IMG/VR virus record: IMGVR_UViG_3300029841_000009
Coordinates: 4,544 to 68,543 of that record
Strand: one strand, 5' to 3'
Length of the DNA stretch: 64,000 bases
Source of the DNA: a virus
Taxonomy: Duplodnaviria; Heunggongvirae; Uroviricota; Caudoviricetes
In this document: in pieces, positions 1 through 64,000 of the stretch
Position numbering within the stretch: the stretch's first letter is position 1
Layout: each line of letters starts with the position of its first letter
Position numbers and translations under genes: made by a program
The notes under the pieces: model-generated
What the model saw: the letters and a program-made list of their open reading frames with translations, nothing else
Database searches by the model: none
What the model was told of the DNA's origin: nothing

Positions 1-980
1 ATCCCCCAGTTATATGCTGCTCCGGTCAATATTTCTGAGCCGTACTTACCATACAGTTGATTTACATAGTCACTGGCAAGCATTTCATGCTGTTGTTCGT
101 CCGTAGGGTTGTATTCAACGCCACGTTTGGCCGCCAGTTCTTTCCCTGTGCCCGGCATTAACTGGTATTTCCCCTGGGCCCTCTCTCCAGAAGATGTTTT
201 CGGTCCTTCAAGAATACTACCATCAGGATTAAAGTGACGATCACCTGATTCAACAAGGCGTATGGCACGCATGTCCATGCCTCCAGAATCATTTTTCTGA
301 AACTGACCATTTAACCATCCTTCCGGGTTAGCAGCGGCATAATTCTTCGCCCGCATTTCTGTGGCACTGCGATCATCACTTTCTATTTCTTCCAGAATGC
401 GTTCTTGTGACCATCCCCTGGCTGCTCCATATCTGGCAATGGCTACCATTCTGGAATTTCTGGCTAAAGTGGCAGTTTGCGGGTCATTCCAGGCATCCGC
501 TTCATTTTGTATCCATAATTTTCTCGTTGCCTGATATTGCTCATCTTCATAGGCATTTGTCTGCCCTATCTCATGTCTGAGAACTCCAGTACTGAACTGA
601 ATTTTCTGTGTTCTGGCTTGTTGCAAAAACATATTTCTTGCTGCTTCATCAGTCAATGAAGCAGCTATTTCTTCCACATCCTGATCAAATCCAGATATGT
701 ACTCTTGCCCCTTACCAATCGCATTTTTGCCTTGTTGTGCATAAAAACCGGTTTGAGGGTTATAAAGACGTTCATTGCTGCGCTGATTAAGCTGAAGTAT
801 GGCATCCTGAGACAATGCAACATTCGCTTTCTGCCTGGCTTCACCATATGCCACCGCATACTGATCTGCGACATTCGCCAGCACCTGACCTGCTTGAGGA
901 ACATCGAAGATCTGAAAACCACCGGTTTGCACACCACGACTTTGCACCTGGCGTCCGGATGTAGTAGGAACAACAGGCAT
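1..980 (-). CDS. Internal virion / ejection protein with lytic-transglycosylase-like motif (N-terminal part; gene runs off the left edge)
   Basis: Manual translation from ATG at 980 (overlaps the TGA of the upstream gene as TGATG) gives an uninterrupted frame to position 1: MPVVPTTSGRQ...GKYQLMPGTGKELAAKRGVEYNPTDEQQHEMLASDYVNQLYGKYGSEILTGAAYNWG. Not in the ORF track because no stop lies inside the window. Follows gp13/gp14-like genes as in T7. Confidence 0.55.
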   Translation of the reverse strand, partial: MPVVPTTSGRQVQSRGVQTGGFQIFDVPQAGQVLANVADQYAVAYGEARQKANVALSQDAILQLNQRSNERLYNPQTGFYAQQGKNAIGKGQEYISGFDQDVEEIAASLTDEAARNMFLQQARTQKIQFSTGVLRHEIGQTNAYEDEQYQATRKLWIQNEADAWNDPQTATLARNSRMVAIARYGAARGWSQERILEEIESDDRSATEMRAKNYAAANPEGWLNGQFQKNDSGGMDMRAIRLVESGDRHFNPDGSILEGPKTSSGERAQGKYQLMPGTGKELAAKRGVEYNPTDEQQHEMLASDYVNQLYGKYGSEILTGAAYNWG

Positions 981-1546
981 CAGTAACCTCCTATTTTGAA
1001 TCGGGAGTCAGAATTCATAAAACCTGAGTTAGATAACATTGGCGTGTTTCCTTGCTTACTAATCGGATTGATACTTCCGCTACCCAACTTATATGCACCG
1101 TATGCTTTTAGTGGTGCCGTTAACAAAGTGCTGGTCATCGATGATTTAGCAGCCGACTGAGCAGCAGCCCCCTGTGCCTGAGCATTCATTCCCTGAACCT
1201 GATACCCATATGCCTCACGCTGAGCATTATTCACTGTCGTTAACGCATCAAGAGTGCCGAACTGAGCATTATCCGCAAAAACGTCAAGAGCTGTTCCGCT
1301 ACTTAATTCCGCACCGGTAGCCCCCATAGTGGCCGCCGCAGTGCCTGAGCGTTGACGCATTTCACGACGACGCTGATCCGCTTCAATATTCCCACGATTG
1401 ATTGAATCCTGTGCCTGAGCTTCAGCAATTTCAGCATTCCGATCAGCTATGGCTGACTGGTATTTTGCCTGCTTGCTCTGGCTGTACATTGACGCGGCTG
1501 TGGATGCCACTGTGACGGCAACCAAAGCGATGGCTGGGTTACACAT
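980..1546 (-). CDS. Internal virion protein (T7 gp14-like position), Ala/Gln-rich
   Basis: 188-aa ORF tightly coupled to neighbours in the tubular-protein operon; size and position match T7 gp14. Confidence 0.45.
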   Translation of the reverse strand: MCNPAIALVAVTVASTAASMYSQSKQAKYQSAIADRNAEIAEAQAQDSINRGNIEADQRRREMRQRSGTAAATMGATGAELSSGTALDVFADNAQFGTLDALTTVNNAQREAYGYQVQGMNAQAQGAAAQSAAKSSMTSTLLTAPLKAYGAYKLGSGSINPISKQGNTPMLSNSGFMNSDSRFKIGGY

Positions 1547-2010
1547 TATTTTCTCTCCATGTGAAATCTGTGGAAATTAAGACCAAGAGCACCATAAGGC
1601 GCGGCTTCTTCAAGCCTGAATCCAAGCCAGTGCAGCCATGCTTTGGCAACATGGTTTCGCTCGTCGACATAGTTTTCCAGGCGCGGATAAACTGCCAGCA
1701 TCTGCTGCAATACAGGGCGGCAGTGGCGAAGAAATGTCTTCTGATATTTTTCGATACGGCTGGTTCCGACCAGCCAGGGCGTACCATTGCCACCGATCAT
1801 TGACGCCGGAGATACGCCAAACATGGTTACCAGTTCTCCGTTCGCGAACCCTGACCAGGCCATAGTCGCAGTGCGCAGACCAACACGCAGCGCATCTTTG
1901 GTAGTCATCAGCGATACCGCATACAGTTCGTCAATATCAGCCTGACGAACATCCGGCAAAATCATCTGAAGATGCTCTTCGGTTGCGGGAATAATTTGAA
2001 CATCGATCAT
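1546..2010 (-). CDS. Internal virion protein (T7 gp13-like position)
   Basis: 154-aa ORF directly downstream of the tubular B gene, sharing its stop/start junction. Confidence 0.4.
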   Translation of the reverse strand: MIDVQIIPATEEHLQMILPDVRQADIDELYAVSLMTTKDALRVGLRTATMAWSGFANGELVTMFGVSPASMIGGNGTPWLVGTSRIEKYQKTFLRHCRPVLQQMLAVYPRLENYVDERNHVAKAWLHWLGFRLEEAAPYGALGLNFHRFHMERK

Positions 2011-4481
2011 CAGAATCCCCCAACAGTAAGGCGAGGAATAACGGCAAGAACAGACAGCGGCAACGGATCAAGCTGACGGATTTTTACACGTCCGTTTTTG
2101 CCCCAGTTACTGTCCAGTTTCACTTCTACTTTTCCGGTAGCATCATCAACAGGATCATCGTAGAACTCGAATTCACGCTGTGGATATTCGTACCATTTAC
2201 CGCCGGGCGTAGTCGCCCAGATGCCGCGACTGGCATTCACAACCAGAGTAACGGACGGGATCACCTGTTTTTTGTCCAGCAGCGTTTCCTGTCCGTTAAT
2301 GTTGATATCCAGTGTTTCGAATTCAGCAGTTATTGGCAGGCCGATGTGCACTACAGCCCCCGGTGATTCCAGCGTGACGGCACCTCCGGAAACCACTTTC
2401 TGTGGTTCCACGTTCGCATCAGAGAGAATGTTTACGGTCTGGCCTTCAAGATGAGACAGGCCTCCAAATGTCCGGCGCGCCATCTGCCAGTTCGTGGTGG
2501 CCACATTCCTGAGGGATGGCGGGACGTTCCTGTTAGCACGAACCACTACAGCGGTATTGCTGGTTACAGAAATAATGTCGCAACGTAATTCTTTTGACAC
2601 CTCATCGCCAGTATCAGGATCAGTTCCGGTATAAGGGAACTGTAGTTGCGCGCCGACATCACTACTGGTGAAGTACGCACCACCAGAAACACTGATTGTA
2701 TATTCCGCGCGGTAATCCCATTCGCCAGAACCACCAGTGATGATCATCGTTCTGTCAGACGTATTTCTTCCATCATAGCTAAGGCCAGAATCAACAAAGA
2801 AAGCATCTTCATCGCTGGTAAATAAACGGCTGGACAGTCGCTCGATGTATCTCACTGTTTGCCCGTTAACGGTTCGGTTAACGACGAAATACACCGCATC
2901 TTCATTGCCTTCGCTGATACTGCATGTGCTTTCATATTTTCCGGTACTGGATTGTGGTGCCCATGCAAAAACCTGCTGATCACGCAAATAGGTCATCACC
3001 AGTAATTTACCGTCATCACGGATGCAGAAGGCGCTGGAGTAAGGGACTATTGAGAAGCACCAGTCAACAATGCTGTGCTTCTGAAAAAGATGATTGGCAA
3101 GGATAGTAAGGTCGTTCCCCTGATAGCCGTCAACATCGAATGAGTAGGCCAGATCACGGACAACACTGCCTTTCTCCTGGACGAACAGAGCAATATTCGC
3201 CACGGCAATTGGTGGGACATTGCTCGAGCCATTTGATCCCTGAGAGCTGAATGCAAATGATGATGGGGTAAGCACTTTGTTCTGGTCGCCAGTGATGACG
3301 TACTCACCTCCGGAAGTCAGCGCCACCAGCGAACCAACATCAATCAGGTGGCGGATCTCATTAACCTGACGCCCGGCATAGGTGTAGATAATTCTGTCGT
3401 CATCCTGCGTAGGATTGCTTTTGCCAAAATCCTTATAATCCCCGGTACGGCTGGCCCAGATAGTCTGAGGAAACGCAGTCGATGCGGCGAAGTAAAGACG
3501 TTGTTGATAATAAACAACAGTGCCAGGATAACCATTAACACTGTTCCAGGCATATTTAGCCCATTTATAGCTGGCATTATCCTCGCCAACTACCTGCGAA
3601 GGGATATAGGAAATCACCTCGGCAGTTGCAGTAGTTCCATTTGCAGCAGAGATACGGGCAATGCCAAAACCACTGTGCAGATACTCCCACTCAATGCCGG
3701 TATCATCATCACCGGATCCGCCCCAGCCATCCCATGATGTGCCTTCTGTATGCGAAGGGCGCAAAGTGCCTGTTTTGCCTACTGTAACGGCGCGATAGTA
3801 GTTACTGTCTGCACGGCGAATATCGCCAATTGACGTACTCTTACTGGTTTCCCATACCGGCACAGAATCCACTGCAGGCTGTTCCAGATAGAACAATTTG
3901 CCTACCTGCTCCGCGCCAAAAATAGAGGCGCTTGCCGTTAACGTAATTGTCCCGGTGCTGGCGCTGGCATAAACCGTCACTGACTCGTCAATATTGATAT
4001 CTTCAAATGGTCCGTTCTTCGTTACCACATCAACCAGTTGCCAGTTGTCATGCGCATAGCGACGCAACTCTTTCGGCGGGTATGCCGGATGAACAAGCGT
4101 AAGCACGTCGGCGCTTTGCGTGAATTTAATTCGGAACAGATCGGCTTCAGTATATGGCGTGGCAATTTCATAAATAACATTGCTGCTGTTCAGCACCAAC
4201 GCACCATCTTTGATAACGCGCATGTACTGGTGTCCGAACTCCAGAGCATAGGTCTGAACCGTCGAGAACTGGAACGGGATCAGGCGGCATTTCCGATTTG
4301 GGTATTTGGCGGCACCGACAAAACGCGTACCTGGTCGATTCTCAACGCCGCCATACTGCCGCACGATAAAGTTATCGCACTTGCGCAATGCCACCTGGTA
4401 CTTCGCCATGTCAATACGCCCGTACAACGACGGTCCAATCTCACCACCGGCAAAGCTGGGCTGGATCCAACTGATAGCCAT
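2010..4481 (-). CDS. Tail tubular protein B-like (T7 gp12-like)
   Basis: 823 aa; N-terminus MAISWIQPSFAGGEIGPSLYGR resembles the gp12 N-terminal pattern; follows the tubular A gene. Confidence 0.55.
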   Translation of the reverse strand: MAISWIQPSFAGGEIGPSLYGRIDMAKYQVALRKCDNFIVRQYGGVENRPGTRFVGAAKYPNRKCRLIPFQFSTVQTYALEFGHQYMRVIKDGALVLNSSNVIYEIATPYTEADLFRIKFTQSADVLTLVHPAYPPKELRRYAHDNWQLVDVVTKNGPFEDINIDESVTVYASASTGTITLTASASIFGAEQVGKLFYLEQPAVDSVPVWETSKSTSIGDIRRADSNYYRAVTVGKTGTLRPSHTEGTSWDGWGGSGDDDTGIEWEYLHSGFGIARISAANGTTATAEVISYIPSQVVGEDNASYKWAKYAWNSVNGYPGTVVYYQQRLYFAASTAFPQTIWASRTGDYKDFGKSNPTQDDDRIIYTYAGRQVNEIRHLIDVGSLVALTSGGEYVITGDQNKVLTPSSFAFSSQGSNGSSNVPPIAVANIALFVQEKGSVVRDLAYSFDVDGYQGNDLTILANHLFQKHSIVDWCFSIVPYSSAFCIRDDGKLLVMTYLRDQQVFAWAPQSSTGKYESTCSISEGNEDAVYFVVNRTVNGQTVRYIERLSSRLFTSDEDAFFVDSGLSYDGRNTSDRTMIITGGSGEWDYRAEYTISVSGGAYFTSSDVGAQLQFPYTGTDPDTGDEVSKELRCDIISVTSNTAVVVRANRNVPPSLRNVATTNWQMARRTFGGLSHLEGQTVNILSDANVEPQKVVSGGAVTLESPGAVVHIGLPITAEFETLDININGQETLLDKKQVIPSVTLVVNASRGIWATTPGGKWYEYPQREFEFYDDPVDDATGKVEVKLDSNWGKNGRVKIRQLDPLPLSVLAVIPRLTVGGF

Positions 4482-5086
4482 CAGGACAACCTCGCAATGG
4501 TAAACTCGTCAACCGGTGGCTGTGGTTCCTGTGATTCATTCTGGCTATGCGAGCCAGCACTAAGAATCACGCGATTGTACATATTGAGAGCAAATGTACC
4601 GAGATCCGCATTCCCAGTCAGCGCCATGTTAATGGCTGCCGCAAGACGCCAGGCCAGCGCCTCCATAAAAATGGCATCAAACATGTTTACATCTGAAACG
4701 CGAGAGACATACTTGAGCCATGCCTGCGGCTGGTCTGTGTAGATCAATTTTCCTGTTCCGTTGGTGTCTGCACCAACTTCGTACTGAACGCGCATTGCTG
4801 CTGTTGGATTGCGTACACCAGGAAGCATAATTTCAGTAATGCGCAGACAATCTGACGGGTACTGGTACGCATATTCCCAGTCAGGCGGTGGATTGCTCGT
4901 ATCTGCAAGCGCCACGCGTTTGGTAGCAAAGTTCCAGTCAAAATCAGAAAGCACAGCATCACGGCAGGCCTCAAAGTGCAGCGAACATTCCCCCGCTTCC
5001 TTGCTGGCTTCCGTCAGGCTGTTAATGCTGCGGCTGTTGCCAATATTGGACAGCGCACGATTGCAGATCTCTACTACAGAGGCCAT
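4481..5086 (-). CDS. Tail tubular protein A-like / head-tail adaptor (T7 gp11-like)
   Basis: 201 aa; N-terminal pattern ...ALSNIG...W.F resembles gp11-type adaptors; size and order fit. Confidence 0.55.
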   Translation of the reverse strand: MASVVEICNRALSNIGNSRSINSLTEASKEAGECSLHFEACRDAVLSDFDWNFATKRVALADTSNPPPDWEYAYQYPSDCLRITEIMLPGVRNPTAAMRVQYEVGADTNGTGKLIYTDQPQAWLKYVSRVSDVNMFDAIFMEALAWRLAAAINMALTGNADLGTFALNMYNRVILSAGSHSQNESQEPQPPVDEFTIARLS

Positions 5087-5142
5087 AAGTTTCTATACTC
5101 CTGCAATAAAGGGGCCGAAGCCCCTTGTCTGATTCGCGAGGC

Positions 5143-5487
5143 TTACACGCCCAGTTCTTTACGCTTATCTGCGATCTTCTCGCGTAGCGTTTCGGCTTTG
5201 GCGTTATGGTGTGGCTTCTCGTTAAAGAGCAATTCGTACTCTTCACGGAGCTTATCCAGTTCACCATCATCTGACACATCGTTGATGATTTTGGTGCTGG
5301 TTGCTGCCATTGACACCTTTCCTGCAACTTTTGCTTTTGCCTGTCTGGCTGCATCGTTAACAGGTTCCAGTGCGCTACCAGGCTCACCTTCGTATTCGAT
5401 TTCTGCCCCCTCCGGCCACAGAGTGTTATGGATATGAGAGAGGCGCAGAACGCGGTATCTTGGTTTCTCACCTGACATCGATATCAC
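5143..5487 (-). CDS. Hypothetical protein in virion module
   Basis: 114-aa ORF between capsid-associated genes and tubular A; charged C-terminus. Confidence 0.35.
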   Translation of the reverse strand: MISMSGEKPRYRVLRLSHIHNTLWPEGAEIEYEGEPGSALEPVNDAARQAKAKVAGKVSMAATSTKIINDVSDDGELDKLREEYELLFNEKPHHNAKAETLREKIADKRKELGV

Positions 5488-5488
5488 C

Positions 5489-5926
5489 TTAACCAGTTAC
5501 TTTTGAGCGGATCGGGTACGGCGTATTGGCATCAACATCCAGACTGATACCCGCAGTGAATTTGCCAGCCGTTAGTGGGCCAGTTGCGACGGAGTAGTTA
5601 ACACGCAGATATCGCTGAACACCGGCAGGCACCTTTGCAGAAACAACTCGTTTACCTGCTGTCAGGGCGGTCTTTGCCAGTGCGCCACTATCATAAATAG
5701 TGGTCCATGAGCTGTTATTCTCACTCGTCTGCAACTGGATGTTTACAGTTGCATCACCGCTTGCCGCGGCGGCTGCGTTAACCAGCGCCCAAAACTCAAG
5801 CGGGTAACCCACGCCGATATCACGACGTTTTCCGTCAATTGGACCGAGATCGATTACGTCAGTAGAAGCCGCGGTATTCGTAACCGCCTGAGCTTCGGAG
5901 AACATCAACAGTTTGTCGGTGATCAT
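5489..5926 (-). CDS. Hypothetical capsid-associated protein (possible decoration / minor capsid)
   Basis: 145-aa Ala/Thr/Gly-rich ORF immediately downstream of the major capsid gene. Confidence 0.35.
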   Translation of the reverse strand: MITDKLLMFSEAQAVTNTAASTDVIDLGPIDGKRRDIGVGYPLEFWALVNAAAAASGDATVNIQLQTSENNSSWTTIYDSGALAKTALTAGKRVVSAKVPAGVQRYLRVNYSVATGPLTAGKFTAGISLDVDANTPYPIRSKVTG

Positions 5927-5977
5927 CTTCTTTCTCCATTAGTGGGTCTGTTACGACCCACAGGTTAATAACAGGCG

Positions 5978-6970
5978 TTACACCACGCGGGCTTCTGTTT
6001 CCAGAAGCGCATCAGTTTCACGGATTGGTACACCACGGAATGAAGTCCACCACTCGCCTTCAGTCTCTTTTACGCTGATAGCCAGAGATGTTTTCTCCAG
6101 AGATTGCAGATCAAGAGCCTGGCCTACAGTGCGGTTCATGTAGAACACCGGGCGGCCCATGCCACGGTTTGGAATGCGATGTAGTGCTTTAACCATCAAC
6201 TTCGCAATATTTGCGGCAGAGGATGGTTCTGAAATATTGCTGACATCGATGTTTGCAATGCGAACAACATAACGCCAGTCACGCAGAGCAAGTCCGTTAT
6301 CCCATTTGTAATGGGTGCGATAGCCTTCGTACTTGCCGCCATTAGCATCTTCCAGTGTCACCTGGCCTTTATCTTCCATCTGGATGCCAGCCTTCTGCCC
6401 TTTCGGGAAGATGCCATGCACGGTGTTTTCGCCCCACACCACTAACCAGATTGAGGTGTTATCTGTACCCGTGCCACCAGCATCAATGATGTTCTGAGCA
6501 TTACCCGCAGACAGGCTGGAATAGCGGGAGGACAGTCCCATAAACTGCTGAGGGTTAACGCTGGAATCACCATAAAACAGCGTCTGCGCCATCTGCTGAT
6601 TCATCGCTTCAATAAATGCGCGGTCTTCAGACAGGCGGAATTCGGCGGTATTGCCGTTCAGATCAGCCAGTGACTTATCGACTTCCGCATAGGTTTCCAG
6701 CATGCCAACGGAATCGGTTACCTGCACTGTGGTTGATTTGCTTGGCTGTACGCCATAGTTCAGCAAACGCCAGGTAGCTGAAGGTAAACCAGAACGAATG
6801 GTGGTTCGGTGTCCGGTAGGAAGGTTCCCTTCGACAAAAGGCATATCCTGAAGGATCGGGTTAGTTTGACCGAGAAGCTCGATAATCTTATCGACTTTCC
6901 CGTTTGGATCGACGCGCTTACCCCAGTCAGCCAGCGTTAGCGCAGTTAAGCCTTTAACAGCCATTGTCAT
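5978..6970 (-). CDS. Major capsid protein
   Basis: 330 aa, between scaffold and tail genes; size and position of T7 gp10-like capsid protein. Confidence 0.65.
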   Translation of the reverse strand: MTMAVKGLTALTLADWGKRVDPNGKVDKIIELLGQTNPILQDMPFVEGNLPTGHRTTIRSGLPSATWRLLNYGVQPSKSTTVQVTDSVGMLETYAEVDKSLADLNGNTAEFRLSEDRAFIEAMNQQMAQTLFYGDSSVNPQQFMGLSSRYSSLSAGNAQNIIDAGGTGTDNTSIWLVVWGENTVHGIFPKGQKAGIQMEDKGQVTLEDANGGKYEGYRTHYKWDNGLALRDWRYVVRIANIDVSNISEPSSAANIAKLMVKALHRIPNRGMGRPVFYMNRTVGQALDLQSLEKTSLAISVKETEGEWWTSFRGVPIRETDALLETEARVV

Positions 6971-6978
6971 TTCCTCTC

Positions 6979-7680
6979 TTATTTGCCATAGAGCACTTCG
7001 GCCGCACTACGCTGGCCTTCATTACCACCGGTGACCATGCCATCTTCAGACATCGCCTTTCCGATTTTCACGAACGTTTTGACCAGATCAGGGTGATTAC
7101 CCAGCCCGGTGGTGTTCAGATATTCTTTGAGTTCAGGTGTCCCGAACTGGTCAAGCGCACGCTGTGCGGCGCTAAGGTTAGAAATCAACTTGTCGCCACC
7201 GATTTCTTTGTCGGCTTTTACATCCGCTGCCCACTGCTCGGTTGTTTTCTGCCAGGCTTCTGCCTGGCGCTGCTGAACACCTGCCAGAATCTTCGGATAA
7301 GCATCAACCAGCTTTTGCGCTTGCTCGTTGGTCAGGTTTAGTTCTCGCGCCACCGGCTCGAATTCCTTCAACGCTTCTGTATCCAGCTCTACGCCTTCGG
7401 CAGCCTGAAACTCGTACTTTTCAGGCGCACCCTCTGGTTTATCGCCGTCCTTTTTTTCATCCTGCTTATCGTTTTCAGGCTTTTTGTCATCAGCAGGTTT
7501 ATCGCCATCAGCAACAGGTTGTGGCTTATCACCTTCCTGTTGTGATGGATCACCAACTGGAGCAGGGTTATCACCTGCAGGCGCTGACGGTTCTGACGCA
7601 GCCGGAGCTGCTCCACCATCGACTGGTTGCTCATTGCAAAGACGGCGATACAGCAAACGCTCAAATAAATTCATGATCAC
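6979..7680 (-). CDS. Scaffolding protein
   Basis: 233 aa, highly acidic with a Pro/Ala/Asp/Lys-rich low-complexity N-terminus and helical C-terminus; lies between portal and capsid. Confidence 0.6.
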   Translation of the reverse strand: MIMNLFERLLYRRLCNEQPVDGGAAPAASEPSAPAGDNPAPVGDPSQQEGDKPQPVADGDKPADDKKPENDKQDEKKDGDKPEGAPEKYEFQAAEGVELDTEALKEFEPVARELNLTNEQAQKLVDAYPKILAGVQQRQAEAWQKTTEQWAADVKADKEIGGDKLISNLSAAQRALDQFGTPELKEYLNTTGLGNHPDLVKTFVKIGKAMSEDGMVTGGNEGQRSAAEVLYGK

Positions 7681-7973
7681 TCCTGTTCACTGGCCTCTTT
7701 GGCCATCTTCAAATACTGTTCAGGGCAATGCGCCATAACGCGCTGAAACAGTTCCAGCGCCAGATTGCGTTGCCCCTCATTAAATGCCATTGCCATAGCG
7801 TCCATCGGTGAGATAGCGGAAAACACACGGCCTTTCTCCAGCACCGACCAGACAACGCGACGCCCCTGTTCACTGCTCATGACAAAGCGAATGTCATCAA
7901 TTTCACGCTGTGCCATGTCACGTTGCTTACGGGCGTTTTCTTCTTTCAGTTGATCATCTTCGTAATCTGTCAT
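7677..7973 (-). CDS. Hypothetical small protein
   Basis: 98-aa ORF between portal and scaffold, overlapping both. Confidence 0.35.
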   Translation of the reverse strand: MTDYEDDQLKEENARKQRDMAQREIDDIRFVMSSEQGRRVVWSVLEKGRVFSAISPMDAMAMAFNEGQRNLALELFQRVMAHCPEQYLKMAKEASEQE

Positions 7974-9649
7974 TGTGATTGCCCACCCTGACCACTAACT
8001 GCATTCGCCATAGCTGACAAAACACTCGGATCCGAAGTTTTAGCTTCGCTTAGCGTCTTGGCACCCTGTGCCGCCGCCATCCCCATCGCCATCATTTGTT
8101 GCTGCTGTTGTTGCTGTGCCCGTTGCTGGCGAGCCTGCTCAACCTGTTCCTGCGGAACAATGACGGTTGGAGACACTCCGGACATATCAGCGAATGCATC
8201 GATCGCCTGATCAACGTTGAGTTTGTCGAGAGCTTCTGGTTTCGCTTGCGCAAGTTGACCAATGAAGTTAACCGTGGACGCCAGACTGGACAGGCCGATA
8301 GACTTCTGCGCCTGAGCCATGACGGAAATGTATTCGACCTTCAGGGGCATACCTTCCATCACGTCTGGCGGTGGCGGCAGCATGTTTTTACGCACCATCA
8401 TCGAGAAAGAGCGGTCAATGAGAGGATTAAGACATTCGTCGTTCAGACGCTCCAGAACCGGCCCCAACATCAGAAGTTTTTCTTCTTTCATTTCGATCAC
8501 CGCTTCAACAGGCATCGAGCGGGTATTGATGTTCTGCAACATCATGAACAGATCGACAAAGTAGGCGCTGTTAATGATTTGACGAGTGTCCTGAATGTCT
8601 GCCACCAAATCTGCTGTACTGGGGTTAACCAGATAAGCAGGCCTGAAACCATCCTGACCAGTAATCTGATCGATATACGTGATGTCGCCAGGAAGAAGGG
8701 AGGCACGCTGATTCTTGAGGGAAGTCGGAGCAACCATCGGCGGATTGGTGGCTTTATCAATCAACTGCGACTTGCGCTTCTGGAGAAGCTGCAATGCCTT
8801 AACAGGTCCAAGCGCCAGCATACCCGGGCATGATGATCCATAAACATCTTCGCCGTTAACTTCCCAGCGCGGGGCCATAATTGGAAACTCATCGAATCCG
8901 GACTCACGCAACAACTTGTCGTTATCGCCACCAACCTCGTAATAAACCGATTTGAATGGCTTGTTCTTGCTATCCAGCTTCGATGTATCGCGGTCAATGT
9001 TCGGGTAAACCGAATGCATCACTTCAATCCACTTCTCGTAGGTTCCGCTTTCCCACATGCTTTTTACGGATTCGCTGACGTTATTTAGCCCGAACTCCTG
9101 AACAAGCTGACGAACAGTCATAGAGAACTTGCGAAAACAGGTGTCCACACTGCCACGAGGTGAGTTAGCCAGGTAGTAACTGCCTATCGGGAATGGCATT
9201 GTGCGAATGATGTCCTCGTCATCCTCCAGCACTGCCATTGCACCAGTGCTGTATGTGCCGAGGCTTCCGTATAACTGCGGCAGCGACTGATAGAGATTCG
9301 ACTTATTGAACATATCGTTCATGCGGTTCTGCACCGCCTCAAGCCACAACTTAACAGGGCCATAATCCATCATTTCAGGATCTGGCGTAGCCAGGCGAAA
9401 CCACGGACGCGCGGGGCTTGTGATGCCTGACATCATGCCGCTGGCGAGAGTGCGCGCCGCCATAGTCCCGGTCGAATCAATAATGCGTGTATTGCGTCGA
9501 TCGTTACGGTTGACCTCAGAAGTCAGAAAGCGGGAACCACGCGGGTTGATGTAATCACTCAACTCGCGCCAGTGCGGCTCGAACGACTGACGCTCGCTTT
9601 CAAGTTGTGCGAACTGTTTGTTCAATCGCTCTTTAGTTGTTTCCGCCAT
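7970..9649 (-). CDS. Portal / head-to-tail connector (T7 gp8-like)
   Basis: 559 aa; C-terminus QQQQQQMMAMGMAAAQGAKTLSEAKTSDPSVLSAMANAV resembles the Gln/Ala/Met-rich C-terminus of T7-type connectors. Confidence 0.75.
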   Translation of the reverse strand: MAETTKERLNKQFAQLESERQSFEPHWRELSDYINPRGSRFLTSEVNRNDRRNTRIIDSTGTMAARTLASGMMSGITSPARPWFRLATPDPEMMDYGPVKLWLEAVQNRMNDMFNKSNLYQSLPQLYGSLGTYSTGAMAVLEDDEDIIRTMPFPIGSYYLANSPRGSVDTCFRKFSMTVRQLVQEFGLNNVSESVKSMWESGTYEKWIEVMHSVYPNIDRDTSKLDSKNKPFKSVYYEVGGDNDKLLRESGFDEFPIMAPRWEVNGEDVYGSSCPGMLALGPVKALQLLQKRKSQLIDKATNPPMVAPTSLKNQRASLLPGDITYIDQITGQDGFRPAYLVNPSTADLVADIQDTRQIINSAYFVDLFMMLQNINTRSMPVEAVIEMKEEKLLMLGPVLERLNDECLNPLIDRSFSMMVRKNMLPPPPDVMEGMPLKVEYISVMAQAQKSIGLSSLASTVNFIGQLAQAKPEALDKLNVDQAIDAFADMSGVSPTVIVPQEQVEQARQQRAQQQQQQQMMAMGMAAAQGAKTLSEAKTSDPSVLSAMANAVSGQGGQSQ

Positions 9650-9663
9650 TTCAATGACTCCGG

Positions 9664-9870
9664 TTACTGACCAAGCAGCGTTTTACCGCTGGTATTAGCG
9701 GTTGATGTGTCGCCCTGAGAACCGGTAAGCAGCGTAGAACTACGACCAGCAGCAGCGCGACGGCGACGAGTTTCTTCGTCGCGGGCATCAACAACGGCGG
9801 CATCCTGCTCCTGTGGTGCTGCCTGAACTTCTGGTGTTGCAGGCACTGATGGTGAGCTACCCATGCACAT
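9664..9870 (-). CDS. Hypothetical small low-complexity protein
   Basis: 68-aa ORF ending 15 nt before the portal start; Ala/Thr/Gln-rich; coding status uncertain. Confidence 0.25.
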   Translation of the reverse strand: MCMGSSPSVPATPEVQAAPQEQDAAVVDARDEETRRRRAAAGRSSTLLTGSQGDTSTANTSGKTLLGQ

Positions 9871-10297
9871 ATCAATGACTCCGTACGCAATTAAATTATT
9901 ACCAATTTAACCACATATGATTTATTTATCGTAGATAGTTGACATTTAACGCACAAATTATTACCTTTCAGGTAACCAAAGAATTCATTCCGGTTACTAA
10001 CCTGACTGGCTTGTCGTTAAATTGAACAGGTGGAGTGAGCTTTTATTTTGAGCAGTACGGCGTATGGCACATGCGCCGATAGCGGTCTGGATACGTTTAA
10101 GGGGCACCCTCCCTGGCTGTGGCAAACGAACCAGGTAGCCGGAATGTGCAAGTCGAGCGGTTTTATTCCGCGCACGGGGATTCACCATCCCGGCGATTCG
10201 GTGTGACGCCTCGGAAGAGACGAGGGTACAACGATGAGAGCATTTATGGAGCCGCGACAAAGTGTGGCGCCTTAACAGGCTAAGTGCTCTCAGCGTT

Positions 10298-10374
10298 GTG
10301 GCATTAGCTCAGTCGGACAGAGCAACCGCCTTCTAAGCGGTTGGTCGCAGGTTCGAATCCTGCATGCCACGCCA
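10298..10374 (+). tRNA. tRNA-Arg (anticodon UCU)
   Basis: Cloverleaf read by hand: acceptor GTGGCAT/ATGCCAC, D-arm GCTC..GAGC, anticodon stem ACCGC/GCGGT with loop CTTCTAA, T-arm GCAGG-TTCGAAT-CCTGC, discriminator G, CCA. Confidence 0.8.
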
Positions 10375-10537
10375 GAATCACGCCTAAGGACCGTGATGCC
10401 AGAAGTTCCAGGTGCTTGGCGGTGATGGTTTCCCTTGAAGGACTATCACCACCCTTTTTACAGCAGGACGCCATTGCGATGACTTCATGCTGTAAACCAG
10501 TACAGCCACGGAAGGCATAACTCATTGCTTCCAGTTC

Positions 10538-10561
10538 GCCCGATTCGCCGGGCATTTTTTT
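10538..10561 (+). terminator. Rho-independent terminator downstream of the tRNA
   Basis: GCCCG-attcgc-CGGGC hairpin followed by ATTTTTTT. Confidence 0.5.
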
Positions 10562-10572
10562 AAGGTGAGATT

Positions 10573-10944
10573 ATGAACGACCAGCAAATCGAAAAAGAAA
10601 TCGTTGAGAAAGGCAAAACGGCACCGCGCGTTACGCCAGACCATATCGAAGGCATTATTGCTCAGGAGGCATATTTCACAGCAGAAGATGGTGCCTTTGG
10701 CAAAGCCATAAAAGAGAAACATACTGGCGGAGAGGTAAACTACCAGCCGCACGAATCACTTTCTCTGCTGACGTTCTGCGTCCTGGTGCTGCGCAACGGC
10801 TTCACCGTCACCGGAGAGAGCGCCTGTGCAAGCCCGGAAAACTTTGATGCGGAAATTGGTCGGAAGATTGCCCGGCAGAATGCTGTAAACAAAATCTGGA
10901 TGCTCGAAGGTTACTTGCTGAAGCAGAAGCTAAGCGAGCAATAA
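10573..10944 (+). CDS. Hypothetical moron protein (opposite orientation to the structural operon)
   Basis: 123-aa ORF with strong SD (AAGGTGAG) 4 nt upstream of the ATG; sits with the tRNA between TerL and portal on the opposite strand. Confidence 0.5.
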   Translation: MNDQQIEKEIVEKGKTAPRVTPDHIEGIIAQEAYFTAEDGAFGKAIKEKHTGGEVNYQPHESLSLLTFCVLVLRNGFTVTGESACASPENFDAEIGRKIARQNAVNKIWMLEGYLLKQKLSEQ

Positions 10945-11034
10945 CGCCGTGACATGTCACAATCAGCCAGCCTATGAGCTGGCTTTGTTTTATCCTCACC
11001 AGAGGATATCAGCAGCATTATCCCATCCAGCGGA

Positions 11035-12510
11035 TTAAGCATAGGGATCGTAATCTGTGATGGCTTTGCCTTGCTGGTTCTGCTGCCCGGGAATTCGCAG
11101 ACGCTTCGACACAGGGAACGCAAACGTCAGCAGTAGCGCATCGCCTTTACCAGGAGAACGCCCAAGTCGCTCTTTGATATCTTCCTTCGGTTCGATAACG
11201 ATTTTACCGTCCACGCGAACTTTGTACTCTGCCGTCGACAGGTCGTCCGCTGTTTCCTGGTCATCCAGCATGCCGCCGAGCCTCAGCCATGTCTTGCATG
11301 AGTTGAACATCTCCCCACGCTTGTTGAGCATCTGCGGGTCAGTAGACGCGCCACCGAACGGAACAAGTTGCCATGTACGACCCCAGCCGTCACCGATTGA
11401 CTTCAAACCGGTTCCGTAACCGAAGTCGATGAACACCGCGTCAGCCTGATACTGGTCTTCAAAGTCAGCGATACGCTTCGCCATAATCAGATCGTCGGTA
11501 GTCTTGTTGCCAGTCCACAGCACCTTACTGTGTAGCCCCTGCCGCAGGTATATCACCGCGTCATCAACGCCTGAATATGCCGGGTCAACACCGATTATCA
11601 CCGGAGCATGTGCAACCTGCGCAGCGGTTACCACCCGTTTCATTGCCTCGTCAGTAAGACCGGTAGGGATAAACTGCAATTCAGATGCATCAGGGAATAT
11701 GCCACGCACACGGATTTTAACGAAGTCGCTATCTTCCCCGTAGTCATCAACCCATTTCTGCAACTGCTGTTTGTTGGTGCCTTCCACCGTCCTGCTGTCA
11801 ATCTGCGCAGTTTTCCAGCGGTGTTTGTATTTGCGGAAACATTCACGGAAACGCCCGGTGTTACGTGTAGGGTTTCCGAAAGCCACCCAGATAATCTCAG
11901 TGTCTTCGTCCGTTAGCGCACCCTCGGCAACTTCCCACACCAGATCCGCAATGTTCGACGCTTCATCAAATACCACAATGATGCGTTTACGCTCGTTGTG
12001 TAGTCCGGCGAATGCCTCAGTGTTGTGCTCAGACCAGGGGATTGCGTCAGCTCGCCACCGCTTGTCGTGCCCAGGGTCATTGCTGTACATCGCGGTAGCG
12101 GTACAGGTAAACCAGTCTTTCGTGATAGCAAGGTTTGACCACTTGATAATTTCCGGCCAGGTCTTCGTTCGTAGCTGGTTGTCGGTGTTGGCGGTCACCA
12201 CGACCTTACAATCCTCGCAAGTGGACATGCCCCAGTTGATCAGCATTGAGATGAATGCGGATTTACCAATACCGTGACCAGAAGCACGTGCCAGCATAAG
12301 CGGCTGATATCGCGTCTCTGGATTCTGCAGGTGATCACGTATCTCTCGGAACGCATCAGCCTGCCACTGACGTGGGCCGGTGGCATGTGCCAGTTCAGTC
12401 CCCTCTTCCCCCCATGGGAACGCATAGAGGGCATAGCCAAGCGGATCGTGAGTGAACCCTGCAATATCCTCGATTAACTGCTCTTCAGGAGATAACGCTG
12501 TATCTGTCAC
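11035..12510 (-). CDS. Terminase large subunit
   Basis: 491 aa; Walker-A-like GHGIGKS near the N-terminus; directly downstream of TerS. Confidence 0.8.
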   Translation of the reverse strand: MTDTALSPEEQLIEDIAGFTHDPLGYALYAFPWGEEGTELAHATGPRQWQADAFREIRDHLQNPETRYQPLMLARASGHGIGKSAFISMLINWGMSTCEDCKVVVTANTDNQLRTKTWPEIIKWSNLAITKDWFTCTATAMYSNDPGHDKRWRADAIPWSEHNTEAFAGLHNERKRIIVVFDEASNIADLVWEVAEGALTDEDTEIIWVAFGNPTRNTGRFRECFRKYKHRWKTAQIDSRTVEGTNKQQLQKWVDDYGEDSDFVKIRVRGIFPDASELQFIPTGLTDEAMKRVVTAAQVAHAPVIIGVDPAYSGVDDAVIYLRQGLHSKVLWTGNKTTDDLIMAKRIADFEDQYQADAVFIDFGYGTGLKSIGDGWGRTWQLVPFGGASTDPQMLNKRGEMFNSCKTWLRLGGMLDDQETADDLSTAEYKVRVDGKIVIEPKEDIKERLGRSPGKGDALLLTFAFPVSKRLRIPGQQNQQGKAITDYDPYA

Positions 12511-13184
12511 TGATTGCCATCCTGACGTTCTTTCAGTCTCTTCCTGGCTGCCGCTATGCGATCAGCAATTGTCACATTCACATTAACATCCAGGCGTTCT
12601 TTGAATGCGTTGACGTCGACGTGCTTACCAATCAGTTCGAGGTTCTTCACCTTGTCAGGCCATTTAATTTTTTTGAGGATGCCAACCAGCTCTTTCTCGT
12701 CTCCACGGCCTTCGAACATGTCGGCCAGTTCGAAACCTGTCAGGTACTGCCGCCAGACCTTAGGCCATTCCGAGACCGGCTTGATGCTCATATCGTCGTT
12801 GAGAATGTCAATCACGTCCATCTGGTCGATCTCCACCAGGCGCATGAGAACGTAATCAGCACTGACGCGCATTCGTTTGTTGCGCTCCTCCATCAACTCG
12901 GCAATCCGTTTCTGAATGCGTTCATCGCGCATCATGACACTGGCTTTAACTGCCGCTGTATTTGGGGAGAATCCTGCATTAATCGCAGCCTGAGTCTGGT
13001 TTTCAGGCGTTTTGATGTATGACTGGCAATAAGCCTCCTGCATTGCTGTTAGTGGCTTAAATTGCGTTGATTTGCGTTTATAGGTTTTAGGTTCAGCAGG
13101 CATCATAACCACCGTGGTAATAGTTACCGTTGTGGTAATAGTACCATGCAAAATAAAGCCGCCATAGTTGGCGGCAGTATTCAA
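12507..13184 (-). CDS. Terminase small subunit (true start probably near 13106)
   Basis: Helical DNA-binding N-domain pattern (QEAYCQSYIKTPENQTQAAINAGFSPNTAAVKAS) of small terminases; the poly-Thr N-terminal extension in the ORF is probably untranslated. Confidence 0.65.
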   Translation of the reverse strand: MNTAANYGGFILHGTITTTVTITTVVMMPAEPKTYKRKSTQFKPLTAMQEAYCQSYIKTPENQTQAAINAGFSPNTAAVKASVMMRDERIQKRIAELMEERNKRMRVSADYVLMRLVEIDQMDVIDILNDDMSIKPVSEWPKVWRQYLTGFELADMFEGRGDEKELVGILKKIKWPDKVKNLELIGKHVDVNAFKERLDVNVNVTIADRIAAARKRLKERQDGNQ

Positions 13185-13224
13185 AACCCATCAAATTCAT
13201 CATGCATAACCCACTCGTGACATG

Positions 13225-13578
13225 TCACAATATTAATTTCGTTTCATGCCAGCCTTTAGTCACCCAGCATTGCGAGTCACCATTACACGGGCATGAATTC
13301 ACAGGAACTCTCTCGCCGCACTTACCGCAACGTTTTCTGCTGATCGATTTTATACGCCCGTGCACGCGCGCATCATCCTGGCGGATCAGTAACGCTATAT
13401 ACTCACCAAATTCGTAAGGCGCACGCCCGGGGCGACGTGTGGCACAGTTACGCTCCAGCATTTCAATTTCCTGAGCATCAAGCACAATCTCCAGCTTACG
13501 CACACCAGATGCAGCTTGTCTGGCTCTCTGAGCGGCTTTGCGCTCTGCTGCTGCCTTAGCCATTACCATATCCACCAA
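13225..13578 (-). CDS. Hypothetical protein with Cys-rich C-terminus
   Basis: 117-aa ORF upstream of TerS; CGKCG...CPC motif suggests zinc binding. Confidence 0.35.
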   Translation of the reverse strand: MVDMVMAKAAAERKAAQRARQAASGVRKLEIVLDAQEIEMLERNCATRRPGRAPYEFGEYIALLIRQDDARVHGRIKSISRKRCGKCGERVPVNSCPCNGDSQCWVTKGWHETKLIL

Positions 13579-13648
13579 ACTTCACCAGACATGATTCTCG
13601 CAATCACTATCATCACCAAAGTGATAATCACAACTTTAACTGGCGGCA

Positions 13649-14026
13649 TCATTCACCATCCTGCTCCGGCGGTTCTGGCAGCGGCATCCAGTGGGTTACC
13701 TCCTTGAGATACAGGTCTTCGCCACCACCGTCATCCCAAGTGGGCTTGCCATCATTAAACCAGTCGCCATATACGCCGACCTGAGTGTTGGGGATGCTTG
13801 GTGGGTAGTTGTTTTTAAAGTCAGCAGCTAACACATAGCATTGTCGCTCTCCCATTTCTGGCATTCGTTCACTACAGCTTATCCAACTCTCCGGAGTTAC
13901 CGGAGAGTTGCCAGCCTCATACGCCACACGCATCCAGTGCATAAGCGTTTCAGTGCTCACACAGCCGCAATCAACATCAATTTTGCCGTGCTGCTGTTCC
14001 AGCCATTGCTCAAGCGTAGTGCTCAT
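13649..14026 (-). CDS. DUF551-like protein
   Basis: C-terminal THWMPLPEPPE motif typical of lambdoid DUF551 proteins. Confidence 0.55.
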   Translation of the reverse strand: MSTTLEQWLEQQHGKIDVDCGCVSTETLMHWMRVAYEAGNSPVTPESWISCSERMPEMGERQCYVLAADFKNNYPPSIPNTQVGVYGDWFNDGKPTWDDGGGEDLYLKEVTHWMPLPEPPEQDGE

Positions 14027-14256
14027 TTTTCATCCCCCCGATGATGCCATCTGCATCGCATCTCATAACACCCCCACTCAACACGAAAACCACATAGCCT
14101 GTGCAGATCCACCCACTTCTGCGCCATCGCTGGCGACGTGTAAATCACAGTGAATGCGTTATCTTCGTTGTCGATTTGCGTAAACGTCACTTTGTACAAC
14201 AACCCACCGTCGACACATGCTGTGTTCAACGATTTATTGCTAATACCCTCAATCAT
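14023..14256 (-). CDS. Hypothetical protein
   Basis: 77-aa ORF coupled to neighbours. Confidence 0.35.
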   Translation of the reverse strand: MIEGISNKSLNTACVDGGLLYKVTFTQIDNEDNAFTVIYTSPAMAQKWVDLHRLCGFRVEWGCYEMRCRWHHRGDEK

Positions 14257-14900
14257 TCGTACTCACCCCCCGCTGTTTTGAATTTGATCTCCGCTGCCTG
14301 CAATGCGTGTTCGACGTCGAAGCGGTCCAGCCATCCACCAAAGTGGTGCGGCATCATTACCACCCGCTCACCGCTATTTATTGGGTGGCCCATACGGGGT
14401 TCGTAGCCGTCCGGTAACTCGACTTCCCGCGCTTCCAGTTCTGCTATGCGCTTCTCTGATGCTTCAAGTAACGCCTGCTTATCGCGTAGCGCTTCTTCCA
14501 GTTCAGCAACATGGCACTCACTATCAATAAGGTTGTTCTCTGCGGCTTCCAGCTCAACACGCAGCTTCCCTACCGTTAGCGCAATATCCTCGTTCTCTTG
14601 GTCGCGGCGTTTGATGTATTGCTGGTTTCTTTCCCGTTCATCCAACAATGCCAGCACGGTAACTGGATTGGCTGCGGCGATGAATTCAGCATTGGCCTGC
14701 TGTTCCATTTGGAAATCTTCATCGAAACCGCTTTCAGGATGCGCTCCTTCAATTCTGCAAATGGGAAGATATCCAACAACTTCACGATGAATTAGCGCAT
14801 CACCAGCATCAAATCTCTCCTCTCCATATTCTAGCGACCACACACCACACGTTGCTTTTTCTGCCTTAGCACGCAGTGCCTGGTAATTAATTTCGCTCAC
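14253..14900 (-). CDS. Ead/Ea22-like protein
   Basis: N-terminus MSEINYQALRAKAEKA and coiled-coil core LLDERERNQQYIKRRDQENEDIALTVGKLRVELEAAE, as in lambdoid Ead/Ea22 proteins. Confidence 0.55.
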   Translation of the reverse strand: MSEINYQALRAKAEKATCGVWSLEYGEERFDAGDALIHREVVGYLPICRIEGAHPESGFDEDFQMEQQANAEFIAAANPVTVLALLDERERNQQYIKRRDQENEDIALTVGKLRVELEAAENNLIDSECHVAELEEALRDKQALLEASEKRIAELEAREVELPDGYEPRMGHPINSGERVVMMPHHFGGWLDRFDVEHALQAAEIKFKTAGGEYE

Positions 14901-15137
14901 TGGCTGCCTCCTGCTTTTCTGCCTTCAACACCATGCGAGAACCATCATCCAGCTCCCACACTATCTCACCACCTTCAGCCATGACCAGTTGCCACACCAA
15001 TTGAGCAGCCTCATTGGTAACATCACGACCTGGATCATTGCCAACGCGCATACGTCCACCTTCAACATCGCGCATTTTTGCCAGCATGATAGTTTTTGAT
15101 AGCGGTGAAAAACCAAGCTGTAGTCGTGCTGAATTAC

Positions 15138-15764
15138 TCACTGGTTGCCTCCTTTGCGAAGCTGTTCCGCCCATTCTTCAAGGGATTTCTCCGCATATTC
15201 ACCGGACAGGCCATCAATCGGATGCGCTTCATTAACCAACTCTTCTTTCGCTGACAAAATCATGCGTGTAACGTCGAAAACTTCACGCAAAGACTTATTG
15301 ATAAATCCGTGATTGAACGCAGCAGCAAGACGGCTGGCGGTATAGTTAATCCCCTCGTTGCGTGCTTCCGCACGAATTTCAGCCAGAAAAGCATCGGTAG
15401 CTGGAGTTTCGCTGTGGTGTAGGGCATCATTGATAATCATTGCAGCAACACCAGCCTGCCCTGCATCCGTGACCGACACATGCTCAAGAGTTACGGCCAT
15501 TGCGTGTTTCAGTCCGTCGTTCTCCACCACCAGCGCAGCGAGATTAGTCTCATACTCCGCAATTCGGCACATAGCATCGATATTTGTGTCCTCCAGCCGC
15601 TTAATTTCATCCAGTAGCGCCAGCACAACCTGCGGTGTGACCTTCATACGAAACGCGAGCAATTTTTGCGGCGTTGCCACGACTTTTATTGCTTCTGCTG
15701 CCTCACGCAGTGCCTGGTAATTAATTTCGCTCACTGGTTGCCTCCTGAATACGCTTAAACTCAA
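15138..15764 (-). CDS. Ead/Ea22-like protein (paralog)
   Basis: Contains SEINYQALREAAEA; its 3' ~250 bp is near-identical to 63750-64000. Confidence 0.5.
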   Translation of the reverse strand: MSLSVFRRQPVSEINYQALREAAEAIKVVATPQKLLAFRMKVTPQVVLALLDEIKRLEDTNIDAMCRIAEYETNLAALVVENDGLKHAMAVTLEHVSVTDAGQAGVAAMIINDALHHSETPATDAFLAEIRAEARNEGINYTASRLAAAFNHGFINKSLREVFDVTRMILSAKEELVNEAHPIDGLSGEYAEKSLEEWAEQLRKGGNQ

Positions 15765-16491
15765 TTACCCATACCCACGGGTTAGATAGCCAGTTCTCTT
15801 GCCCGTAAATACCGCGCCAGATATCACCAAAGCCAACGCGATAAACAGCTTCCGGCGGTGTAATCTTGTACGTCGCCGGAGATGCGCCTTCCGCTTTAGC
15901 ATCTGCCTCGCTCATGTCATGCAGCCGTTCCACACGCACGTCGGTAATTTCCAGCAAAATACGCGAAGCCCAGCGCGGCATGTGAATTGATGGACACCAC
16001 CCGCCATCAAACTTTTCATTCACAGTGTGAGGTTTCCAGTCGGCATCATCGGGTATCGACCACAGGCCGTAATCACCAGGCTTTTGCTCGCAACTGGCCC
16101 GATAAATCCTTGCTGCGTTCTTCTCATCGCCACGACAAAGGTTGTCGTTCCAGTCCACACTGCAACCATCCTCATTGCCTAATATCGCCCACGCTTCACG
16201 GACCCATATGCGATCACCAACGTTACCGAACGGACATAAACCATGTTCAGGTGCATCCATAACGTGGGTATAGACACCATTGCGTTTCTTTGTCGGTTTA
16301 CGGATAACCAGGCAGTTATCGGCCCTGACATTTTTTACAGGTCGGCGAGTCTGCGTCTTCCTGCCTTCGAGGATGGCCCTGACCATCGCATCATTAAAAA
16401 TCATGCCGCGCTCTTTCATCTTGCTCACTTCAACTCCTCCCGACGACGTTCCTGAAGCTCTAGCATTGCTGCTCGGAAATCCTGCCACCAT
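15721..16491 (-). CDS. Hypothetical phage protein (probable start at internal MKERGMIFNDAMVRAILEGRKTQTRR)
   Basis: 256-aa ORF; the conserved-looking segment starts about 24 codons in. Confidence 0.4.
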   Translation of the reverse strand: MVAGFPSSNARASGTSSGGVEVSKMKERGMIFNDAMVRAILEGRKTQTRRPVKNVRADNCLVIRKPTKKRNGVYTHVMDAPEHGLCPFGNVGDRIWVREAWAILGNEDGCSVDWNDNLCRGDEKNAARIYRASCEQKPGDYGLWSIPDDADWKPHTVNEKFDGGWCPSIHMPRWASRILLEITDVRVERLHDMSEADAKAEGASPATYKITPPEAVYRVGFGDIWRGIYGQENWLSNPWVWVIEFKRIQEATSERN

Positions 16492-16790
16492 TCCTCATCT
16501 GCAACGGGGGTGTTCCGCTCCAGCACCTTGTCCGCATCGGAGATCAGGTTTGCCAGACTCTTGTCTGAAATCTTCGTTACCGGAGTCGTTGGTTGCTCAA
16601 CCTGCCCGATAGGTTTTATCGTGCTCAAAAGGAGGCGACGGCGGGAAAGTGGTGCCCCACAACGACGGCCATCTTCCTTGCGATATGTTTCTTTCGGACC
16701 AACACACCAGGTTGTCGGCGTCTCGCGCAACTTCACTTTTTTCTCACCATCATTGGTAATGATTATTCCGGTATGGGTTTTGATGCTCAT
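16425..16790 (-). CDS. Hypothetical protein
   Basis: 121-aa ORF, charged. Confidence 0.35.
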   Translation of the reverse strand: MSIKTHTGIIITNDGEKKVKLRETPTTWCVGPKETYRKEDGRRCGAPLSRRRLLLSTIKPIGQVEQPTTPVTKISDKSLANLISDADKVLERNTPVADEEWWQDFRAAMLELQERRREELK

Positions 16791-17089
16791 GCCACAGCCC
16801 CTCTCAACGGCTTAACTTTGGCTAATAAGGTGTTAAACAACATGGAGTTAGGATTCATGCCAAATGGCAATTCCGGTTTAGCGGAGTAGTACAGGCAACC
16901 ATTTATTTTCCTGGTTGTTATCTGTCCTTCGGCAACCATGCTTCTCAGTCTGCAACGCATAGAGTTCTGCGACACACCAATGTGCTCCGCGATTACGTCC
17001 ACTTTTGAACATGGGTGATCGGTCAGGAAATTAATCACATCTTGGGGGTTAATAATTTTGCGTTTCATTGTCGAGGCGTCCTTATACAT
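16787..17089 (-). CDS. Putative DNA-binding protein (probable start at MKRKIINPQD, about 17068)
   Basis: Helix-turn-helix-like segment; AT-rich iteron lies just upstream. Confidence 0.4.
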   Translation of the reverse strand: MYKDASTMKRKIINPQDVINFLTDHPCSKVDVIAEHIGVSQNSMRCRLRSMVAEGQITTRKINGCLYYSAKPELPFGMNPNSMLFNTLLAKVKPLRGAVA

Positions 17090-17117
17090 TTATATAAATA
17101 TATAATTCTATATACGG
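17084..17117. repeat. AT-rich iteron (TATATAAAT..TATAATTCTATATA family)
   Basis: Shares the TATAAAT / TATAATT core with seven other copies in the window. Confidence 0.5.
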
Positions 17118-17145
17118 CGGGAGACATCCCGCCGTAGGCTTACTG

Positions 17146-18213
17146 TCAGGCTTTCAATAGCGATTCTTTCAGATATCGGGCATCAGCCAGGGCATTTGGA
17201 GTAATCTTGCGAACCCATGCATTACGGGTTGGACTCCACTTAAAGGCGCGTGATTTAAGCAGCGAACGAATGTTTGCCTCTGGTTTGCCAGGGAAATAAA
17301 ACAGGATGCGGTTATCCTCTGGATCTATCTCCATAGAAAAGTCGTCGTATTCTTCGCGCTGTGCTCCTGTTACAGACTTGACCGATTCAAGCTCCTTAAT
17401 ACGGCTCTGTAGTCGTTTGATCTCGGCGTTATTGTTGCTCAGTGCGTATGAAGGGAATCCGATGTGCCCACAGAAATCTCCGGCCAGTAACTCTTTGGCT
17501 TCGCTTTCTGTAAACCTGAGATCGATTAATGCAGAAAGCTGCTGTAATTGGTCTTTTTTGTATTTGCGAATGGCCTTATTTGCGGCCTTCATTTTGACGT
17601 GTGACTTCATGCAGCCTTGCAGCTTACGAAGCAACTTAAATAGCGCATCAGGATCATCAGACGAAATTCCATTACGACCAACACCTGCGGCTTTGCTCTC
17701 GTAGTGTGATGCTTTACTTTCGCATTCAACAAACGCTTTTCTTAATAACGCATCAGCTTTAGACAAACGGCGGCGATGGCCTTTCGCGCTATAATGGTCA
17801 ACTAAAATCGGCTGGCCTAACGGGATCACATCCAACAGGTCATGCGCTCGCTTATGCGCTACCGCACCTTCTTTTCTGGCTTTTTCTGCACGAGCAATAT
17901 ATCGGGCAAGACGCGCGTTCTGGCGTTCCTGATAGGTGTTTACGTAATCATCTCCGCGCTGCTGCTGTTCAAGCCATGCTTTGCGCAGATCTTCTGTTAC
18001 GTCCACCAGCTCCGCAGGGATACAACCAGTTTGGGCTTCATAAGAGTAACCATCCTCATAGATACGCCCATCATCTTCAACAAAGAAAAAGGTTTCGTGC
18101 TCATCGCTTTTGACCATACGACCATTAACATGGCGTAATAGGTAGCCAGTATCAGTGCTTAACAGGCTGTTAGGGTTGTTGATCCAGTCAGAAATAATTA
18201 CTTGTTTATTCAT
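17146..18213 (-). CDS. DUF3560-like protein
   Basis: 355 aa; central IPLGQPILVDHYSAKGHRRRLSKAD segment typical of DUF3560. Confidence 0.5.
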   Translation of the reverse strand: MNKQVIISDWINNPNSLLSTDTGYLLRHVNGRMVKSDEHETFFFVEDDGRIYEDGYSYEAQTGCIPAELVDVTEDLRKAWLEQQQRGDDYVNTYQERQNARLARYIARAEKARKEGAVAHKRAHDLLDVIPLGQPILVDHYSAKGHRRRLSKADALLRKAFVECESKASHYESKAAGVGRNGISSDDPDALFKLLRKLQGCMKSHVKMKAANKAIRKYKKDQLQQLSALIDLRFTESEAKELLAGDFCGHIGFPSYALSNNNAEIKRLQSRIKELESVKSVTGAQREEYDDFSMEIDPEDNRILFYFPGKPEANIRSLLKSRAFKWSPTRNAWVRKITPNALADARYLKESLLKA

Positions 18214-18335
18214 CAGATTTCTCCGGTTTAACCAGGGCGGGTATCGCTCGGTTTCGGGTATAACCTTAGGAAATTTTTTCCCACCTGTAAAGCACTTTTT
18301 ATATAAATCTATAATTATATATTTATAGATTTTCG
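18214..18335 (-). promoter_or_regulatory. Conserved promoter-leader cassette, copy 1
   Basis: AT-rich iteron, then -35 TTTACA, 17 bp, -10 TAAGGT, about 50-nt leader with GGAG SD; near-identical copies at 28215-28333 and 58794-58911. Confidence 0.5.
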
Positions 18336-18382
18336 ATGTTCCCGATGTCTACACACCATCAAAACAGCTCAAAATGACACTT

Positions 18383-18760
18383 TTACTCTCTTCGCTTTTT
18401 CAAATAGTCGACAACATACGCCCTGGCTTTTGCCAGCTTCCGGCGATACTGTCTGAGGCTAAGAGAAAGGGCGTGGGCTTTATCAATATGCGGTGCATTT
18501 ATGTCGAGGCCCCGAATCTCCCACGCCCCGTATTCAATTCGGACAACCAGCGCCGCAGTCTCATCAACTACCGTGAGGGCCGTCACCGCTCCCTCTATAC
18601 TGGTTTCCAGTGAGTCATTTGGTGCGCCGCCCCCTCCGGTAAACTGGCAGCGCGTAACCATCATCATTTCTAACATCGACGCGAAACCGCTACGGGCGTT
18701 GCAGCCATTGCGCACCCACAGCGCCCATAGCTCAAACAAGCTATCCAGATCGCGTCTCAC
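18383..18760 (-). CDS. Candidate late-gene antiterminator (Q-like), low confidence
   Basis: 125 aa; N-terminal MRRDLDSLFELWALW resembles the start of 82-type Q proteins; sits immediately upstream of the promoter cassette. Confidence 0.3.
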   Translation of the reverse strand: MRRDLDSLFELWALWVRNGCNARSGFASMLEMMMVTRCQFTGGGGAPNDSLETSIEGAVTALTVVDETAALVVRIEYGAWEIRGLDINAPHIDKAHALSLSLRQYRRKLAKARAYVVDYLKKRRE

Positions 18761-18763
18761 TGT

Positions 18764-19096
18764 TCAGATCTCCCGTATCGTGACGGGATAAAGCGCCTCT
18801 ACCTGCTTTTTCTTCATGATGTAGACGTCTGTTCGCACACCTTTAGTGTCGACACAATCAATCGTCCCATCGTCATAAAACACCATGAAATCAAGTTTAT
18901 AAACGACACCACCTGGCAGATGAAAAGGCACCTGCATAAGAAACGTCACAACGCGGCCAGCTTTTCTCAGTAGCTTCAGTTCGCAGTAGTAATCAGCCTC
19001 TTTTTTGCTATCAAAAGAGATATCATCGACAACAGTTTTTTTATTGCCGTATTTGCTTTTCCTGGTCGCTGGTTTGCGAAAGCCGGTATATCTCAT
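18764..19096 (-). CDS. DUF1064-like protein
   Basis: MRYTGFRKP...KSKYGNKKTVVDDISFDSKKEADYYCELKLL matches the DUF1064 pattern. Confidence 0.55.
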   Translation of the reverse strand: MRYTGFRKPATRKSKYGNKKTVVDDISFDSKKEADYYCELKLLRKAGRVVTFLMQVPFHLPGGVVYKLDFMVFYDDGTIDCVDTKGVRTDVYIMKKKQVEALYPVTIREI

Positions 19097-19497
19097 TTGG
19101 TATCCCCTGGTACTTCACCAAGACTAAGATCAAACCCAATTTCGTCTTTAACTGACTGCGGCAACAGCTCCCACGTCTGCGCACACAAAAATTCATCGGT
19201 GCCATAACGCTCAACAAAGCGAGCACAATTACTCAGGGGAGGGTGACGAACGGCAATATGCGGAGGCACGCGCCCACCACCAGGCACAACACCGCGATGA
19301 TGTGGTGCGCACAACCCAAAGCTATGGAAGTGGCAATTCTCATCAACGCTGCCGTAATCAGGATCGTGATGTAGCTCCGTCCACAGCTCTGGATTCTCAA
19401 TTTCACGGCCATCAATAATGCAAGCTATGCAACCCACGTGAGTGAGCACCGCTTGTATATAAAGTTTCTCTTTCTTCGTTGGTGTACGTCCGTTCAT
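19093..19497 (-). CDS. Ref-like HNH nuclease (recombination enhancement function family)
   Basis: GCIACIIDG...ELHHDPDYGSVDENCHFHSFGLCAPHHRG: His/Cys-rich HNH-like motif as in P1 Ref-type proteins. Confidence 0.45.
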   Translation of the reverse strand: MNGRTPTKKEKLYIQAVLTHVGCIACIIDGREIENPELWTELHHDPDYGSVDENCHFHSFGLCAPHHRGVVPGGGRVPPHIAVRHPPLSNCARFVERYGTDEFLCAQTWELLPQSVKDEIGFDLSLGEVPGDTK

Positions 19498-19730
19498 CAG
19501 CGCCCCTTACCATTGATAAAGAGGTTGAACTCGTTGATTAACTGGACATACATGCTTCTGGCCGCGTAGTTCTTTGCCAGCTCTTTACGGGATGAGATCC
19601 CGCAAAACTCACGCAGAATCACAGAGGCCTCAGAACTGTTTGAAACGTTCTTCCCTGTTTTACTGGTCAGAAAGCGCCAGAATTGGGGATTCTGGCAATG
19701 CATCGCAGCACCGCGAACATAACTACTCAT
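19497..19730 (-). CDS. Hypothetical protein
   Basis: 77-aa ORF, coupled. Confidence 0.35.
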   Translation of the reverse strand: MSSYVRGAAMHCQNPQFWRFLTSKTGKNVSNSSEASVILREFCGISSRKELAKNYAARSMYVQLINEFNLFINGKGR

Positions 19731-20242
19731 TGATGGCCCCCGTCATTTCTGGTGCTTTTCACCGTGCGGCTTCTTAAAAACCTGCCATCACGAACAACAG
19801 ACACTTCTCGTTTACCCAACCTCATTTCACGGCGGTAACATTCAGAAAATGCCTCGTCCGGCATCATATAAATGCGACGCTTCGCCTCCGTATCCAGAAG
19901 GGAACGGCTTGGGGTTACATATAAAAACGACTCATCAATAGGGACAAAACCACGAGCAAGAATTGCTGGCAGAATGCCAGGAAGAACGCAGAAAACAGCT
20001 CCACGATGCAGCAACATCTGGTACTCCATGACCTCCGTTATCCCCGTGACTACTGTTACGGTGTCACGTCTGTTACGGCTGGCAACCAGTCGCTGCACAC
20101 GTCCAATTTTCTGATCTACAGATAGATGTTTGCTATCGTTATCAATATGATCGATAGCAAATCCTTTAATCGTTTGATCAAGGTAGTGCACCACCTTCGA
20201 TTGAATCTGGTGATTATCACCAAAGAAGGCCAGAATCATCAT
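19727..20242 (-). CDS. Hypothetical protein
   Basis: 171-aa ORF. Confidence 0.35.
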   Translation of the reverse strand: MMILAFFGDNHQIQSKVVHYLDQTIKGFAIDHIDNDSKHLSVDQKIGRVQRLVASRNRRDTVTVVTGITEVMEYQMLLHRGAVFCVLPGILPAILARGFVPIDESFLYVTPSRSLLDTEAKRRIYMMPDEAFSECYRREMRLGKREVSVVRDGRFLRSRTVKSTRNDGGHQ

Positions 20243-20733
20243 TCCTCAAGCCTCCCAAGTGCTGAACGCCGGGCGTTGCTAATCTCCTTATGAATCAGCT
20301 CGATATCGCTGGAATCTTTATTCTTAAGCTCCAGCACGGTAATCGCATCACGAACCTCTGAAACGGTTACGTGTGAGTGTTTCCAGCGAGCAATGAATCG
20401 CGGACCGCGTAGATTGCAACGCTCCGCAGGCATCCCCAACTCAGAGAAAACCGCTTTCAGCCTTGATAAGCAGTTAACAGGGAGATTCCCTTTGATCTTG
20501 TTCTGCCGAACCGATGTGCCATCGCTACGCTGGCGCTGACGTTCGGCAAAATCTGCCGCCCATTGCTGGACGTTAATCCGGCCTTCCGAATACGCCACCA
20601 GCAGCGTCAGGTTATCCGCACGAGGGAATCTCTCGAAGCGATACCAGGCACCAATCAGTGATGACGTAAAGCCAAACTTTCTGGCAACACCAATTTGGCC
20701 TCCATTTTCGTCAACCCACTCCTGAAAGGTCAT
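20239..20733 (-). CDS. Cro-like HTH regulator with C-terminal extension
   Basis: N-terminal HTH (QIGVARKFGFTSSLIGAWYR); divergent from the CI-like repressor across an operator-containing intergenic region; GGAG SD 8 nt upstream. Confidence 0.45.
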   Translation of the reverse strand: MTFQEWVDENGGQIGVARKFGFTSSLIGAWYRFERFPRADNLTLLVAYSEGRINVQQWAADFAERQRQRSDGTSVRQNKIKGNLPVNCLSRLKAVFSELGMPAERCNLRGPRFIARWKHSHVTVSEVRDAITVLELKNKDSSDIELIHKEISNARRSALGRLEE

Positions 20734-20752
20734 TTAACGAACTCCAGTTAAA

Positions 20753-20870
20753 ACCACGATATGTGGTATTAAAACCACATATCGTGAGTTTTTCAATGGG
20801 CAAAACAAAAAATAACCTTCTATTTGTGGTCCACCTCTCGTCTTACCATGTGAAAACCACTAAATGTGGT
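20753..20870. promoter_or_regulatory. Operator cluster between cro-like and CI-like genes
   Basis: Three 15-bp palindromes: ACCAC-GATAT-GTGGT (20753-20767), ACCAC-ATATC-GTGAG (20774-20788), ACCAC-TAAAT-GTGGT (20856-20870). Confidence 0.55.
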
Positions 20871-20907
20871 AATGTATAAATAACCCACCATTCACGATTG
20901 ATGAGAC

Positions 20908-21564
20908 ATGAAAAGCAACGACGAGAACATCAAGAAAGAAATAGGTCTGCGCATTCAGACTCTACGGAAACAATCCGGCATGACTGCCGGAGATCTCCAG
21001 CAAGTCACTGGAATAGGCTTAAGCACCTTGCAGAACTATGAGGCCGGATTAAGACAACCATCTATACCTGCCATCAAGAAAATCGCGCACGCCCTGAAAG
21101 CATCAGCGCCTTATATCGCGTGCTTAACAGATAACCCGTTCCCACCCCAGAATACTAACGCTCCTGTTATTCCTGGGCTTGTAGCTATAAAAAATGACAT
21201 AGCATCGCACGCCGGAGAAAAGCCAGTGCTGGCGATAGAACAGGAGATTCTACGAAGCAAGAACATCAACCCATCGTCTCTGTCAGTTCTCCAGAGCAAC
21301 GATGAGTTAATGTCACCAACAATATCCCCTGGCTCCCAAGTCCTGATTGATACAGACGATACAGAGATTCATGAGGGGATCTATGCCCTTGAAGACAGAA
21401 ATGGCCTGGTTGTTTTGAGGCACTGTAGAGTCATACCGGGTGACAATGCTGTTATGCTGTCAACCGAAAGGGATGCTGAAATGAACACTAAGCATCTGAA
21501 TAACGAGGAATTTAAGCGTTATAAAGTTCTGGGCCGCGTAGTTAGTGTTGTCAACTGGTTATGA
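20908..21564 (+). CDS. CI-like repressor (HTH-XRE N-domain + S24 LexA-like peptidase C-domain)
   Basis: N-terminal HTH (IGLRIQTLRKQSGMTAGDLQQVTGIGLSTLQNYEAG); C-terminal S24-like segment (ELMSPTISPGSQVLIDTDD). Confidence 0.8.
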   Translation: MKSNDENIKKEIGLRIQTLRKQSGMTAGDLQQVTGIGLSTLQNYEAGLRQPSIPAIKKIAHALKASAPYIACLTDNPFPPQNTNAPVIPGLVAIKNDIASHAGEKPVLAIEQEILRSKNINPSSLSVLQSNDELMSPTISPGSQVLIDTDDTEIHEGIYALEDRNGLVVLRHCRVIPGDNAVMLSTERDAEMNTKHLNNEEFKRYKVLGRVVSVVNWL

Positions 21565-21570
21565 TACACA

Positions 21571-21594
21571 GCACGGCGAAAGCCGTGCATTTCT
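21571..21594 (+). terminator. Terminator-like hairpin after the repressor gene
   Basis: GCACGGC-gaaa-GCCGTGC followed by ATTTCT. Confidence 0.4.
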
Positions 21595-21606
21595 ACGCTC
21601 AAAAAA

Positions 21607-21621
21607 ACCACATTTTGTGGT
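21607..21621. promoter_or_regulatory. Operator site (ACCAC-ATTTT-GTGGT)
   Basis: Perfect palindrome of the same family, upstream of the 21657 gene. Confidence 0.5.
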
Positions 21622-21656
21622 TTTGACAACATGTGAAAGTATAAAAGAGGCTACGC

Positions 21657-22031
21657 ATGGAATTACATACAGCCAATAAAAACGAAACTCTGATCACTGC
21701 TGGAATCGAAATCCAAGCGTTGAACATAGCGATTGAGTGTATGTTATGCCAAATCATTGATAATGAGAAAGATATCGACTGGATATCATCTACCCTTCAT
21801 CTTGCTTACGAGCAAAAAGCCTGCCTCAAAACAGCCTTACAATACGATGTGCCTTCTGTATCAAAGCTGTGCCAGTCATTGATGGCATATAACAGAGCTA
21901 TCATTTCTGTATGCCTCATGATTCTCGATGAGAATACCCCTCTTAGCGACCGCTCAGAAGCAGCTCTAACCCTCTCACGTAAACAGCGACAGCTAGCAAA
22001 TCAACTGATATCAACGATAGCTGACCTCTGA
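21657..22031 (+). CDS. Hypothetical protein downstream of the repressor
   Basis: 124-aa ORF preceded by an operator and followed by a hairpin. Confidence 0.4.
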   Translation: MELHTANKNETLITAGIEIQALNIAIECMLCQIIDNEKDIDWISSTLHLAYEQKACLKTALQYDVPSVSKLCQSLMAYNRAIISVCLMILDENTPLSDRSEAALTLSRKQRQLANQLISTIADL

Positions 22032-22036
22032 CTGCA

Positions 22037-22054
22037 AGCGGGCTAACGCCCGCT
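22037..22054 (+). terminator. Terminator-like hairpin
   Basis: AGCGGGC-taac-GCCCGCT. Confidence 0.4.
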
Positions 22055-22055
22055 T

Positions 22056-22160
22056 ATATGATTATAGATTTATATAATTATATAAAACGCTTTTCATCCG
22101 CCAAAAAGTTGGTTATGCTTACCTCGTTCTATAAATATAGATTTATAGAATTATATAACC
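22056..22160. repeat. AT-rich iterons flanking the parA promoter (centromere/operator candidate)
   Basis: TATGATTATAGATTTATATAATTATATAA (22056-22088) and CTATAAATATAGATTTATAGAATTATATAA (22129-22160). Confidence 0.55.
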
Positions 22161-22166
22161 AAACAC

Positions 22167-22835
22167 ATGGAGTCTCGACAAATGACTATCTCTGTAGGTA
22201 TTTTCAACGGAAAAGGCGGCGTAACCAAATCAACAATTGCCCGTGCTTTAGCAGTTGCTTATGCAAAGGCTGGCTGGAATGTATGCCTGATCGATATGGA
22301 TGTGCTTAACGGAACGGTAACGCGTTGGGTACAACGCAGAATGGCCAACAATATCGAACCAGCAATCGCGGCGCAGCCGTGCGGCACACCATCACAAGTC
22401 CAGAAAATCATCGAATCAGAAGTATACGACCTGGTTATCGTCGATGGCGGTGCCTACGCATCTGAATCAGTACCGAAGCTCTCTGAATTTCTGGATATGG
22501 TTATTTTGCCAACCAGATTCTCTACCGATGACCTGGAAACCACCGTTAACACAGCTCACGGCATCGTTAAAAAGGGTGTACCAATCAAGAAAATTTGCAT
22601 GGTGTTTTCCGGCGCGGCTGAAAACGAAGCTGACTATATTGAAGCCCAAGAGTACCTGGCTAATACGCCATACTTTGTTGTCGATAAGTACATTCCCCAC
22701 AAGCCAGCTCTGAGCAAAGCTCAGGATAAGGGCTTAAGCCTTATTGAGTGCTCATACGTTGCGCCACGCAAAAAGGCAGACGATGTTATCCAGGGGATTA
22801 TCAATCAGCTTGAGGCTCTGACTACTGCCGCGTAA
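22167..22835 (+). CDS. parA: ParA/Soj-family partition ATPase (start possibly 22182)
   Basis: Deviant Walker A GIFNGKGGVTKST; about 220 aa, typical small ParA; GGAG SD 9 nt upstream of the second ATG. Confidence 0.8.
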   Translation: MESRQMTISVGIFNGKGGVTKSTIARALAVAYAKAGWNVCLIDMDVLNGTVTRWVQRRMANNIEPAIAAQPCGTPSQVQKIIESEVYDLVIVDGGAYASESVPKLSEFLDMVILPTRFSTDDLETTVNTAHGIVKKGVPIKKICMVFSGAAENEADYIEAQEYLANTPYFVVDKYIPHKPALSKAQDKGLSLIECSYVAPRKKADDVIQGIINQLEALTTAA

Positions 22836-22872
22836 TATATAATTATAGTTTTATAGATTTATATAAAAGGGG
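22835..22872. repeat. AT-rich iteron between parA and the RHH gene
   Basis: TAATATATAATTATAGTTTTATAGATTTATATAAAAGG. Confidence 0.5.
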
Positions 22873-22878
22873 ATACAC

Positions 22879-23127
22879 ATGGCCGCACCATCAAAACCAC
22901 CGAAAAAGAACAGCAAAGGCGTACCGCCATCAATCGAACAACCGCAGGTTTTCGACCCGACTGAAACGCCGACCAGAACCAAATCAGGTGGGGCACAAAT
23001 GGCGTTTAACGTCGACCCTGAATTTAAACGCGAGTACAAAACGTTCGCCAGCTCAATGGATATGTCATTGAAAGAAGTGCTGACAAAATCTTTTGAGTTA
23101 CTCAAGGCTCAATACAACCAGAAGTAA
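22879..23127 (+). CDS. ParG-like ribbon-helix-helix partition / centromere-binding protein
   Basis: 82 aa with disordered basic N-terminus and C-terminal RHH-like MAFNVDPEFKREYKTFASSMDMSLKEVLTKSFELLKAQ; directly downstream of parA. Confidence 0.55.
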   Translation: MAAPSKPPKKNSKGVPPSIEQPQVFDPTETPTRTKSGGAQMAFNVDPEFKREYKTFASSMDMSLKEVLTKSFELLKAQYNQK

Positions 23128-23156
23128 GAGAAGGTGACGGCCTCCAGCGCCAACTG

Positions 23157-23339
23157 TTGGCCGTCGCGACACAACAAGGGGAATTTGTTATGTCCGAGCA
23201 ACAATATACACGGTTACTGAAAACTCGTCTAACCGACCTCAAACGGCTGCAAGCTGGTTGCTTATTTGCCCTGCTATCTACCAGGCCAGAATGGGTACGT
23301 GAAGCAGTTCTGAAAGGTTTAATGCGCTCCAGCGTTTAA
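23157..23339 (+). CDS. Hypothetical small protein
   Basis: 60-aa ORF after the RHH gene. Confidence 0.3.
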   Translation: MAVATQQGEFVMSEQQYTRLLKTRLTDLKRLQAGCLFALLSTRPEWVREAVLKGLMRSSV

Positions 23340-23349
23340 ATTCAACCAT

Positions 23350-23371
23350 AAAAAAGGCCCCCGAAGGGGCC
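23350..23371 (-). terminator. Rho-independent terminator (minus-strand orientation)
   Basis: GGCCCC-cgaa-GGGGCC hairpin with T5 on the minus strand. Confidence 0.5.
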
Positions 23372-23377
23372 TAATCG

Positions 23378-23500
23378 CTACTTGCTGCTAATGTTTATCG
23401 TCACATTCAGAGCGTTATCAGTAATCTTCCAACCCTCCCCATGTGGCGTAAACAAAGCTCCAGTAACAACGATAAAAATACACATACAGTATTTTTTCAT
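23378..23500 (-). CDS. Small hydrophobic protein (40 aa, MKKYCMCIFIVVTGALFTPHGEGW...)
   Basis: Internal start of the 23378-23560 ORF with AAGGG SD 7 nt upstream; hydrophobic N-terminus; terminator downstream. Confidence 0.3.
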   Translation of the reverse strand: MKKYCMCIFIVVTGALFTPHGEGWKITDNALNVTINISSK

Positions 23501-23731
23501 TGTATGGCCCTTACAGGCCGTTTCACGGCATCCCCACCGACGAAAACAACGCGAGAGCAAGCACGGCTGCTTGTGCTTGCATGTACGGCAACGGAGAATC
23601 CTCCCCTAAAGTCGGTGCCCGGGTGCGAATCGGCGGGAAGGTCCACAGGTATTTTACGATTATTTTAAGATTAGTTATAGGAAAGAAATTAAACGAAAAA
23701 ACTCGTTTATTTTCACAAAATCAGTAACCTA

Positions 23732-23746
23732 CCCACAATCTGTGAG
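23732..23746. promoter_or_regulatory. Operator-like site (CCCAC-AATCT-GTGAG)
   Basis: Same half-site family as the cro/CI operators. Confidence 0.35.
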
Positions 23747-23943
23747 TTTGCAGGCACAACAAGAACCACAATTTTATGAAGCATAATAGTGGACTATTAT
23801 TACCTTTTGGGTAAAATTAACTTGCTGCTTGTGCTTGCGTGGTTGTTTATACAACAACGTAATGCTGAAAGGACCGCGAATCCGATCAGCACGAAAGAAC
23901 CGTCCTCAATAGGGCGGTTTTTTTGTTTCTGCCTACCAATAAA

Positions 23944-23958
23944 CCCACACTATGTGGT
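23944..23958. promoter_or_regulatory. Operator-like site (CCCAC-ACTAT-GTGGT) upstream of the antirepressor operon
   Basis: Palindrome of the operator family, next to a TTGACA -35-like hexamer at 23985. Confidence 0.45.
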
Positions 23959-24014
23959 TGTCTCTGTTAAAATCCCGCCGTATTGACATAAATGCGCCAT
24001 TGGTGGACACTTTC

Positions 24015-24095
24015 CGAGCCGTAGCAAAATCTACGGTCGGGATTGGAACCCCGATAATCATCATGGCGCATACCGCGTTAGCGGTTTTTTTATGC
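24015..24095 (+). ncRNA. Candidate c4-like antisense/regulatory RNA in the antirepressor leader
   Basis: Hairpins CCGTAG-caaaat-CTACGG and TCGGG-AUUGGAA-CCCGA, then terminator ACCGC-gtta-GCGGT plus T7; loop UUGGAAC is complementary to GUUCCAA at 24175-24181. Confidence 0.3.
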
Positions 24096-24256
24096 GTAAA
24101 GCACTGCTACACCCAAATTATGGTGGGGCGTGCGGGGGAGTCGTAAGACTCGCCGGATTCCATGGTGACCGGTAGTTCCAACCCTGTACGTCTCACCACC
24201 CAATGATTGGAACCAGACGGTGGTGAGTATCCTTAACCTTTAAGGGAACTATCACC

Positions 24257-24448
24257 ATGACAAACCTACCCCATGACTATTACGTCAACCTCGTAAAGAT
24301 CCTTCTCAAGAAAGCCTCATACGCCGATAAATTCCGCCTGGCTGAAATCATCGAGCGCGAAGCTATGCGCATCGCCAGCAACGATAACGCTGTTTCTGTC
24401 GCAAAAATCTCCCTCGTAACCAAAGTAGTTATGGGAGGTGCAAAATGA
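24257..24448 (+). CDS. Small protein translationally coupled to the antirepressor (Icd-like position)
   Basis: 63-aa ORF; its stop overlaps the ant ATG (ATGA). Confidence 0.4.
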   Translation: MTNLPHDYYVNLVKILLKKASYADKFRLAEIIEREAMRIASNDNAVSVAKISLVTKVVMGGAK

Positions 24449-25626
24449 AAACGCTTCCGACCGTTAACACCCTACAGCCTATCCTGCATAACCAGCTCCC
24501 CGTTATCACTACTGAACTACTGGCGCAATTGTATGGAACCGAGCGCCAACGTCTGACAAACAATTTCAATAGAAACAAGGAACGTTTTATAGAAGGTAAA
24601 CACTTTTTTAGGATAGAAGGTAAAGAGTTACGAGAGTTGAAGAACAAAAACTCTTTAAGAGTTCCTGTGAGAGTAGTTAACGAACCATCTTTAAGAGGGT
24701 TACAAATTCCCCCGAAAGTTCGCTCCCTCATCCTCTGGACAGAACGCGGGGCTGCACGTCACGCCAAAATGCTTGAAACTAACCAAGCGTGGGATGTGTT
24801 CGAACGGCTGGAAGACAGCTACTTCAACCAGAACGCACAAACGGCCGCGACCGTAACCGTCTCACCAAACAATGCTCGTGAGGTTGTCGATACGCTCAAC
24901 GCCAAACCAATGTATTACGTTAAGGTGTGCAACAACGAGCCACTCACAACCTCAGCCGATGTTGCCCAAGCATTCAGCACCACAAACAATTCCATCGTTA
25001 TGGCCATCGATGCGTTACGCATTCCTCGCACGGCTGCGGCGCGTCACTTCTTTAAAGAACAACGACCGCTGGAAGGAAGCGACCGCGAAATAACAATCTA
25101 TCGCATGACAAAAGACGGATTTACCTTGCTCATGGAAAGTATCGACGGTCCAGGCGTGAAGGATATCAAGCTGGCCTACATTGAAGCCTTTAACGCTATC
25201 AGCAGCGTGTTAAAGGCAGAATACGAGCGAATGCTATACAACCGACTGTATCAGGAAACAAAGATTATCCGAACGGCAACAGAACATCATCGGCTATTAA
25301 CGGAACCAAACTACCGCAAGACACTAATCAAAGAGTTTGACAAGGCGACGGAGAAAACTAAAGCGGCACTAAATCTACCAACAATGACTAAAGATGATGT
25401 GATATCAGCCTTACTTCTTGATCTGCTCAGAAACGCCAGAGCACTTATCAGTTTTGACGAAAACCTGAATCCTCAGCTCAAGCTACTACCACCGACAGGC
25501 AAAGTAGTCGACCAAGCAGATCACAACAGCATACTCAGCGTACTGGATGCAAACCTGCCAGCCAGGACACTACAGGAGCTGATAAAAATATCTGCGGATA
25601 AACTGGCCGCAGGTGCAAAACCATAA
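24445..25626 (+). CDS. Antirepressor (ORF6N-like N-domain + Rha-like domain)
   Basis: N-terminal LYGTERQRLTNNFNRNKERFIEGKHFFRIEGKELRELKN; central ITIYRMTKDGFTLLMESIDGPGVKDIKLAYIEAFN (Rha-type). Confidence 0.75.
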   Translation: MKTLPTVNTLQPILHNQLPVITTELLAQLYGTERQRLTNNFNRNKERFIEGKHFFRIEGKELRELKNKNSLRVPVRVVNEPSLRGLQIPPKVRSLILWTERGAARHAKMLETNQAWDVFERLEDSYFNQNAQTAATVTVSPNNAREVVDTLNAKPMYYVKVCNNEPLTTSADVAQAFSTTNNSIVMAIDALRIPRTAAARHFFKEQRPLEGSDREITIYRMTKDGFTLLMESIDGPGVKDIKLAYIEAFNAISSVLKAEYERMLYNRLYQETKIIRTATEHHRLLTEPNYRKTLIKEFDKATEKTKAALNLPTMTKDDVISALLLDLLRNARALISFDENLNPQLKLLPPTGKVVDQADHNSILSVLDANLPARTLQELIKISADKLAAGAKP

Positions 25627-25630
25627 AACA

Positions 25631-25650
25631 AAGCGCCCGATTTGGGCGCT
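25631..25650. terminator. Bidirectional terminator hairpin between convergent genes
   Basis: AGCGCCC-gatt-GGGCGCT with A/T runs on both sides. Confidence 0.5.
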
Positions 25651-25660
25651 TCTTCAATTC

Positions 25661-26296
25661 TTAATATTTCGGTGTAATCAGTAGCGATACATGCCCTGAT
25701 TTGTCACGAGAAACGTAATACTCGCCTCTCTTAGTCTTGAACTCAGCTTTCTGCATATCTGATTTAACAATCTGCTCTAACTGCGCAATCACGGTGTCTC
25801 TTTCACTTGACGCATCCAAGACTTCAACTGCTACGGCCATAGAAAGCAAGGAATCAGAGTTAGGCTTGGATACTCGCCATAATAACTCAGAAATCTTCCC
25901 ATCCTTATCAACTCTAGCCCGACCGTTAACAGATGAGTTGATGGCAAATTCAACGGTGTTATTACCTTGTTTAACAGACTTAATTCTTATAGTGGAGGTG
26001 GCTTTTCCTGATGTAACGATGCCTTCAAGGTCATCATTATATAACTGCTTAAACTTATCTACGGTCACACCATCAAAAGCAGCTCCGGTAGTAGCCGCAG
26101 TGTTGGAGTCTTCTGGGATCAAGGTCACAGCCGCAAGAGTATTAACAACTACAAAAGTAGCAATCCCGAGAAAGCCACTCACTAAAACAGCTTTGAACTT
26201 ACCACCAGAAGACGAGGCACATTGTTTCCGATATGCGCCACGAACTACGAAGAAACACAAAATCAGGCTAATAATAAACGCCACCAGCATCCCCAT
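25661..26296 (-). CDS. Membrane-anchored hypothetical protein
   Basis: 211 aa with two predicted N-terminal TM helices and a Ser/Thr/Asn-rich soluble domain. Confidence 0.45.
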   Translation of the reverse strand: MGMLVAFIISLILCFFVVRGAYRKQCASSSGGKFKAVLVSGFLGIATFVVVNTLAAVTLIPEDSNTAATTGAAFDGVTVDKFKQLYNDDLEGIVTSGKATSTIRIKSVKQGNNTVEFAINSSVNGRARVDKDGKISELLWRVSKPNSDSLLSMAVAVEVLDASSERDTVIAQLEQIVKSDMQKAEFKTKRGEYYVSRDKSGHVSLLITPKY

Positions 26297-26862
26297 AGAA
26301 ATCTCCTTTTAGATATAAGGGTAAAGCAATATCGTATTAGATCTTCCTTAAGACACAACCCCCCCTCCCCCCATACAGGGTGCCCTTTACCGGAGTTCCG
26401 GCCCCTTCTCAAAAGCATCAAAAAAAGCTCGAGATCGAGTACCGGAACTCATGCCACCAGATAGCTCCACATCGTTTCCAATGCTTCGCCGCCGTGTGCG
26501 CCCTGTGGCCCACAATCATGCCATTGGTCGTCTGATATACCTTCTTCTGCTCATTGAGCACAGGCGAGTTGTCGCACTCCTGCCTTTCTCAGACTCGACT
26601 TAGTTTAGATCGCTGTTCCTGGCTTGCGTCAGCACACTTTCCCCTTGTACGCATACCCGCGCGCCACTTCGCCCAAAAACACCGAACCCAACGAAGTAGC
26701 AAAGACAACGACGCGAGCGTGAGTCTGAAACGTGCACCAGTAAAAAAGGGGTTGCAGGCGCAAAAAGATTTGATTATCTTTAGACGCAAGAAAGCCGCCC
26801 CAATCAAGAGGTGTCTTTTTAAATCCAGCCTACCAAGCAAGATTTAAATTTCAGACTGAAAA

Positions 26863-26890
26863 CCGCCCGGCAAGGCGGTTTTTGTCTTTC
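26863..26890 (+). terminator. Rho-independent terminator closing a 600-bp noncoding island
   Basis: AACCGCC-cggcaa-GGCGGTT followed by TTTTTGTCTTT. Confidence 0.5.
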
Positions 26891-26931
26891 TGGCGCTTAC
26901 ATTACACCACCAGAAAACGATCCGTAAAGGA

Positions 26932-27204
26932 TCATTTGATCCCTTGTTCCAATTCTGCCGACACTTTAACCTTTTCCCATACAAGGGTTTGCAGCCTTAA
27001 CAGAATCGCATCTTTATCAAGGTGTGAAAGATCCTTAACCATATCGTCAAACGACAGAACGCGAATGGCCATCTCAATGACCCTCGGCGGCTCCCCCTTC
27101 TCATATCGCTTATATGTAGCCAACGATATCCCAAACTCTTCGGCTGCTCGCTCCTGCGTCCAGTTCATCCCACGACGCCATAATTTCAATTCGTAACCCG
27201 TCAT
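26932..27204 (-). CDS. HTH-XRE family transcriptional regulator
   Basis: ELKLWRRGMNWTQERAAEEFGISLATYKRYEKGE: Cro/C1-type HTH. Confidence 0.6.
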   Translation of the reverse strand: MTGYELKLWRRGMNWTQERAAEEFGISLATYKRYEKGEPPRVIEMAIRVLSFDDMVKDLSHLDKDAILLRLQTLVWEKVKVSAELEQGIK

Positions 27205-27305
27205 TACATCCTCTACCTTTCCCTAGATATTCAATAAATTAGACATAGCCACTCACGACAAAATAAGATGTATTAACAATCCAATCTTTAGGCTTTAGGT
27301 AAAAA

Positions 27306-27731
27306 ATGAGTTCATCTGCTTTTGTCACCGTGGTCACTGGTGTAAGTGTTTTTGTTCTAGGCCAACTCATCGTCAAAGGAGCTATTGAGCCTTACATTTC
27401 ATTCAGGGAACAACTAGGGAAAATATCCAATCTGTTATTATGTAACCAAGCAAAAATAGTGAATCCTAGCTCGAACTTAAAGCCAGAAATCATTCATGAT
27501 CTAAAAGATTCCGCAGCACAGTTAATGGCAAAATATTCCACTTTACCTTTCTATATCAAAAAGTTACATATCGGCTTTCGTCTTGTTCCATCAGCCACCG
27601 AGATTCTTGGGGCAGCTCGAAATTTGAACTATATAGCGTCAATACATGAAGGTAAGACTGGGGAGAATCCATCTAAGCATCTCGAAGAGATTGGCCATAT
27701 GCTCAAAATACCAACTACCTATTCAAGCTAA
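27306..27731 (+). CDS. Hypothetical protein with N-terminal TM helix (AT-rich gene)
   Basis: 141 aa; AFVTVVTGVSVFVLGQLIV TM segment; divergent from the HTH gene; visibly lower GC than its neighbours. Confidence 0.45.
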   Translation: MSSSAFVTVVTGVSVFVLGQLIVKGAIEPYISFREQLGKISNLLLCNQAKIVNPSSNLKPEIIHDLKDSAAQLMAKYSTLPFYIKKLHIGFRLVPSATEILGAARNLNYIASIHEGKTGENPSKHLEEIGHMLKIPTTYSS

Positions 27732-27833
27732 CCCAATGTAAGTTATCGGCTTGCCCCACAATAAGTTATCTATCTTCAAACGCCCCTATATTAACACTCG
27801 CAAAGTGTCAAAATGACACTTTGCGCATTGTGT

Positions 27834-28214
27834 TTACTTAACGAGGAATAAAAATGGTTTATCGTTCGGCGGTGTACTCGGGGCTGGCTCGCTTTTGCTC
27901 ATACGATCAGTGTACCAGGCCAGCTCCTTGTCAAAGTAAGCCTGATTAAAATAGGCCATGAATGTGGTTTCAAATCCATAACGACCGCTAATACGCAGCA
28001 TCTGATTGCCGTTCTCTGTTTCCAGATATACCTGGGCACGTTCCTGATTCTCCTTCAGCCAAGTTAAAGCCTCGTCGCACGAGGACACACGATACTCATC
28101 ATCGTAGCCGTCATCGATGCGGCTTGAAGAAGAACGGCAAATCACGCCAACAGAACCAGCCAGGATAGTTTGAATTTTAAGGAAAGCGTTTTTGCGGATT
28201 TTAATCATGCTCAT
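27834..28214 (-). CDS. Hypothetical protein driven by cassette copy 2
   Basis: 126-aa ORF directly downstream of the conserved promoter-leader cassette. Confidence 0.45.
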   Translation of the reverse strand: MSMIKIRKNAFLKIQTILAGSVGVICRSSSSRIDDGYDDEYRVSSCDEALTWLKENQERAQVYLETENGNQMLRISGRYGFETTFMAYFNQAYFDKELAWYTDRMSKSEPAPSTPPNDKPFLFLVK

Positions 28215-28333
28215 CGGGTTATCTCCGGTTTAACCAGGGCGGGTATCGCTCGGTTTCGGGTATAACCATAGGAAATTTTTTCCCACCTGTAAAGCACTTT
28301 TATATAAATCTATAATTATATAATTCTATGAGC
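28215..28333 (-). promoter_or_regulatory. Conserved promoter-leader cassette, copy 2
   Basis: Near-identical to 58794-58911; -35 TTTACA, 17 bp, -10 TATGGT, leader, GGAG SD, ATG. Confidence 0.5.
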
Positions 28334-28334
28334 A

Positions 28335-28361
28335 CAAAAAAGCCCCTTTGCAACAGGGGCT
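28335..28361 (-). terminator. Rho-independent terminator after the higBA operon
   Basis: AGCCCCT-ttgcaac-AGGGGCT with T6 on the minus strand. Confidence 0.55.
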
Positions 28362-28376
28362 TATCATTCGTTCTGA

Positions 28377-28676
28377 TCAGATGTTAAACGCTATTCGTTT
28401 TCCTGTGGGAAGCTCAACATCCAGGCTTAATTTGCCTCCCATAGCTTCAACGTAACGCTTTAATGTCGCCAGCTTTAAATCATTTCCGCGCTGCTCCAGC
28501 TTTGTTACTGCTGGCTGGCTTATACCCATCGCCTCAGCAACCTGCTTTTGTGATAACTGGAGTTCTTCACGCATCATCTGCAAGCCGACCTCAAGAATCA
28601 TCTCATCTGCCATTTCTTTAATTCGCGCCTGGCTTTCCGGTAAACGGCTGGCAATCACCTCATCTAATGTTCTCAT
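28377..28676 (-). CDS. higA: HigA-like antitoxin (HTH-XRE)
   Basis: 99 aa with HTH (LSQKQVAEAMGISQPAVTKLEQ); immediately downstream of and overlapping the toxin gene. Confidence 0.65.
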   Translation of the reverse strand: MRTLDEVIASRLPESQARIKEMADEMILEVGLQMMREELQLSQKQVAEAMGISQPAVTKLEQRGNDLKLATLKRYVEAMGGKLSLDVELPTGKRIAFNI

Positions 28677-29029
28677 TACTTGCTCTCCAGTGTGTTCAGA
28701 TGTGCTGCAAACTCATCCTCAGCTATACGCACCAGTTTTTTATAAAACCGCTTATCGTTACTTTTGTCTCCTGCACAAAGAACGATAGCCCGGCGAATCG
28801 GATCGAACGCATAAAAGGCTCTTATCGGACGGCCAGAAAACTGAACGCGAAGCTCTTTCATATTTTTGTACCGAGAACCTTTTACGGTATCGGCATATGG
28901 CCTGGGTAACTCAGGTCCGTAAACCTGTAGCTTTTTCAAATCAGCCAAAACCTTTTCCTGAAGAGCGTCTTCTTGCTCATTTAGCCAGCCGTCAAATCGC
29001 TGGCTAAAAAGTACCGTCCACATGCTCAA
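28676..29029 (-). CDS. higB: HigB-like toxin (RelE/ParE superfamily)
   Basis: 117 aa; toxin-first order; resembles the HigB / Gp49-like killer family. Confidence 0.65.
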   Translation of the reverse strand: MSMWTVLFSQRFDGWLNEQEDALQEKVLADLKKLQVYGPELPRPYADTVKGSRYKNMKELRVQFSGRPIRAFYAFDPIRRAIVLCAGDKSNDKRFYKKLVRIAEDEFAAHLNTLESK

Positions 29030-29267
29030 TCCTATAACCTGTAGTTTATATCACTAACTATATAACCTGTGAGTTATAATTTCAAGAAAAACGGGGCCAT
29101 TTAACATAATGGACGTTATCGGCACCACCGGATCACCGTTCATTGTCGGATCTAAAAAATCCGCTCAAAAGATCATGTTTTCCTGGGCGTTTTCCACCGT
29201 TTTTTATGTTGCTTATTTGTTAATGAAATCTCGTTTTCAGTTTCGCCTCATTTTCGACGCGAAAGCC

Positions 29268-29558
29268 CTATTTTTGTGACTTTACTCCTGGCATATGGAC
29301 TTCCCAGCGACGAATCCCCATAGCTGCGCAAAAATCAGCCACATAATTCAATCCCGCCCATTCGCGGATACCACCACGGGCTTTTTCAATGAAAACGGCA
29401 ATCCCTTTTTTATTGAGAGCAAAAAGCCGCCAGCTTTTTGTCACTTCGTCCTGGGTAGCCACAACACAAGTGAAAGCTCCCATGCGATACAGGTCCAAGA
29501 ACTCTTTGCGTGTTTTGCGTACAAGTTCCATAACAAACCTCATATTTGCATGTTTCAA
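29268..29558 (-). CDS. Hypothetical protein (plasmid backbone)
   Basis: 96-aa ORF near the replicon. Confidence 0.35.
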   Translation of the reverse strand: MKHANMRFVMELVRKTRKEFLDLYRMGAFTCVVATQDEVTKSWRLFALNKKGIAVFIEKARGGIREWAGLNYVADFCAAMGIRRWEVHMPGVKSQK

Positions 29559-29854
29559 ACATCTGTTTTGTTATCAATGAAGATTAACCCTAACCCAGCG
29601 AAGTAACACAGCAGCGCCCAGGCTGCATACGGAATGCTGGATCTGGATGTGGACTCCTTTAACATCTGCCAGTTGCGAACATTGCGACTATCTTTTAAGC
29701 CTAGTTTTTTGGCTAACTGCGAGCCGCTCATTCCGGTCAGGCCAATGACTGCCCGAACTTCTCCACATGTAGGAGATTCCCATTCATCCGCTTTTTTTAA
29801 ACAAGCCGGATTCAACATTTTTAAAACAGTATCTTTATCCATAACCATCTCCAT
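29555..29854 (-). CDS. Putative DNA-binding protein with C-terminal hydrophobic segment
   Basis: HTH-like GEVRAVIGLTGMSGSQLAKKLGL plus C-terminal IPYAAWALLCYFAGLGLIFI. Confidence 0.3.
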   Translation of the reverse strand: MEMVMDKDTVLKMLNPACLKKADEWESPTCGEVRAVIGLTGMSGSQLAKKLGLKDSRNVRNWQMLKESTSRSSIPYAAWALLCYFAGLGLIFIDNKTDV

Positions 29855-30039
29855 TTATTATATCTACGATGATAGGAAATCTTTTCCTATGTGGCAATAG
29901 AAATTTACTACATTGCGTATAAGACAAGTTTTCTATGTCTAATAGGAAATGATGTTTCTTACATTTTATCGCGTTCTGATGGCTACTGTGTGCGTATTTA
30001 TCGACGTTTATTGATAAGGCTCGCCCCTTCCTCCTGCAA

Positions 30040-30350
30040 AGCCCGGCCGTAGGCCTTATTTCGGCCTTATATAAATTGATTTTGTATAGTTCGAAACGTG
30101 CCGTTTCGAAAAGGATGATCAGGCTGCTCCATGCCTCCGGCAAGTGCCGGAGGAGGTATATTTGAGCGTAGCGACTCGAACCGGCGCGAGCTTTAGCTCG
30201 CTGCAAGGGCGAACATATTCACAGGCAAAGCCTGTGTAAGTTAAATAAAGAAAGTCTTAATAAAAGAAAGTGATTTTGCATTTATTTGTTTAGTGCATCT
30301 ATTATAAAAAACCATTTGCATATACATATCAGAACTGTGGATAACTTTAT
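30040..30350. other. Candidate oriR: hairpin cluster, AT-rich tract and DnaA box
   Basis: DnaA box TGTGGATAA at 30336-30344; palindromes at 30092-30108, 30134-30153, 30186-30201, 30221-30237; TTTGCAT repeats; directly downstream of repA. Confidence 0.5.
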
Positions 30351-30485
30351 TAGCCGATGCCTGTAAAGGCGATATTTTTGCTGTGTTCAGGTTTAGAGAA
30401 AATTAATTTAGATTGTTTTTTGAACAGATATTTTATTGCGACGTAGATAATCCTCCGGTAAAACCGGATTCATCATTCAGGTGGG

Positions 30486-31334
30486 TTAATGTTGGAGTGA
30501 TTTCCAGGTCTTTCTTAACCTGTTATAACGCTGCTCAACGAGGGATCGTAAATATGCAAGGTCAGCACCAGGATACATGCCATCAGCAAATTCCTGACTA
30601 ACCTCTCTGGTGATTTGATGACGAAGTTCGGCCTCTCCCTTTTCCCGAACAAGACGCGCAGCTCTCTCCGCTGCTTTCTGTTTTGCCTTTATCTCTCTGG
30701 CCGTCTTCCTCTGACGCCATACATTCTCCATCTGCTCCTGAATAACAATACGCTTATAATCAGCCTCCGTTATCGCTTTTTTAAGCCGTTCGCTATTCTT
30801 CGCATTGAAGTAATTAAGTTTCTGGCTAACCGCACGTCTCCATGCTTGTTCAGTAATACCAACGGTTTCCAGCAGTTGATCACGAATCTCTATTTTCGCT
30901 GGCCAATACTGTTTATTCACCCGATCCCAGCGACGTTCATAATCAATAAAACCTAACGCTTTCAGTTGCGACAACGCCCTTGTACAGCGCGTTATAGACT
31001 TGTTCCCAGCTTCGGATACGGTAGACAGGCCGCAAAAATCAGCCAACGCCTCAGCACTAGCCAGAACCCGCTTAGAAATGATGTTTACATGGTGCAAAAT
31101 CGCAGCGATCACAGCATTAATCGCCCGACGACGATGCTCGTTTATCCGGCGCTTCCGCTCTGACGGTTGATTAACGTAGAACGCAACCTCACACGTAAGA
31201 TCACGCCCATTAATGCGCTGTAAAGCATCAGATAACACCAGCGGCAGCTTGTGCGTATGGTGCTTTGGAGGCTGGAACTCCGGCGACAAATTACAAACGT
31301 AAGCTGAACGTAGAGACGGCATTGGTCTATCCAT
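30486..31334 (-). CDS. repA: IncFII-type replication initiator RepA (ORF extends to 31466 but likely starts at MDRPMPSL)
   Basis: Segment KSITRCTRALSQLKALGFIDYE and basic C-terminus resemble IncFII RepA1; the upstream in-frame extension overlaps an antisense promoter/terminator. Confidence 0.75.
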   Translation of the reverse strand: MDRPMPSLRSAYVCNLSPEFQPPKHHTHKLPLVLSDALQRINGRDLTCEVAFYVNQPSERKRRINEHRRRAINAVIAAILHHVNIISKRVLASAEALADFCGLSTVSEAGNKSITRCTRALSQLKALGFIDYERRWDRVNKQYWPAKIEIRDQLLETVGITEQAWRRAVSQKLNYFNAKNSERLKKAITEADYKRIVIQEQMENVWRQRKTAREIKAKQKAAERAARLVREKGEAELRHQITREVSQEFADGMYPGADLAYLRSLVEQRYNRLRKTWKSLQH

Positions 31335-31378
31335 ATGTTCGCTCTTGCGTCCACGGAAAACCAACGTATAATGGGAGT

Positions 31379-31460
31379 TGTCGAGGCGCCCATGGATTGT
31401 TGTTGTTGGTTTTCCGTGGATGTCGCAAGAAGCCCGCAGATTTATCTGCGGGCTTTTTGT
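31379..31460 (+). ncRNA. CopA-like antisense RNA candidate opposite the repA leader
   Basis: Plus-strand promoter TTGCGT-16 bp-TATAAT (31345-31372), stem-loop, and terminator GCCCGCAG-attta-TCTGCGGGC-TTTTT (31430-31458). Confidence 0.35.
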
Positions 31461-31502
31461 TTCCATATCTGGTCACTTTCCAACCAGACACCCACAATCA
31501 TA

Positions 31503-31517
31503 ACCACGTTACGTGGT
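31503..31517. promoter_or_regulatory. Operator site (ACCAC-GTTAC-GTGGT) in the repA promoter region
   Basis: Perfect palindrome of the same family as the cro/CI operators. Confidence 0.45.
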
Positions 31518-31829
31518 TTTAAGAGAACTCTACCACAACACTTTCGGTCATGCACGAAGTCTCTCACTGATCGAACGATAATCCACCAGTAAAAGGATCT
31601 AAATTGGATCTCGTTTTGCGAGCATCATACTACTGGCCTAACTCCAGTCAATGATTCCCAGCCAGAAACCTGCGGTAAACTCATCGTTCAGCAATATGCT
31701 GTCCGGCTTCAAAGATAAGGTGACATCATCCCTTAACAGCGCGGCCAGCTCCGTTAAAGGGTTGTTTTGACTTAATGCAAAACCGCTAATAAACATATTG
31801 GCGGTTTTGTTCCTTAAATCATCTTGCCT

Positions 31830-32405
31830 TTACACTAATTCTGGCCATTCGATATCAGGGGCATTTTCCGGCTGAACGCGATTCAGTAGCACACGGTATT
31901 TTTTCCAGTGTGTCAGGCTTAACTTTTCTTCCTCGGTAGCCATATCTAAATCGACAGCATCCTGCAGAGTGGCAATAATTTCACCTGCATATGCAATCAG
32001 CTCTTTCTTCTGAGAGTCAGCCGCTCTGACAAGCGCATCACGCTCTGCATTCTCATCATTCACCCACGCATTGCCGTTCCATTTCTGATAATCCCCCTCC
32101 GGGGAAATGGCTGTCACGTCTGGAGGTAATACGCCAAGTTCAGAAATATAAATGGCTGCTCCCGTTTTCGTTTCATAGACGGTCTTTCCGCGATGGTCTT
32201 CCATCAGTTCCCATTTCATTTCATCTGCATTGAAAACGGCTGCATAACCCGCCGGAATATCAGGCGGTGCAATATCTGTACTGTTTGCAGGCAGGCCAGT
32301 ATACGGTGGGATATATGCGTCACTTTCGCCAATAAATTCATTGGTTCCATCAAGTAAATTGAAAACGCGGATAGTTTGTGCTTCTGCACTCATTCTGAAA
32401 GCCAT
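31830..32405 (-). CDS. Tail fibre assembly protein
   Basis: 191 aa directly downstream of the tail fibre gene; Tfa-like size and composition. Confidence 0.7.
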
Positions 32406-35209
32406 TATGCAAGCCTCACAATATAGTTAAATGCGATGTTTTTGACGGTGTTTTCGGTATTACCCGTAGCATTTACCGTGATGGTGTGTCCGTGCGCACC
32501 TAATGCTACAGTGTGTGCATGGGCACCAATACCTACAGTGTGGTTATGCTGACCAATATCCACCGTATGGGCGTGCGCTCCGGCGGTGCTGGACACCTGA
32601 TTGTTTCCTGAAGCCTGTACACGCTGTTTTCCACCGACAGAGTCGCCGCCATAAACACCACCGACAGTGTGCGTATGATTGCCCGTATTGTTCGTTGATT
32701 TTGTGCCATGATTAAACGTACTGACCGTCTTCGTGCCGTAATCAAACGAACTGGTTGTTTTCGTTCCCAAATCCGTATTTGACGCACTGGCACTGTGAGT
32801 ATGCGATTTAATCCCGTCCTGTTCCTGTGACAATACGGCACGCCCACTGGCGGGTTTGCCCTTGATTGTCCAGCCGCGCATATCTGGAATAACACCAGAA
32901 GGATAGGCTATAGCCAGTTTCGGATATGCTGCCTTATCAAACGTCTGCCCCTGCATAATTGCATAGCCCGCAGGTGGTGTATCTGATGGCCACGGCAACG
33001 GAACACCTGGCGGAAATGCTTCAATATTTGCCGAGCCGTCAAATTTTACGCCGTTAATTGTCCTTGCCGTTTTCAGCTTTGTAGCTGTAGCCGCATTGCC
33101 GGACAGTTCACCAGAAAGACCACCGCTGAATGTCTGTTTCGCCGCCCATGTCTGAGCTTCGTCGATAATTGGCACACGTCTTGTCGTGATCGTGCGGCTT
33201 CCCGGATTTCCTGAAATACGCACCATAAAAAAGCGGTAATTCGCTTTACTTACAGTGCTGCGCCATACATGCATTGAGCGCCCCGTACCGGAATCATCAC
33301 TCGGACCAACTGCGATGTTTATCAGGTTGCCATCAATGACGCCCCAGTCCATACCGTCGGGAATGTTGGTCATGTTATCAAGCCGAACGGTTATCAGACT
33401 GCCCGGCACAAAGTCGTGGGTCTGCCAGTCCAGGCTGGTGAGCTTTGCCACTGCACCGCCGATACCCAGATTCAGGGGAAGTGAATACGAGGTGTAGACT
33501 TCCCGCCATTCGCTCCATGAGCTGCCGGTAAAAACGCGCTCAAACGTGCGACCTTTAAGGGTTGTACCTGTTCCGGCAGTTGTATAACGCTGCCATACGT
33601 TAACACCATCAAAGCGCCTCAACACTTCCAGAATACCGAGGACTGTCACGCCGTTTCCGTCCAGTATTGGACCATTGGTCGCTTTACCTGTAACGCTGTA
33701 AATACCTGGTGAAGTCACATCATTCAAATCCCCGTCGTAATAACGACTCTCTGACTGATGACCGACTCTTAACCACGGTTCCCACTGCGGATTTGATGCA
33801 TCCCAGCTTGCCGCAAGGCAGCGGACATACATATTTCCACGGCGAGTGGTATAACGTTGCGTTCTTCCATAATTCCCGCCTTCGAGGATCTCAAGCGTCC
33901 CCTGAGCAAAGCCGCCTTCCTCTGGATAATTGCGTTCATATGAAGCTATAGCCGAGCTACTGTTACGCCATAAACCAAGATGCTCGGCGGCTCCAAGCGT
34001 ATTCAGGTCTATAGTCGTACTCAAAGGGCGGGTAGCAGATTGAGTGTGACGCCATACGCCCCACGGACCATCAGTGCCATTCCACTTACTGGCGAGTTTA
34101 CGCATGTATACATTGCCGTCTCCCGTGGTAAAGCGTTGAGTACCTGCAAAATTGCCGGCAGCAAAAACCTCAAGCACACCGACAGCATTATCTTCCGGGA
34201 AATTTTTCTCCAGTGTTGCGTTAGTTGAGGTAGCTTTAGACCAGATCCCCAGATAAGCCTTAACGGGACCAAATGTATTCAGGTCGGCATCAACCGGCAT
34301 TTCGCCATTGTTTTTCATAAACGTCAGGCTAGTAACGCCAACATTGTCCAGAAAAGCTGATTTATCCTGGATATCTGCACCGTTCTGATTTTTCGCCAGA
34401 CGTGAATTTGCGTTGTCATTTGCTGCCTTGACCGCTTTTGGCGTTGCCGCCTGCGTTTCAGACGTACTGTTAGTGGCACTACTGAGCTGAACAATCCCTT
34501 TTCGCGCCGTGGTAGCGTCCTGTGCGGTGTATTTAGCGTTAGCCAGGTCATATGCAGCCTTAACAGCCTTAGGCGTCGCTGCGAGCTTTTCAGACGTGCT
34601 ATTGGTGGCATTACTGAGTTGAACAATGCCTTTTGATGTTAAAGTTGCATCAGGATGATTACGTGATTGCTCATGTTTTACAATAGCTTGCTTAAGCCGC
34701 TTTGCTGAAACAGCCAGGGAATCATCTGTACCTGCATCAATTTCTTGTTCATTAGCAAATCTTGCTACTCCAACAACAGTTTCGGTTGCGGGAGGGTTAA
34801 TAAACTCAACATCACCAAATGTAATGTTTTTAGTATCAAGATTTTTAATTGCTATATCACTTGATATTAAAGCAATTGTAGAAGATGCTTTATTTATTAT
34901 TACTTGTTCTTGCGAGTATACAGCAAACAATGTTCCTTTATTTGTATACAAACCTATTGTATGGACAACATACTCATCTTTACTATCATCCTTCGCAGTT
35001 ACATGAATGGTATCAGGAGAAACGACTTTGCCTCCTATTGTGGTAAGTCGCTTTATTTCATCTGTTATTTTTGTTTGTGTGGTTGATGTGGCATAATATC
35101 TACTACCTAAACCAACAGAAACGATCTCAACTTTATTTGTTCCAGTCTTGTTGGCATTAACCAGCGCCTTACGCCCGGCGTCAGTCATCGTAAATAATAA
35201 TTTACTCAC
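32405..35209 (-). CDS. Tail fibre protein
   Basis: 934 aa; internal tandem repeat [24 protein letters not shown] x2; C-terminal His-box repeats (HTHTV, AHAHTV, HNHTV, AHAHTV, HGHTI). Confidence 0.8.
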
Positions 35210-35239
35210 GCTTAATTCCTTGGATTAACAAATCGCAAA

Positions 35240-35821
35240 TTAGCACTCACCAATTAATCGTACATAAGACACAGGCTGGAAAGCACCGACAATACCAACA
35301 CCACCTGAAACATTGGTTGCTTGCGAAAATGTAAATAGTGTTCTTGCCGACTTTGCACTCTTGATACTTCTTAACGTATCCTCCAACATCTCTTTCGAAG
35401 GAACAGCACCATCAAAAGAGTTAATCGAAGCAACAATTGAGGCTGTATATGGTTCGCCAGGTGGTGATGTTTCAAACCATTCTGTTATGTTTACCTCTCC
35501 ACCCAAGCTATTTACTACATCTTCAACCGCTGCCCTTGTACCCTTTATTCGCTTTGTTCGTATTATTGATTTAAAAACAGAACGCTTTAACGATACAGGC
35601 CAACTATCCCTCCATGTATCAGCATTCCATTGCCAAGCTAAATGATCGAGAACAACTGAGTCCAGGTTATCAACAACGCTATATATTTCTGTCTTATATA
35701 TTAAATTGTTAATTGCTTGTAGTTCATCATCAATAGCTTTCGACATAGCTATCACGTTGGGATCGCTAGCTAAGTTAGGAGGTAAAACATCCAACAAGCT
35801 AACATTAAAGATATCAGCCAT
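35240..35821 (-). CDS. Tail protein I-like (baseplate)
   Basis: 193 aa between the J-like gene and tail fibre, P2 gpI position. Confidence 0.6.
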   Translation of the reverse strand: MADIFNVSLLDVLPPNLASDPNVIAMSKAIDDELQAINNLIYKTEIYSVVDNLDSVVLDHLAWQWNADTWRDSWPVSLKRSVFKSIIRTKRIKGTRAAVEDVVNSLGGEVNITEWFETSPPGEPYTASIVASINSFDGAVPSKEMLEDTLRSIKSAKSARTLFTFSQATNVSGGVGIVGAFQPVSYVRLIGEC

Positions 35822-36938
35822 CCTCTAACCCCGCATACTGGCAATTTATATTTCTCTCTCTGGCGACCTGTGTCTCTCCAACCACATTAAAAACAGGACT
35901 TGATATTTCTAATCTTTTAGCCCCAGCATTTTTTAAACGTTGAATAATTTCATCTGGATTTATATCTCTTCCCATAACCGAACGTTGCCATTGTTTATAC
36001 TCATCAATAGCTTTCTCAACCTCACTTTGAATTAAAGTTGTTCTGTTTTTGTCCGATGAGTTAATCCAGTATTTAATTATTATATCGTATTCAATGCTCT
36101 CTGGTTTCTTAACAAGAACTTTATCTGTGAATGGTCGAATATTAGTTGCAGAGAGAACGCTATTTATCTGCTCTAATAGTTCATCAGAAGGTATATCTCC
36201 GTTCTCTAACAAAGAACGGATTTCTACAATTCCGGGCGATGGTGTATATACATTCACATCTTTTATATTCTGATTGGCTGTTCTTGTCCAATATTTATAA
36301 GAATCCTCCGGCCCTGCTGTAGACAGTTTTTCCGGCGACAGTTTTATTCTTTCAGCATAATTATCATCTGACTCCGTATCAGCACCAGAATTAGATGTTG
36401 TTACATTCCTTACTCTGGAAACATACGGCAACGGAGTCACCAACTCATTTATTTGCCCTGGTAAAAAGCCATTCCCAGATAAACCAGGTATAACAGCATA
36501 TCCTGAGACTGTACCAACTGTTTTCCCAGCAGGTATTTCCAACAAAATATCTGTTTGGAAAATAACACCATTTCCAGTTGAAACTTGAGTGCCAGCAGGT
36601 ATTGTATATATCCCCGATAATTTTGTTGACAGATTAAACTCAAATGTAGTCAAGGCAGATTGAGCTTCCAGCCTAGGCGTATCCGTCAGATAGCCTATAT
36701 GGTCGAGATATTCACCTTCACCATATGTAAGAAGGTTTTGTTTTGCAGAAAAATCGATAGCTTTTCTTTGCTGTATAATAATCTCACACAATGATAAGAT
36801 GAATAATCTACGTGGATCAGCAGGTGCTAATGTTTCACCTGTTATACTCTCAAAAGCCCTGATTGAACGAGTTGTTATATCAGTCGGGTTAGAATCTGCG
36901 AAAGTAATATCTGGCAAACCACCACGCGGCAACGTCAT
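35814..36938 (-). CDS. Baseplate assembly protein J-like
   Basis: 374 aa; position and size of P2 gpJ / Mu gp47-type baseplate wedge. Confidence 0.7.
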   Translation of the reverse strand: MTLPRGGLPDITFADSNPTDITTRSIRAFESITGETLAPADPRRLFILSLCEIIIQQRKAIDFSAKQNLLTYGEGEYLDHIGYLTDTPRLEAQSALTTFEFNLSTKLSGIYTIPAGTQVSTGNGVIFQTDILLEIPAGKTVGTVSGYAVIPGLSGNGFLPGQINELVTPLPYVSRVRNVTTSNSGADTESDDNYAERIKLSPEKLSTAGPEDSYKYWTRTANQNIKDVNVYTPSPGIVEIRSLLENGDIPSDELLEQINSVLSATNIRPFTDKVLVKKPESIEYDIIIKYWINSSDKNRTTLIQSEVEKAIDEYKQWQRSVMGRDINPDEIIQRLKNAGAKRLEISSPVFNVVGETQVARERNINCQYAGLEDG

Positions 36939-37255
36939 TCTCTAACTCCTATCACAAGTTTTGGCCTAATAAAACCATCAGAAACGTCCGTTCTTTCAAA
37001 AGTAACAGAATGGATAATCGCTCTAGGCTCAAACTCACTAATTTTTTGAATTATTTCTCGTGTTGCTGTAGCAATAAAAATTGGACTAGAGCTATCAACA
37101 AGACTTGAATTAATTCCTAATTTTCTGGCATATGGTACAGTGCCAATTTGAGTATTAATAATAGTAGAGACATTTTGCAAAACTTCTTCTACAACTGTTT
37201 TGGGCGACCAATCAATCGAGTAAGAAGGTGATGATATGGTAAACGTATTATTCAT
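36935..37255 (-). CDS. Baseplate assembly protein W-like (gp25-like)
   Basis: 106 aa, coupled upstream of the J-like gene. Confidence 0.65.
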   Translation of the reverse strand: MNNTFTISSPSYSIDWSPKTVVEEVLQNVSTIINTQIGTVPYARKLGINSSLVDSSSPIFIATATREIIQKISEFEPRAIIHSVTFERTDVSDGFIRPKLVIGVRE

Positions 37256-37719
37256 AATAATTTACCTAACGCACTTCTAGTTTTTGACTCTATATTGCCA
37301 GCAATATCAACTAATGCTTCTTTCAGAGAGGTCTGTCCGACTTCCTGTAATTTAATGCCGACGATAATCACTCGTGGATTCCCAGTTGGACCGAAATAAG
37401 TCCATGATTCCTCTATATCTGTAATTATAAAATTACCAAAATACTGAATACCAATTACAACAGGATTTACTTCCTGAATTGATTGCATTGTCCTAAGTAA
37501 TGAAAGCGCAGCCAATGGAACAATGCCAAGTGTTGTATCCAACCGCATATTAAAACTAACTTCATCCAGATCTGGACCTATATCCTCCAGAACAGGTTTA
37601 AGCCCAATAACATCATGGCGCGCTACACGACGCTTTGACGTCCTTTTAAAATTGTTGAACGTATTCACCACTATTGATGAGGCAACAAAAGGCATTGTAC
37701 CAAGCATACCCACAATCAT
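37252..37719 (-). CDS. Baseplate protein (hypothetical)
   Basis: 155-aa ORF between the V-like and W-like genes. Confidence 0.4.
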   Translation of the reverse strand: MIVGMLGTMPFVASSIVVNTFNNFKRTSKRRVARHDVIGLKPVLEDIGPDLDEVSFNMRLDTTLGIVPLAALSLLRTMQSIQEVNPVVIGIQYFGNFIITDIEESWTYFGPTGNPRVIIVGIKLQEVGQTSLKEALVDIAGNIESKTRSALGKLL

Positions 37720-38336
37720 GCCTGAGCCTCCGTTGTCGGAGCGTATTCCCCCTGAGCTGTGTGATGGTGGCCTTTAGATTTAATCCCATCAACATCTATA
37801 TCACCACCAACAACCTTAACATTCCCAGAAATTGTAGCTGCAACACCTCCAGCAGAAGATCCTTTCATTCCACCTTTGAAGGTTAGTAATCCTTCAACTG
37901 TAGCATTTCCGGTAATGATGGTTTCTGGAGCATCAATAGTTACGGTTCCTGTAGCCTTAATGGTTACATCTCCGACAGCATCAACAAGGAGTAAATTAGA
38001 TTCTCTGTCTATCTCAATACGAGTTCCGTTATTAAATCTAATGACGCGTTTATTAACAGTATTAGATGGCGGCTTCTGTGTTTCATCATAAAAACTACCA
38101 AGAATAAAACCTTGTTGCGGCCCCGCGGGATGAAAGATACACAAAACTTGCTCACCAATATCTGGCATCCAGTAATCAGCATTCTTATCTGTATTTTTCA
38201 CAATAACTGATAACTTTGCCGAAGTGACGCTATCCTGATCATCGAAAGTAACTCTTGCTGTAACATCACCATCATCAATATCAGAAACAACGCCAACTCT
38301 TATAGTCTGACGTAATAATGTTTCTAAATCATTCAT
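37716..38336 (-). CDS. Baseplate spike protein V-like
   Basis: 206 aa; N-terminal pattern LLRQTIRVGVVSDID...WMPDIGEQVLCIFHPAG...GFILGSFY typical of gpV. Confidence 0.7.
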   Translation of the reverse strand: MNDLETLLRQTIRVGVVSDIDDGDVTARVTFDDQDSVTSAKLSVIVKNTDKNADYWMPDIGEQVLCIFHPAGPQQGFILGSFYDETQKPPSNTVNKRVIRFNNGTRIEIDRESNLLLVDAVGDVTIKATGTVTIDAPETIITGNATVEGLLTFKGGMKGSSAGGVAATISGNVKVVGGDIDVDGIKSKGHHHTAQGEYAPTTEAQA

Positions 38337-38338
38337 AA

Positions 38339-39340
38339 TTAATACCCATTAATTACTCTTCGGACATCAATCGAGGTGGTATAACCACTAGTCCCAATTG
38401 AATGCACAGCTTTCGATATAAGATATTTTCCAGAAAATGAACCGAATCCCTCCAGATTTATAGTTACACCAGCTACCAATCTGGTGTCTCCAACCAATAC
38501 TAAAGATCCGGTATTTTGATATCTATTTTTAAGCCGCAAAGCAGCCTTTGCCTTACGTTTTGCTTCATCTAAATTAGCTACCAGTTTTCTTATCTTAAGA
38601 TTCGACCCTTCTTCTACGGATGGATCTACCCAAGTATACGAAAGCGACTTTCTTTTTTTAGGTACGCGATATTTGCACGTGCAACTTTTATACAAATCTG
38701 TAGATTGTGTGCTAAAGCTATATCTGATTATCTCATCAATACCTAACGTAAGCGTAGCGATAGGATCTTTTTGCTCAAACATCTCTTGAGCAAATATTAT
38801 TAATTGGCTATCAGTGACCTTTAACGACAACCCTTCATCCTGGCAAAGTCGATGGAGAAATTTTAAATCGCTTTCCTCCATTTGATCTTCACGCGCATAA
38901 TATGGATTACTATCACCATCAATAAGAAACAACAGTTCAAGGTTAGCTAATTTAGCTATAGAAGTTGCTATATCTTTAAGAGTTGTTTTTTCCCATGCAT
39001 TACTTTTTAAATCACGTCTAATGCCTGATGAAACAGGAACAGAAACAGCAGTTACCTCAACCACAGAAGGTGGTCCAGAGCAAGTTATGCCATCTACCTG
39101 GAATTTCCCGCACTCAAGGACGATTTGATTTATAGGCTTAAAGCTCAAATCAATAAAATCACCCTTTTTAGGTGTCCAGTCTCCAGACCATTTCCCATCA
39201 TCATTTTTTAATATAATAGAAATATCATCGACCTGACCATCTTCATTATCTGTATAAGACATTGACAAAACATCAGGTGACATATGAGCGGTAATATTTA
39301 CATTCTGATATATAACATCAAAAAGCGTTTTACGTAACAC
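38339..39340 (-). CDS. Tail protein D-like (late control D family)
   Basis: 333 aa; N-terminal DVLSMSYTDNEDGQVDDISIILKNDDGKW resembles P2 gpD. Confidence 0.65.
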   Translation of the reverse strand: MLRKTLFDVIYQNVNITAHMSPDVLSMSYTDNEDGQVDDISIILKNDDGKWSGDWTPKKGDFIDLSFKPINQIVLECGKFQVDGITCSGPPSVVEVTAVSVPVSSGIRRDLKSNAWEKTTLKDIATSIAKLANLELLFLIDGDSNPYYAREDQMEESDLKFLHRLCQDEGLSLKVTDSQLIIFAQEMFEQKDPIATLTLGIDEIIRYSFSTQSTDLYKSCTCKYRVPKKRKSLSYTWVDPSVEEGSNLKIRKLVANLDEAKRKAKAALRLKNRYQNTGSLVLVGDTRLVAGVTINLEGFGSFSGKYLISKAVHSIGTSGYTTSIDVRRVINGY

Positions 39341-39548
39341 TATTGCGTCTCCACGGAGGAAAATTGTTTACTGATATTGGCATAACCGGAGCATCAGGAA
39401 CTTTAAGAATAATTCCCGCAGAAAAAAGCACCGTAAAGCGGTGCTCAGTATTAGCATCAATAAGAAGATAAGACAGGTACTCATTACCATACAACTTTAA
39501 AGCGATACTATCCCATGAGTCCCCTTGAACCGTTCTATAATCATCCAA
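39330..39548 (-). CDS. Tail protein X-like (LysM-like small protein)
   Basis: 72 aa; MDDYRTVQGDSWDSIALKLYG pattern of tail protein X. Confidence 0.55.
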   Translation of the reverse strand: MDDYRTVQGDSWDSIALKLYGNEYLSYLLIDANTEHRFTVLFSAGIILKVPDAPVMPISVNNFPPWRRNSVT

Positions 39549-42333
39549 AACTTAATCTCCGTTGTTGGAACATATGAGCACTCAATTTCTTCTCAAAATC
39601 AGAATATCCCGCATCTAATGCTCTTTTAGCTGCCGCCTCAGTTTCCTTTGGTGAACCAGCCGGAAGATTGATTACAGGTGAATAGGTTATTCCACCAGTC
39701 ACAGCGTTAACGTTCTGGCGAGGTCCAGAAGTCCCAGCGGCAGATATCCCGTGAGGTGATAAATTTGATTGCCCGAACTTGCTTGCTATTGCATTCTGTA
39801 AGCTGTTATTCCTGCTAACACCTGATGCCAGAGTAGTCATTATTGCACCACCTGACTTTGTTAGCTGTGAGAATGGACCTTTTTTCGCGTCAGAGAACGG
39901 TAAATACTCACGTACAGAAGAAAAAACGCCTTTCACTTCATTAATTAAAGCATTTGCTTTTGATTTTATCCCAGTGATTAACGTCTCAATTATTTTTGCG
40001 CCTGACTCACTCCAGTTTATTCCAGATAAATAAGTCGTTACAGATTGGAATGCTCTTATAAAGAGTCCAACTGGTGAAAAACGCATAAAAACAGATACCA
40101 GTGTATCTATGATTTTCTTTCCTGTTTCGCTCCAGTTAATGCCAGAAAGGTAATTTGTTGTAATTTTAAATGCTTTAATTAAGAACGGAAGCGGAGACAT
40201 CCATTTAAAAGCACTAATTAATGTACTGTAAATTCTTACTCCTGCCGAACTCCAGTTTATGTTGGAAAGATAATCCCATGCTTTACCAAACATAGATATA
40301 ATCCATCCATTGAGGTCAAAGTTTAAGATAAAGTTTTTTATAGCCTCAAATGATTTAACTGTATATTCCTTAACAGAAGGCCAAACTCTGACAGCATAAT
40401 CTCTGATCTTATCCCAATTCTGATAGAGCAATATTCCTGCGGCAACCAGCGCAGATATAGCCATCTGAATCCACCCGAAGGGTGTTAGCTTTGTCGCTAC
40501 AGATAAAGCCAGCATAGCTACCCTACACGCTATAACCACACTTTTCATGGTTAGAAACGCACCTGCCGCCATCACTATCTGAGACACAAAATTGGGGTTG
40601 TTAGCTACAAATTCACTAATTTTTGTAATCAGCGGAACCAAAACACTAAGCGCGGCATTCAAAGCAGGTTGCAAGGCCTGACCAAAACTTAATGATGCAT
40701 TGCTAGCCTGAATACGTAATTGTTTCAATCGCTCCGCATTATCTTTCGTTATGTTGGCAAAATCGCGGTCAATAACAGCACTTCCAGCTCCAAGAGATGT
40801 TGCTTTGATTCTCTGGTATTCCTTCCAGTTTTGAATCATCGGACGAACAAAGTTCTGAACCTGCATATCGCCAAATAGTTCACCAAGTAACTTCTGATCT
40901 CCGTTCTTAGTCATTTTCATGACAGAATGCATTGCAGCTTCGAATGGATTCTTCCCTTTTTTCTGCGCTGTTGTAACAATTTTATATAAATCTACACCGA
41001 AATTTTTCTTTGCTTTTTTTAGTGTTTCAGGGGAAAGTATTTTTGCCAAAAAGTTGTTCATATTATTAGCAGCCTCATCCGAAGTTGCAGCCCCCTTGCG
41101 AGCTATCTGCAAAGCTGCACCCATCGTCGCGGCTGCTTCTTTACCTCCCATTTTTAATGCCTGGAACTGAGCACCAAGCACAGGAAGATTTTTGGCCATA
41201 TCTTTAAATTCAAAGTTCCCCTCTTTCCCTGCCTGAACCAGAATCCCCATTGCAGACTTCATTTGAGATGGATCAATCTTCAATGAGTCACTTAATGTAA
41301 ATGATGCTTTCGAGACATCGAGGATATCAGAGCCAGTAGCTGTAGCTGTTCGCCCAATAGTTAGTAGATTCGCCTGAGCCTCTTTATAATCCTGCCCAGC
41401 AGCGACGAGAAAACCCTGAGCGGCCTGAATATCAGATGCAAACTGGTTGGTAGCCGTTCCGGTAACAAGCATCGCCTGCCCCATCGCCTGAACTTCTTCC
41501 GGCTTCATATCTGCCGTAAGACCAATCATTTTGTTTTCACGATTGAAATTTGCTGCATTGTTAGCAGCAGCAAATGCACCAGCCGCTACAGCACCAGTTT
41601 GTAATCCTGACCTTACAAGTTGACTCTTTGCCTCACCAAGATGCTCTCGCTTCAATTCACGCTGCCTTTCCAACGCGCGGTTTAACTCCTCCTGAGCACG
41701 TTTTACTGCAAGAACATTTTTCCGTGCTTCAGCCAACGCATTTTTATAGCTGTTAATTTTATCAATACGTTGTTTTTCTAATGCCCGGTTAAGTTCCTCC
41801 TGCTGTTTTTTCACTTGCTGAACATTTGCTCTGGCTAAAGCCAAAGCCGTTCTGTAGCGGTTAACCTGCTCAACGCTACGGGCCTGAGCCTCACGATTAC
41901 GATCAATGCTGGCTTTAAGCTCTTTCTCTCTTGAGGCCAAAGCTCTGGCAGATGTATCAGCTCCCTGATAGGCAGACTTTAAAGCGGCCAGTTCTTCACG
42001 CTGAGAACGTAGTGATGCTCGTAAATTTGATGAATGTGTTTTTGCCTTCTCAAAGTCACGAAGCATCGCTCTGGTTGGATTGGCCGTGTTTTTTATTTGC
42101 TTCTGTAACTCTTCAACGCGAGCGGCAGCTTTATGATATTCGAGGGCAGTCTGTCCAACCTTTACTTTTACAGATTGTAGCTTTTGAATTTCCCCATGTT
42201 CTTTCGTTAACCCAGCAAGCTCTGCATTTAATTTAGCAACAGCCTGATTAGCTGTAGTAAAACTTTTGGGGAGAGAGGCGGCAACTTTGCCGCCAATTTC
42301 AAAAGCCAGCTTAAAGTTCTTATTGCTGGCCAT
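39541..42333 (-). CDS. Tail tape measure protein
   Basis: 930 aa; long coiled-coil N-half, hydrophobic central segments, and repeated motif ..W(S/M)..G..I..T(L/Y)...F. Confidence 0.8.
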   Translation of the reverse strand: MASNKNFKLAFEIGGKVAASLPKSFTTANQAVAKLNAELAGLTKEHGEIQKLQSVKVKVGQTALEYHKAAARVEELQKQIKNTANPTRAMLRDFEKAKTHSSNLRASLRSQREELAALKSAYQGADTSARALASREKELKASIDRNREAQARSVEQVNRYRTALALARANVQQVKKQQEELNRALEKQRIDKINSYKNALAEARKNVLAVKRAQEELNRALERQRELKREHLGEAKSQLVRSGLQTGAVAAGAFAAANNAANFNRENKMIGLTADMKPEEVQAMGQAMLVTGTATNQFASDIQAAQGFLVAAGQDYKEAQANLLTIGRTATATGSDILDVSKASFTLSDSLKIDPSQMKSAMGILVQAGKEGNFEFKDMAKNLPVLGAQFQALKMGGKEAAATMGAALQIARKGAATSDEAANNMNNFLAKILSPETLKKAKKNFGVDLYKIVTTAQKKGKNPFEAAMHSVMKMTKNGDQKLLGELFGDMQVQNFVRPMIQNWKEYQRIKATSLGAGSAVIDRDFANITKDNAERLKQLRIQASNASLSFGQALQPALNAALSVLVPLITKISEFVANNPNFVSQIVMAAGAFLTMKSVVIACRVAMLALSVATKLTPFGWIQMAISALVAAGILLYQNWDKIRDYAVRVWPSVKEYTVKSFEAIKNFILNFDLNGWIISMFGKAWDYLSNINWSSAGVRIYSTLISAFKWMSPLPFLIKAFKITTNYLSGINWSETGKKIIDTLVSVFMRFSPVGLFIRAFQSVTTYLSGINWSESGAKIIETLITGIKSKANALINEVKGVFSSVREYLPFSDAKKGPFSQLTKSGGAIMTTLASGVSRNNSLQNAIASKFGQSNLSPHGISAAGTSGPRQNVNAVTGGITYSPVINLPAGSPKETEAAAKRALDAGYSDFEKKLSAHMFQQRRLSFG

Positions 42334-42338
42334 TAGTA

Positions 42339-42769
42339 TTAATCCTCATTAAACACGTCAATCCATGCGACGATTCGCCTCAACCGAAGAGAAAGCCAGT
42401 AGGATATAGGTGTTGATTGAGATGATTGAGATAGAGAACTCGCGGCCCTCATTATTTGCTTATCAATAGGTTTTTGCTCATCAAAACCTACGAGAGCAAA
42501 AAATTCTGTACCTTTTGACAAACTTTAACAAAGTCTTTCGCTGGTAATCCATTCAGATACTCTATTGGACGACCAATACAGCGAGCAGCCAAGGCTGCAT
42601 GGACTTTATTATCAAGTGATGTTTGAACTGAAACATGCCCTTGAGATTGCAGTAAGTCCGATACCTCTAAAATATCACTGCCTTTTAGGTTGTCTAAATC
42701 AAGGTTGAGTTCAGTCACCGGCTCAAAGTCTTCAAAACGATATTCTTTACTTAATTTAACGGTTTCCAT
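42339..42769 (-). CDS. Tail assembly chaperone with candidate frameshift extension
   Basis: 93-aa ORF (42488-42769) overlapped in another frame by a 60-aa ORF (42339-42521), between tube and tape measure as in E/E' or G/GT. Confidence 0.5.
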
Positions 42770-42778
42770 TTTGTCACC

Positions 42779-43300
42779 TTATAAACCTAAATCATCACGA
42801 ACGCTTTTTAATATATCTTCACCATCAAAGATACAAATAAAGTTCAACTTATCAATTTCCAGGACTTCTTTTCCATCAATAAATAATTTGATATAGAGAA
42901 CTTCAAATTCATTCTCTGAATCAGTAGCCTTTGCCACCTGTAGCGAACCTAAATCCAGTTTTTTAGGGTTTAGCTTCATTGAAGCCCGAATAGGAACCGT
43001 TTTATATTTTCCTGTTCCTGCATCATAAACCTGCTGGCTACCGCGAAAATCTACCTGATGCGATGAGGATAGAAATAATTTTGTACCAGCAGAGGTCAGA
43101 GTTCGCCATTTAAGAGAGACAGTCATTGGTTTGAAATGCCCCAGCGTTCCGCTCTCAAGCTCTCCAGCGATACCTGCACCACTAACAGTTTCTGTCATCA
43201 TCTCAATTGATGGCAGCTTTGCGTCAGCAACACCGATAATACGGTTTCCTTCACCGTATACTGTAAAGTTAATAAGTCTCTCAGGAATTTGATTGCTCAA
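42779..43300 (-). CDS. Tail tube protein
   Basis: 173 aa immediately downstream of the sheath gene (P2 FII size). Confidence 0.7.
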   Translation of the reverse strand: MSNQIPERLINFTVYGEGNRIIGVADAKLPSIEMMTETVSGAGIAGELESGTLGHFKPMTVSLKWRTLTSAGTKLFLSSSHQVDFRGSQQVYDAGTGKYKTVPIRASMKLNPKKLDLGSLQVAKATDSENEFEVLYIKLFIDGKEVLEIDKLNFICIFDGEDILKSVRDDLGL

Positions 43301-43316
43301 AGCAACCTCCTATTAT

Positions 43317-44780
43317 TTATTCAGAAAACAAGTTCAGCAGATAATCAGGATTATATTCCATGACGAACTCTATATCTCTGGCAGGTGAGAATGGTGTCAT
43401 TTTTACATGGAATTTAACAATCCCGTCCATCAATGACGTAATCGTGTTTTCAGACTGATCAAAGGTAACAACACCACCTGCAATATCCTGATTACCAGTG
43501 AGGCCGTTAAGCCAAATATTCGCACTAGTAACAATCGATTCAATTAATCGACGGTTTGCAGGATTGTCTATTTTTGACCAATGCGAAAGAATTAACGTAT
43601 TACCCACCCAGTTAAACATACGTCGGCAAACACGAAATGCGTCTTTGGGGTCTGTAGATGTTGGATAAATAGCATTACGGTTTCCCCATGATTTCCAACC
43701 ATCAAAATTAAGGCTTGTTACAATCCCCTGTCCATTTAAGTAGTTTGCCTGGCTAATGTTAAGCCATACCTCACTGCCATCTTTACGTACAGCACCGTCC
43801 ATCTGTAGTTTTATATTTGACGGAGAACGTGATGGAATATCACCATACTGACTATCCAGCAAGCATGTTGCTGCAGCTAAATGGGTTGAGTGATGGTAAA
43901 TATTGTCACCAAGTTTCACCATCGGCCAGCACACTGTCTGGTTAGCTGCCATATGATTATTGTTCTGCTTCCATTCAGGAACAGCAGAATAATCACTGAT
44001 AGTAGATTTATCAGTCGGCGCATCGGTGATAGCTTCTGCTTTGAACAATTCACTAATCAGCGCAGCTTTAGCCGCCATTAGCTGGCCAACTTCACTATCA
44101 GAACTAAATCCAGGCGCAATCACTTGTCCAGGAACCAACTTGAAGCGGGGATACACATCAGACAGTAACTCAAGCCCTGTATTGGCTTTAGTGTTGGAAT
44201 CCACACCACCGATAATGTCATTTTTAGTTACGGCACCGGGATCAAGATGCGTATAACTAACCTTAAGAGTAGCGTCTTTTTCGGTAATTTTTCCTCCGCT
44301 AATAGCGGTAATGACCGTATAGCCATTATCATCCAGCGCCAGCACATAATCGGTGTCAACCGTTAATCCTGCCGAATCACCATCTGCTTTTTTCACAACA
44401 ACAGATTTATATAAGACACCATCGTTAGAGAGCGTACCTTTCCCGCCAGAAAGTTTTACTACCTCATCAGGTACGTCTTTCTTATGCTTTGCTGGATCAA
44501 GCACATTAATAAATACAACTGGCGCAACACCATATATTCCAAATGCGACTTTAATTACTTCGCTTAAAGTATATTTCTCGAAGTTTGTGCTATATCCTAT
44601 TTTAGATACGGCCTCTGCGTATGTATAAGCAATGATAGGTTTATTTACCGCTGAGGCTGGATCTTCTAACTGATTAACAGGAGCTGTACCAAATGCGACA
44701 ATCAACCCAGCACTAACTTGTACTGGAGGAGTTATAGATGTAGCCAGCTCAGATATATAAATACCGTGGCGATATCCCAT
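43317..44780 (-). CDS. Contractile tail sheath protein
   Basis: 487 aa; N-terminus MGYRHGIYISELATSITPPVQVSAGLIVAFGTAP resembles P2 FI / Mu L sheath proteins. Confidence 0.8.
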   Translation of the reverse strand: MGYRHGIYISELATSITPPVQVSAGLIVAFGTAPVNQLEDPASAVNKPIIAYTYAEAVSKIGYSTNFEKYTLSEVIKVAFGIYGVAPVVFINVLDPAKHKKDVPDEVVKLSGGKGTLSNDGVLYKSVVVKKADGDSAGLTVDTDYVLALDDNGYTVITAISGGKITEKDATLKVSYTHLDPGAVTKNDIIGGVDSNTKANTGLELLSDVYPRFKLVPGQVIAPGFSSDSEVGQLMAAKAALISELFKAEAITDAPTDKSTISDYSAVPEWKQNNNHMAANQTVCWPMVKLGDNIYHHSTHLAAATCLLDSQYGDIPSRSPSNIKLQMDGAVRKDGSEVWLNISQANYLNGQGIVTSLNFDGWKSWGNRNAIYPTSTDPKDAFRVCRRMFNWVGNTLILSHWSKIDNPANRRLIESIVTSANIWLNGLTGNQDIAGGVVTFDQSENTITSLMDGIVKFHVKMTPFSPARDIEFVMEYNPDYLLNLFSE

Positions 44781-45070
44781 TATTTAATCTCCATGATAGA
44801 AGAAGAAACTCTAGAGTACATTACATACTCGACACTGGTTTTATCAGAAAGTCTTTTTTCTGCATCTGCAAAATCACTGGTTGCCACAAACAAACACTTT
44901 GCACCAGGAATATGTGATATTAATTTTTTACACTCTGGAGATAAACCATTCTTAAATAGTTTATGCTTCAAAATTGAGAGTTGAGGGATTGTTGGTCCTA
45001 TATATACAAATGTTTGAGCAACATCTTCCTTCTTTTCTATATCTTCTTTACTACTTTTCTTATTAGCCAT
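44780..45070 (-). CDS. Hypothetical protein (head-tail junction region)
   Basis: 96-aa ORF between head and tail modules. Confidence 0.35.
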   Translation of the reverse strand: MANKKSSKEDIEKKEDVAQTFVYIGPTIPQLSILKHKLFKNGLSPECKKLISHIPGAKCLFVATSDFADAEKRLSDKTSVEYVMYSRVSSSIMEIK

Positions 45071-45556
45071 TTAGATAAACTCCTGAGACTGAATATTCTG
45101 AGGCTTTAATACTAGCCACGTTCCAGTTGCTTCCGTTATCCAATATGGATATGGTTGATCATCAAACATTCGCCATCTGATATCACCCTGAAAGAGAAAT
45201 TTCTCTTCAAGTAAAGGCTTCTCCTGAAAATGAAACATCATCCTTTCAAGAAGAGCCATTACCCATTCATATCCAGTATGGTCCTCACAAAAACCACCTA
45301 GAAGAAACTTAACCTTAACTTCATCCGTTTCAGGCTGCATTCCTCCTTCCGTGGGCCTGATAATCACATGAGGAAATTCTGGCGGTTTATCTGGAGATGG
45401 TTGTGATTTAGGAGGCAAGTACCCTTTAAATATTGTTGGAACAAACAATTTAATATCGCTGTCTGTTTCATCATAAGGAGGCCCCTGCACTAATAAATCA
45501 TGGAAAACCTCATGTTCCAACCGATTTTTTATTGCATCTATCAAAAGATTAATCAA
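45071..45556 (-). CDS. Hypothetical protein (tail completion / neck candidate)
   Basis: 161-aa ORF, coupled. Confidence 0.35.
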   Translation of the reverse strand: MINLLIDAIKNRLEHEVFHDLLVQGPPYDETDSDIKLFVPTIFKGYLPPKSQPSPDKPPEFPHVIIRPTEGGMQPETDEVKVKFLLGGFCEDHTGYEWVMALLERMMFHFQEKPLLEEKFLFQGDIRWRMFDDQPYPYWITEATGTWLVLKPQNIQSQEFI

Positions 45557-45897
45557 ATCGGCATTCCTCTGTTAGTATTAACAGTGAGAGTTATTTCCAA
45601 TACACCAACATTATCTGATACTTCATCAATAATATAATTTTTACCGTTGATTTTCATTGACTGGTCTTTGACAGGGAGAACAGGAAAATCTTTTCTTGAA
45701 ACAAATAATATTATTTGCCCCTGATTTATTCCCTCTGCAAACTCAGCATATGAGCGTTTATTCCGCTCATGAATAAGGTCTGTATCAATAACGGCAAGGA
45801 TATCCTTGCCGTCTATGTTATATGTATCGGCAAACTCTTTTTCATTGAGGAATATTGCAGAAATATCTTGCGCTATAACCTCTTTGAAGGAGTTCAT
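45553..45897 (-). CDS. Hypothetical protein (head-tail connector candidate, FII position)
   Basis: 114 aa downstream of the capsid gene. Confidence 0.35.
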   Translation of the reverse strand: MNSFKEVIAQDISAIFLNEKEFADTYNIDGKDILAVIDTDLIHERNKRSYAEFAEGINQGQIILFVSRKDFPVLPVKDQSMKINGKNYIIDEVSDNVGVLEITLTVNTNRGMPI

Positions 45898-46289
45898 TAC
45901 TTCTTATTACCTTTTTTTTGCGTTGATTTTTTCGCATTACTGGTATCAGAAGTAGCTACAGATTCAGATGAATCATCAGCAACCGTTTCCTCATTGCCGC
46001 CATCATCCTCAAACTCAACCTCGAATACACAGCTACCCGCCTCCGTTCGCGTAATCAACCCCGCGTCCACAGCATCATTAACAGCAGATGCGTATCCATG
46101 CTCAAAAGCTAACTTAGCAGCATCATAGCCCCCGGCCGATGCCAAATCACCATCCTCTTCGGTGGCAATAGCATGTCCTGACGCAATCAGTTCGGCAATT
46201 CTGGAGTTATCCATTAGCCCATTAAGCAAACGGCCCGCTTTTAGCGAGCCGTGGCTTATCGTATCAATGTTTTTAATCAGTCTGGCCAT
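45897..46289 (-). CDS. Hypothetical acidic protein (FI position)
   Basis: 130 aa, acidic, immediately downstream of the major capsid gene. Confidence 0.35.
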   Translation of the reverse strand: MARLIKNIDTISHGSLKAGRLLNGLMDNSRIAELIASGHAIATEEDGDLASAGGYDAAKLAFEHGYASAVNDAVDAGLITRTEAGSCVFEVEFEDDGGNEETVADDSSESVATSDTSNAKKSTQKKGNKK

Positions 46290-47333
46290 TTAAACCACCT
46301 TAGCCACCAGATAGGCATCAGCCACACCAGGATTAGGCAGTGGAGATGACTTCATGGCAACATAACGGCCAGCCGGCTTACGAGTTACCCAGGTGTCTGG
46401 AACTCGTGGTGACTCAACAATCGTTAGAGTCTTTTCGGCGTCATCTACAAGCTCTACAGCACCATACAGCATCGTTCCTCGACCAGGAGAGCCAAAGAGG
46501 ATCTTATCTTCCGGTACTAATGGTTCTGGTTTTCCTGTTTTATCATTGCGAATAAGTTCGTCGTAACCATAAAAATCGACACCTTCAAGATTGCCATAAT
46601 GAGTTACGCCTTCTTCTAACTCCTTAGGCTCAATATACCCAAGCTCTTTTCGGCGATTATCAAGATATTTAGTTACTGCTTCATTTTTAACGAAAGCATC
46701 AACAACTTTTGCGCCCATTACGGCAACACGAGGTGTAAAACCTGAAGTTAGTGATACCCGACGTTTCCAGTTGCGAACATTGACCAACGGATCTGATTTT
46801 GCAGCACTCCATAAATCATCACCTGTCAGTTCAAGATATGGTTTATCTCCTTCCTCTTCAGGCCAAAAATAAACTGTGTCATCCACACCTTCACCAACAA
46901 TATCAACCTGCCCCGTAAACAAGACTTGTGCACACATCCATTCTTCACGGCGGTTAACCATTTCATCAAGCTCAAGCAAATCTTTACCTAATTGCTCGGC
47001 GGCTCGTTCTGCTGGCGATTTTGCGTTGTAAATATTCTCACCCGGAAGCCTGTTTAAAAGCAGCTCTGCTGTTGTTACCAAATCAGGTGCAACAAGTGGT
47101 GGCTCCAGAGTTCTCGTTACAAAGCCGCGTCGCTCAACGGTTTTTGAGCCAAAACCTTTACCAACAAACGGAGCCATAGTACGGCCACCGCGAACAAAAT
47201 CCAGATCAACTTTCTTTGTATTAAAGGTCTGAACACCAGGAAAAAAGGTACGAAGAAGAAAACGACGAGCCTTGAAATTCTGAATAACAGGCTCAAGCAT
47301 TGTACGTCGTTCAAAAATATCAATATTCGGCAT
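46290..47333 (-). CDS. Major capsid protein (lambda gpE-like)
   Basis: 347 aa; follows the D-like decoration gene; lambda E is 341 aa. Confidence 0.8.
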   Translation of the reverse strand: MPNIDIFERRTMLEPVIQNFKARRFLLRTFFPGVQTFNTKKVDLDFVRGGRTMAPFVGKGFGSKTVERRGFVTRTLEPPLVAPDLVTTAELLLNRLPGENIYNAKSPAERAAEQLGKDLLELDEMVNRREEWMCAQVLFTGQVDIVGEGVDDTVYFWPEEEGDKPYLELTGDDLWSAAKSDPLVNVRNWKRRVSLTSGFTPRVAVMGAKVVDAFVKNEAVTKYLDNRRKELGYIEPKELEEGVTHYGNLEGVDFYGYDELIRNDKTGKPEPLVPEDKILFGSPGRGTMLYGAVELVDDAEKTLTIVESPRVPDTWVTRKPAGRYVAMKSSPLPNPGVADAYLVAKVV

Positions 47334-47353
47334 AAAAATACGACCTCTTTATA

Positions 47354-47737
47354 TTATGCAGATGGATTTTGTTGTGCGGTGTTAAGGAATATCCCAACCT
47401 TCCGGCAAGCCAGATATACATCGGCAATCTTTGCTGATTCAGGAAGGATAACCGCATGTGCATTGAACATTCCGGTCAGCCATGCTGTTCCAACTTGCGC
47501 TGAATCAGTCGCATCAATACTGTGTTGAGCGATACAATACGGTTCTTTTGCCACCCCCTCACCAGAGAGATTTATTGGTGCTACAGTGACAACATTTGTT
47601 GTCTGATCAATACTGACAAAAGCAAGCAACTCACCTCGATTTACTTTACCGCTGGCAAGTTTAATACTTGTTGTAATTGCTGGCATACCACCAGAAATAA
47701 TCAGATTATCTGGTTCAAATGAAAAAGACTCTCGCAT
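47354..47737 (-). CDS. Head decoration protein (lambda gpD-like)
   Basis: 127 aa between protease and capsid genes. Confidence 0.65.
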   Translation of the reverse strand: MRESFSFEPDNLIISGGMPAITTSIKLASGKVNRGELLAFVSIDQTTNVVTVAPINLSGEGVAKEPYCIAQHSIDATDSAQVGTAWLTGMFNAHAVILPESAKIADVYLACRKVGIFLNTAQQNPSA

Positions 47738-47746
47738 AAACTCACC

Positions 47747-48835
47747 TTAATTTTTATCGCGGTTTTTAAATACTGACCCAATAACATTTTTTACTACTTC
47801 AGCTTGTTTATCTCCGTTGTTTTCTGGTTGATTAACATCAACTGAATCATTCACCTCATTTGCGTCTTCTTGCCGTTGATTAAGAAAGTTTTTGTTACGC
47901 GCTCGCTCTGCATTCATAATTTCCAAAGCAAGTTCAGCCGCAGAAACTCCCGTTTTGAATTTTGCATTCTTAACCAGGTCGTCATGACCTGGAATCACGC
48001 TATTCTCGATTGTTTCAATGCGCTCGCGTTCTGATTTAACGCCCTCGTCTTTACCAGCATTAAAAACCTGATTGTATAATTCTGGATGTTTATTTTTTAA
48101 TTCATCAAGAGTCACAACATCGTCCTCATTTTGTTCATTTAATTCAGTAGATAATTCATTTTTATTTTGTGGCAACTTTGCGAGCGAATCAGGTAATTTT
48201 GAAAACCTTGATGCTTCAAAAGTTATTCCATTGAGCGAAAGCATCCCTTCCTTTATAGAAGCGGATAAGCGCATTGGTTTTTCAACTTCGTCAGCAAATC
48301 CAAGCTCTACAGCCTCTTCTGCATTTAGCCATGTTTCCTGATCCATTAGTTCAATTAATTTATCCTCAGAAAGCCCTGTTTTCTCCTTATATGCAGATAA
48401 AATACTATCTCGTATCTTATCCATCATCTCAGCAATATCACGTAGTTCATCCGCATCACCAGCAGCAAATGTCCACGGATTATGGATCATCATCATAGCA
48501 TTAGATGGGATAACAACTTTATCACCTGCCATTGCAATAATGGTTGCAGCCGATGCAGCAATACCATCAATATAAACAGTAATATTAGCCTTATGACGTT
48601 TTAATGAAGAAAGAATAGCTTGAGCAGTAAAAACAGAACCACCATAACTATTAATTTTTACGTTGATAGCATTTGATGATATATCCTTTAATTTATTAAC
48701 TATGTCAGAAGAAGAAACCTCATCAAATTCGCCAATATATCCGTAGATTAAAAGTTCAGCCGGAGAGTCATCTTCACCCGTGCTATTTTTTATTTCCCAC
48801 CAATTAGGCATCATCTGTCTCCATATTTTGTTCAT
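47747..48835 (-). CDS. Head maturation protease (S49/ClpP-like, lambda gpC-like)
   Basis: 362 aa; ClpP-like core YGYIGEF...INSYGGSVFTAQAI...IDGIAASAATIIAMAGDK. Confidence 0.75.
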   Translation of the reverse strand: MNKIWRQMMPNWWEIKNSTGEDDSPAELLIYGYIGEFDEVSSSDIVNKLKDISSNAINVKINSYGGSVFTAQAILSSLKRHKANITVYIDGIAASAATIIAMAGDKVVIPSNAMMMIHNPWTFAAGDADELRDIAEMMDKIRDSILSAYKEKTGLSEDKLIELMDQETWLNAEEAVELGFADEVEKPMRLSASIKEGMLSLNGITFEASRFSKLPDSLAKLPQNKNELSTELNEQNEDDVVTLDELKNKHPELYNQVFNAGKDEGVKSERERIETIENSVIPGHDDLVKNAKFKTGVSAAELALEIMNAERARNKNFLNQRQEDANEVNDSVDVNQPENNGDKQAEVVKNVIGSVFKNRDKN

Positions 48836-50378
48836 TTACCTCAGAAACAGGAGGCGTAATCAGCCCCAACTCACGGCGAGCATTCTCTTCTCTGCCACAA
48901 ATTTGTGCGGTTTCTTCCCAGTTAAGACCTGACATTTCAGCCGCTTCCTTTTCACGGGTAGAGAATGTTTCCTCAACACGCAGTTTTGCAGCTTTGACTT
49001 CTTTAAGGGGATCTAATTGGCCTTGTGATGGGCCATACCATTGAGCGCCACTCCATGCAGCGCGATATTCAGGCCCATAAAAAAAACCAGGGGCAATAAC
49101 ACGACCTTTAGCAACGGCTTCGGCCAACCATTCCTCATAGATCGGTTGGCAAAATGACTGAACCATCCAGTCACGTCGCATACGGAACATTTTCCAGGCT
49201 TCAAGTAATGCGGCCCTGCTTGCGCTATAACTTGCTGTAAAATGCTTTACCAAGAGTTCGTAAGGGAGTTCTAAAGCAGCCCCAATTTGACGGCATATGG
49301 CGACAACAAAACCATCAAATGCCGTATTTGGTCGCCCGGGATTTGCTGTATCTATCGACTCACCTTCACCCAAACTTACTATGGAGCCATTCCCCATTTC
49401 TTGGGTGTTATCATCATGGTTATCGATCTGCTCGTACTGAGGGATACCCGATTCACCGACTGGTCCATCAGGAGCGTCTGTTTTAATAAAGACAGTAAAC
49501 ATCCCTGACACAACCGCAGCAACCAATTCAGCATCGGTGTATCGTCCTAACTGCTTCAATGCTTCAATAACAGGAGCAAGGACAGGAACGCCACGACGTT
49601 GCCCAGGCCTTTCAAAATCCTGCATGACATGCAGAATATTTCTTCTTCCTGTTTTACTCCCATATGCGGGAATACGTTCCCACTTGCGGGTTACAAAACC
49701 AGAAGTCCCGGCTGGGTGATGTTTTGCAACCCAGTACGCCACAGGCTCGCTAAATTCACCAACCTCTACGCCACCGTAAAGATTTGGTATAAAACGATCC
49801 TCTGGATTGCAAACACGATCACCTTCAATTAAATAGACGCACAAATCATATATAACACCCTTACGCTTAATAACTGGTAGCGCAGCAAATATATCGCCAG
49901 ATGTTAACGCAGATATTTGGACCAATGATTGCAATTGTCCAAAAGTACACATTCTTGATGCATCACAATTTGGAGAATCAGCCCATAATCTAAACTCACG
50001 CTCAACATGCTTTTCCCATGCTCGCGCTTCTTCCTGCGTCATCCCCAAGAAATCGGCATCAATGTTCGCATTTAGTTTTAAACCGGAACCAACAACGTTT
50101 GTCCTGATAGTTTTTATTGCGCCAACCGATAGCGGGTTTCCCATGAAGAGATCACGAGAACGCTCACGCAATTTATCTATATTTTTAACAATATCATCAT
50201 CAGGAGAACCAGCTTTACTAAACCAACCCCTTAATGATTTTTTATGAGTGCTTGCACCATGACGTGAATATCCAAGGTTATTAATACCTTCAAGTGCTTC
50301 TAACCGTTTTCTTGCCAAAGCTCGATTTAATGCCCTCTGAGGTGAAAACGGCGCAATAACTCGATCAAGAATATTCAT
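48804..50378 (-). CDS. Portal protein (lambda gpB-like)
   Basis: 524 aa between the W-like gene and protease; lambda B is 533 aa. Confidence 0.8.
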   Translation of the reverse strand: MNILDRVIAPFSPQRALNRALARKRLEALEGINNLGYSRHGASTHKKSLRGWFSKAGSPDDDIVKNIDKLRERSRDLFMGNPLSVGAIKTIRTNVVGSGLKLNANIDADFLGMTQEEARAWEKHVEREFRLWADSPNCDASRMCTFGQLQSLVQISALTSGDIFAALPVIKRKGVIYDLCVYLIEGDRVCNPEDRFIPNLYGGVEVGEFSEPVAYWVAKHHPAGTSGFVTRKWERIPAYGSKTGRRNILHVMQDFERPGQRRGVPVLAPVIEALKQLGRYTDAELVAAVVSGMFTVFIKTDAPDGPVGESGIPQYEQIDNHDDNTQEMGNGSIVSLGEGESIDTANPGRPNTAFDGFVVAICRQIGAALELPYELLVKHFTASYSASRAALLEAWKMFRMRRDWMVQSFCQPIYEEWLAEAVAKGRVIAPGFFYGPEYRAAWSGAQWYGPSQGQLDPLKEVKAAKLRVEETFSTREKEAAEMSGLNWEETAQICGREENARRELGLITPPVSEVNEQNMETDDA

Positions 50379-50614
50379 AAATCTCTTATCACCACTCGTT
50401 TAATTCGTGGGCCTCGGCGTATACCTGCTGATAATCTTTCTACTTCATTACGCCAGTAATCCATCTCTTTTCTGACTTCTGATAAATCCGCACGAGTTAA
50501 CTGCCGCGTACCAAATTTATATGACTGACCGCCAATAGCAATAGCGCGATATGCTTCCCGCCAGACAGATAACATCTCTCTGGCTTCAGTCAGAGAAAAT
50601 GCTTCATTGTTCAT
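50375..50614 (-). CDS. Head-tail joining protein W-like
   Basis: 79 aa between TerL and portal, as lambda gpW. Confidence 0.6.
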   Translation of the reverse strand: MNNEAFSLTEAREMLSVWREAYRAIAIGGQSYKFGTRQLTRADLSEVRKEMDYWRNEVERLSAGIRRGPRIKRVVIRDL

Positions 50615-50625
50615 TTATATTTCCT

Positions 50626-52482
50626 CTATATGGTTACGCCTTTACTTATAACTCTACGGCGTCTTCTACGTATACCTGACGAGTTCTGCACATACACATT
50701 ACCTCGCATTTCCTGTTCGGCAAGCCAGTTAAAATTAGGGTTCAGAATTTCCATCGCGGCAGTTGCATAGTTACGGCAATCAAGAGGCTCGTTACGCTCG
50801 TAGACTTTCACCCACTTTTCTTTTGTCTGCCCATTTTTATATTCAAATATTTTCTTCTCTGATAATAATCCTTTAAAGTATTCGGTATCATATCCTCTGT
50901 CAGAATCTAATGGGAAATGCATATAACCAGGACCAGGATCATGTAGTTTAATTCTTGCCATGATGGTCCCTTTACCATCATCAACCCCCAAATTAAACAA
51001 CATAGCACCCACACGGTTATTATTACTTGGCTTTCCTATAAATGGTAAACCTACCCCACCACGCCCCCTGATAGAGTATATTCGCCTTGATTCTCTCGGC
51101 TTAGTAAAGCGATATACCTCTGTCGTAAAATGCCCACCAGAGTCAATACAAACGGAAGAAATCTGTAATTTTCGACCGTCACGGAATGACCAGCTACGGA
51201 GTAAGTATTCATCAAGTTGTTTCCAGACAACATCTTGTGCGGGATCACCTGGGAATATTTTATATTCTATCCCCCATGACTCCTTACCTTTTCCCCAACC
51301 GACCAATTCACAAACTAAATACGTGTCCTGTACGTCAACACCAGCACTTAACAATAAAACATCATCTGGTAAAAACTCTTCAAACCTTATTCTGCGTTGC
51401 AACAAGTATTCAGGATCGATATCGTCTTTAGCATCCTCTTTCCATGGCTCACCCAGCTTAAGGTTAATAAACTCCATTAATCCATTTTTATCGCGGTTTC
51501 TGGTTGCTTCCGTAAATTCTTCAACCAGCTCTGACAATGCAACCCACGGGGAGTAAAGACTGTTAATATGAAAACCAACAATACCTTTAACTCCAGTATG
51601 TTCAGCTATCCATACCCCCTTCGCCAACCAATCAACGTCTGGTTTACCAGATCCGCGCATAATCCCGCCGCACTCACAGCACTCATATCTGGCCGTTTCC
51701 GGTAACGCCTCACCTGAATCGCTCTTATCCCATCTGACTTGCGACCATTTCATCACCTGCATGGTGCCACAACATGGGCAAGGAACATGGTAGTAACGCT
51801 GATCGGAGAGCTTAAACCACTTGTGGATTTTGCTCGTTTCCTCCAAAACAGGAGTAGAAACAAAAACTTTCTTACGATTATGAAAGTTGGTAGTACGCTG
51901 AATACCTAGTTTTAGTGGGTCGCCCTCCTGCGTCACACCGTAACGATCAATCTCATCAGCTAACAGTATTCGAATTGGCCTGGATGCAAGACCTGCTGGG
52001 GAATTAGCACCAACAAGTGCTATATATCCACCAGCGTAATGCTTCATACGTATAGTCGTGCTGGACTTTTTGGCTGCACCGCGCCCCTCTTTCCCTTCAT
52101 GCAGCTTGTGTTTCAAACCAGGGGAATATTTGAACGTCGGATCAATACGCTCTTTTGAAAAAGCCTCAGCCGCCTCTACCGTTGGATAAATCATCAACTG
52201 AGGAGATGGCTCCTGATCTGCAAAGTAACCCATAACATTTAGCTGTAATTCGGATTTACCAATTTGCGAGCTACATTGCATCACTACTGTTTCTGTATCA
52301 GCGTCACCAATAACATCCATTGGTTCACGCAAATATGGCACTCGGCTTGTACGCCACGGCCCTGGCTCTGGAGACGTTCCCGGCGCTACATGACGATACT
52401 TATCAGCCCATTCGGAAACAGTTAGCCGTGATTTAGGGCGAAGCGCACGGAAAAAAGCGGTGCTCCATACTGTTTCGCCCAT
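50626..52482 (-). CDS. Terminase large subunit (GpA-type)
   Basis: 618 aa with Walker-A-like QCSSQIGKSE; Cys-rich segments VPCPCCG and CCECGG; lambda gpA-like size. Confidence 0.85.
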   Translation of the reverse strand: MGETVWSTAFFRALRPKSRLTVSEWADKYRHVAPGTSPEPGPWRTSRVPYLREPMDVIGDADTETVVMQCSSQIGKSELQLNVMGYFADQEPSPQLMIYPTVEAAEAFSKERIDPTFKYSPGLKHKLHEGKEGRGAAKKSSTTIRMKHYAGGYIALVGANSPAGLASRPIRILLADEIDRYGVTQEGDPLKLGIQRTTNFHNRKKVFVSTPVLEETSKIHKWFKLSDQRYYHVPCPCCGTMQVMKWSQVRWDKSDSGEALPETARYECCECGGIMRGSGKPDVDWLAKGVWIAEHTGVKGIVGFHINSLYSPWVALSELVEEFTEATRNRDKNGLMEFINLKLGEPWKEDAKDDIDPEYLLQRRIRFEEFLPDDVLLLSAGVDVQDTYLVCELVGWGKGKESWGIEYKIFPGDPAQDVVWKQLDEYLLRSWSFRDGRKLQISSVCIDSGGHFTTEVYRFTKPRESRRIYSIRGRGGVGLPFIGKPSNNNRVGAMLFNLGVDDGKGTIMARIKLHDPGPGYMHFPLDSDRGYDTEYFKGLLSEKKIFEYKNGQTKEKWVKVYERNEPLDCRNYATAAMEILNPNFNWLAEQEMRGNVYVQNSSGIRRRRRRVISKGVTI

Positions 52483-52487
52483 GAGGT

Positions 52488-53048
52488 TTATTCTTCCTGC
52501 TTAATAAATCGGGATTCCTGGAGCGCCTGAAGCGCAAAATTAATCTCGTCTTCAATAATGCGTTCGATCTCCCTGGCTGTTTTGCCTTCACAACGGGGAG
52601 CTGCTCTTGGAGCAATACTAAATAAGCGGCTACGCAATTCATTAGCTGCCAGAAATGCATCATCCCTGACCGCATCTTTAGCGATGAGAGAGCCTTCCTT
52701 TTCTTCAAATTCAAGGCGTTTCAGCTTTGCCTGATAAATTTTTTCTGCGGTCTTAGCCTTGTTGAATTGCACCGCAACACCGGAAGTACCACCAGCTAAT
52801 CCGGCATCATCAGCGGGTAACTCTGGTTGTTCCGAAGATATCCCATGCCCTCTTTTTCCATTTTCAGCAGATACCTCACGACCAACCTGTCGGCTCGCTT
52901 CATAAGCCGCACTGGCTTTATCAAAATCCAGCTTGCCGCTTTTCAGCACTGGAATGCGACCGGAACGACAGAGCTTCGTAACCATTGCCGGAGAAATACC
53001 TTTCCGGCGAGCAAACTCTGACTTACTGACGATGGCCATTACTTGCAA
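52488..53048 (-). CDS. Terminase small subunit (HTH-containing; start possibly 53039)
   Basis: N-terminal HTH (SKSEFARRKGISPAMVTKLCRSGRIP); directly upstream of TerL. Confidence 0.55.
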   Translation of the reverse strand: MQVMAIVSKSEFARRKGISPAMVTKLCRSGRIPVLKSGKLDFDKASAAYEASRQVGREVSAENGKRGHGISSEQPELPADDAGLAGGTSGVAVQFNKAKTAEKIYQAKLKRLEFEEKEGSLIAKDAVRDDAFLAANELRSRLFSIAPRAAPRCEGKTAREIERIIEDEINFALQALQESRFIKQEE

Positions 53049-53629
53049 CCATTAGCAAGATACTGAACAAATCCCTCATGCGTTTCATGCGCGTCGTGGT
53101 ACTGACGATAAACATCCAGCAACAATGCAATTTCCATATCCGTCGCGGGAATACGTTCTTTATCAATAGCCAGGTACTTAATTTGAACAACAGGGGAAGA
53201 ATTATCGTCTTCTTCCTGCGGCTGTTCATCGCTTAACATTTCGTCAAGCTCTGCATCATTAAACCCAAGCAGATCAATATCAAAATCATCATCCATTAAC
53301 TCTTTGACTTCTTCGGCCAGAAGCTGCATATCCCAGCCAGCATTTAAGGCCAGCTTGTTATCTGCAATCCTGTAAGCCTTCTTCTGTTTTTCAGAAAGGT
53401 TACTCAACCGAATCGCCGGAACTTTATCCATTTCCAGAATTTCGGCTGCTGCAAGCCGACCATGCCCCGCAATCAGTTCATTCTTTTCATCGATCAGCAC
53501 AGGATTAGTGAAACCGAACTCACGGATACTGTTCACCAACTGTTCAACCTGCTCATCTGAATGAGTCCGTGAATTTTTGGCGTATCTGAGCAGCTTACCG
53601 ACTGGTAAATATTCGATTTTTAGAGCCAT
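53039..53629 (-). CDS. ParB-like nuclease domain protein
   Basis: ParB/Srx N-domain motif LIAGHGRLAAA; paralog of 56296-56919. Confidence 0.65.
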   Translation of the reverse strand: MALKIEYLPVGKLLRYAKNSRTHSDEQVEQLVNSIREFGFTNPVLIDEKNELIAGHGRLAAAEILEMDKVPAIRLSNLSEKQKKAYRIADNKLALNAGWDMQLLAEEVKELMDDDFDIDLLGFNDAELDEMLSDEQPQEEDDNSSPVVQIKYLAIDKERIPATDMEIALLLDVYRQYHDAHETHEGFVQYLANGCK

Positions 53630-53639
53630 TTTTTAACCG

Positions 53640-54000
53640 CCATAACACAACAGGTTAAAGAAAACTGTTTAACTTATTGATACTAAAAGAGAAAAATGAC
53701 GATCTTTTTACTCATAAAAAATCACACAAACCAGCATAATCATCTGATTTTATTAAGTTTTTATAAGTAAAAAGGATCTTGAGATGGTGTTTTGGTTAAA
53801 AGATTGGATGTATTTGCATGATTTATAACGATTTTTATCAGAACAACATCACATTGGTTAAAGATCTGCGCGTATCTTGATGATCTAAAAGAAAATTTTC
53901 TACTTTCTTTTTACCAGCACAAATACAGCAAAAAATCACGTTTTCCCGATATTTTTCAATGAGATGAGTAAATTTCTTTTACCGCAACTTTTAACCTAAC
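53640..54000. repeat. AT-rich region with direct repeats TGGTTAAA(A)GAT (candidate cos/pac or late-promoter region)
   Basis: GGTTAAAG at 53652, 53794, 53856 and inverted TTTAACC at 53989; GATCTTGA repeated. Confidence 0.35.
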
Positions 54001-54186
54001 TTTTTTCACGTTTAGCTAGCCGAACATCGGGGTTCGAATGACCCGCATCCAACGCTTTTGTCCAGAAGGACCCAATTCTGCCGGACGATGAAACGATGCT
54101 CGTGCACCCCCACAGACAGCCAGCGAGCGACGCTACAGAACACAGTGAATACACTCTGCATAACAACACCATCAACCACACGATGA

Positions 54187-54906
54187 TTAACGAGAGAAGG
54201 TCTTGGAAAGAATGTCATCAATAGCCTTTGTGACTTCATCAGCAAACGCATCCTCACCAGCACGCAGCGCCACGCCATGCCAATCAAGACGCTGCGAATA
54301 GTTAGGTTGCTGGATAAACGTAAGGATCAACGTAGGACGCCGCCCAACGCGCTGCCAGACGCCTGGTTGAAGCGGGTTACTTGTACCAGGTCGAACAACA
54401 AAAAACTCCGTAGGCTTGCCCTGACGGCGATTTTGATGCGCATCTCGCTGAACTCTTAGGCCAGATAAGACCTGCTGTAATTGCCCCCGCGAAATATTCC
54501 CGTATTTGTCCAGCTTTGCGCCGGGACCAGGAGCAATCTGCCAGCCGTTAGGCAAATATCCACCAGCCCTTAGCGCCCCTTCTGAGCGTTTGTACTGTCG
54601 TTGGCCACCTTCGATTTGCGGAGTCAACGTTACAGGGGCTGGCGTTCCTCCCCATTCACGAGCATACACAATGGCTGTAGGATCACTCTTCTTTGCGGCC
54701 AAAACGTAAGTAGAGTTCTGAATCCACGGCGTGGGCCTGTCAAATACCCGATTAATTTCATTCTTAATCGCAGCCTGAGAAGCCTTTGCCGTTCTGGTTG
54801 CCGCAAGCGCCATTGCGAACGGCAATTCGCGTTCTTCAAGGCGCTGGAGTTGTCGTTGAATATCCTGAGAAGAAAAATCCATCTTTATCTCAATTCTGTC
54901 AGCCAC
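54187..54906 (-). CDS. Hypothetical protein
   Basis: 239-aa ORF between the ParB-methyltransferase gene and the AT-rich region. Confidence 0.4.
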   Translation of the reverse strand: MADRIEIKMDFSSQDIQRQLQRLEERELPFAMALAATRTAKASQAAIKNEINRVFDRPTPWIQNSTYVLAAKKSDPTAIVYAREWGGTPAPVTLTPQIEGGQRQYKRSEGALRAGGYLPNGWQIAPGPGAKLDKYGNISRGQLQQVLSGLRVQRDAHQNRRQGKPTEFFVVRPGTSNPLQPGVWQRVGRRPTLILTFIQQPNYSQRLDWHGVALRAGEDAFADEVTKAIDDILSKTFSR

Positions 54907-54922
54907 CAGCGCCTCCTACACA

Positions 54923-56302
54923 CTACTTAATCAACGGCCGGAAAGCCGCCAGCACATCATCAGATCGTCCGATTGTTGAACCACCAGGCAACGGCAACTC
55001 AAACTCAAAACGAACAGCTTTCTCCAGACTCGCCCAACTAAGGGAATCATCGTTAATGACGTGCAAATACCAGCTCTTACAGTTGAATATTGACCGCTTA
55101 ATCCTGAAACCATGTACACGACACAACTGCTTCACTTCCTCATCAGAGTGAAACTTCTGGTAAAACCAGTGCCCCTTCCGGTACAACGCGGTAAAACCGT
55201 CATGATCAATAAAATAAAGCCGGCTTTTGGAACTCGCCGCTTGTGTTTGCTTCAGGACTGTTTCCAGTTCTCCACGGCTACGGCCAGAAAAGAATATTGA
55301 CCCACCAGCTTTACACAGGCCTTTCAGAACCGTCAGAACGGACCATTCAGCCTCGACACTATCGACCGAGTTCAAAACGCTATCGCAAATCACGTAGTCG
55401 TAACGCCCTCGCGTTTTTAAGTCGTCCACCAGCGTATCAATCATCCGGTTTGTTGCGGCCCTATCCAGAGTGTTTCCAGCGCCCTTACGGCGGAAAAGCT
55501 CGAGATCATGCAGGTTATATCCCTTTGCCCTGAGCATTCGCGCGTAGTCTCCCTGCCCCGAACCAAAATCAATTCCTCTTGGCGTCTTGGCAATGATCGG
55601 GAGGATCAACGACTCATACAGATTTGATTTCAGGCTGCCACCATTACGCAACCGCATAAGCTGCGCATACGTCTGGATGTATGTTGTTTTCTCCAGATGA
55701 GAATACTCAAATACACCATAAGTTTTATTCAGATAACTTTGGTATTTTTCCTTCTCAACATCAGGGATCACAAACACCGTTAGCGGTGTGCGCGTCATTT
55801 TCGCTGCTAATGCATACTGAGCACAGTGAATAACCTCACCAGACTGAGTAGCAACACAACCACCCCACGGACCATACTTGATAACCAGTTCCGCTATGTT
55901 CTTTCGAACATATGCCATTTTCGCGCGCATATTGCCTGAGATCTGGCTTGCCGATACCTGAACAAAACCATGCTTATCTTCCAGACCGGACACCCTGCAA
56001 CGCTCATCTCCGCTATCAAAATCCGTTCCGTTATGCAGTTGGTTAAACCGTACTTCGTCGTATACCGTCGTTTCACAGGGCAACACATACACCGCAGCAC
56101 GCGTTATTCCCAACTTACGTAGCGCCTTCGTCCTTTGGTGTCCCGCCACCAGCAAATCGCCGCGCACTATCAATGGCTTCACAAGCCCCAGCTCCCTGAC
56201 GCTTTCCGCCAGCCTCGCAAGATCATCCTCACCGATAAAACGCGGGTTATATTCCGCGCCGCGTAGGTGCGTTATGTCGTAATTGAGGTGAAGCATCAGC
56301 AC
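54923..56302 (-). CDS. ParB-like N-domain fused to class I SAM-dependent methyltransferase
   Basis: N-terminal ParB/Srx motif LVAGHQRTKALRKLG; C-terminal motif I IDFGSGQGDYARML and post-I DYVICDSVLN. Confidence 0.65.
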   Translation of the reverse strand: MLMLHLNYDITHLRGAEYNPRFIGEDDLARLAESVRELGLVKPLIVRGDLLVAGHQRTKALRKLGITRAAVYVLPCETTVYDEVRFNQLHNGTDFDSGDERCRVSGLEDKHGFVQVSASQISGNMRAKMAYVRKNIAELVIKYGPWGGCVATQSGEVIHCAQYALAAKMTRTPLTVFVIPDVEKEKYQSYLNKTYGVFEYSHLEKTTYIQTYAQLMRLRNGGSLKSNLYESLILPIIAKTPRGIDFGSGQGDYARMLRAKGYNLHDLELFRRKGAGNTLDRAATNRMIDTLVDDLKTRGRYDYVICDSVLNSVDSVEAEWSVLTVLKGLCKAGGSIFFSGRSRGELETVLKQTQAASSKSRLYFIDHDGFTALYRKGHWFYQKFHSDEEVKQLCRVHGFRIKRSIFNCKSWYLHVINDDSLSWASLEKAVRFEFELPLPGGSTIGRSDDVLAAFRPLIK

Positions 56303-56919
56303 ACCTCCCCAGCCAGCAATGCGGATACAAATCCGATATAGCTGCCATTATCATCAACATAACGAGACACCGCGCAGTCAAAACGATCCGCTTCCTCATC
56401 CGTTGCCGGGATTTTATGACCTCCAAATGACAGGTACTGAACTTTTACGCCTGATTTGGCCTCATCCTTCTCAAATGGGATATCCATACCCTCTGTGTCA
56501 TCGTAGACTGCCGCACTCAATAAGTTATCCAGTTCGCGCTGAGTAAAACCAATTGAGTCCAGAGCAAAATCATCGGCCGCAAGATCTGCAAGCTCCGCGC
56601 TTAACAACTCTTCATCCCAACCAGCATTCAGCGGAATACGGTTGTCGGCCAGACGATATGCCTTCTTCTGATTCTCCGTTAGCCCAGCCAGAACAATGCA
56701 GGGAACATCATCCATCCCCAACTGAGTGGCCGCAGCAATTCGACCATGACCAGCAATTACAACGTTGTTCTCGTCTATCAGGATCGGATTAGTCCATCCG
56801 TACTCCTGTATGCTGGCAACAATCTGATCTACCTGCTCCACGGAGTGTGTGCGAGCGTTCTTTTCATAACCAATCAACACAGAAAGTGGTAAAGAAACCA
56901 CATTAAGATGTTTTGTCAT
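56296..56919 (-). CDS. ParB-like nuclease domain protein (paralog)
   Basis: VIAGHGRIAAA motif; shares architecture and the C-terminal IPATD segment with 53039-53629. Confidence 0.65.
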   Translation of the reverse strand: MTKHLNVVSLPLSVLIGYEKNARTHSVEQVDQIVASIQEYGWTNPILIDENNVVIAGHGRIAAATQLGMDDVPCIVLAGLTENQKKAYRLADNRIPLNAGWDEELLSAELADLAADDFALDSIGFTQRELDNLLSAAVYDDTEGMDIPFEKDEAKSGVKVQYLSFGGHKIPATDEEADRFDCAVSRYVDDNGSYIGFVSALLAGEVC

Positions 56920-57153
56920 GCCGTTTATCCGCTAAAATCCCCTCGCTTGTGCAAGCAAGTGGGCCTCGGTTTGTATCCACGGCACCCTGTGGGTATGAAT
57001 GACTGTCGTCAGGTCGCAACTGACGGCGGTCGCCCACCTTCCAGTAATAAAAAAGCCACCAGCATTAACTCCACAGCGAGCAGGAGTTAATGAGGCAGCT
57101 TTGGTTTGCGCATTATCGCAGCCCCTGATTAGCACAAGAGCTGCTGTAATGCG

Positions 57154-57564
57154 TTACGCAGGGATCAAACAGATGTGGCCGTTATTTACCTCAATACGGG
57201 AATATTCCGGCTTACCATCCACGATTCCGGTAATGACAAGTTCGCCATCAGGCGACCATTCTTCTTTGTCGTCTTCAAGTACCGCGCCTTCTGGCAAATC
57301 AATACAGGCAAAAACAGGGCAGCCAGGATGACGTTTATCCTCCATCGCAATCAGCATCGACTCACCGAACCACTCTGTGGTAGCACGGCCATCAGCCGCC
57401 TGATAGTGAATCAGATACTGGTTTTCGCCATTTGCATACTGAGCACGGGCTTGAACTTCTCCCCACTCTTCACTGATACGCATTGTTACCAGTTGGGATA
57501 ATTCAAACTTAAACGGAACAGACTCTGCACCAATGGCAATCGGTTTATCTTCTTTCTTTTCCAT
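57154..57564 (-). CDS. Hypothetical protein (start at MEKKEDKP)
   Basis: ORF-track start at 57633 lies upstream of a terminator; internal ATG at 57564 has AGGTGA SD. Confidence 0.4.
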   Translation of the reverse strand: MEKKEDKPIAIGAESVPFKFELSQLVTMRISEEWGEVQARAQYANGENQYLIHYQAADGRATTEWFGESMLIAMEDKRHPGCPVFACIDLPEGAVLEDDKEEWSPDGELVITGIVDGKPEYSRIEVNNGHICLIPA

Positions 57565-57581
57565 AACATCACCTGAAAATA

Positions 57582-57606
57582 AAAAGCCCCGCGACACCGC
57601 GAGGCT
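57582..57606 (-). terminator. Rho-independent terminator after the small membrane-peptide pair
   Basis: GCCTCGCG-gtgt-CGCGGGGC hairpin with T5 on the minus strand. Confidence 0.5.
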
Positions 57607-57607
57607 G

Positions 57608-57766
57608 TAAGAGTTACTTTCGATATAAATCAAGGCGCATTTGCTCCCGCTTAAGCCGAAAAGCCCTCTGCGCCACTAAGATGCGCCACAGGACACCAGC
57701 GATAACCACCAGCGAGATACAAAAACACACGGCCACAACCATCAGAAAAATGCCAACACCATTCAT
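57608..57766 (-). CDS. Small hydrophobic peptide (52 aa), toxin-like
   Basis: Manual translation: MNGVGIFLMVVAVCFCISLVVIAGVLWRILVAQRAFRLKREQMRLDLYRK; ATG overlaps the upstream stop (ATGA); below the ORF-track size cutoff. Confidence 0.4.
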
Positions 57767-57975
57767 GAAACTATCCATTCTTCAATGAATATCTCCAGTA
57801 ATGTCAAGAGATACGCCGTCCCCAGCGCGGTTCCTACCGATATAGCTAAGACAAACCTCAAAGATAACGAGGTGTCTTTCGCTTTTCTCCAGACGTAAGC
57901 GCCAGCTAGAAATACCAACAAATCTCTTATTGGAAGCGGAAACCAGAACAAATCACTCGGCATAAGCACGATCAT
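57763..57975 (-). CDS. Small membrane protein (70 aa, two hydrophobic segments)
   Basis: LLVFLAGAYVW and FVLAISVGTALGTAYLLTLL segments; coupled to the 52-aa peptide. Confidence 0.4.
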   Translation of the reverse strand: MIVLMPSDLFWFPLPIRDLLVFLAGAYVWRKAKDTSLSLRFVLAISVGTALGTAYLLTLLEIFIEEWIVS

Positions 57976-58252
57976 CTTCCGCTGCTGATTTACATGCCGC
58001 AGTTACTGATATATTGATAACCGGTGCGCTAATCGTGATGGACGACGCTGTCGGTTGACGCGATATAACTGAACGATGGCTATCAATGAAGTCCACAATC
58101 TCATTCAGGCACTCTTTAGCTGCCTCATCGTGACTTTTTCCGTATGCTTCATGGAGGACTTTCATCCTCATCATTGCTCCGTCACATATAGTCGAAAGCG
58201 CGTAAAGCACATCACTAACCGCCATTTCTTTTTTGGTGCTTGTCGAAGGCAT
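57953..58252 (-). CDS. Hypothetical protein
   Basis: 99-aa ORF. Confidence 0.35.
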   Translation of the reverse strand: MPSTSTKKEMAVSDVLYALSTICDGAMMRMKVLHEAYGKSHDEAAKECLNEIVDFIDSHRSVISRQPTASSITISAPVINISVTAACKSAAEDDRAYAE

Positions 58253-58326
58253 CCCATGTTCTCCTTTGTCTGGATGTAAAAAAGCCCCGGCAATTGCCGA
58301 GGCTCGTTGTTCGTTATCGTTACGGT

Positions 58327-58527
58327 TTAATGCTCGCGTCGTCCGGCGACAACTTCGGATTTGTATTTCAGGTCGCCCAGCAAGAATTGCAGTTTAAGCA
58401 TCTTTGCCGCCGTGTAGTTCCCTGATTCCACAACCTCTTTCATGAGGTCATAAACGGCCGCTACATCATCAGCCAGGAACTCTTTGCGTTGCTGCTCAGT
58501 CGCACGTTTGAAGGAAATACGCATCAC
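58327..58527 (-). CDS. Hypothetical protein
   Basis: 66-aa ORF coupled to the 58524 gene. Confidence 0.35.
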   Translation of the reverse strand: MMRISFKRATEQQRKEFLADDVAAVYDLMKEVVESGNYTAAKMLKLQFLLGDLKYKSEVVAGRREH

Positions 58528-58793
58528 TCATCATCTCCTGCCGCACATACAACCTCACAAAAAAAATCAGCAGAATGTTTCTCCTTGAACGAATGACGCT
58601 CAAAACCGCACTCAATATCAGGCGCAAAAACATCCACCACATACGGTCTTTCAGAATGTTTGTTTTCCCAACGATAAACCGTAGTGACGTTGAAATGTTT
58701 TAACGCTTCACGGAACTCAACGCTGCCAGTCAGGTTTTTTGAGGTCAGGTATTGCAGGAGGTTTTTTACTACTTCACGGTCTTGTACTTTCAT
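58524..58793 (-). CDS. Hypothetical protein driven by cassette copy 3
   Basis: 89-aa ORF immediately downstream of the conserved promoter-leader cassette. Confidence 0.45.
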   Translation of the reverse strand: MKVQDREVVKNLLQYLTSKNLTGSVEFREALKHFNVTTVYRWENKHSERPYVVDVFAPDIECGFERHSFKEKHSADFFCEVVCAAGDDE

Positions 58794-58911
58794 CGGGTTA
58801 TCTCCGGTTTAACCAGGGCGGGTATCGCTCGGTTTCGGGTATAACCATAGGAAATTTTTTCCCACCTGTAAAGCACTTTTATATAAATCTATAATTATAT
58901 AATTCTATACC
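58794..58911 (-). promoter_or_regulatory. Conserved promoter-leader cassette, copy 3
   Basis: -35 TTTACA (58872-58867), 17 bp, -10 TATGGT (58849-58844), leader with GGAG SD; AT-rich iteron 58877-58911. Confidence 0.5.
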
Positions 58912-59492
58912 ACTTGCCAGAGAGCATCATGCAACTGGATACTTCCATTGCACTGGTTGCCCCAGCCATGCCAACCATCAGGTAAATCACCGCGAGCAAA
59001 CAGCTCAATACGAGGAACATCACCTAACAGCCTTACCAGCTTGTCACGAACCACATCAGGCTTCCGAGAATGCTCCAGACGAGGCGATGTAAACGACTGA
59101 ATGATCCCCGCATCAAGGCGGGTCGGCAATTTGCCTTTTACCGCAAACAAGCAATCTTCACTGTTTGCACGAGTCATATGCCCCATCCCCATCACCAGCT
59201 TATCTGGTTGTCGGCTACCACATTTGTTCCATGTGAAGCCCTTCATGGTCATAAGCCTGAATCCCCATGCTTTCACCACCAGCAACGCTTCTTCTGGCTG
59301 AGTCGGAACCCACCACATGGCCAACAAACACGATTCAGGATTAGCAAGCTGCCAGACAGGAATACGAGCAATATCCTCAGCTTTCATCGTTGGATACTTA
59401 AAACCAGCTCCACGATTCCCATCCTTACACTTATCTTTGTATTCCCAGGGGGGATCTGCATAAATCAGATTAAACAATGCAATTGCCTCCAT
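58905..59492 (-). CDS. MT-A70 family DNA adenine methyltransferase
   Basis: N-terminal LIYADPPWEY (DPPW catalytic motif); 195 aa. Confidence 0.75.
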   Translation of the reverse strand: MEAIALFNLIYADPPWEYKDKCKDGNRGAGFKYPTMKAEDIARIPVWQLANPESCLLAMWWVPTQPEEALLVVKAWGFRLMTMKGFTWNKCGSRQPDKLVMGMGHMTRANSEDCLFAVKGKLPTRLDAGIIQSFTSPRLEHSRKPDVVRDKLVRLLGDVPRIELFARGDLPDGWHGWGNQCNGSIQLHDALWQVV

Positions 59493-59800
59493 GTTAGTTG
59501 TGCCTCCGGCGCTTATCTCCGGCAGTCATAACGCTGGCCAGCTCTACAGCAGACGCAACGAAAAGGGCACTAACCAGACTGATTAATGCCCTTGCCTGTT
59601 GTGTGCCGGATATCGCCCGACAACGCTGTTTTGGTAACACGGCTACAGTTCCGTGCCGCTCCAGCTTTTACCCCTTTGCGGATAACAGGCCCTGCCTGTA
59701 ACTTAGCCCCACGTTCGCCCGAAATGCGCACCAGGCACGCATAAAGATGAGCACGAAGGAAGTAACTCCACCGCGCTTATCTTTATGTGTGAGAGTGAAT

Positions 59801-59876
59801 TGGTGGCCCCTACCGGATTTGAACCGATGACCGTGCGATTATGAGTCGCCTGCTCTAACCACTGAGCTAAGGGGCC
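59801..59876 (-). tRNA. tRNA with CAU anticodon (tRNA-Ile2-like, or Met)
   Basis: Minus-strand read GGCCCCTTAGCTCAGTGGTTAGAGCAGGCGACTCATAATCGC...GGTTCAAATCC...GGGGCCACCA; close to my recollection of E. coli ileX in acceptor, D and anticodon arms. Confidence 0.8.
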
Positions 59877-59883
59877 ATATTTG

Positions 59884-59972
59884 ATCTGTTTGTCTGGTGT
59901 GGCGCCGCGCACGAAAATCCCAGCCAATAAATTCAGGATTTTTGGGCGCGGCGGCATATCAGACAAACATGG
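59884..59972. repeat. Large imperfect palindrome upstream of the tRNA
   Basis: Arms CTGTTTGTCTGG..GGCGCCGCGC and GCGCGGCGGC..CAGACAAACATGG around an inner inverted repeat GAAAATCC...GGATTTT. Confidence 0.45.
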
Positions 59973-60012
59973 TTGATGCGTGCGCCCATGAGAAAAGCGC
60001 ATAGAATGTTGT

Positions 60013-60047
60013 AACTATATATTTATATAATTATAGAAATATATATT
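60013..60047. repeat. AT-rich iteron downstream of the spanin genes
   Basis: AACTATATATTTATATAATTATAGAAATATATATT, same family as the parA-flanking iterons. Confidence 0.45.
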
Positions 60048-60255
60048 ACTTGGGGCAGTTGATTTCCCATGCCCTGTTATGAGCCAGAATATCTTTCTTT
60101 GTCTGGCGGTCCATAACATCGATATCGTGATCAGTCAGGTAGATGGGCTTTACCCAATCACAGGCGGTATCAACCACCACCGGGACGCTTCCACGACTCC
60201 CGCAGCTCGCGATCAACATCGTCATCAGCCATATGGTTAACACTCTGCTGTACAT
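60046..60255 (-). CDS. o-spanin (outer-membrane lipoprotein, Rz1-like), overlapped arrangement
   Basis: 69 aa with signal peptide and lipobox IASC; start lies inside the i-spanin gene in another frame. Confidence 0.55.
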   Translation of the reverse strand: MYSRVLTIWLMTMLIASCGSRGSVPVVVDTACDWVKPIYLTDHDIDVMDRQTKKDILAHNRAWEINCPK

Positions 60256-60448
60256 TGCCCACCTCTTTTGTCACTTCTATACGCCGCTCCGCAGTGGCTT
60301 TTACGGCGGCTGCATTCTCATTAATGCGCTGCTTTTCAGCTTCATCTTCGGCCTTTTCTCGCCCCTTCATACGACCAAAACCAAACGCACCGAATGCAAC
60401 CAATATAACGGTGCCGATAAATGACAAAACGGCTTTCAAACCAGTCAT
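60170..60448 (-). CDS. i-spanin (Rz-like) candidate
   Basis: 92 aa; N-terminal TM (AVLSFIGTVILVAFGAFGFG) then charged helical region; follows the endolysin. Confidence 0.5.
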   Translation of the reverse strand: MTGLKAVLSFIGTVILVAFGAFGFGRMKGREKAEDEAEKQRINENAAAVKATAERRIEVTKEVGNVQQSVNHMADDDVDRELRESWKRPGGG

Positions 60449-60987
60449 ACCACCACTCGCTCTTTCATCCAGCCATAGACAAACGACTCATTTGCTTCGC
60501 GTTTCTCCGCCAGGTCCAGATAACGGTCGCCCTGCGTACAGTTCAGGGCCGTCAGCATTACCCGTTCGCCGTCTTTTCCCCGATTCCCAAGATAAGCACG
60601 TAATGCCGCAATGGTGCGCGGGCCGATTCGCCCATCCACATCCATATCTGGATACAACTTCCCGCCACGGTTGAAAACATTCAGCCAACGTTGAAGCATC
60701 TTCGTAGCCACAGTCGGCCCCATGTTGACGCCCGTATCGCACATCTCAGCCGCAATATCAGGGGAAAATTGCGCCACCTGGTCAAAACGAGGCCCATACC
60801 AATAATCACCTTCAAGAATCATCAGAGCCTGTTCTCGCGTCAGATCTCGCATATCGCCACGGTATCCGTGAGCACGGGCAGTATTCTGAGTAATGCCCCA
60901 CTTTGTTGGGCCTCCCTTGTCGTCAGGGTGATCCACATAGCCGCCCTCTTTTCCAAGAATGCTGTTAAAAATCTCATCTTTGGTCAT
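60445..60987 (-). CDS. Endolysin (GH108-type lysozyme with peptidoglycan-binding domain)
   Basis: N-terminal ILGKEGGYVDHPDDKGGPTKWGIT motif characteristic of GH108 endolysins. Confidence 0.75.
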   Translation of the reverse strand: MTKDEIFNSILGKEGGYVDHPDDKGGPTKWGITQNTARAHGYRGDMRDLTREQALMILEGDYWYGPRFDQVAQFSPDIAAEMCDTGVNMGPTVATKMLQRWLNVFNRGGKLYPDMDVDGRIGPRTIAALRAYLGNRGKDGERVMLTALNCTQGDRYLDLAEKREANESFVYGWMKERVVV

Positions 60988-61270
60988 GATTAAACCCTAA
61001 TGCGTCAACTATCCGCGCCAGATTGCCCCTGAAATACAGAACAACGATGCAGATAATCAGATTTCCAATAACCACCAGCCAGTGGGATTCTTGATAAAGA
61101 CCGAACACATAACGGAAGGGAACATTGGCGTATACAATGACGTAGATATAAGCCAGAAAGGAAACAAATGGACGATGCCTGGAGTCTTTCCGTCGATAAA
61201 GCATCAGCGCCATTACTATTACTGTGCAAAGCACCGCATTAATCAGTGCTGACGGGTCACTGCTTACCAT
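60974..61270 (-). CDS. Membrane protein (antiholin/holin candidate; start at MVSSDPS)
   Basis: About 98 aa with 2-3 predicted TM helices, between the holin candidate and endolysin. Confidence 0.4.
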   Translation of the reverse strand: MVSSDPSALINAVLCTVIVMALMLYRRKDSRHRPFVSFLAYIYVIVYANVPFRYVFGLYQESHWLVVIGNLIICIVVLYFRGNLARIVDALGFNHDQR

Positions 61271-61652
61271 TTGAACCCCCTCCACGTAAGCGGGAAAGCA
61301 TTCCAAAGATGCTACCGAGATCCTGGCTGTTTACGAACGTGAGGATTTTAATGGTCAATGCAGCCACAATAACCGCACCAAGCGCATCCAGAGGACGATC
61401 GTTGTAGCTGGTCCATTTGGCAAGAAATGAGCCAACTAACGGCGCTCCAATCACTCCAACAATGAACGATGTAAAGAAATAGCCAATCAGCTTGAGACGG
61501 CTAATATTCACCGCTGTAGCAACATAGAAAACAGCGCCAGCAAATGCCCCGAATACAACGCCGTAATCAATACCAGTTGCAATACCAAAAACGCTGGCAC
61601 CCATCAGGCCACCAGCAGCAACGGCCGTACCGGAAATTGGTTCTGCTGACAT
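61257..61652 (-). CDS. Holin candidate (start at MSAEPISG)
   Basis: About 131 aa, multiple Gly/Ala-rich TM helices and charged C-terminus; first gene of the lysis cassette with GAGGA SD. Confidence 0.45.
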   Translation of the reverse strand: MSAEPISGTAVAAGGLMGASVFGIATGIDYGVVFGAFAGAVFYVATAVNISRLKLIGYFFTSFIVGVIGAPLVGSFLAKWTSYNDRPLDALGAVIVAALTIKILTFVNSQDLGSIFGMLSRLRGGGSNGKQ

Positions 61653-61665
61653 TGAAATCCTCGTT

Positions 61666-61694
61666 AAAAAAAAGCCCCGCCGAAAAGGCAGGGC
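61666..61694 (-). terminator. Rho-independent terminator immediately upstream of the lysis cassette (tR'-like)
   Basis: GCCCTGCC-ttttc-GGCGGGGC hairpin followed by T8 on the minus strand, ending about 12 nt before the holin SD. Confidence 0.55.
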
Positions 61695-61840
61695 TTCATA
61701 AAGCAACAAATTACGCGGTAATCGCTTAACGCAGTTTTACTACGTTAAATGAAACACTACACCCAGTTACCACCTAAAACAAGGTTTCTTCATAAAAAAA
61801 CCTTCAAAATGTGGTTGATCGATCAATAAAAAAACAATAC

Positions 61841-62158
61841 TCACAGTAGTGCAGAAAAGAATAGCGGCTTAACTGCTTTCCTCACCTCACTAGCGTACAT
61901 CCCCGCAGCTATCTCAGTTGTGAACAAACGCCCTCCAACTAGCCATGCAACAGGTGCAGATGCCAGGGATGCCAGTGCAATTTCATCTGTAGCAAGCTCT
62001 CTTTCAAGATATTCACGAAATCCGGGGTTAATAGTTACCGTATCCAACATTCTCTGGCGCGCTTCCTTACGTTCACGAATATGGGCAATCAATTGCTCTT
62101 TGGTAAAAGTAGCCATATCACTTTCCTTTCCCATGAAGCATAGCCGCGCGGCAGGCAT
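61841..62158 (-). CDS. Hypothetical protein (probable start at MATFTKEQ, 62116)
   Basis: Contains the LASLASAPVAWL motif shared with the 62118 gene. Confidence 0.35.
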   Translation of the reverse strand: MPAARLCFMGKESDMATFTKEQLIAHIRERKEARQRMLDTVTINPGFREYLERELATDEIALASLASAPVAWLVGGRLFTTEIAAGMYASEVRKAVKPLFFSALL

Positions 62159-62492
62159 TCCAGCCTCTCACCTCTGCAATAGCGGCAACAGCATCAACCG
62201 CGTACATGCTAAGAGGATTAGGCATTGGTTTTTCTTCCGGTACTACTGGCACTGGAGGGGTGGCGTAGAGTGGAACTCCTCCCCCTCCACCAGAAAATTC
62301 ATTGCGAGCGTTATACTCACGACCATCTGCGTCATCACGCATCCACGCCACCGGTTCTGCTTCCAGCGATGCAAGTGCAATTCGTGCCAGTTCTTCCGCT
62401 TCTTCTGCTGGCAGTACAACGTTGCTATCAGGTCCGTATGTTTCGCGCCACTGCTTGATTGTCAGCAGTCGCTCTTTGGTAATAGTGATCAT
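62118..62492 (-). CDS. Hypothetical protein
   Basis: 124-aa ORF with LASLEAEPVAWM motif. Confidence 0.35.
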   Translation of the reverse strand: MITITKERLLTIKQWRETYGPDSNVVLPAEEAEELARIALASLEAEPVAWMRDDADGREYNARNEFSGGGGGVPLYATPPVPVVPEEKPMPNPLSMYAVDAVAAIAEVRGWNACRAAMLHGKGK

Positions 62493-62848
62493 GCCGTATC
62501 CCCTTCTTGATATTTACCGTACCACCAACCATCAGCATTTTTTTCCAGCTCGATGAAAGCTTTTTTATGTCCTGAAGGTATAACCACATCCCCAAACTTT
62601 TTAGTTACTGAGAATGTCCCTCTGCTTGCACCAGACATCTTTGCACCCTTTTCATCCGAGGTTGGCATCACCCTGATCTGCCTGTTTTCCTCATCCAACT
62701 CAACGAAAATAAATCGACTGTTCGATCTGACATCAACTCCGATATAGCACTGCACAGATCCTGATTTTGAATATCTAACGGATATTCCTGCCGTGTCACG
62801 CTTGCGACCTCTGCCACCAGTTATGATTGATACAAAAGCCATACTCAT
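62489..62848 (-). CDS. Hypothetical protein
   Basis: 119-aa ORF coupled to neighbours. Confidence 0.35.
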   Translation of the reverse strand: MSMAFVSIITGGRGRKRDTAGISVRYSKSGSVQCYIGVDVRSNSRFIFVELDEENRQIRVMPTSDEKGAKMSGASRGTFSVTKKFGDVVIPSGHKKAFIELEKNADGWWYGKYQEGDTA

Positions 62849-63531
62849 TCCCCCTTCACGCCAATGCCAGCGGCGCGCTCGGCTTTACTTTGTTCCCAAA
62901 ACCACTTGTGAAGCTCCATAAGCTTTTCGTCAATCGGTGCATATTTGCGATTAAAGTAGGCCTGAGCATCTTTCTCAGATTCGTCCGGCAATTCGCCTGG
63001 GCCAAACAGTGTGTTATAAATCCATGCCAGTCCGCTCTTAGCGTCGCCAGTTGCCTGCCATTCGATAATCGCAGCCTGCATGACCAGAATGTTTTTCCCG
63101 ATTAACAGGTCCAGTTCTTTGTACCGGTTGCGGATGTATGCATTCTCGCTTTGTAATTTTGCGTTGCGCTTCTCTGCGGCTTCCAGCTCAACACGCAGCT
63201 TCCCTACCGTTAGCGCAATTTCCTCGTTCTCCTGGTCGCGTGATTTGATGTATTGCTGGTTTCTTTCCCGTTCATCCAGCAGCGCCTGCACTACTTCAGG
63301 GTTGAAAGCTGCGATATAACGAGCGTTGTTCTCTGCGTTTTTCTGTTCGTCGAATCCTGGCCAGTCGACAATATCTCCGTGATGATTATCACCTGGTGTG
63401 TGTACGGCGTACGTGCCGTATTTGCCCGGCGAAATAAATGCGACCCATTCACCCTGTGTTGCCTTTTCTGCCGCATCACGCAGTGCCTGATAGTCAATTT
63501 TGCTCATTGTGCCTCCTCGATTTCGTCCCAT
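62845..63531 (-). CDS. Ead/Ea22-like protein (probable start at MSKIDYQALRDAAEKA, 63507)
   Basis: Shares MS.I.YQALR.AAEKA and the coiled-coil core LLDERERNQQYIKSRDQENEEIALTVGKLRVELEAAE with 14253-14900. Confidence 0.5.
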   Translation of the reverse strand: MGRNRGGTMSKIDYQALRDAAEKATQGEWVAFISPGKYGTYAVHTPGDNHHGDIVDWPGFDEQKNAENNARYIAAFNPEVVQALLDERERNQQYIKSRDQENEEIALTVGKLRVELEAAEKRNAKLQSENAYIRNRYKELDLLIGKNILVMQAAIIEWQATGDAKSGLAWIYNTLFGPGELPDESEKDAQAYFNRKYAPIDEKLMELHKWFWEQSKAERAAGIGVKGE

Positions 63532-63737
63532 TCCACCCAGGCATTCTCTCCATCAGCATCGATTTCACCTTTGTGACCGCATTTGGAACAGACAGCCTCA
63601 TCACCCGCCCACAAAGAATCTTTGGTTACCGACCATCCTGTTACCTTGGCTTTGCCGTGCTGGCACTTAGGGCAATCATCAAGCCATTCGACTTCGACTG
63701 TTGAAGGACCAAATCCATGTTCAGTTCGGATGCTCAT
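63504..63737 (-). CDS. Small zinc-ribbon-like protein (start at MSIRTEHGF, 63737)
   Basis: Two CxxC pairs (CPKCQ, CSKCG); ATG overlaps the stop of the upstream Ead-like gene. Confidence 0.4.
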   Translation of the reverse strand: MSIRTEHGFGPSTVEVEWLDDCPKCQHGKAKVTGWSVTKDSLWAGDEAVCSKCGHKGEIDADGENAWVEWDEIEEAQ

Positions 63738-64000
63738 AACTGAACTCCTTTGCGAATCTGTTCCGCCCATTCTTCAAGGGATTTCTCCGCATATTCACCG
63801 GACAGGCCATCAATCGGGTACGGTTCATTAGCCAACTCTTCTTTCGCTGACAGAATCATGCGCGTAACGTCGAAAACTTCACGCAAAGACTTATTGATAA
63901 ATCCGTGATTGAACGCAGCAGCAAGACGGCTGGCGGTATAGTTAATCCCCTCGTTGCGTGCTTCCGCACGAATTTCAGCCAGAAAAGCATCGGTAGCTGG
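63734..64000 (-). CDS. Ead/Ea22-like protein, C-terminal part (gene runs off the right edge)
   Basis: Near-identical at DNA level to the 3' end of 15138-15764; stop TGA at 63734-63736. Confidence 0.5.
   Translation of the reverse strand, partial: PATDAFLAEIRAEARNEGINYTASRLAAAFNHGFINKSLREVFDVTRMILSAKEELANEPYPIDGLSGEYAEKSLEEWAEQIRKGVQL

Follow-up and report, generated by a model that had tools for sequence, protein, structure and literature searches.

A conserved, hairpin-forming backbone palindrome beside a tRNA-Ile2 gene in the late region of a phage-plasmid family

An imperfect palindrome of 83 nt, which ends 10 nt upstream of the 5′ end of a tRNA-Ile2 gene (in the orientation of the tRNA), is, by sequence comparison, a cis element of the backbone of a ~48-kb phage-plasmid family, and not a part of the tRNA module (Table 1). 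Our favoured but tentative explanation, to which we assign a probability of roughly 40%, is that selection maintains this palindrome as a hairpin that acts on RNA, in the leader of a structured non-coding unit. The DNA analysed is a stretch of 64,000 nt (hereafter the window), in which the phage-plasmid extends from about 14.5–15.1 kb to position 64000, and in which the tRNA and its neighbouring genes are read from the minus strand (hereafter the sense strand, as opposed to the + strand). The tRNA is already annotated in RefSeq and constitutes one more phage-borne decoder of the rare AUA codon; the useful result is the neighbouring cis element, which is under tight constraint and borders a slot whose non-coding cargo differs among relatives. 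Both the palindrome and an adjacent AT-rich motif are unannotated and match no Rfam family, and most likely they belong to known classes of cis elements.

Table 1. Features of the tRNA/palindrome locus, with positions in the window.
Feature	Position	Strand	Remark
Lysis cassette	last stop 60046	minus	two holins, GH108 lysozyme, Rz-like genes
AT-rich box	60001–60046	.	30-bp palindromic motif at 60016–60045, core TATAATTATA; probable operator/promoter
–10-like TATAGT	60014–60019	minus	inside AT box
Small hairpin GCGC-N11-GCGC	59982–60000	minus	from fold; between AT box and palindrome
Imperfect palindrome, 83 nt	arms 59887–59920 and 59936–59969; loop 59921–59935	.	conserved hairpin-forming backbone element
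Spacer GATCAAATAT, hairpin to tRNA 5′ end	59877–59886	minus	10 nt, read from sequence
tRNA-Ile2 gene (CAU, ileX/ileY type, CCA encoded)	59801–59876	minus	ARAGORN, Rfam; cargo in variable slot
Second hairpin	59736–59791	minus	25-nt arms, 80% complementary; just downstream of tRNA
Conserved structured non-coding 3′ domain	59493–59735	minus	upstream of MT-A70 gene
Terminator-like hairpin	about 59565–59591, then TTTTCGTT at 59557–59564	minus	inside 3′ domain; alignment fold
MT-A70 methyltransferase	58905–59492	minus	3′ of non-coding region; small ORFs next
Three ParB/Srx-like genes, then terminase, head and tail genes		minus	beyond MT-A70 and small ORFs

The 601 bp around the feature are 99.5–100% identical to circular 47–50-kb ‘plasmids’ found in 69–70 of 5426 complete E. 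coli genomes, and the 24 kb of the phage-plasmid that were compared with these ‘plasmids’ revealed 98–99% identity. Example carriers are pECO-b75 and the 48.5-kb plasmid of the reference and standard laboratory strain ATCC 25922 (NZ_CP009073.1), whose copy is 97.8% identical, and the family as such occurs in about 1.3% of complete E. coli genomes (ATCC 25922 included). The same 601 bp are 99.5% identical in the Yersinia phages vB_YpM_39, 41 and 44. The annotated genes include RepA, ParA and a contractile tail, and the phage-plasmid also encodes a primase-like DUF3560 protein (phrog_19458, E = 2.6e-36). No integrase or recombinase is annotated in pECO-b75, and neither a protelomerase nor a rolling-circle Rep gene is annotated in the phage-plasmid records, which are circular. 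A literature search yielded no useful paper on this family or its accessions; the 114-kb pSLy3 (SSU5 group) and the 32-kb Yersinia phage HQ103 were considered as relatives and proved to be unrelated.

All genes flanking the tRNA and the palindrome are co-directional, and ‘late region’ is a fair description of the locus. The late operon put forward in the first-pass annotation therefore stands as a long co-directional gene run but not as one simple operon, since internal promoter/operator-like boxes and a terminator-like hairpin are situated within it. The junction of the window with foreign DNA lies ~45 kb from the palindrome. Since the Yersinia phage records were opened near 53704–53774, ~6 kb away from the palindrome and beside an AT-rich inverted repeat, cos/pac is more likely located there than at the palindrome.

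The tRNA gene was predicted by ARAGORN as a canonical 76-nt cloverleaf with anticodon CAT, and the Rfam tRNA model scored 67 bits at 59804–59876. When aligned with E. coli ileX, metT/metU and fMet, it proved to be the ileX-like CAU tRNA that had initially been suggested, with 68 of 76 positions identical to ileX (89.5%). Identity to ileX is complete in the acceptor stem (7 bp), D arm and anticodon loop, and in the anticodon stem all pairs but one of the five agree; A73 and the encoded CCA are common to both. The T-arm is divergent, likewise as first described, with a different T stem that includes a U50.G64 wobble and with a single changed base in the T loop; the gene also departs from ileX at positions 43–44 (G27.A43 and C44, where ileX has G27.U43 and U44). 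Its acceptor stem, GGCCCCU/AGGGGCC, includes the pairs C4:G69 and C5:G68, as does that of ileX, whereas metT has U4:A69 and A5:U68. It is chiefly by these two pairs that TilS of E. coli distinguishes tRNA-Ile2 from tRNA-Met (PMC11947777). Moreover, the best chromosomal match of the gene is annotated as tRNA-Ile in all 5426 E. coli genomes, and the RefSeq plasmid records list the identical gene as tRNA-Ile, a label given by PGAP, which is isotype-aware.

By its sequence, then, the gene is best classed as an ileX-type tRNA-Ile2, and as neither an elongator nor an initiator tRNA-Met. An elongator tRNA-Met, as which ARAGORN and the GenBank records of the Yersinia phages label it, is in keeping with the CAT anticodon, but these labels derive from that anticodon alone. 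The reading is extremely improbable in view of the ileX-matching acceptor stem, the 89.5% identity to a chromosomal tRNA-Ile and the PGAP label; neither the acceptor stem nor the anticodon stem is of the metT type. Initiator tRNA-fMet is typified by an unpaired 1:72 position and by an anticodon stem whose lower end has three G-C pairs in a row; here, G1-C72 is paired and the anticodon stem reads (G)GCGA/UCGC(A).

In the cell, C34 of this tRNA would be converted to lysidine by host TilS, after which the tRNA would be charged by IleRS, read AUA, and supplement the scarce host AUA-decoding tRNA for the benefit of AUA-rich phage-plasmid genes. AUA amounts to 16.1 per 1000 codons in the phage-plasmid genes overall and to 20.7–22.1 in the structural genes, and it accounts for 25–32% of Ile codons, compared to 2.5 per 1000 and 4% of Ile codons in a sample of 41 chromosomal E. 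coli genes. Such four- to ninefold higher usage is the expected rationale for carrying a tRNA-Ile2. The gene is furthermore identical at 72 of 76 positions to the tRNA-Ile of pUSDA5905_1, a 96-kb and probably P1-like plasmid with a dnaB gene beside the tRNA; we take plasmids of 95–100 kb with a tRNA-Ile (CAU) and a dnaB (ban-like) gene to be of the P1-like group. Since both tRNAs are of the same variable-loop and T-arm type, the gene belongs to a phage lineage of tRNA-Ile2. The ileZ gene of Stx phages is another phage-borne tRNA-Ile (CAU), and the presumed role of all these genes is the same, i.e., rare-codon supply for phage genes. What differs is the genomic context: ileX/ileY of E. coli are chromosomal whereas this tRNA resides on a phage-plasmid, and the tRNA-Ile of the pUSDA5905_1 type is placed elsewhere, with no palindrome upstream in pUSDA5905_1, while the tRNA described here occupies a cargo slot behind a conserved hairpin.

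The palindrome consists of two 34-nt arms, in which 29 of 34 positions are paired (85%), around a 15-nt loop, with a non-palindromic centre and five mismatches. The first-pass annotation had noticed a palindrome of about 90 bp with nested inverted repeats immediately upstream of the tRNA; the structure is real, beyond chance expectation and close to the tRNA, but its length is 83 bp, and the nested repeats correspond to three paired blocks separated by mismatches. It is the best inverted repeat with 34-nt arms in the window (29/34, versus 21–23 reached by 20 shuffles) and the largest inverted repeat in the phage-plasmid, and as sense RNA it folds at –39.5 kcal/mol. Rfam searches in both gathering and E-value modes returned no family for it, with only generic miRNA-precursor matches below threshold. 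A dispersed repeat of the REP/MITE type was rejected, the palindrome being present as a single copy in the window and in 70 of 5426 E. coli genomes.

These 70 genomes, together with 61 plasmid records, confine the palindrome to the phage-plasmid family: 70 of its 71 places in E. coli are on ~48-kb plasmids of this family and one is chromosomal. It is intact and of full length in all 70 E. coli records (chromosomal place included) and in the window. Among 20 distinct E. coli-type haplotypes, no variable site was found in the 83 nt of the palindrome or in the 46 nt of the AT box, compared to roughly nine variable sites per 100 nt in the remaining ~549 nt of the region (our own tally, with alignment-end columns dropped). 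The tRNA itself displays three variable sites in 76 nt, and the 10-nt spacer one. A simple Poisson estimate of our own puts the chance of zero changes in these 129 nt at ~1e-5, or at ~0.007 when the lower rate of the tRNA is used.

The palindrome and the AT box also occupy the equivalent position, flanked by the lysis genes and MT-A70, in four Salmonella-type relatives (L006, NZ_CP044178.1; L007, CP053324.1; the metagenome contig L085; and the IMG/VR contig L010). In none of the three with enough downstream sequence is the palindrome followed by the tRNA; from ~10 nt past the palindrome, the Salmonella types carry other non-coding cargo, with a length of about 370 or about 670 nt. Since the cargo and, on the far side of the AT box, the lysis cassette vary between the E. 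coli and Salmonella types while the AT box and palindrome stay, the latter two form a conserved island between two mosaic modules. Between the types, the palindrome is 73–77% identical over the matched part and unchanged in length, an outer block (TGTTTGnCTG) and an inner block (RAAAATCC) being kept while the middle of the arms varies. Compensatory changes were identified at pairs 12, 17, 19 and 21. The observed covariation was reached by 9 of 500 shuffles, and shifted registers pair at 23–52%, versus 86% for the actual register; with five orthologues in two clades, this backs a selected pairing and is supportive rather than proof.

Beyond these versions, no palindrome, AT box or tRNA was found upstream of MT-A70 at 33 loci in other genera, and pattern scans of viral and metagenome collections yielded the E. 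coli-type copies and the four Salmonella-type versions only. In the Serratia relative CP083756.1 the methylase module is missing, and no palindrome follows its lysis genes. A 1.2-kb metagenome contig (L099), which may be an assembly chimera, carries the palindrome with a truncated 5′ arm fused to unrelated sequence.

Upstream of the palindrome, the AT box is even more similar between the types, with 0 of 46 differences in L006 and 1 of 46 in each of the other three Salmonella-type versions. Its motif, TATA-N6-TATAATTATA-N6-TATA, gives 15 strand matches in comparison to 0.05 expected, and these fall at eight places, all within the phage-plasmid, among them upstream of parA, of the primase-like DUF3560 gene and of small ORFs. 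At each place, a –10-like hexamer is located 6 nt past the core. No sigma-70 consensus –35 was found at the AT box, and a sigma-70 scan found nothing at the element. We read the motif as a probable class of operator/promoter that is dependent on, or bound by, a phage factor, and the predicted promoter at the AT box is based on its –10-like hexamer and the recurrence of the motif only. This recurrent 30-bp motif probably defines a regulatory network of a poorly studied phage-plasmid family.

Transcription starting at the AT box, or reading through from the lysis genes, would cross the palindrome, and given such transcription the palindrome would be made as RNA, forming a long imperfect hairpin in the 5′ leader of a non-coding unit. 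This putative unit would begin with the small hairpin, followed by the big hairpin and the cargo, and would continue through the second hairpin and the 3′ domain to the terminator-like hairpin. The big hairpin may then serve as a processing element, a plausible role that the first-pass annotation had already suggested, or as a stability element. Most likely it would be an RNase III-type substrate, in which case a cut would separate the lysis, tRNA and methylase RNAs on its two sides or make them more stable, with RNase P freeing the tRNA 10 nt downstream. RNase III cuts imperfect helices of the ~34-bp kind, and the 34 positions (29 paired) of the palindrome, if transcribed, agree with the stem length of about two helical turns or more that such substrates have. 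Hairpins cut by RNase III are present in phage polycistronic RNAs, as in the intergenic sites of T7 and in lambda sib. The palindrome resembles these in its long (>20 bp) imperfect stem and its intergenic position in a co-directional array, but differs in that its mismatches favour the opposite strand, and in that it shares no sequence similarity or Rfam match with them. The layout of the locus is also reminiscent of the ‘morons’ of phages, i.e., units of promoter, cargo and terminator between backbone genes, as there is a promoter-like box, a variable cargo and a terminator-like hairpin, here between lysis and methylase genes. In contrast to morons, however, the cargo is non-coding (tRNA or RNA-like), and the flanking leader and 3′ domain are conserved and structured.

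The first-pass annotation had alternatively proposed that the palindrome might be a terminator, which would here end the lysis operon. A GC-rich and stable hairpin about 80 nt past the last lysis ORF stop would suit this function, but no U tract follows it on either strand (the sense strand reads GATCAAATAT and the + strand TGGTTGATG), and a terminator scan found no site at the palindrome. In addition, the palindrome is situated downstream of a promoter-like box, and a separate hairpin with a TTTTCGTT tail is available at about 59557–59591. Since the 10-nt spacer is too short to hold a promoter, the tRNA would be expressible only by transcription through the palindrome, which rules out a strong terminator at that place. 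The palindrome is not an intrinsic terminator, and a role in ending the lysis operon is extremely improbable.

More difficult to reconcile with a sense RNA hairpin is an asymmetry between the strands in the kind of mismatch. On the sense strand, no mismatch involves a G in any of the five versions; all are A.C, C.C, C.U or U.U, the + strand equivalents being G.U (5 cells), G.G, G.A or A.A. All five transition mismatches are hence G.T on the + strand, and all transversion mismatches there are purine-purine. Correspondingly, the + strand fold is better in all five versions, by 3–13 kcal/mol as RNA and by 7–14 kcal/mol as DNA. This is not a general composition effect, since the sense strand of the phage-plasmid is G-rich overall (12407 G vs. 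9471 C) and yet the arms of the hairpin are C-rich (22 C vs. 16 G). The small hairpin, the 3′ domain and the terminator-like hairpin bear the ordinary sense-strand signature, but the big palindrome does not. As the asymmetry is the opposite of what is usually seen in sense-RNA hairpins, it may be the other strand that carries the functional fold, whether in single-stranded DNA or in an antisense RNA; alternatively, the functional form may be a sense RNA hairpin that is deliberately kept imperfect.

As the main rival to the RNA reading, it is therefore conceivable, though rather unlikely, that the palindrome works as a single-stranded DNA hairpin of the + strand, i.e., as a priming signal, a single-strand origin or a part of a lytic origin beside the AT box, to be used when the + strand is displaced in lytic replication, possibly with the primase-like DUF3560 protein. 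Besides being more stable in all orthologues, with a mismatch pattern that runs against the genome-wide skew, the + strand hairpin of the window is nearly continuous, folding as DNA at –33.4 kcal/mol versus –24.6 kcal/mol for the sense strand (with folding z of –8.65 and –6.1, respectively, as single-stranded DNA). Furthermore, ~46 bp of AT-rich DNA adjoin the GC-rich palindrome, and a weak TTGnCT-N17-RAAAAT pattern falls on the outer and inner blocks that are conserved in the arms. Against this, the hexamers in the arm match a promoter at only 8/12 positions, as expected by chance, the skew does not switch at the site, neither iterons nor a known initiator are found nearby, and the plasmid replicon repA is ~28 kb away. 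The AT box, moreover, is one of eight similar promoter/operator-like sites and thus not a unique unwinding element, and the four Salmonella-type versions are closely related, so that the asymmetry reflects few independent events. Elements for comparison are ssi, the sso of rolling-circle plasmids, the minus-strand origin of M13 and Frpo of F (an ssDNA promoter). The sso, M13 origin and Frpo share with the palindrome a large imperfect inverted repeat of strand-specific stability, but the palindrome lies inside a transcribed gene array, has weak promoter-like hexamers and is accompanied by no annotated rolling-circle Rep. In a broader form, a DNA hairpin on the strand complementary to the late genes that primes or organises lytic replication, or that serves as a hot spot for cargo swaps, would be an outside candidate of modest weight; if a DNA reading were true, the retention of mismatches in the form most stable on the + strand would be its signature.

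The conserved outer TGTTTGnCTG and inner RAAAATCC blocks, with a varying middle, could also point to a duplex or cruciform site bound by a phage protein, which would regulate the adjacent promoter or the methylase/ParB-like genes, and both the invariant sequence in the E. coli type and the adjoining operator-like box are compatible with such a site. However, the compensatory changes in the middle of the arms argue for base pairing over half-site recognition, and mismatches that differ between the strands would not be expected if the palindrome acted purely as a duplex. With no candidate protein identified among the early proteins, which have no assigned function, we consider this explanation doubtful.

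A last group of explanations invokes recombination, with the palindrome acting as an att core (as the first-pass annotation had also suggested) or as a structure-specific site or hot spot at which cargo such as the tRNA is exchanged. Three different cargoes do start within about 10–15 nt of the 3′ edge of the palindrome, which together with the AT box is an island between mosaic modules; the mismatches at positions 7, 11 and 16 recur across the types, and the 5′ arm in L099 is truncated. Nevertheless, the att proposal fails on the extrachromosomal nature of the carriers, the lack of an annotated integrase or recombinase and the full-length palindrome in all 70 E. coli records and in the window, whose junction with foreign DNA is ~45 kb off, and recombination in any form is highly improbable, as the tRNA is complete and not duplicated, L099 is possibly a chimera, and reading the sequence revealed no attC cores, dif/cer-like XerCD site or telomere-type perfect palindrome. 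Integron attC sites possess R″/R′ cores (RYYYAAC...GTTRRRY), extrahelical bases and a partner IntI integrase, whereas the palindrome has no cores at the ends of its arms, symmetric mismatches instead of bulges, and no integrase. Telomere-resolution sites of the N15 telRL type are perfect palindromes without a spacer and come with a protelomerase gene, as opposed to the 15-nt non-palindromic centre, the five mismatches, the absence of an annotated protelomerase and the circular records in the present case. By eye, a dif/cer-like XerCD candidate (GGTGCGCATTT, 59725–59735) was found to be without a XerD arm, a boxA-like GCGCTTTTCTC of a lambda-type nut site is not conserved in the Salmonella type, and a parS-like reading of the TGTT...AACA ends has the wrong spacing.

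The sequences around the palindrome are structured as well, the 291-nt region around the tRNA having a folding z of –6.8. In the 3′ domain, the sense strand folds 22–25 kcal/mol better than the antisense strand, and the terminator-like stem displays three compensatory pairs between the types. A weak rydB-like Rfam match is present at 59495–59550 (27 bits, versus a gathering threshold of 50). Two coding candidates were discarded: a small ORF starting from the conserved ATGGGCGC (18 aa in the E. coli type, 34–41 aa in the Salmonella types) is devoid of a Shine-Dalgarno sequence and its similarity is explained by nucleotide conservation, and a 99-aa ORF at 59703–60002 overlaps the tRNA and is spurious. 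The polymorphisms of the small hairpin are located in its loop, apart from a single pair that changes from G-C to G.U (sense strand); a different hairpin takes its place in the Salmonella type. The 3′ arm of the second hairpin belongs to the backbone and its 5′ arm came with the cargo; in the Salmonella type, by reading, the homologous 3′ arm pairs with a different and more distant 5′ arm. In variant L008, finally, a C-to-T change in this second hairpin turns an A.C mismatch into an A-U pair.

The 30-bp palindromic motif in the AT-rich box beside the 83-nt palindrome has the form TATA-N6-TATAATTATA-N6-TATA, and it recurs at eight sites in the window, all of them within the phage-plasmid (15 strand matches observed vs. 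0.05 expected). Besides the palindrome/tRNA locus itself, its copies precede parA, a gene for a primase-like DUF3560 protein and small ORFs; the motif is probably an operator or promoter class of a dispersed regulon. Moreover, the window holds three copies of a 119-bp repeat (94–100% identity), in which the AT-rich motif is followed by a conserved leader of ~80 nt, an RBS and an ATG, the start codon of a different gene in each copy; the three genes are unrelated, and the repeat may serve them as a common regulatory 5′UTR.

Positions of repeats, RNA matches and related features in the window and in Salmonella-type relatives
Feature	Sequence	Position	Strand	Remark
AT-rich 30-bp motif	window	~17083-17112, 18300-18329, 22057-22082, 22136-22155, 22838-22857, 28301-28330, 58880-58909, 60016-60045		
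119-bp repeat	window	18209-18327, 28211-28329, 58790-58908		
ryfA (Rfam)	window	23350-23646	-	142 bits
isrK (Rfam)	window	24018-24091	+	70 bits
P1-type C4 antisense RNA (Rfam)	window	24116-24203	+	84 bits
tRNA-Arg(tct)	window	10298-10374		neighbouring prophage
Terminator-like hairpin, then TTTTCGTT	window	~59557-59591	-	~70 nt upstream of MT-A70 start
Non-coding cargo behind palindrome	L006 (NZ_CP044178.1)	2130-2506	-	~370 nt
Non-coding cargo behind palindrome	L010 (IMG/VR contig)	7990-8660	+	~670 nt

A further palindrome, near-perfect and 42 bp long (AAAACCACGATATGTGGTATT / AAAACCACATATCGTGAGTTT, window 20750-20791), differs from the AT-rich motif and separates an XRE/CI-like regulator from divergent early genes, where it is probably a repressor operator. 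Since the ryfA, isrK and C4 matches all fall within the phage-plasmid's Rha/antirepressor region, they suggest that this element has a P1-like, immI-type immunity circuit.

Salmonella-type relatives conserve the terminator-like hairpin preceding the MT-A70 gene; their version has a much larger loop, and three of its pairs show compensatory changes. The cargo that these relatives carry behind the palindrome is far more stable when folded as the sense strand (–127.5 vs. –110.6 kcal/mol), has no Rfam match and may be an unknown structured RNA. Part of it is 89% identical to positions 37880-37995 of the Serratia marcescens plasmid CP083756.1, a related phage-plasmid, ~140 nt downstream of a 127-nt tRNA-like gene (37615-37741) with a ~55-nt insertion; Rfam scores this gene as a tRNA with 46 bits, and ARAGORN reports nothing there. 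Finally, the 1.2-kb metagenome contig OGYU01028573.1 has a truncated 5′ arm (~1065-1095) of the palindrome, fused to an unrelated, apparently coding sequence that by eye is possibly threonyl-tRNA-synthetase-like; this reflects either a chimeric assembly or recombination at the hairpin.

Up to position ~14540 the window consists of a distinct prophage, which encodes portal, terminase, capsid and tail proteins. Its junction with the phage-plasmid (~14541-15405) lies near ead/Ea22-like genes and is spanned by no complete E. coli genome. Window 63745-64000 is 97% identical to 15149-15404. The window may represent a cointegrate, an integrated phage-plasmid, or joined contigs. The only tRNA-Arg of the window belongs to this neighbouring prophage and none to the phage-plasmid, the genes of which (in L003, its equivalent of window 15128-64000) use 15 AGA+AGG per 1000 codons vs. 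1.9 in an E. coli sample.

The gap preceding the ParB/Srx and terminase genes contains an AT-rich inverted repeat (window 53704-53774) with 31-nt arms that are 77% complementary, which is a candidate cos/pac region because Yersinia phage genome records have their opening point nearby.

Follow-up and report, generated by a model that had tools for sequence, protein, structure and literature searches.

A probable Q-type antitermination switch ahead of the lysis genes of a 48-kb phage-plasmid

The lambdoid Q-dependent cassette, as described for phage 21, comprises the Q gene, the promoter pR' with its Q-binding and sigma-dependent pause elements, the terminator tR', and the lysis and structural genes (bioRxiv 10.1101/651190). 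AlpA, an antiterminator of self-lysis genes in Pseudomonas aeruginosa, has no sequence homology to the Q proteins and a different fold; its intrinsic terminator directly precedes the first lysis gene and starts 54 nt after the transcription start, its binding element sits between the −35 and −10 hexamers, and it acts also on a second, distant locus (PMC7969949). BrrG, the Q21-like antiterminator of the Bartonella gene transfer agent, is encoded apart from its target locus, where it acts on a promoter, a −10-like element, and a terminator in the leader (bioRxiv 10.1101/2024.11.20.624540). Finally, the gene PA0613, located just upstream of the holin gene PA0614 in the R/F-pyocin cluster, is listed just among “adjacent regulatory genes” (PMC11871291), and our search of the literature on PA0613 and on the phage-plasmid family described below found no functional study of either.

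The window analyzed here (64,000 nt) contains, at 15149–63744, one 48.6-kb circular phage-plasmid in linearized form. It is of the RepA/ParA kind, has a myovirus tail, and is not an integrated lambdoid phage; it belongs to a family of about 48 kb that is common in Escherichia coli, Salmonella, and Klebsiella and has one member in the reference strain ATCC 25922. No complete E. coli genome was found to contain the junction between the phage-plasmid and phiV10-like DNA. We propose, with a probability of roughly 0.55, that the lysis cassette comes first in the late transcription unit of this element (roughly 48 kb), with a Q-type antitermination switch as its gate.

The cassette consists of five genes, followed by a tRNA gene transcribed in the same direction:

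61257–61652, minus strand: holin, 131 aa, first gene of the cassette (PF16931, E = 1.7e-37)
61659–61662, minus strand: Shine–Dalgarno (SD) sequence GAGG of the holin gene, with the ATG at 61652
60974–61270, minus strand: second membrane protein of a 3TM holin family, a holin or antiholin partner (PF05449, E = 8.9e-18)
60445–60987, minus strand: endolysin, glycoside hydrolase 108 (GH108) with PG_binding_3 (PF05838, E = 4e-26; PF09374, E = 1.7e-26)
60170–60448, minus strand: i-spanin, 92 aa, N-terminal transmembrane segment (phrog_1026, Rz-like spanin, E = 5.9e-32)
60046–60255, minus strand: o-spanin, 69 aa, lipobox LIASC (phrog_1275, Rz-like spanin, E = 2.9e-33; from the open reading frame list)
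59801–59876, minus strand: tRNA, anticodon CAT, between the lysis cassette and an MT-A70 methylase gene

Pfam and PHROG matches thus bear out the gene content given in the original prediction (holin candidate, second membrane protein, GH108 endolysin, and overlapped i- and o-spanins), and the set comprises what defines a phage lysis cassette: besides the holin there are a muralytic enzyme and a two-component spanin, in which the gene of the o-spanin lipoprotein starts within the i-spanin gene and ends beyond it. As in the lambdoid Q cassette, the lysis genes head a long co-oriented late array: from 61652 to about 31830, the minus strand carries the lysis cassette, the tRNA, methylases, terminase, and head and tail genes, with lysis preceding morphogenesis.

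The region upstream of the holin gene contains the following elements:

61666–61697, minus strand: intrinsic terminator, stem AAGCCCTGCC / GGCGGGGCTT, loop TTTTC, then T8 (terminator scan and RNA folding)
61700–61845, minus strand: the whole conserved cis-regulatory module, ~150 nt, starting where the variable upstream gene ends with its stop codon (homology across relatives)
61726–61748, minus strand: leader hairpin SL2, TTAACGTAG-TAAAA-CTGCGTTAA, invariant in all three lineages compared (folding)
61754–61782, minus strand: best sigma-70-like promoter candidate, −35 TTGTTT (61782–61777), 17-nt spacer, −10 TAGTGT (61759–61754) (position weight matrix, PWM)
61781–61814, minus strand: motif CCAC-N4-TGAAGG (61814–61801), overlapping hairpin SL1 (AAGGTTT..AAACCTT, 61804–61781) (conservation)

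The terminator ranked first in the terminator scan. Its stem (61697–61671) has 11 pairs, 7 of them G-C, and a 5-nt loop, with eight T at 61673–61666; the predicted fold of −20.2 kcal/mol (z = −5.2) was equaled in none of 200 shuffles. The prediction of a strong intrinsic terminator directly before the holin gene is thus well founded, and its placement “about 12 nt” before the SD holds when counted from the end of the stem (~11 nt), whereas the T-run ends 3 nt from the GAGG and 13 nt from the ATG. Because the T-run ends so close to the holin ATG, a promoter cannot fit after the terminator; the best PWM match within these 13 nt scored 3.2 bits, with its −10 hexamer on the SD, and a promoter at this position was rejected. 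The claims that no promoter intervenes and that lysis-gene expression has to pass the terminator are both upheld by this lack of room.

The hairpin is kept in all of the about 60 related plasmids, and in the Salmonella-type relatives it shows pair-preserving changes together with one compensatory change; the terminator presumably works in vivo. As in the lambdoid Q cassette, an intrinsic terminator separates the lysis genes from a conserved promoter-proximal element. More broadly, a terminator just before the first lysis gene was seen in five lineages of the phage-plasmid family and in lambdoid prophages with known Q genes. In a more distant relative (L039), three terminators precede a lysis cassette of a third kind, and the one nearest to the genes ends 24 nt before the ATG. 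Lambdoid prophages with the same holin family often have a terminator 41–48 nt before the holin ATG, in contrast to the 13 nt observed here, and the Q genes upstream of that holin family belong to PF06530, PF06576, PF03589, and PF06323.

Upstream of the terminator, homology to all relatives begins at about 61840–61843 regardless of the gene that precedes it: the intergenic region 61655–61840 is kept in about 60 plasmids though the upstream gene varies. Downstream, the lysis genes vary as well. The 115-nt core of the module is 84% conserved in Salmonella plasmids with different lysis genes, and a 57-nt core is identical in the Salmonella-type and L034-type relatives; these have a different spacer, terminator sequence, and set of lysis genes, yet keep a terminator in position. 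In total, three non-homologous lysis cassettes were found in the same slot behind the module. When the module was aligned to the equivalent gaps of the distant relatives L039, L041, and L043, only terminators and the short motifs CCAC-N4-TGAAG and GTGGT[AC]A were recovered, with CCAC-N4-TGAAG recurring in L039 and L043.

The promoter candidate TTGTTT-17-TAGTGT is a modest PWM match (7.4 bits, 99.95th percentile), and a simple consensus scan found no sigma-70 match in 61700–61840, where the original prediction had put a late promoter. In this respect the locus differs from the lambdoid cassette, as the candidate is weak. Its hexamers are nevertheless invariant across the three lineages, between which three spacer positions vary. 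The spacer contains GGTGGTAAC (61774–61766), a candidate Q-binding element that would be placed as is the AlpA element (PMC7969949); the upstream CCAC-N4-TGAAGG is another candidate. Downstream of the candidate −10, the 5' arm of SL2 includes the −10-like hexamers TAACGT (61747–61742) and TAGTAA, which never vary and may be sigma-dependent pause elements. Transcription from the candidate promoter would start near 61746, about 50 nt ahead of the terminator, a distance close to the 54 nt of the AlpA system (PMC7969949).

SL1 behaves differently from SL2. Among 23 variants, the flanks of CCAC-N4-TGAAGG/SL1 are fixed and N4 and the loop are variable; in the Salmonella type the stem shows covariation (TTT/AAA to AAA/TTT), and wobble-compatible changes, as in RNA, also occur. 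Since SL1 lies upstream of the proposed start and covaries in this RNA-type manner, its transcription must begin further upstream, with SL1 serving either as a terminator there or as part of an extended leader. A promoter at TATTGT (61839–61834), immediately ahead of SL1, was considered and rejected because this hexamer varies among the 23 variants. SL1 thus resembles transcribed RNA, and the loading site of an antiterminator could accordingly be elsewhere.

These hairpins invite the question of whether the leader RNA itself confers antitermination, like put of HK022, with an outer stem ACCAC/GUGGU, SL1, and SL2 acting in cis on the transcribing polymerase. We regard this as very improbable. 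Two conserved stem-loops do lie directly upstream of the terminator, SL1 covaries, and long CCAC..GTGG dyads occur at the same place in L039 and L043; however, a terminator would serve no purpose behind a cis element that is always active, the invariant SL2 lacks covariation support, no Rfam family matches, and a conserved Q homologue (see below) would be left without a role.

The same structures could also be read with no dedicated antiterminator at all: the hairpin would end an upstream operon or a small RNA gene of about 80–160 nt, and the lysis genes would be fed by leaky read-through, giving low holin levels, or by an activator-dependent promoter in the module. The RNA-compatible changes of the module hairpins, a MarR-like regulator encoded in the same operon, and the SL1 dyad, centered ~45 nt upstream of the proposed start as a possible activator site, are in keeping with this explanation. 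Module plus terminator also matched the full Rfam model of GcvB (RF00022) at E = 1e-4, but the 33.7 bits fall short of the gathering score of 42 and the match is absent in the Salmonella and L034 variants; it probably reflects generic features, and homology to GcvB was rejected. Efficient termination would be expected of a −20 kcal/mol hairpin followed by eight T, several other strong terminators of the same orientation within the late array argue for processive read-through, and a Q homologue is conserved in every relative, all of which make this explanation unlikely.

The factor that most likely lets RNA polymerase read through the terminator is encoded far away in the window:

18383–18760, minus strand: 125-aa remote homologue of Q21/Q82-type antiterminators, phrog_5285, annotated “hypothetical protein” (profile searches, hhalign, Foldseek)

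The original prediction had singled out this open reading frame as Q-like, and sensitive comparisons agree: the family profile matches Q21 (6JNX/6P18) at E = 3e-5, and an hhalign comparison with the PF06530 alignment gives a full-length match with 86.8% probability and E = 4e-6. The link became clear only after an exhaustive profile search; a shallow alignment of 24 sequences gave an hhalign E of 0.023, and its profile yielded just a weak Tc3 helix-turn-helix match among PDB sequences. In contrast to lambdoid Q proteins, the 125-aa protein is too diverged to match a Pfam Q family alone, with no Pfam match even at E values up to 10 and the gathering threshold of PF06530 (Phage_antitermQ, Q82 type) not reached. 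Among the 111 family members, 10 match PF06530 weakly (best E = 1e-4) and 20 match phrog_79, “anti-termination protein Q-like.” Q21 structures were the top Foldseek match for two models (pLDDT 77.5 and 87.7), at nonsignificant E values of 0.25–0.9, and AlpA ranked 27th with a probability of 0.14. On the strength of these profile comparisons, we consider the protein a real but remote Q21/Q82-type homologue, sharing with that group a sigma region 4-like helix-turn-helix.

The best NCBIfam match of the protein, over its full length, is the PA0613 family (NF051483; 21.3 bits, E = 2.5e-4), which is also matched by 58 of the 111 family members (best E = 6.7e-9). Because all scores are far below the curated cut-off of 100 bits, PA0613 represents a sister family rather than the same family; the PA0613 gene, too, sits next to a gene for lysis. 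The 125-aa protein is among the best-conserved early proteins, being 93% identical in the Salmonella relative, compared with 66–77% for the repressor and early genes. In every case, distant relatives included, its gene closes the early block and is followed by co-oriented terminators and late genes.

The original prediction placed this only Q-like candidate 43 kb from the lysis genes. This distance is an artefact, because the window is a circular phage-plasmid opened as a linear stretch: in the about 60 circular relatives, the gene lies 4.3–5 kb upstream of the holin gene on the same strand, with 8–10 accessory genes between. The layout still departs from that of the lambdoid cassette, where Q is adjacent to its target promoter, although the protein would act in trans whatever the distance. 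BrrG provides a precedent for action between loci, but it belongs to an alphaproteobacterial gene transfer agent, was found by structural similarity, and targets a capsid operon, not a lysis cassette (bioRxiv 10.1101/2024.11.20.624540).

Further promoters and terminators in the late direction bear on where the protein loads and how far it acts:

58282–58305, minus strand: strong co-oriented intrinsic terminator, 10 pairs (7 G-C) (terminator scan)
57585–57606, minus strand: strong co-oriented intrinsic terminator, 9 pairs (7 G-C), ahead of the ParB, methylase, and terminase genes
39426–39446, minus strand: co-oriented intrinsic terminator inside the tail gene array
18201–18327, minus strand: triplicated promoter-plus-leader, copy 1, TTTACA-17-TAAGGT, directly downstream of the Q-like gene (alternative loading site)
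28211–28329 and 58781–58908: triplicated promoter-plus-leader, copies 2 and 3

The presence of several strong co-oriented terminators within the late array fits processive antitermination. The triplicated element, in turn, offers another place for the Q-like protein to load (promoter at 18291–18263, copies at 28293 and 58872), in which case the module would have a different role and, in the circle, polymerase from copy 1 would cross ~4.5 kb of accessory genes and then the terminator into the lysis genes. Copy 1 occupies the canonical position immediately after the Q gene, its PWM scores are higher (9.4–10.6 bits versus 7.4 for the module candidate), the three copies are near-identical in E. 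coli as well as in the Salmonella relative, which also has three, copy 3 is followed by two strong terminators within 1.3 kb, and GGTGG follows the −35 hexamer in both this promoter and the module element. However, between E. coli and Salmonella the triplicated element is about 85% conserved by eye, less than the lysis-proximal core with its 57 identical nt; no clear −10-like pause element follows the triplicated element; and loading there leaves unexplained why the 115-nt module stays with the terminator while both flanks swap. We therefore judge loading at the triplicated promoter improbable, and infer that the 125-aa protein is the read-through factor and that it loads at the module. The location of SL1 upstream of the proposed start and the stronger triplicated promoter at the canonical position were both counted against module loading.

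In the switch that we favor, transcription would most likely start at the weak promoter TTGTTT-17-TAGTGT within the module 61845–61700, and RNA polymerase would then meet the terminator at 61697–61666. In the absence of the factor, polymerase would release an RNA of ~80 nt, comparable to the 6S RNA of phage lambda, which is about 194 nt long. Once the early operon makes the 125-aa factor (18760–18383), the C-terminal half of which resembles sigma region 4, the factor would bind the module and join RNA polymerase, rendering it resistant to termination. The modified polymerase would enter the holin, endolysin, and spanin genes and go on past the terminators at 58305, 57606, and 39446 into the packaging, head, and tail genes. 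In weighing this switch, we counted against it the lack of a Pfam match, the nonsignificant Foldseek E values, the weak promoter, and the ~5 kb between the Q gene and its target. Our overall verdict is that lysis control here is most likely an ordinary textbook Q-type late switch with a slightly unusual layout, in which the Q family is divergent and the Q gene does not adjoin its target.

The general picture of lysis timing by temperate phages is unchanged by these results, which add a further case of a Q-type regulator and its target being split by accessory genes. They identify the likely switch for the lysis and virion genes of these common phage-plasmids of about 48 kb and give a probable function to one of their conserved “hypothetical proteins.” More tentatively, and with less confidence than we place in the switch itself, phrog_5285 may represent a distinct, previously unrecognized branch of the Q21/Q82 antiterminators that would act in trans on a remote target, a portable ~150-nt module of promoter, leader, and terminator that can be coupled to any lysis cassette. 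By extension, the lysis and structural operon of the Pseudomonas R/F-pyocins may have its missing antiterminator in the sister family PA0613, which indicates a testable role for PA0613 in pyocin production.

We assign a probability of roughly 0.55 to a Q-type switch in which a 125-aa protein encoded at 18383-18760 (minus strand), loading at a conserved module close to the lysis genes (approximately 61700-61845, minus strand), governs the terminator in front of those genes (61666-61697). The protein would load at this lysis-proximal module and carry the polymerase past the terminator. The complete lysis cassette, from 61652 to 60046, and the adjoining tRNA gene comprise the following features:

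Holin, minus strand, first gene of the cassette (PF16931, E = 1.7e-37)
Second membrane protein, minus strand, 3TM holin family (PF05449, E = 8.9e-18)
Endolysin, minus strand, GH108 plus PG_binding_3 domain
i-spanin and overlapping o-spanin, minus strand, both PHROG Rz-like spanins (E ~1e-32)
59801-59876, minus strand, tRNA with anticodon CAT, between the cassette and the methylase gene (tRNA-Met by ARAGORN; the same gene in relatives is tRNA-Ile in RefSeq)

The best intrinsic terminator of the region lies directly upstream of the cassette and consists of an 11-pair stem (7 G-C), a 5-nt loop, and eight T at 61673-61666; its fold (-20.2 kcal/mol, z = -5.2) was equalled by none of 200 shuffles. 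The T-run ends 3 nt before the Shine–Dalgarno sequence (SD) GAGG and 13 nt before the holin ATG, and no promoter fits between terminator and holin, the top position weight matrix (PWM) match (3.2 bits) overlapping the SD. The original prediction of a strong terminator before the lysis genes without an intervening promoter is thus confirmed, because the terminator is both strong and adjacent and leaves no space for a promoter after it.

Whichever gene lies upstream, homology to all relatives starts at its stop codon (61840-61843), so 61655-61840 moves with the lysis module. Salmonella plasmids and a third lineage (L034) retain the upstream 115 nt, with an identical 57-nt core, and the next spacer is different; their terminator differs in sequence through pair-preserving changes and a single compensatory one, and the lysis genes are non-homologous (phrog_20 holin, phrog_7 endolysin, and phrog_214 spanin). 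The more distant L039 has three terminators ahead of another lysis cassette, the last ending 24 nt before the ATG. Module and terminator are kept while the lysis genes differ; the conserved unit is therefore the module plus terminator, not the lysis genes. Across the family, the slot bounded by the accessory genes on one side and the MT-A70 methylase on the other contains three non-homologous cassettes (60046-61652 in the window, 6231-7604 in the relative L027, and 12873-13996 in L039), each preceded by an intrinsic terminator. An Rfam match to GcvB over module and terminator (61666-61822, minus strand; 33.7 bits, gathering score 42) is in our view spurious, being sub-threshold and not reproduced in the diverged Salmonella or L034 variants.

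A consensus scan of the module returned no sigma-70 promoter. The top PWM site, TTGTTT-17-TAGTGT (7.4 bits, 99.95th percentile on this strand), has both hexamers fixed across lineages, with three spacer positions varying, and the terminator stem would start ~50 nt past the predicted transcription start. This candidate promoter is followed by the -10-like hexamers TAACGT and TAGTAA within an invariant hairpin, and two motifs, CCAC-N4-TGAAGG and GTGGT[AC]A (the latter in the promoter spacer), recur at the same place in distant relatives and are candidate protein-binding sites. Upstream of the candidate promoter, the stem of hairpin SL1 (61781-61804) covaries between lineages, and the rare changes that 23 variants show in SL1, in a second hairpin, SL2 (61726-61748), and in the terminator are without exception wobble-compatible on this strand. 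Transcription of SL1 is therefore probable, with the hairpin acting either as a weak terminator of the upstream genes or within a longer leader. RNA-based, put-like antitermination at these hairpins seems to us quite improbable, and it is unlikely, if less so, that the module is a small RNA and that lysis depends on leaky termination or an activator-dependent promoter.

The Q-type switch draws on the identity of the 125-aa protein. Alone, it has no match in Pfam; its PHROG match is phrog_5285 (function unknown), and it aligns weakly, over its full length and far under the cut-off, with the NCBIfam PA0613 family (E = 2.5e-4). An exhaustive profile search retrieved 130 representative relatives of 110-150 aa, and a profile built from 111 of them matched the Q21 antiterminator (6JNX, 6P18; E = 3e-5) and, at full length, the PF06530 (Q82-type) alignment (86.8% probability, E = 4e-6). 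The PA0613 family was touched by 58 of the 111 members (all sub-threshold), phrog_79 "anti-termination protein Q-like" by 20, PF06530 by 10, and the ECF sigma family Sigma70_ECF by 6. For two AlphaFold models (pLDDT 77.5 and 87.7), Q21 structures ranked first, followed by sigma region 4, at nonsignificant Foldseek E values (0.25-0.9). The protein is 93% identical in a Salmonella relative, compared with 66-77% for the repressor and early genes, and ~60% compared with ~30% in two distant relatives. Its gene lies at the end of the early block, behind that of the Ref nuclease, in all relatives that we inspected, even in distant ones whose virion modules differ, and co-oriented intrinsic terminators, together with late genes, always lie downstream. 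Conservation and gene position agree with the homology evidence, and we conclude that the protein belongs to the Q21/Q82 superfamily as a remote member that has gone unannotated. The Pseudomonas PA0613 gene adjoins the R-pyocin holin PA0614; none of the papers that we found gives a tested function for PA0613.

The switch would work like the canonical Q cassette (bioRxiv 10.1101/651190), although promoter, pause element, and binding site are here candidates only, and the Q-like gene is not adjacent to its target, whereas adjacency is a defining feature of that cassette. Action on non-adjacent loci is already known for AlpA, in whose system a terminator likewise directly precedes the lysis genes (PMC7969949), and for the Q21-like BrrG (bioRxiv 10.1101/2024.11.20.624540). 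The same factor might instead load at a stronger promoter that immediately follows its gene and exists as three near-identical copies; we regard this, too, as unlikely. The copies are promoter-plus-leader elements of ~125 nt (TTTACA-17-TATGGT):

18201-18327, minus strand, first copy, immediately downstream of the Q-like gene
28211-28329, minus strand, second copy
58781-58908, minus strand, third copy

Each copy terminates at the ATG of the next gene, and the Salmonella relative L029 has three at equivalent places (17605, 26735, and 35008). An AT-rich palindrome, TATAATTATA, inside longer TATAGAATTATATAATTATA-like runs, occurs at 18310, 22073, 22838, 28311, 58890, and 60026, at module boundaries, among them the two flanks of parA and the point where the lysis cassette ends; the Salmonella relative has nine similar copies, and the palindrome may act as an operator or centromere-like site.

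Processive antitermination is favoured by further strong intrinsic terminators (58305, 57606, and 39446) in the co-oriented array from holin to tail genes and by prophage context. Other Enterobacteriaceae carry PF16931 holins in 23 chromosomal prophage loci; of the 18 scored, about half have a strong hairpin 41-48 nt ahead of the holin ATG, and known Q genes from four Pfam families are located upstream in these prophages. Placing a terminator directly ahead of the holin is thus normal lambdoid design. The PF16931 holin genes of lambdoid prophages L004-L015, L024, and L026 share a conserved 5' UTR, TTTCCCCTC..GAGAGG..GAGGGGG, ~45 nt before the ATG (locus ~6955-7000), in which CCCCTC could pair with the SD; the window holin is without it. 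In the Klebsiella loci L016-L020 (~6500-6920), the holin lacks a preceding terminator, and the gene immediately before it matches the antitermination N peptide family (PF25694, E = 7.7e-8).

The original prediction placed the Q-like candidate 43 kb from the lysis genes, a distance that stems from the linear opening of a circle. Positions 16419-63499 are collinear with an entire circular 47.9-kb E. coli plasmid and with the 49-kb Yersinia phage vB_YpM_39; these relatives are phage-plasmids encoding RepA, ParA, an XRE-type repressor, a myovirus tail, and a lambda-like head. Where relatives are circular, 4.3-5 kb and 8-10 accessory genes separate the 125-aa gene from the holin, which lies downstream of it on the same strand; linearisation therefore explains the 43 kb. 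Three RNAs scored above their Rfam gathering scores:

24018-24203, plus strand, C4 antisense RNA (84 bits)
23350-23646, minus strand, isrK (70 bits)
24445-25626, plus strand, ryfA (142 bits)

C4 and isrK lie just upstream of an antirepressor-like ORF, so the region resembles a P1/P7 immI-like immunity region.

From position 1 to ~15.4 kb, the window matches late genes of phiV10/TL-2011b-like podophages; this part contains a second tRNA, Arg(TCT), at 10298-10374. Two copies of a 256-nt repeat (15149-15404 and 63745-64000; 97.3% identity) are spaced 48,596 bp apart, one plasmid length, and the window therefore holds one complete phage-plasmid, linearised and joined to phiV10-like DNA, as either a cointegrate or an assembly join. 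The repeats flanking the 48.6-kb unit sit in Ea22-like genes. The junction was absent from every complete E. coli genome of the collection, and the arrangement of the repeat-flanked unit suggests a cointegrate arising through homologous recombination, or else a join made during assembly. If the join is real, the early operon of the phage-plasmid now transcribes into the podophage terminase genes.

Follow-up and report, generated by a model that had tools for sequence, protein, structure and literature searches.

Why near-identical pieces of an Ead/Ea22-like gene should stand at two distant places in one stretch of phage DNA was the question raised by this locus. The stretch (hereafter the window; 64,000 nucleotides from a member of the Caudoviricetes) was analyzed in its entirety. 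Ead/Ea22-like genes are early, non-essential accessory genes; the proteins of this family, to which lambda Ea22 belongs, consist of several domains (the N-terminal part is variable, a coiled coil occupies the center, and the C-terminal domain is exchangeable), and a pro-lysogenic function has been reported for the Ea22 of lambda and Stx phages (PMC8614690). A sequence-only reading had assigned the two loci to a T7-like part and a lambda-head part of the window and had proposed that the duplicated segments could serve as substrates for recombination between these modules.

Results

The repeated segments and the genes that contain them

The window was compared to itself using BLAST. Positions 15149-15404 (termed R1) matched positions 63745-64000 (R2) on the same strand (256 bp, 97.27% identity, 7 mismatches, no gaps, E=1e-120). 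A second homology, also on the same strand, was found between 14536-14657 and 63170-63291 (122 bp, 92.6%, E=3e-45), and three blocks of ca. 60 bp (14851-14912, 15689-15747, and 63458-63517) had mutual identities of 82-90%. Thus, the reported duplication was confirmed: Ead/Ea22-like segments occur in the same orientation at two places far apart (97.3% and 92.6% identity for the two pairs), and the coordinates first given for them were right to within 5-10 bp. All 7 mismatches between R1 and R2 are located in 15161-15267. Positions 15268-15404 constitute a 137-bp perfect match to 63864-64000, and the 256-bp alignment ends only with the window itself, base 64000 being equivalent to 15404. Further exact runs of 60, 50, 35, and 21 bp are shared by the left and right loci, with those of 50 and 35 bp located in the second homology. 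Exact runs of 137 and 60 bp are ample for recombination; the view that the segments are long and identical enough for this process was therefore sound, given the 137-bp perfect tract.

Three complete genes of the window, all on the minus strand, exceeded the gathering score (27 bits) of the Pfam family Ead_Ea22 (PF13935). Ead215 (14253-14900, 215 aa, 112.1 bits) is located in the left accessory region and holds the left copy of the second homology, which encodes the conserved central coiled-coil motif (..LLDERERNQQYIKRRDQENEDIALTVGKLRVELEAAE..). Ead198 (15138-15734, 198 aa, GTG start) scored 44.3 bits over residues 2-120. Ead220 (62845-63507, 220 aa, 120.9 bits) contains the right copy of the second homology, as located by the self-comparison. 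The Ead/Ea22-family genes of the window sit between replication/ASCH genes and terminase or lysis genes. R1, on the minus strand, is the 3' part of Ead198 and encodes the C-terminal ca. 85 residues of the protein, outside of the PF13935 domain. The repeat is the 3' third of an Ead/Ea22-family gene, and in phiV10-like phages it is the 3' end of an “Eae-like” gene. R2, on the same strand, is the 3' part of a second Ead198 gene that is cut by the end of the window. Its translation is the C-terminal 88 aa of an Ead198-type protein; the cut gene (63734-64000) comprises the C-terminal module only, and its full-length plasmid counterparts are recorded as PF13935 matches.

The left part of the window

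Positions 1-15148 (minus strand) form an arm of a phiV10/epsilon15-like (Uetakevirus) prophage, featuring tail, head, and portal genes, a tRNA-Arg, terminase, and an accessory region (DUF551, Ead215, DUF7446). The terminase small subunit was called by Pfam. Positions 1-14912 were collinear with, and 97-99.7% identical to, temperate podophages of the phiV10/TL-2011b/O157 typing phage 9 type, and the taxonomy line of the matching records reads Uetakevirus. The closest comparison was made to an intact prophage (L112), which matched 3649-14912 at 99.7% and was contiguous with the window through Ead215. The strong matches to the first 15 kb belonged without exception to Uetakevirus or to temperate prophages that encode an integrase, a repressor, and RecET; no T7-like records were among the matches to this region. 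A T7-like identity of the left part was accordingly ruled out. The first gene on the prophage side encodes a DUF7446 protein (14887-15141, minus strand, 84 aa, PF24233, 68 bits), and its start overlaps the stop codon of Ead198. Phages of the phiV10 type match the window over 15137-15405 or 15137-15411. In their intact genomes, the repeat is found at the equivalent position and is followed by DUF1064 and replication genes; these relatives also encode RecT/RecE. In what follows, the prophage is denoted A-repeat-B, and the element to its right is denoted C-repeat-D.

The right part of the window

Positions 15149-63744 constitute one full unit (48,596 bp, linearized at the repeat) of a circular phage-plasmid, and this length is exactly the spacing between the starts of R1 and R2. 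Positions 15149-64000 were collinear with the circular relative pCE-O153H30-B from its position 45496 through the wrap point to 45751, i.e. a full turn plus 256 bp. A free contig of this element (L018) is 48,651 bp in length, or 48,596 + 55; we interpret it as circular, with the extra 55 bp being a k-mer overlap. In the 1-kb bins that were compared (16-26 kb and 54-64 kb), the window had zero mismatches to L018 except for the 7 left-copy SNPs at 15161-15267. Positions 52845-64000, including R2, were 99.96% identical to KE136924.1. Two other contigs from the metagenome of L018 (L038 and L098) were considered as the unfused phiV10-like partner and were rejected.

The gene content of the right part includes an IncFII-type replication initiator, RepA (30486-31466, minus strand, PF02387, 149.8 bits), ParA, lambda-like head genes, a contractile tail, a C4/isrK immunity module, a CI-like repressor, and Rha. 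RepA and ParA were found in the window; the head, tail, and lysis genes were assigned by synteny with annotated relatives. Also present is a Ref-family RecA-dependent nuclease (recombination enhancement function; 19093-19497, minus strand, PF16786, 44.7 bits), the counterpart of which is annotated in relatives as “Ref family recombination enhancement nuclease”; this enzyme is a candidate for assisting recombination where homologies are short. Near-identical genomes have been deposited as phage isolates (Yersinia phage vB_YpM_39). The right part is a RepA/ParA myovirus-type circular phage-plasmid. The region described as a lambda-head part does have lambda-like head genes, but as a whole it is a complete, ca. 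48.6-kb circular phage-plasmid. Its repA region was found in 71 closed genomes at 82 places, every one of which was on a plasmid; there were no chromosomal instances among these 71 carriers. A 57.4-kb plasmid with a 100% identical repA (pN10e) was considered as a phage fusion and was rejected, as its surplus is an internal duplication of structural genes.

The side of R2 that faces the plasmid (C) retains the native gene order of the element. The neighbor of Ead198 on that side is a gene for a 77-aa Cys-rich protein (63504-63737, minus strand; only a weak, rubredoxin-like match in Pfam), followed by Ead220, the plasmid's native Ead/Ea22-family gene. The exact Ead220 protein was found on 46 contigs, and each one shown was ca. 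43-49 kb, plasmid-like, and in the order ASCH-Ead198-77aa-Ead220. The DUF7446 gene was not found at the corresponding position in plasmids that carry Ead198. Some plasmids have ASCH followed directly by DUF7446, without Ead198. The exact Ead215 protein and the long-ORF form of Ead198 had no match in a collection of 15 billion proteins.

The junction

The two elements meet in R1. From 15268 onward, R1 is identical to the free plasmids, and 15161-15267 carries prophage-type SNPs; R2 has no mismatches to the free contig L018. R1 is therefore a hybrid of the parental alleles, and R2 is pure plasmid up to base 64000, as would be expected if the crossover lies in the perfect tract at 15268-15404 (137 bp, the same in both copies). 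In the left-locus Ead198, the N-terminal two thirds are of the plasmid type, and the prophage allele is confined to the last ca. 120 bp, which encode the C-terminal tip. No promoter or terminator was found at the junction. With high confidence, the two near-identical segments can be read as duplicate copies of a homology that both elements share; between them is exactly one 48,596-bp phage-plasmid unit, situated within the early/accessory region of a phiV10-like prophage. The segments had been viewed as substrates that could fuse the two modules; they do have that capacity, but it is not merely potential. The fusion is already in the sequence, with the left copy at the element boundary and the right copy 48,596 bp farther on.

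Segments of this kind are very widespread dispersed repeats. Positions 14424-15404 were matched in 2,690 of 5,426 genomes, at up to nine places per genome, and the 256-bp repeat was present at 94-99% in most of 80 viral contigs with differing flanks. Among relatives, breakpoints coincide with the start block of Ead, with the central motif, and with the repeat. Such dispersal would be consistent with two independent paralogs in two modules of one composite phage, i.e. potential substrates only, unrelated to the joining of the modules. We consider this explanation highly improbable, because a copy positioned at the element boundary, a spacing that equals the plasmid unit to the base, and a switch from prophage- to plasmid-type SNPs inside the repeat are coincidences not expected of unrelated paralogs.

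Occurrence of the junction in other sequences

The same hybrid Ead198 was found in an independent draft contig (L007; GCA_958321215.1, contig CATTCA010000026.1) that is 99.9% identical to the window across 14424-16600, and this is the sole further contig on which the exact hybrid protein is recorded. The flanks of L007 differ from those of the window: they comprise another plasmid genotype and another chromosomal prophage (with int next to torS). The prophage-type SNPs of L007 extend to 15405. A second junction is absent from L007, which ends 9.6 kb into its plasmid-like part, inside the ORF6N/Rha gene.

Other searches for the junction were negative. The left junction was present in none of the 5,426 closed E. 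coli genomes searched, and a 191-mer specific for the recombinant had no match in IMG/VR, the JGI metagenomes, or the GTDB representative genomes. The order DUF7446 then Ead198 and ASCH was not found in any closed genome or PLSDB plasmid. The possibility that the left junction is a cassette variant of the plasmid (Ead198 then DUF7446) was rejected, as this arrangement was absent from PLSDB and from the plasmids of closed genomes. “Phage PH444” (114.9 kb) was examined as a chimera at the repeat and was rejected; it contains an intact phiV10-like genome at that place.

The resemblance between L007 and the window over 14424-16600, in two prophage backgrounds, could also reflect the spread of a ready-made module. 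According to such an explanation, the prophage would natively hold an older, plasmid-derived arm of several kb (Ead198, ASCH, DUF3560, etc.), the homology would extend over kilobases rather than 256 bp, and the crossover, whether biological or in silico, would have occurred to the right of the repeat. From 15406 to ca. 21000, the plasmid genotypes, L007, and the window are all identical, and a crossover there would be traceless. We nevertheless regard an inherited mosaic as improbable: the order DUF7446, Ead198, ASCH was missing from closed genomes and PLSDB, the end of the window points to a fork immediately after the 256-bp repeat and not kilobases farther on, and the plasmid part is a complete single unit identical to L018, including the 21-26 kb region in which the genotype of L007 differs.

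Discussion

Possible integration of the phage-plasmid

Direct repeats flank the insert, and the insert is one circular unit permuted at the homology; these are traits of Campbell-type integration. The chances appear evenly balanced that a single reciprocal homologous crossover in the 137-bp tract (15268-15404) integrated the phage-plasmid in this fashion in vivo, a mechanism that we infer from the arrangement of the two elements. In such an event, one crossover within this tract would have brought the circular phage-plasmid into the resident prophage. The predicted order would be prophage arm A, a hybrid repeat, the whole plasmid, a hybrid repeat, and prophage arm B (replication, immunity, and int), the last located beyond base 64000. 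Both hybrid genes would remain in frame; thus, no gene would be lost, and the event would be reversible through the same repeats. The likely catalysts would be host RecA/RecBCD, possibly with help from the Ref nuclease of the plasmid or RecE/RecT of the phiV10 type. Excision via the second direct homology (14536-14657/63170-63291) would swap accessory cassettes between the prophage and the plasmid.

Neither the prophage nor the plasmid has a site-specific integrase gene that serves this site. Site-specific integration was rejected, as gene-order comparison with annotated relatives revealed no integrase in the window and the crossover is located in ordinary homologous sequence. Chi sites were likewise rejected as the reason for the location of the crossover; by our reasoning, the nearest (at 15527) is oriented such that it acts away from the repeat.

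That L007 has the same hybrid gene argues for a crossover in vivo. Several observations argue against a cointegrate, including the negative searches for the junction and the exclusive finding of the repA region on plasmids. The second junction (plasmid, repeat, prophage arm B) would fall beyond the end of the window at base 64000. Divergence after the fusion is nil; where compared, the plasmid part is exactly the genotype of the free plasmid. The end of the window is equivalent to 15404, which is 2-8 bp from the point at which most phiV10-like phages diverge from the plasmid. An end at this position is typical of a short-read contig that stops at a graph fork; therefore, a draft assembly is the probable source, and in such an assembly the 137-bp exact repeat could be wrongly traversed. 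L007, the other carrier of the junction, is likewise a draft.

Short-read assemblies are known to yield circular-replicon contigs with terminal overlap as well as chimeric contigs induced by repeats. The window resembles these in that it makes one run around a circle, reaches the starting sequence a second time and ends within it, and breaks at a repeat boundary. It differs from them in that the overlap begins 15 kb in, after a different element, and in that the copies differ by 7 SNPs. The prophage (A-repeat-B) and the circular phage-plasmid (C-repeat-D) could have been separate replicons, the assembler having switched from one to the other in the 137-bp tract, circled the plasmid once, and stopped at the same fork. 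This explanation is possible, though we hold it to be somewhat doubtful. It would account for the presence of exactly one plasmid unit plus a terminal overlap with the genotype of the free plasmid, and for an end so near to the divergence point, the chance of which for an arbitrary cut is ca. 17/48,596 by our estimate. It is also consistent with the restriction of the junction to draft assemblies (0/5,426 closed genomes; the replicon chromosomal in 0/71 closed carriers), and the exact repeat at the junction exceeds common k-mer sizes. However, a 137-bp repeat is normally resolved correctly by read pairs or 150-bp reads. Further, a pure mis-join would be expected to break at both passes through the repeat, but in this contig the passage from A to D is resolved and only the one from C is not. 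The hybrid gene is found again in the independently assembled L007, which has another plasmid genotype and another outer context; if the parent of L007 resembled the common phiV10-type alleles, its prophage-type SNPs up to 15405 would leave little room for shared k-mers. For the in vivo crossover, the resolution of the repeat at the first pass and the stop at the second suggest that free or tandem copies of the plasmid coexist with the integrated one.

Comparison with known systems

The classic Campbell-type cointegrates are the formation of Hfr strains by F via shared IS elements and the chromosomal integration of the plasmid prophage P1 via IS1 homology. The present arrangement would be like these: a circular replicon with one crossover in shared sequence, direct repeats around a unit-length permuted insert, and reversibility via the repeats. 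The Hfr and P1-IS1 cases rely on IS elements; here, the shared sequence is a segment (256 bp or more) of an Ead/Ea22-family accessory gene of a phage. The target also differs, being a resident prophage and not a chromosomal locus, and the far junction would be located beyond the window. Events of this kind are known; the pairing of these partners is new.

Pfeifer and Rocha (2024; PMC10879196) described P1-like phage-plasmids integrated beside resident prophages and called the cause unclear. Both in those cases and here, a phage-plasmid that has retained its replication and partition genes adjoins prophage genes. The element studied here, however, is of a ca. 48-kb IncFII-type RepA group related to Yersinia phage vB_YpM_39 and E. 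coli 48-kb plasmids, and its junction is readable to the base and speaks for homologous recombination within a gene of the Ead family. The earlier cases are in finished genomes, whereas a draft is the probable source here.

Temperate phages are known to become mosaic through relaxed homologous recombination within short conserved segments (De Paepe et al. 2014, PMC3945230; Martinsohn et al. 2008, PMC2327257). As in those mosaics, the exchange point here is in a short, highly conserved stretch amid unrelated sequence, and the partners bring Rad52-like recombinases of their own (RecT in phiV10-like phages). Those studies concerned the replacement of segments by double exchanges between phages and defective prophages, whereas a single exchange here would join two complete replicons. 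Lambda ea22 belongs to the pL-transcribed exo-xis block (orf60a, orf63, orf61, orf73, ea22). The genes of the window also differ from it in that they lie outside of a lambda exo-xis region, with the 256-bp repeat constituting a C-terminal module beyond the Pfam domain.

Implications

If the junction is an artifact, it serves as a warning. Short, near-identical Ead/Ea22 segments are present in about half of the closed E. coli genomes, and in draft contigs they can link a plasmid to a prophage and thereby produce false “integrated phage-plasmids” or false giant prophages.

If the junction is real, it provides a natural, base-resolution case in which a phage-plasmid has joined the chromosome by recombining homologously with a prophage resident there, in an accessory gene that both share. 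In the phiV10-like prophage, 48.6 kb would then separate the packaging and structural genes from the genes for replication and immunity, and the inducibility of the prophage would depend on the reverse crossover. The event would provide a concrete, testable cause for the integrations that Pfeifer and Rocha left unexplained, as well as a route for accessory genes between plasmid-borne and integrated phages. A broader but unlikely proposition is that the conserved blocks of Ead/Ea22 genes (the start block, the central coiled-coil motif, and the C-terminal module that forms the repeat) are in vivo docking sites for the reversible integration of phage-plasmids into resident prophages. Entry by the repeat and exit by the 122-bp motif would then result in a reciprocal swap of cassettes, e.g. 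DUF7446 for the 77-aa gene. If true, this would explain the hypervariable cassette zone beside Ead198 in this plasmid family and the integration, so far unexplained, of phage-plasmids beside prophages.

Repeated Ead/Ea22 segments at two loci

Comparison of the window with itself returned a 256-bp match (R) between 15149-15404 and 63745-64000 (97.27% identity, 7 mismatches, no gaps, E = 1e-120), which ends at 64000 because the window stops there. A second match, 14536-14657 with 63170-63291, was 92.6% identical over 122 bp, and blocks of about 60 bp occurred three times (14851-14912, 15689-15747 and 63458-63517). The orientation was direct for every self-match. Near-identical Ead/Ea22 segments at two distant loci, as proposed in a sequence-only reading, were borne out. 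All seven mismatches between the R copies fell within 15161-15267, and 15268-15404 is therefore a perfect 137-bp repeat. Further exact runs between the loci were 60, 50, 35 and 21 bp long.

The genes at both loci were on the minus strand throughout. By falling coordinates, the left locus comprised a 232-aa gene (15721..16419; plasmid homologues are ASCH-domain proteins in RefSeq annotation, with no Pfam match of its own), Ead198 (15138..15734), a DUF7446 gene (14887..15141), Ead215 (14253..14900), a 77-aa gene, a DUF551 gene (13649..14026), a 112-aa gene and the terminase small subunit (12507..). At the right locus, an Ead198-type gene is present as its 3' 88 codons (63734..64000+); next come a Cys-rich gene of 77 aa (63504..63737), Ead220 (62845..63507), genes of 117, 124 and 105 aa, and then holins and a GH108 endolysin. 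Ead198, Ead215 and Ead220 (named by length in residues) all scored above the Pfam Ead_Ea22 threshold. R corresponds to the last ~85 residues of Ead198, a C-terminal stretch that the domain does not reach; Ead215 and Ead220 have a central coiled-coil motif in common, which is the 122-bp match, and the 60-bp blocks span the RBS with the first codons (MSEINYQALR...). The exact Ead215 protein had no match in a collection of ~15 billion proteins, and its DNA was 99.7% matched by an E. coli prophage (L112). Nearly every Ead allele is unique through small differences.

The phiV10-like and phage-plasmid parts

Bases 1 to ~15148 were 97-99.7% identical to temperate podophages of the phiV10/TL-2011b/O157 typing phage 9 type (genus Uetakevirus); the earlier description of this part as T7-like was not upheld. 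Of the relatives found, the closest was L112, an intact prophage within an E. coli contig of 126 kb; its identity was 99.7% over 3649-14912, and it diverges precisely where the conserved Ead start block lies. In phiV10-like phages, R is the 3' end of an "Eae-like" gene, followed by DUF1064 and replication genes, and in most of them the match to the left R copy stops at 15403-15411. A tRNA-Arg(TCT) is located at 10298-10374.

The remainder, 15149-64000, followed ~48-kb circular plasmids (among them pCE-O153H30-B, pPRO_A and KE136924.1) and Yersinia phage vB_YpM_39 collinearly through one full turn; the pCE-O153H30-B alignment began at coordinate 45496, crossed the wrap point and ended at 45751. 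Because it encodes an IncFII-type RepA, ParA, a CI-like repressor, an ORF6N/Rha antirepressor behind isrK/C4 RNAs, and lambda-like head, contractile-tail and lysis genes, this part is a phage-plasmid. It also encodes the RecA-dependent nuclease Ref. The repA region was carried by 71 closed E. coli genomes, always on plasmids.

Rfam matches above the gathering score were ryfA (23350-23646, minus strand), isrK (24018-24091) and C4 antisense RNA (24116-24203), just upstream of the antirepressor gene (24445..25626); 23350-24203 resembles an immunity module of the P1/P7-like immI type. An imperfect 43-bp palindrome (20750-20792) is a likely operator of the immunity switch; it lies between two divergent genes, 20239..20733 on the minus strand and the CI-like repressor (20908..21564) on the plus strand. 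Three direct repeats of ~120 bp, 94-100% identical, were located at 18201-18327 and 28211-28329, directly upstream of a DUF3560 gene (17146..18213, minus) and a 126-aa gene (27834..28214, minus), and at 58781-58908, upstream of an MT-A70 methylase gene by synteny with relatives. Each has a sigma70-like TTTACA-17-TATGGT, a ~50-nt leader and an RBS; as related plasmids keep them at these three positions too, they are probably a common promoter/leader of three operons. The tRNA at 59801-59876 (anticodon CAT) was called tRNA-Met by ARAGORN, whereas its homologue is annotated in RefSeq as tRNA-Ile; it is thus probably of the lysidine-type Ile2. Plasmid pN10e (NZ_JBUBMA010000006.1, 57,418 bp), of the same family with a 100% identical repA, has an internally duplicated capsid-to-baseplate block, which is either real or an artefact of long-read assembly. 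The window has 18 Chi sequences (GCTGGTGG; e.g. 15527, 18003, 20595), every one on the minus strand and none on the plus, co-oriented with transcription in both parts alike.

Geometry of the junction

Plasmid homology and the left R copy begin at the same base, 15149. The two copies are 48,596 bp apart, the right one following plasmid-native neighbours (the 77-aa gene and Ead220). A free metagenomic plasmid contig (L018) is 48,651 bp long, i.e. 48,596 + 55, and in every 1-kb bin compared, on both sides, it matched the window without a mismatch, the sole exceptions being the seven SNPs in the left R copy. The order is therefore phiV10-like arm, R (prophage allele for the first ~119 bp, then the tract identical in both), whole plasmid, R (plasmid allele), window end. 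Judged from sequence, this is the arrangement that a circular plasmid and a prophage would give by a single crossover inside 15268-15404; beside this geometry, two unrelated Ead/Ea22 paralogs are a very improbable account. The proposal that the repeats serve as substrates for recombining two modules held in part and was sharpened: the repeats sit at the very point where a unit-length phage-plasmid meets a phiV10-like prophage.

Origin of the join

Whether the join arose in vivo, as a cointegrate formed by homologous crossover between phage-plasmid and prophage, is an evenly balanced matter. The partners have ample homology, host RecA, plasmid Ref and phiV10-type RecE/RecT are available as recombination functions, and both hybrid genes remain intact. 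R was resolved on the first pass, with failure only on the second, which would fit an integrated copy plus free or tandem copies. An independent draft contig (L007, GCA_958321215.1) has an identical hybrid Ead198 protein; over 14424-16600 its identity to the window was 99.9%, but it has another plasmid genotype and another prophage, integrated next to torS. In that contig (CATTCA010000026.1, 55874-75508), the hybrid Ead198/DUF7446 junction leads on its opposite side to DUF551, AntA, an integrase and chromosomal torS, and the contig ends inside the plasmid ORF6N/Rha gene. As precedents, P1-like phage-plasmids are reported in integrated form next to resident prophages, for reasons left unexplained (PMC10879196), and homology-driven mosaicism is documented in temperate phages (PMC3945230, PMC2327257).

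Against an in-vivo event, the window holds the left junction only; the far one would lie beyond base 64000. Neither the left junction nor a chromosomal copy of the replicon was found in the 5,426 closed genomes searched, and the recombinant-specific sequence had no match in three public contig collections. There is also zero divergence since the join. Moreover, the window ends at the base equivalent to 15404, 2-8 bp from the usual phiV10-like/plasmid divergence point (by our estimate, an arbitrary cut would end there with a chance of roughly 3e-4), and so resembles a short-read contig stopping at a graph fork. That divergence point is not universal, however, as homology to the plasmid continues to 15536 in another prophage (L027). 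A repeat-induced assembly chimera is a real, if lesser, possibility; an older, inherited mosaic arm is improbable. Either kind of event, cointegrate or chimeric contig, is already known; the partners are new.

Ead segments as proposed recombination joints

Matches to 14424-15404 occurred in 2,690 of the 5,426 closed genomes, at up to nine places per genome, and R was 94-99% conserved, with differing flanks, in most of 80 IMG/VR contigs (P1-like ones included). Ead segments are pervasive dispersed repeats. The zone from Ead198 to the holins differs between plasmids, with variants such as Ead220, Ead250, Ead196, a PAPS reductase, an IS element, or DUF7446 with no Ead gene at all. Where relatives break from the window, they did so at the Ead start block (14912, L112), just past the central motif (14424, L007) and at R (15149). 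These dispersed blocks and the breakpoints at them support the general idea that Ead blocks act as recombination joints. They suggest a model in which a phage-plasmid would enter a prophage through R and exit through the 122-bp motif, releasing a 48,634-bp circle; accessory cassettes would in this way be exchanged between prophage and plasmid.
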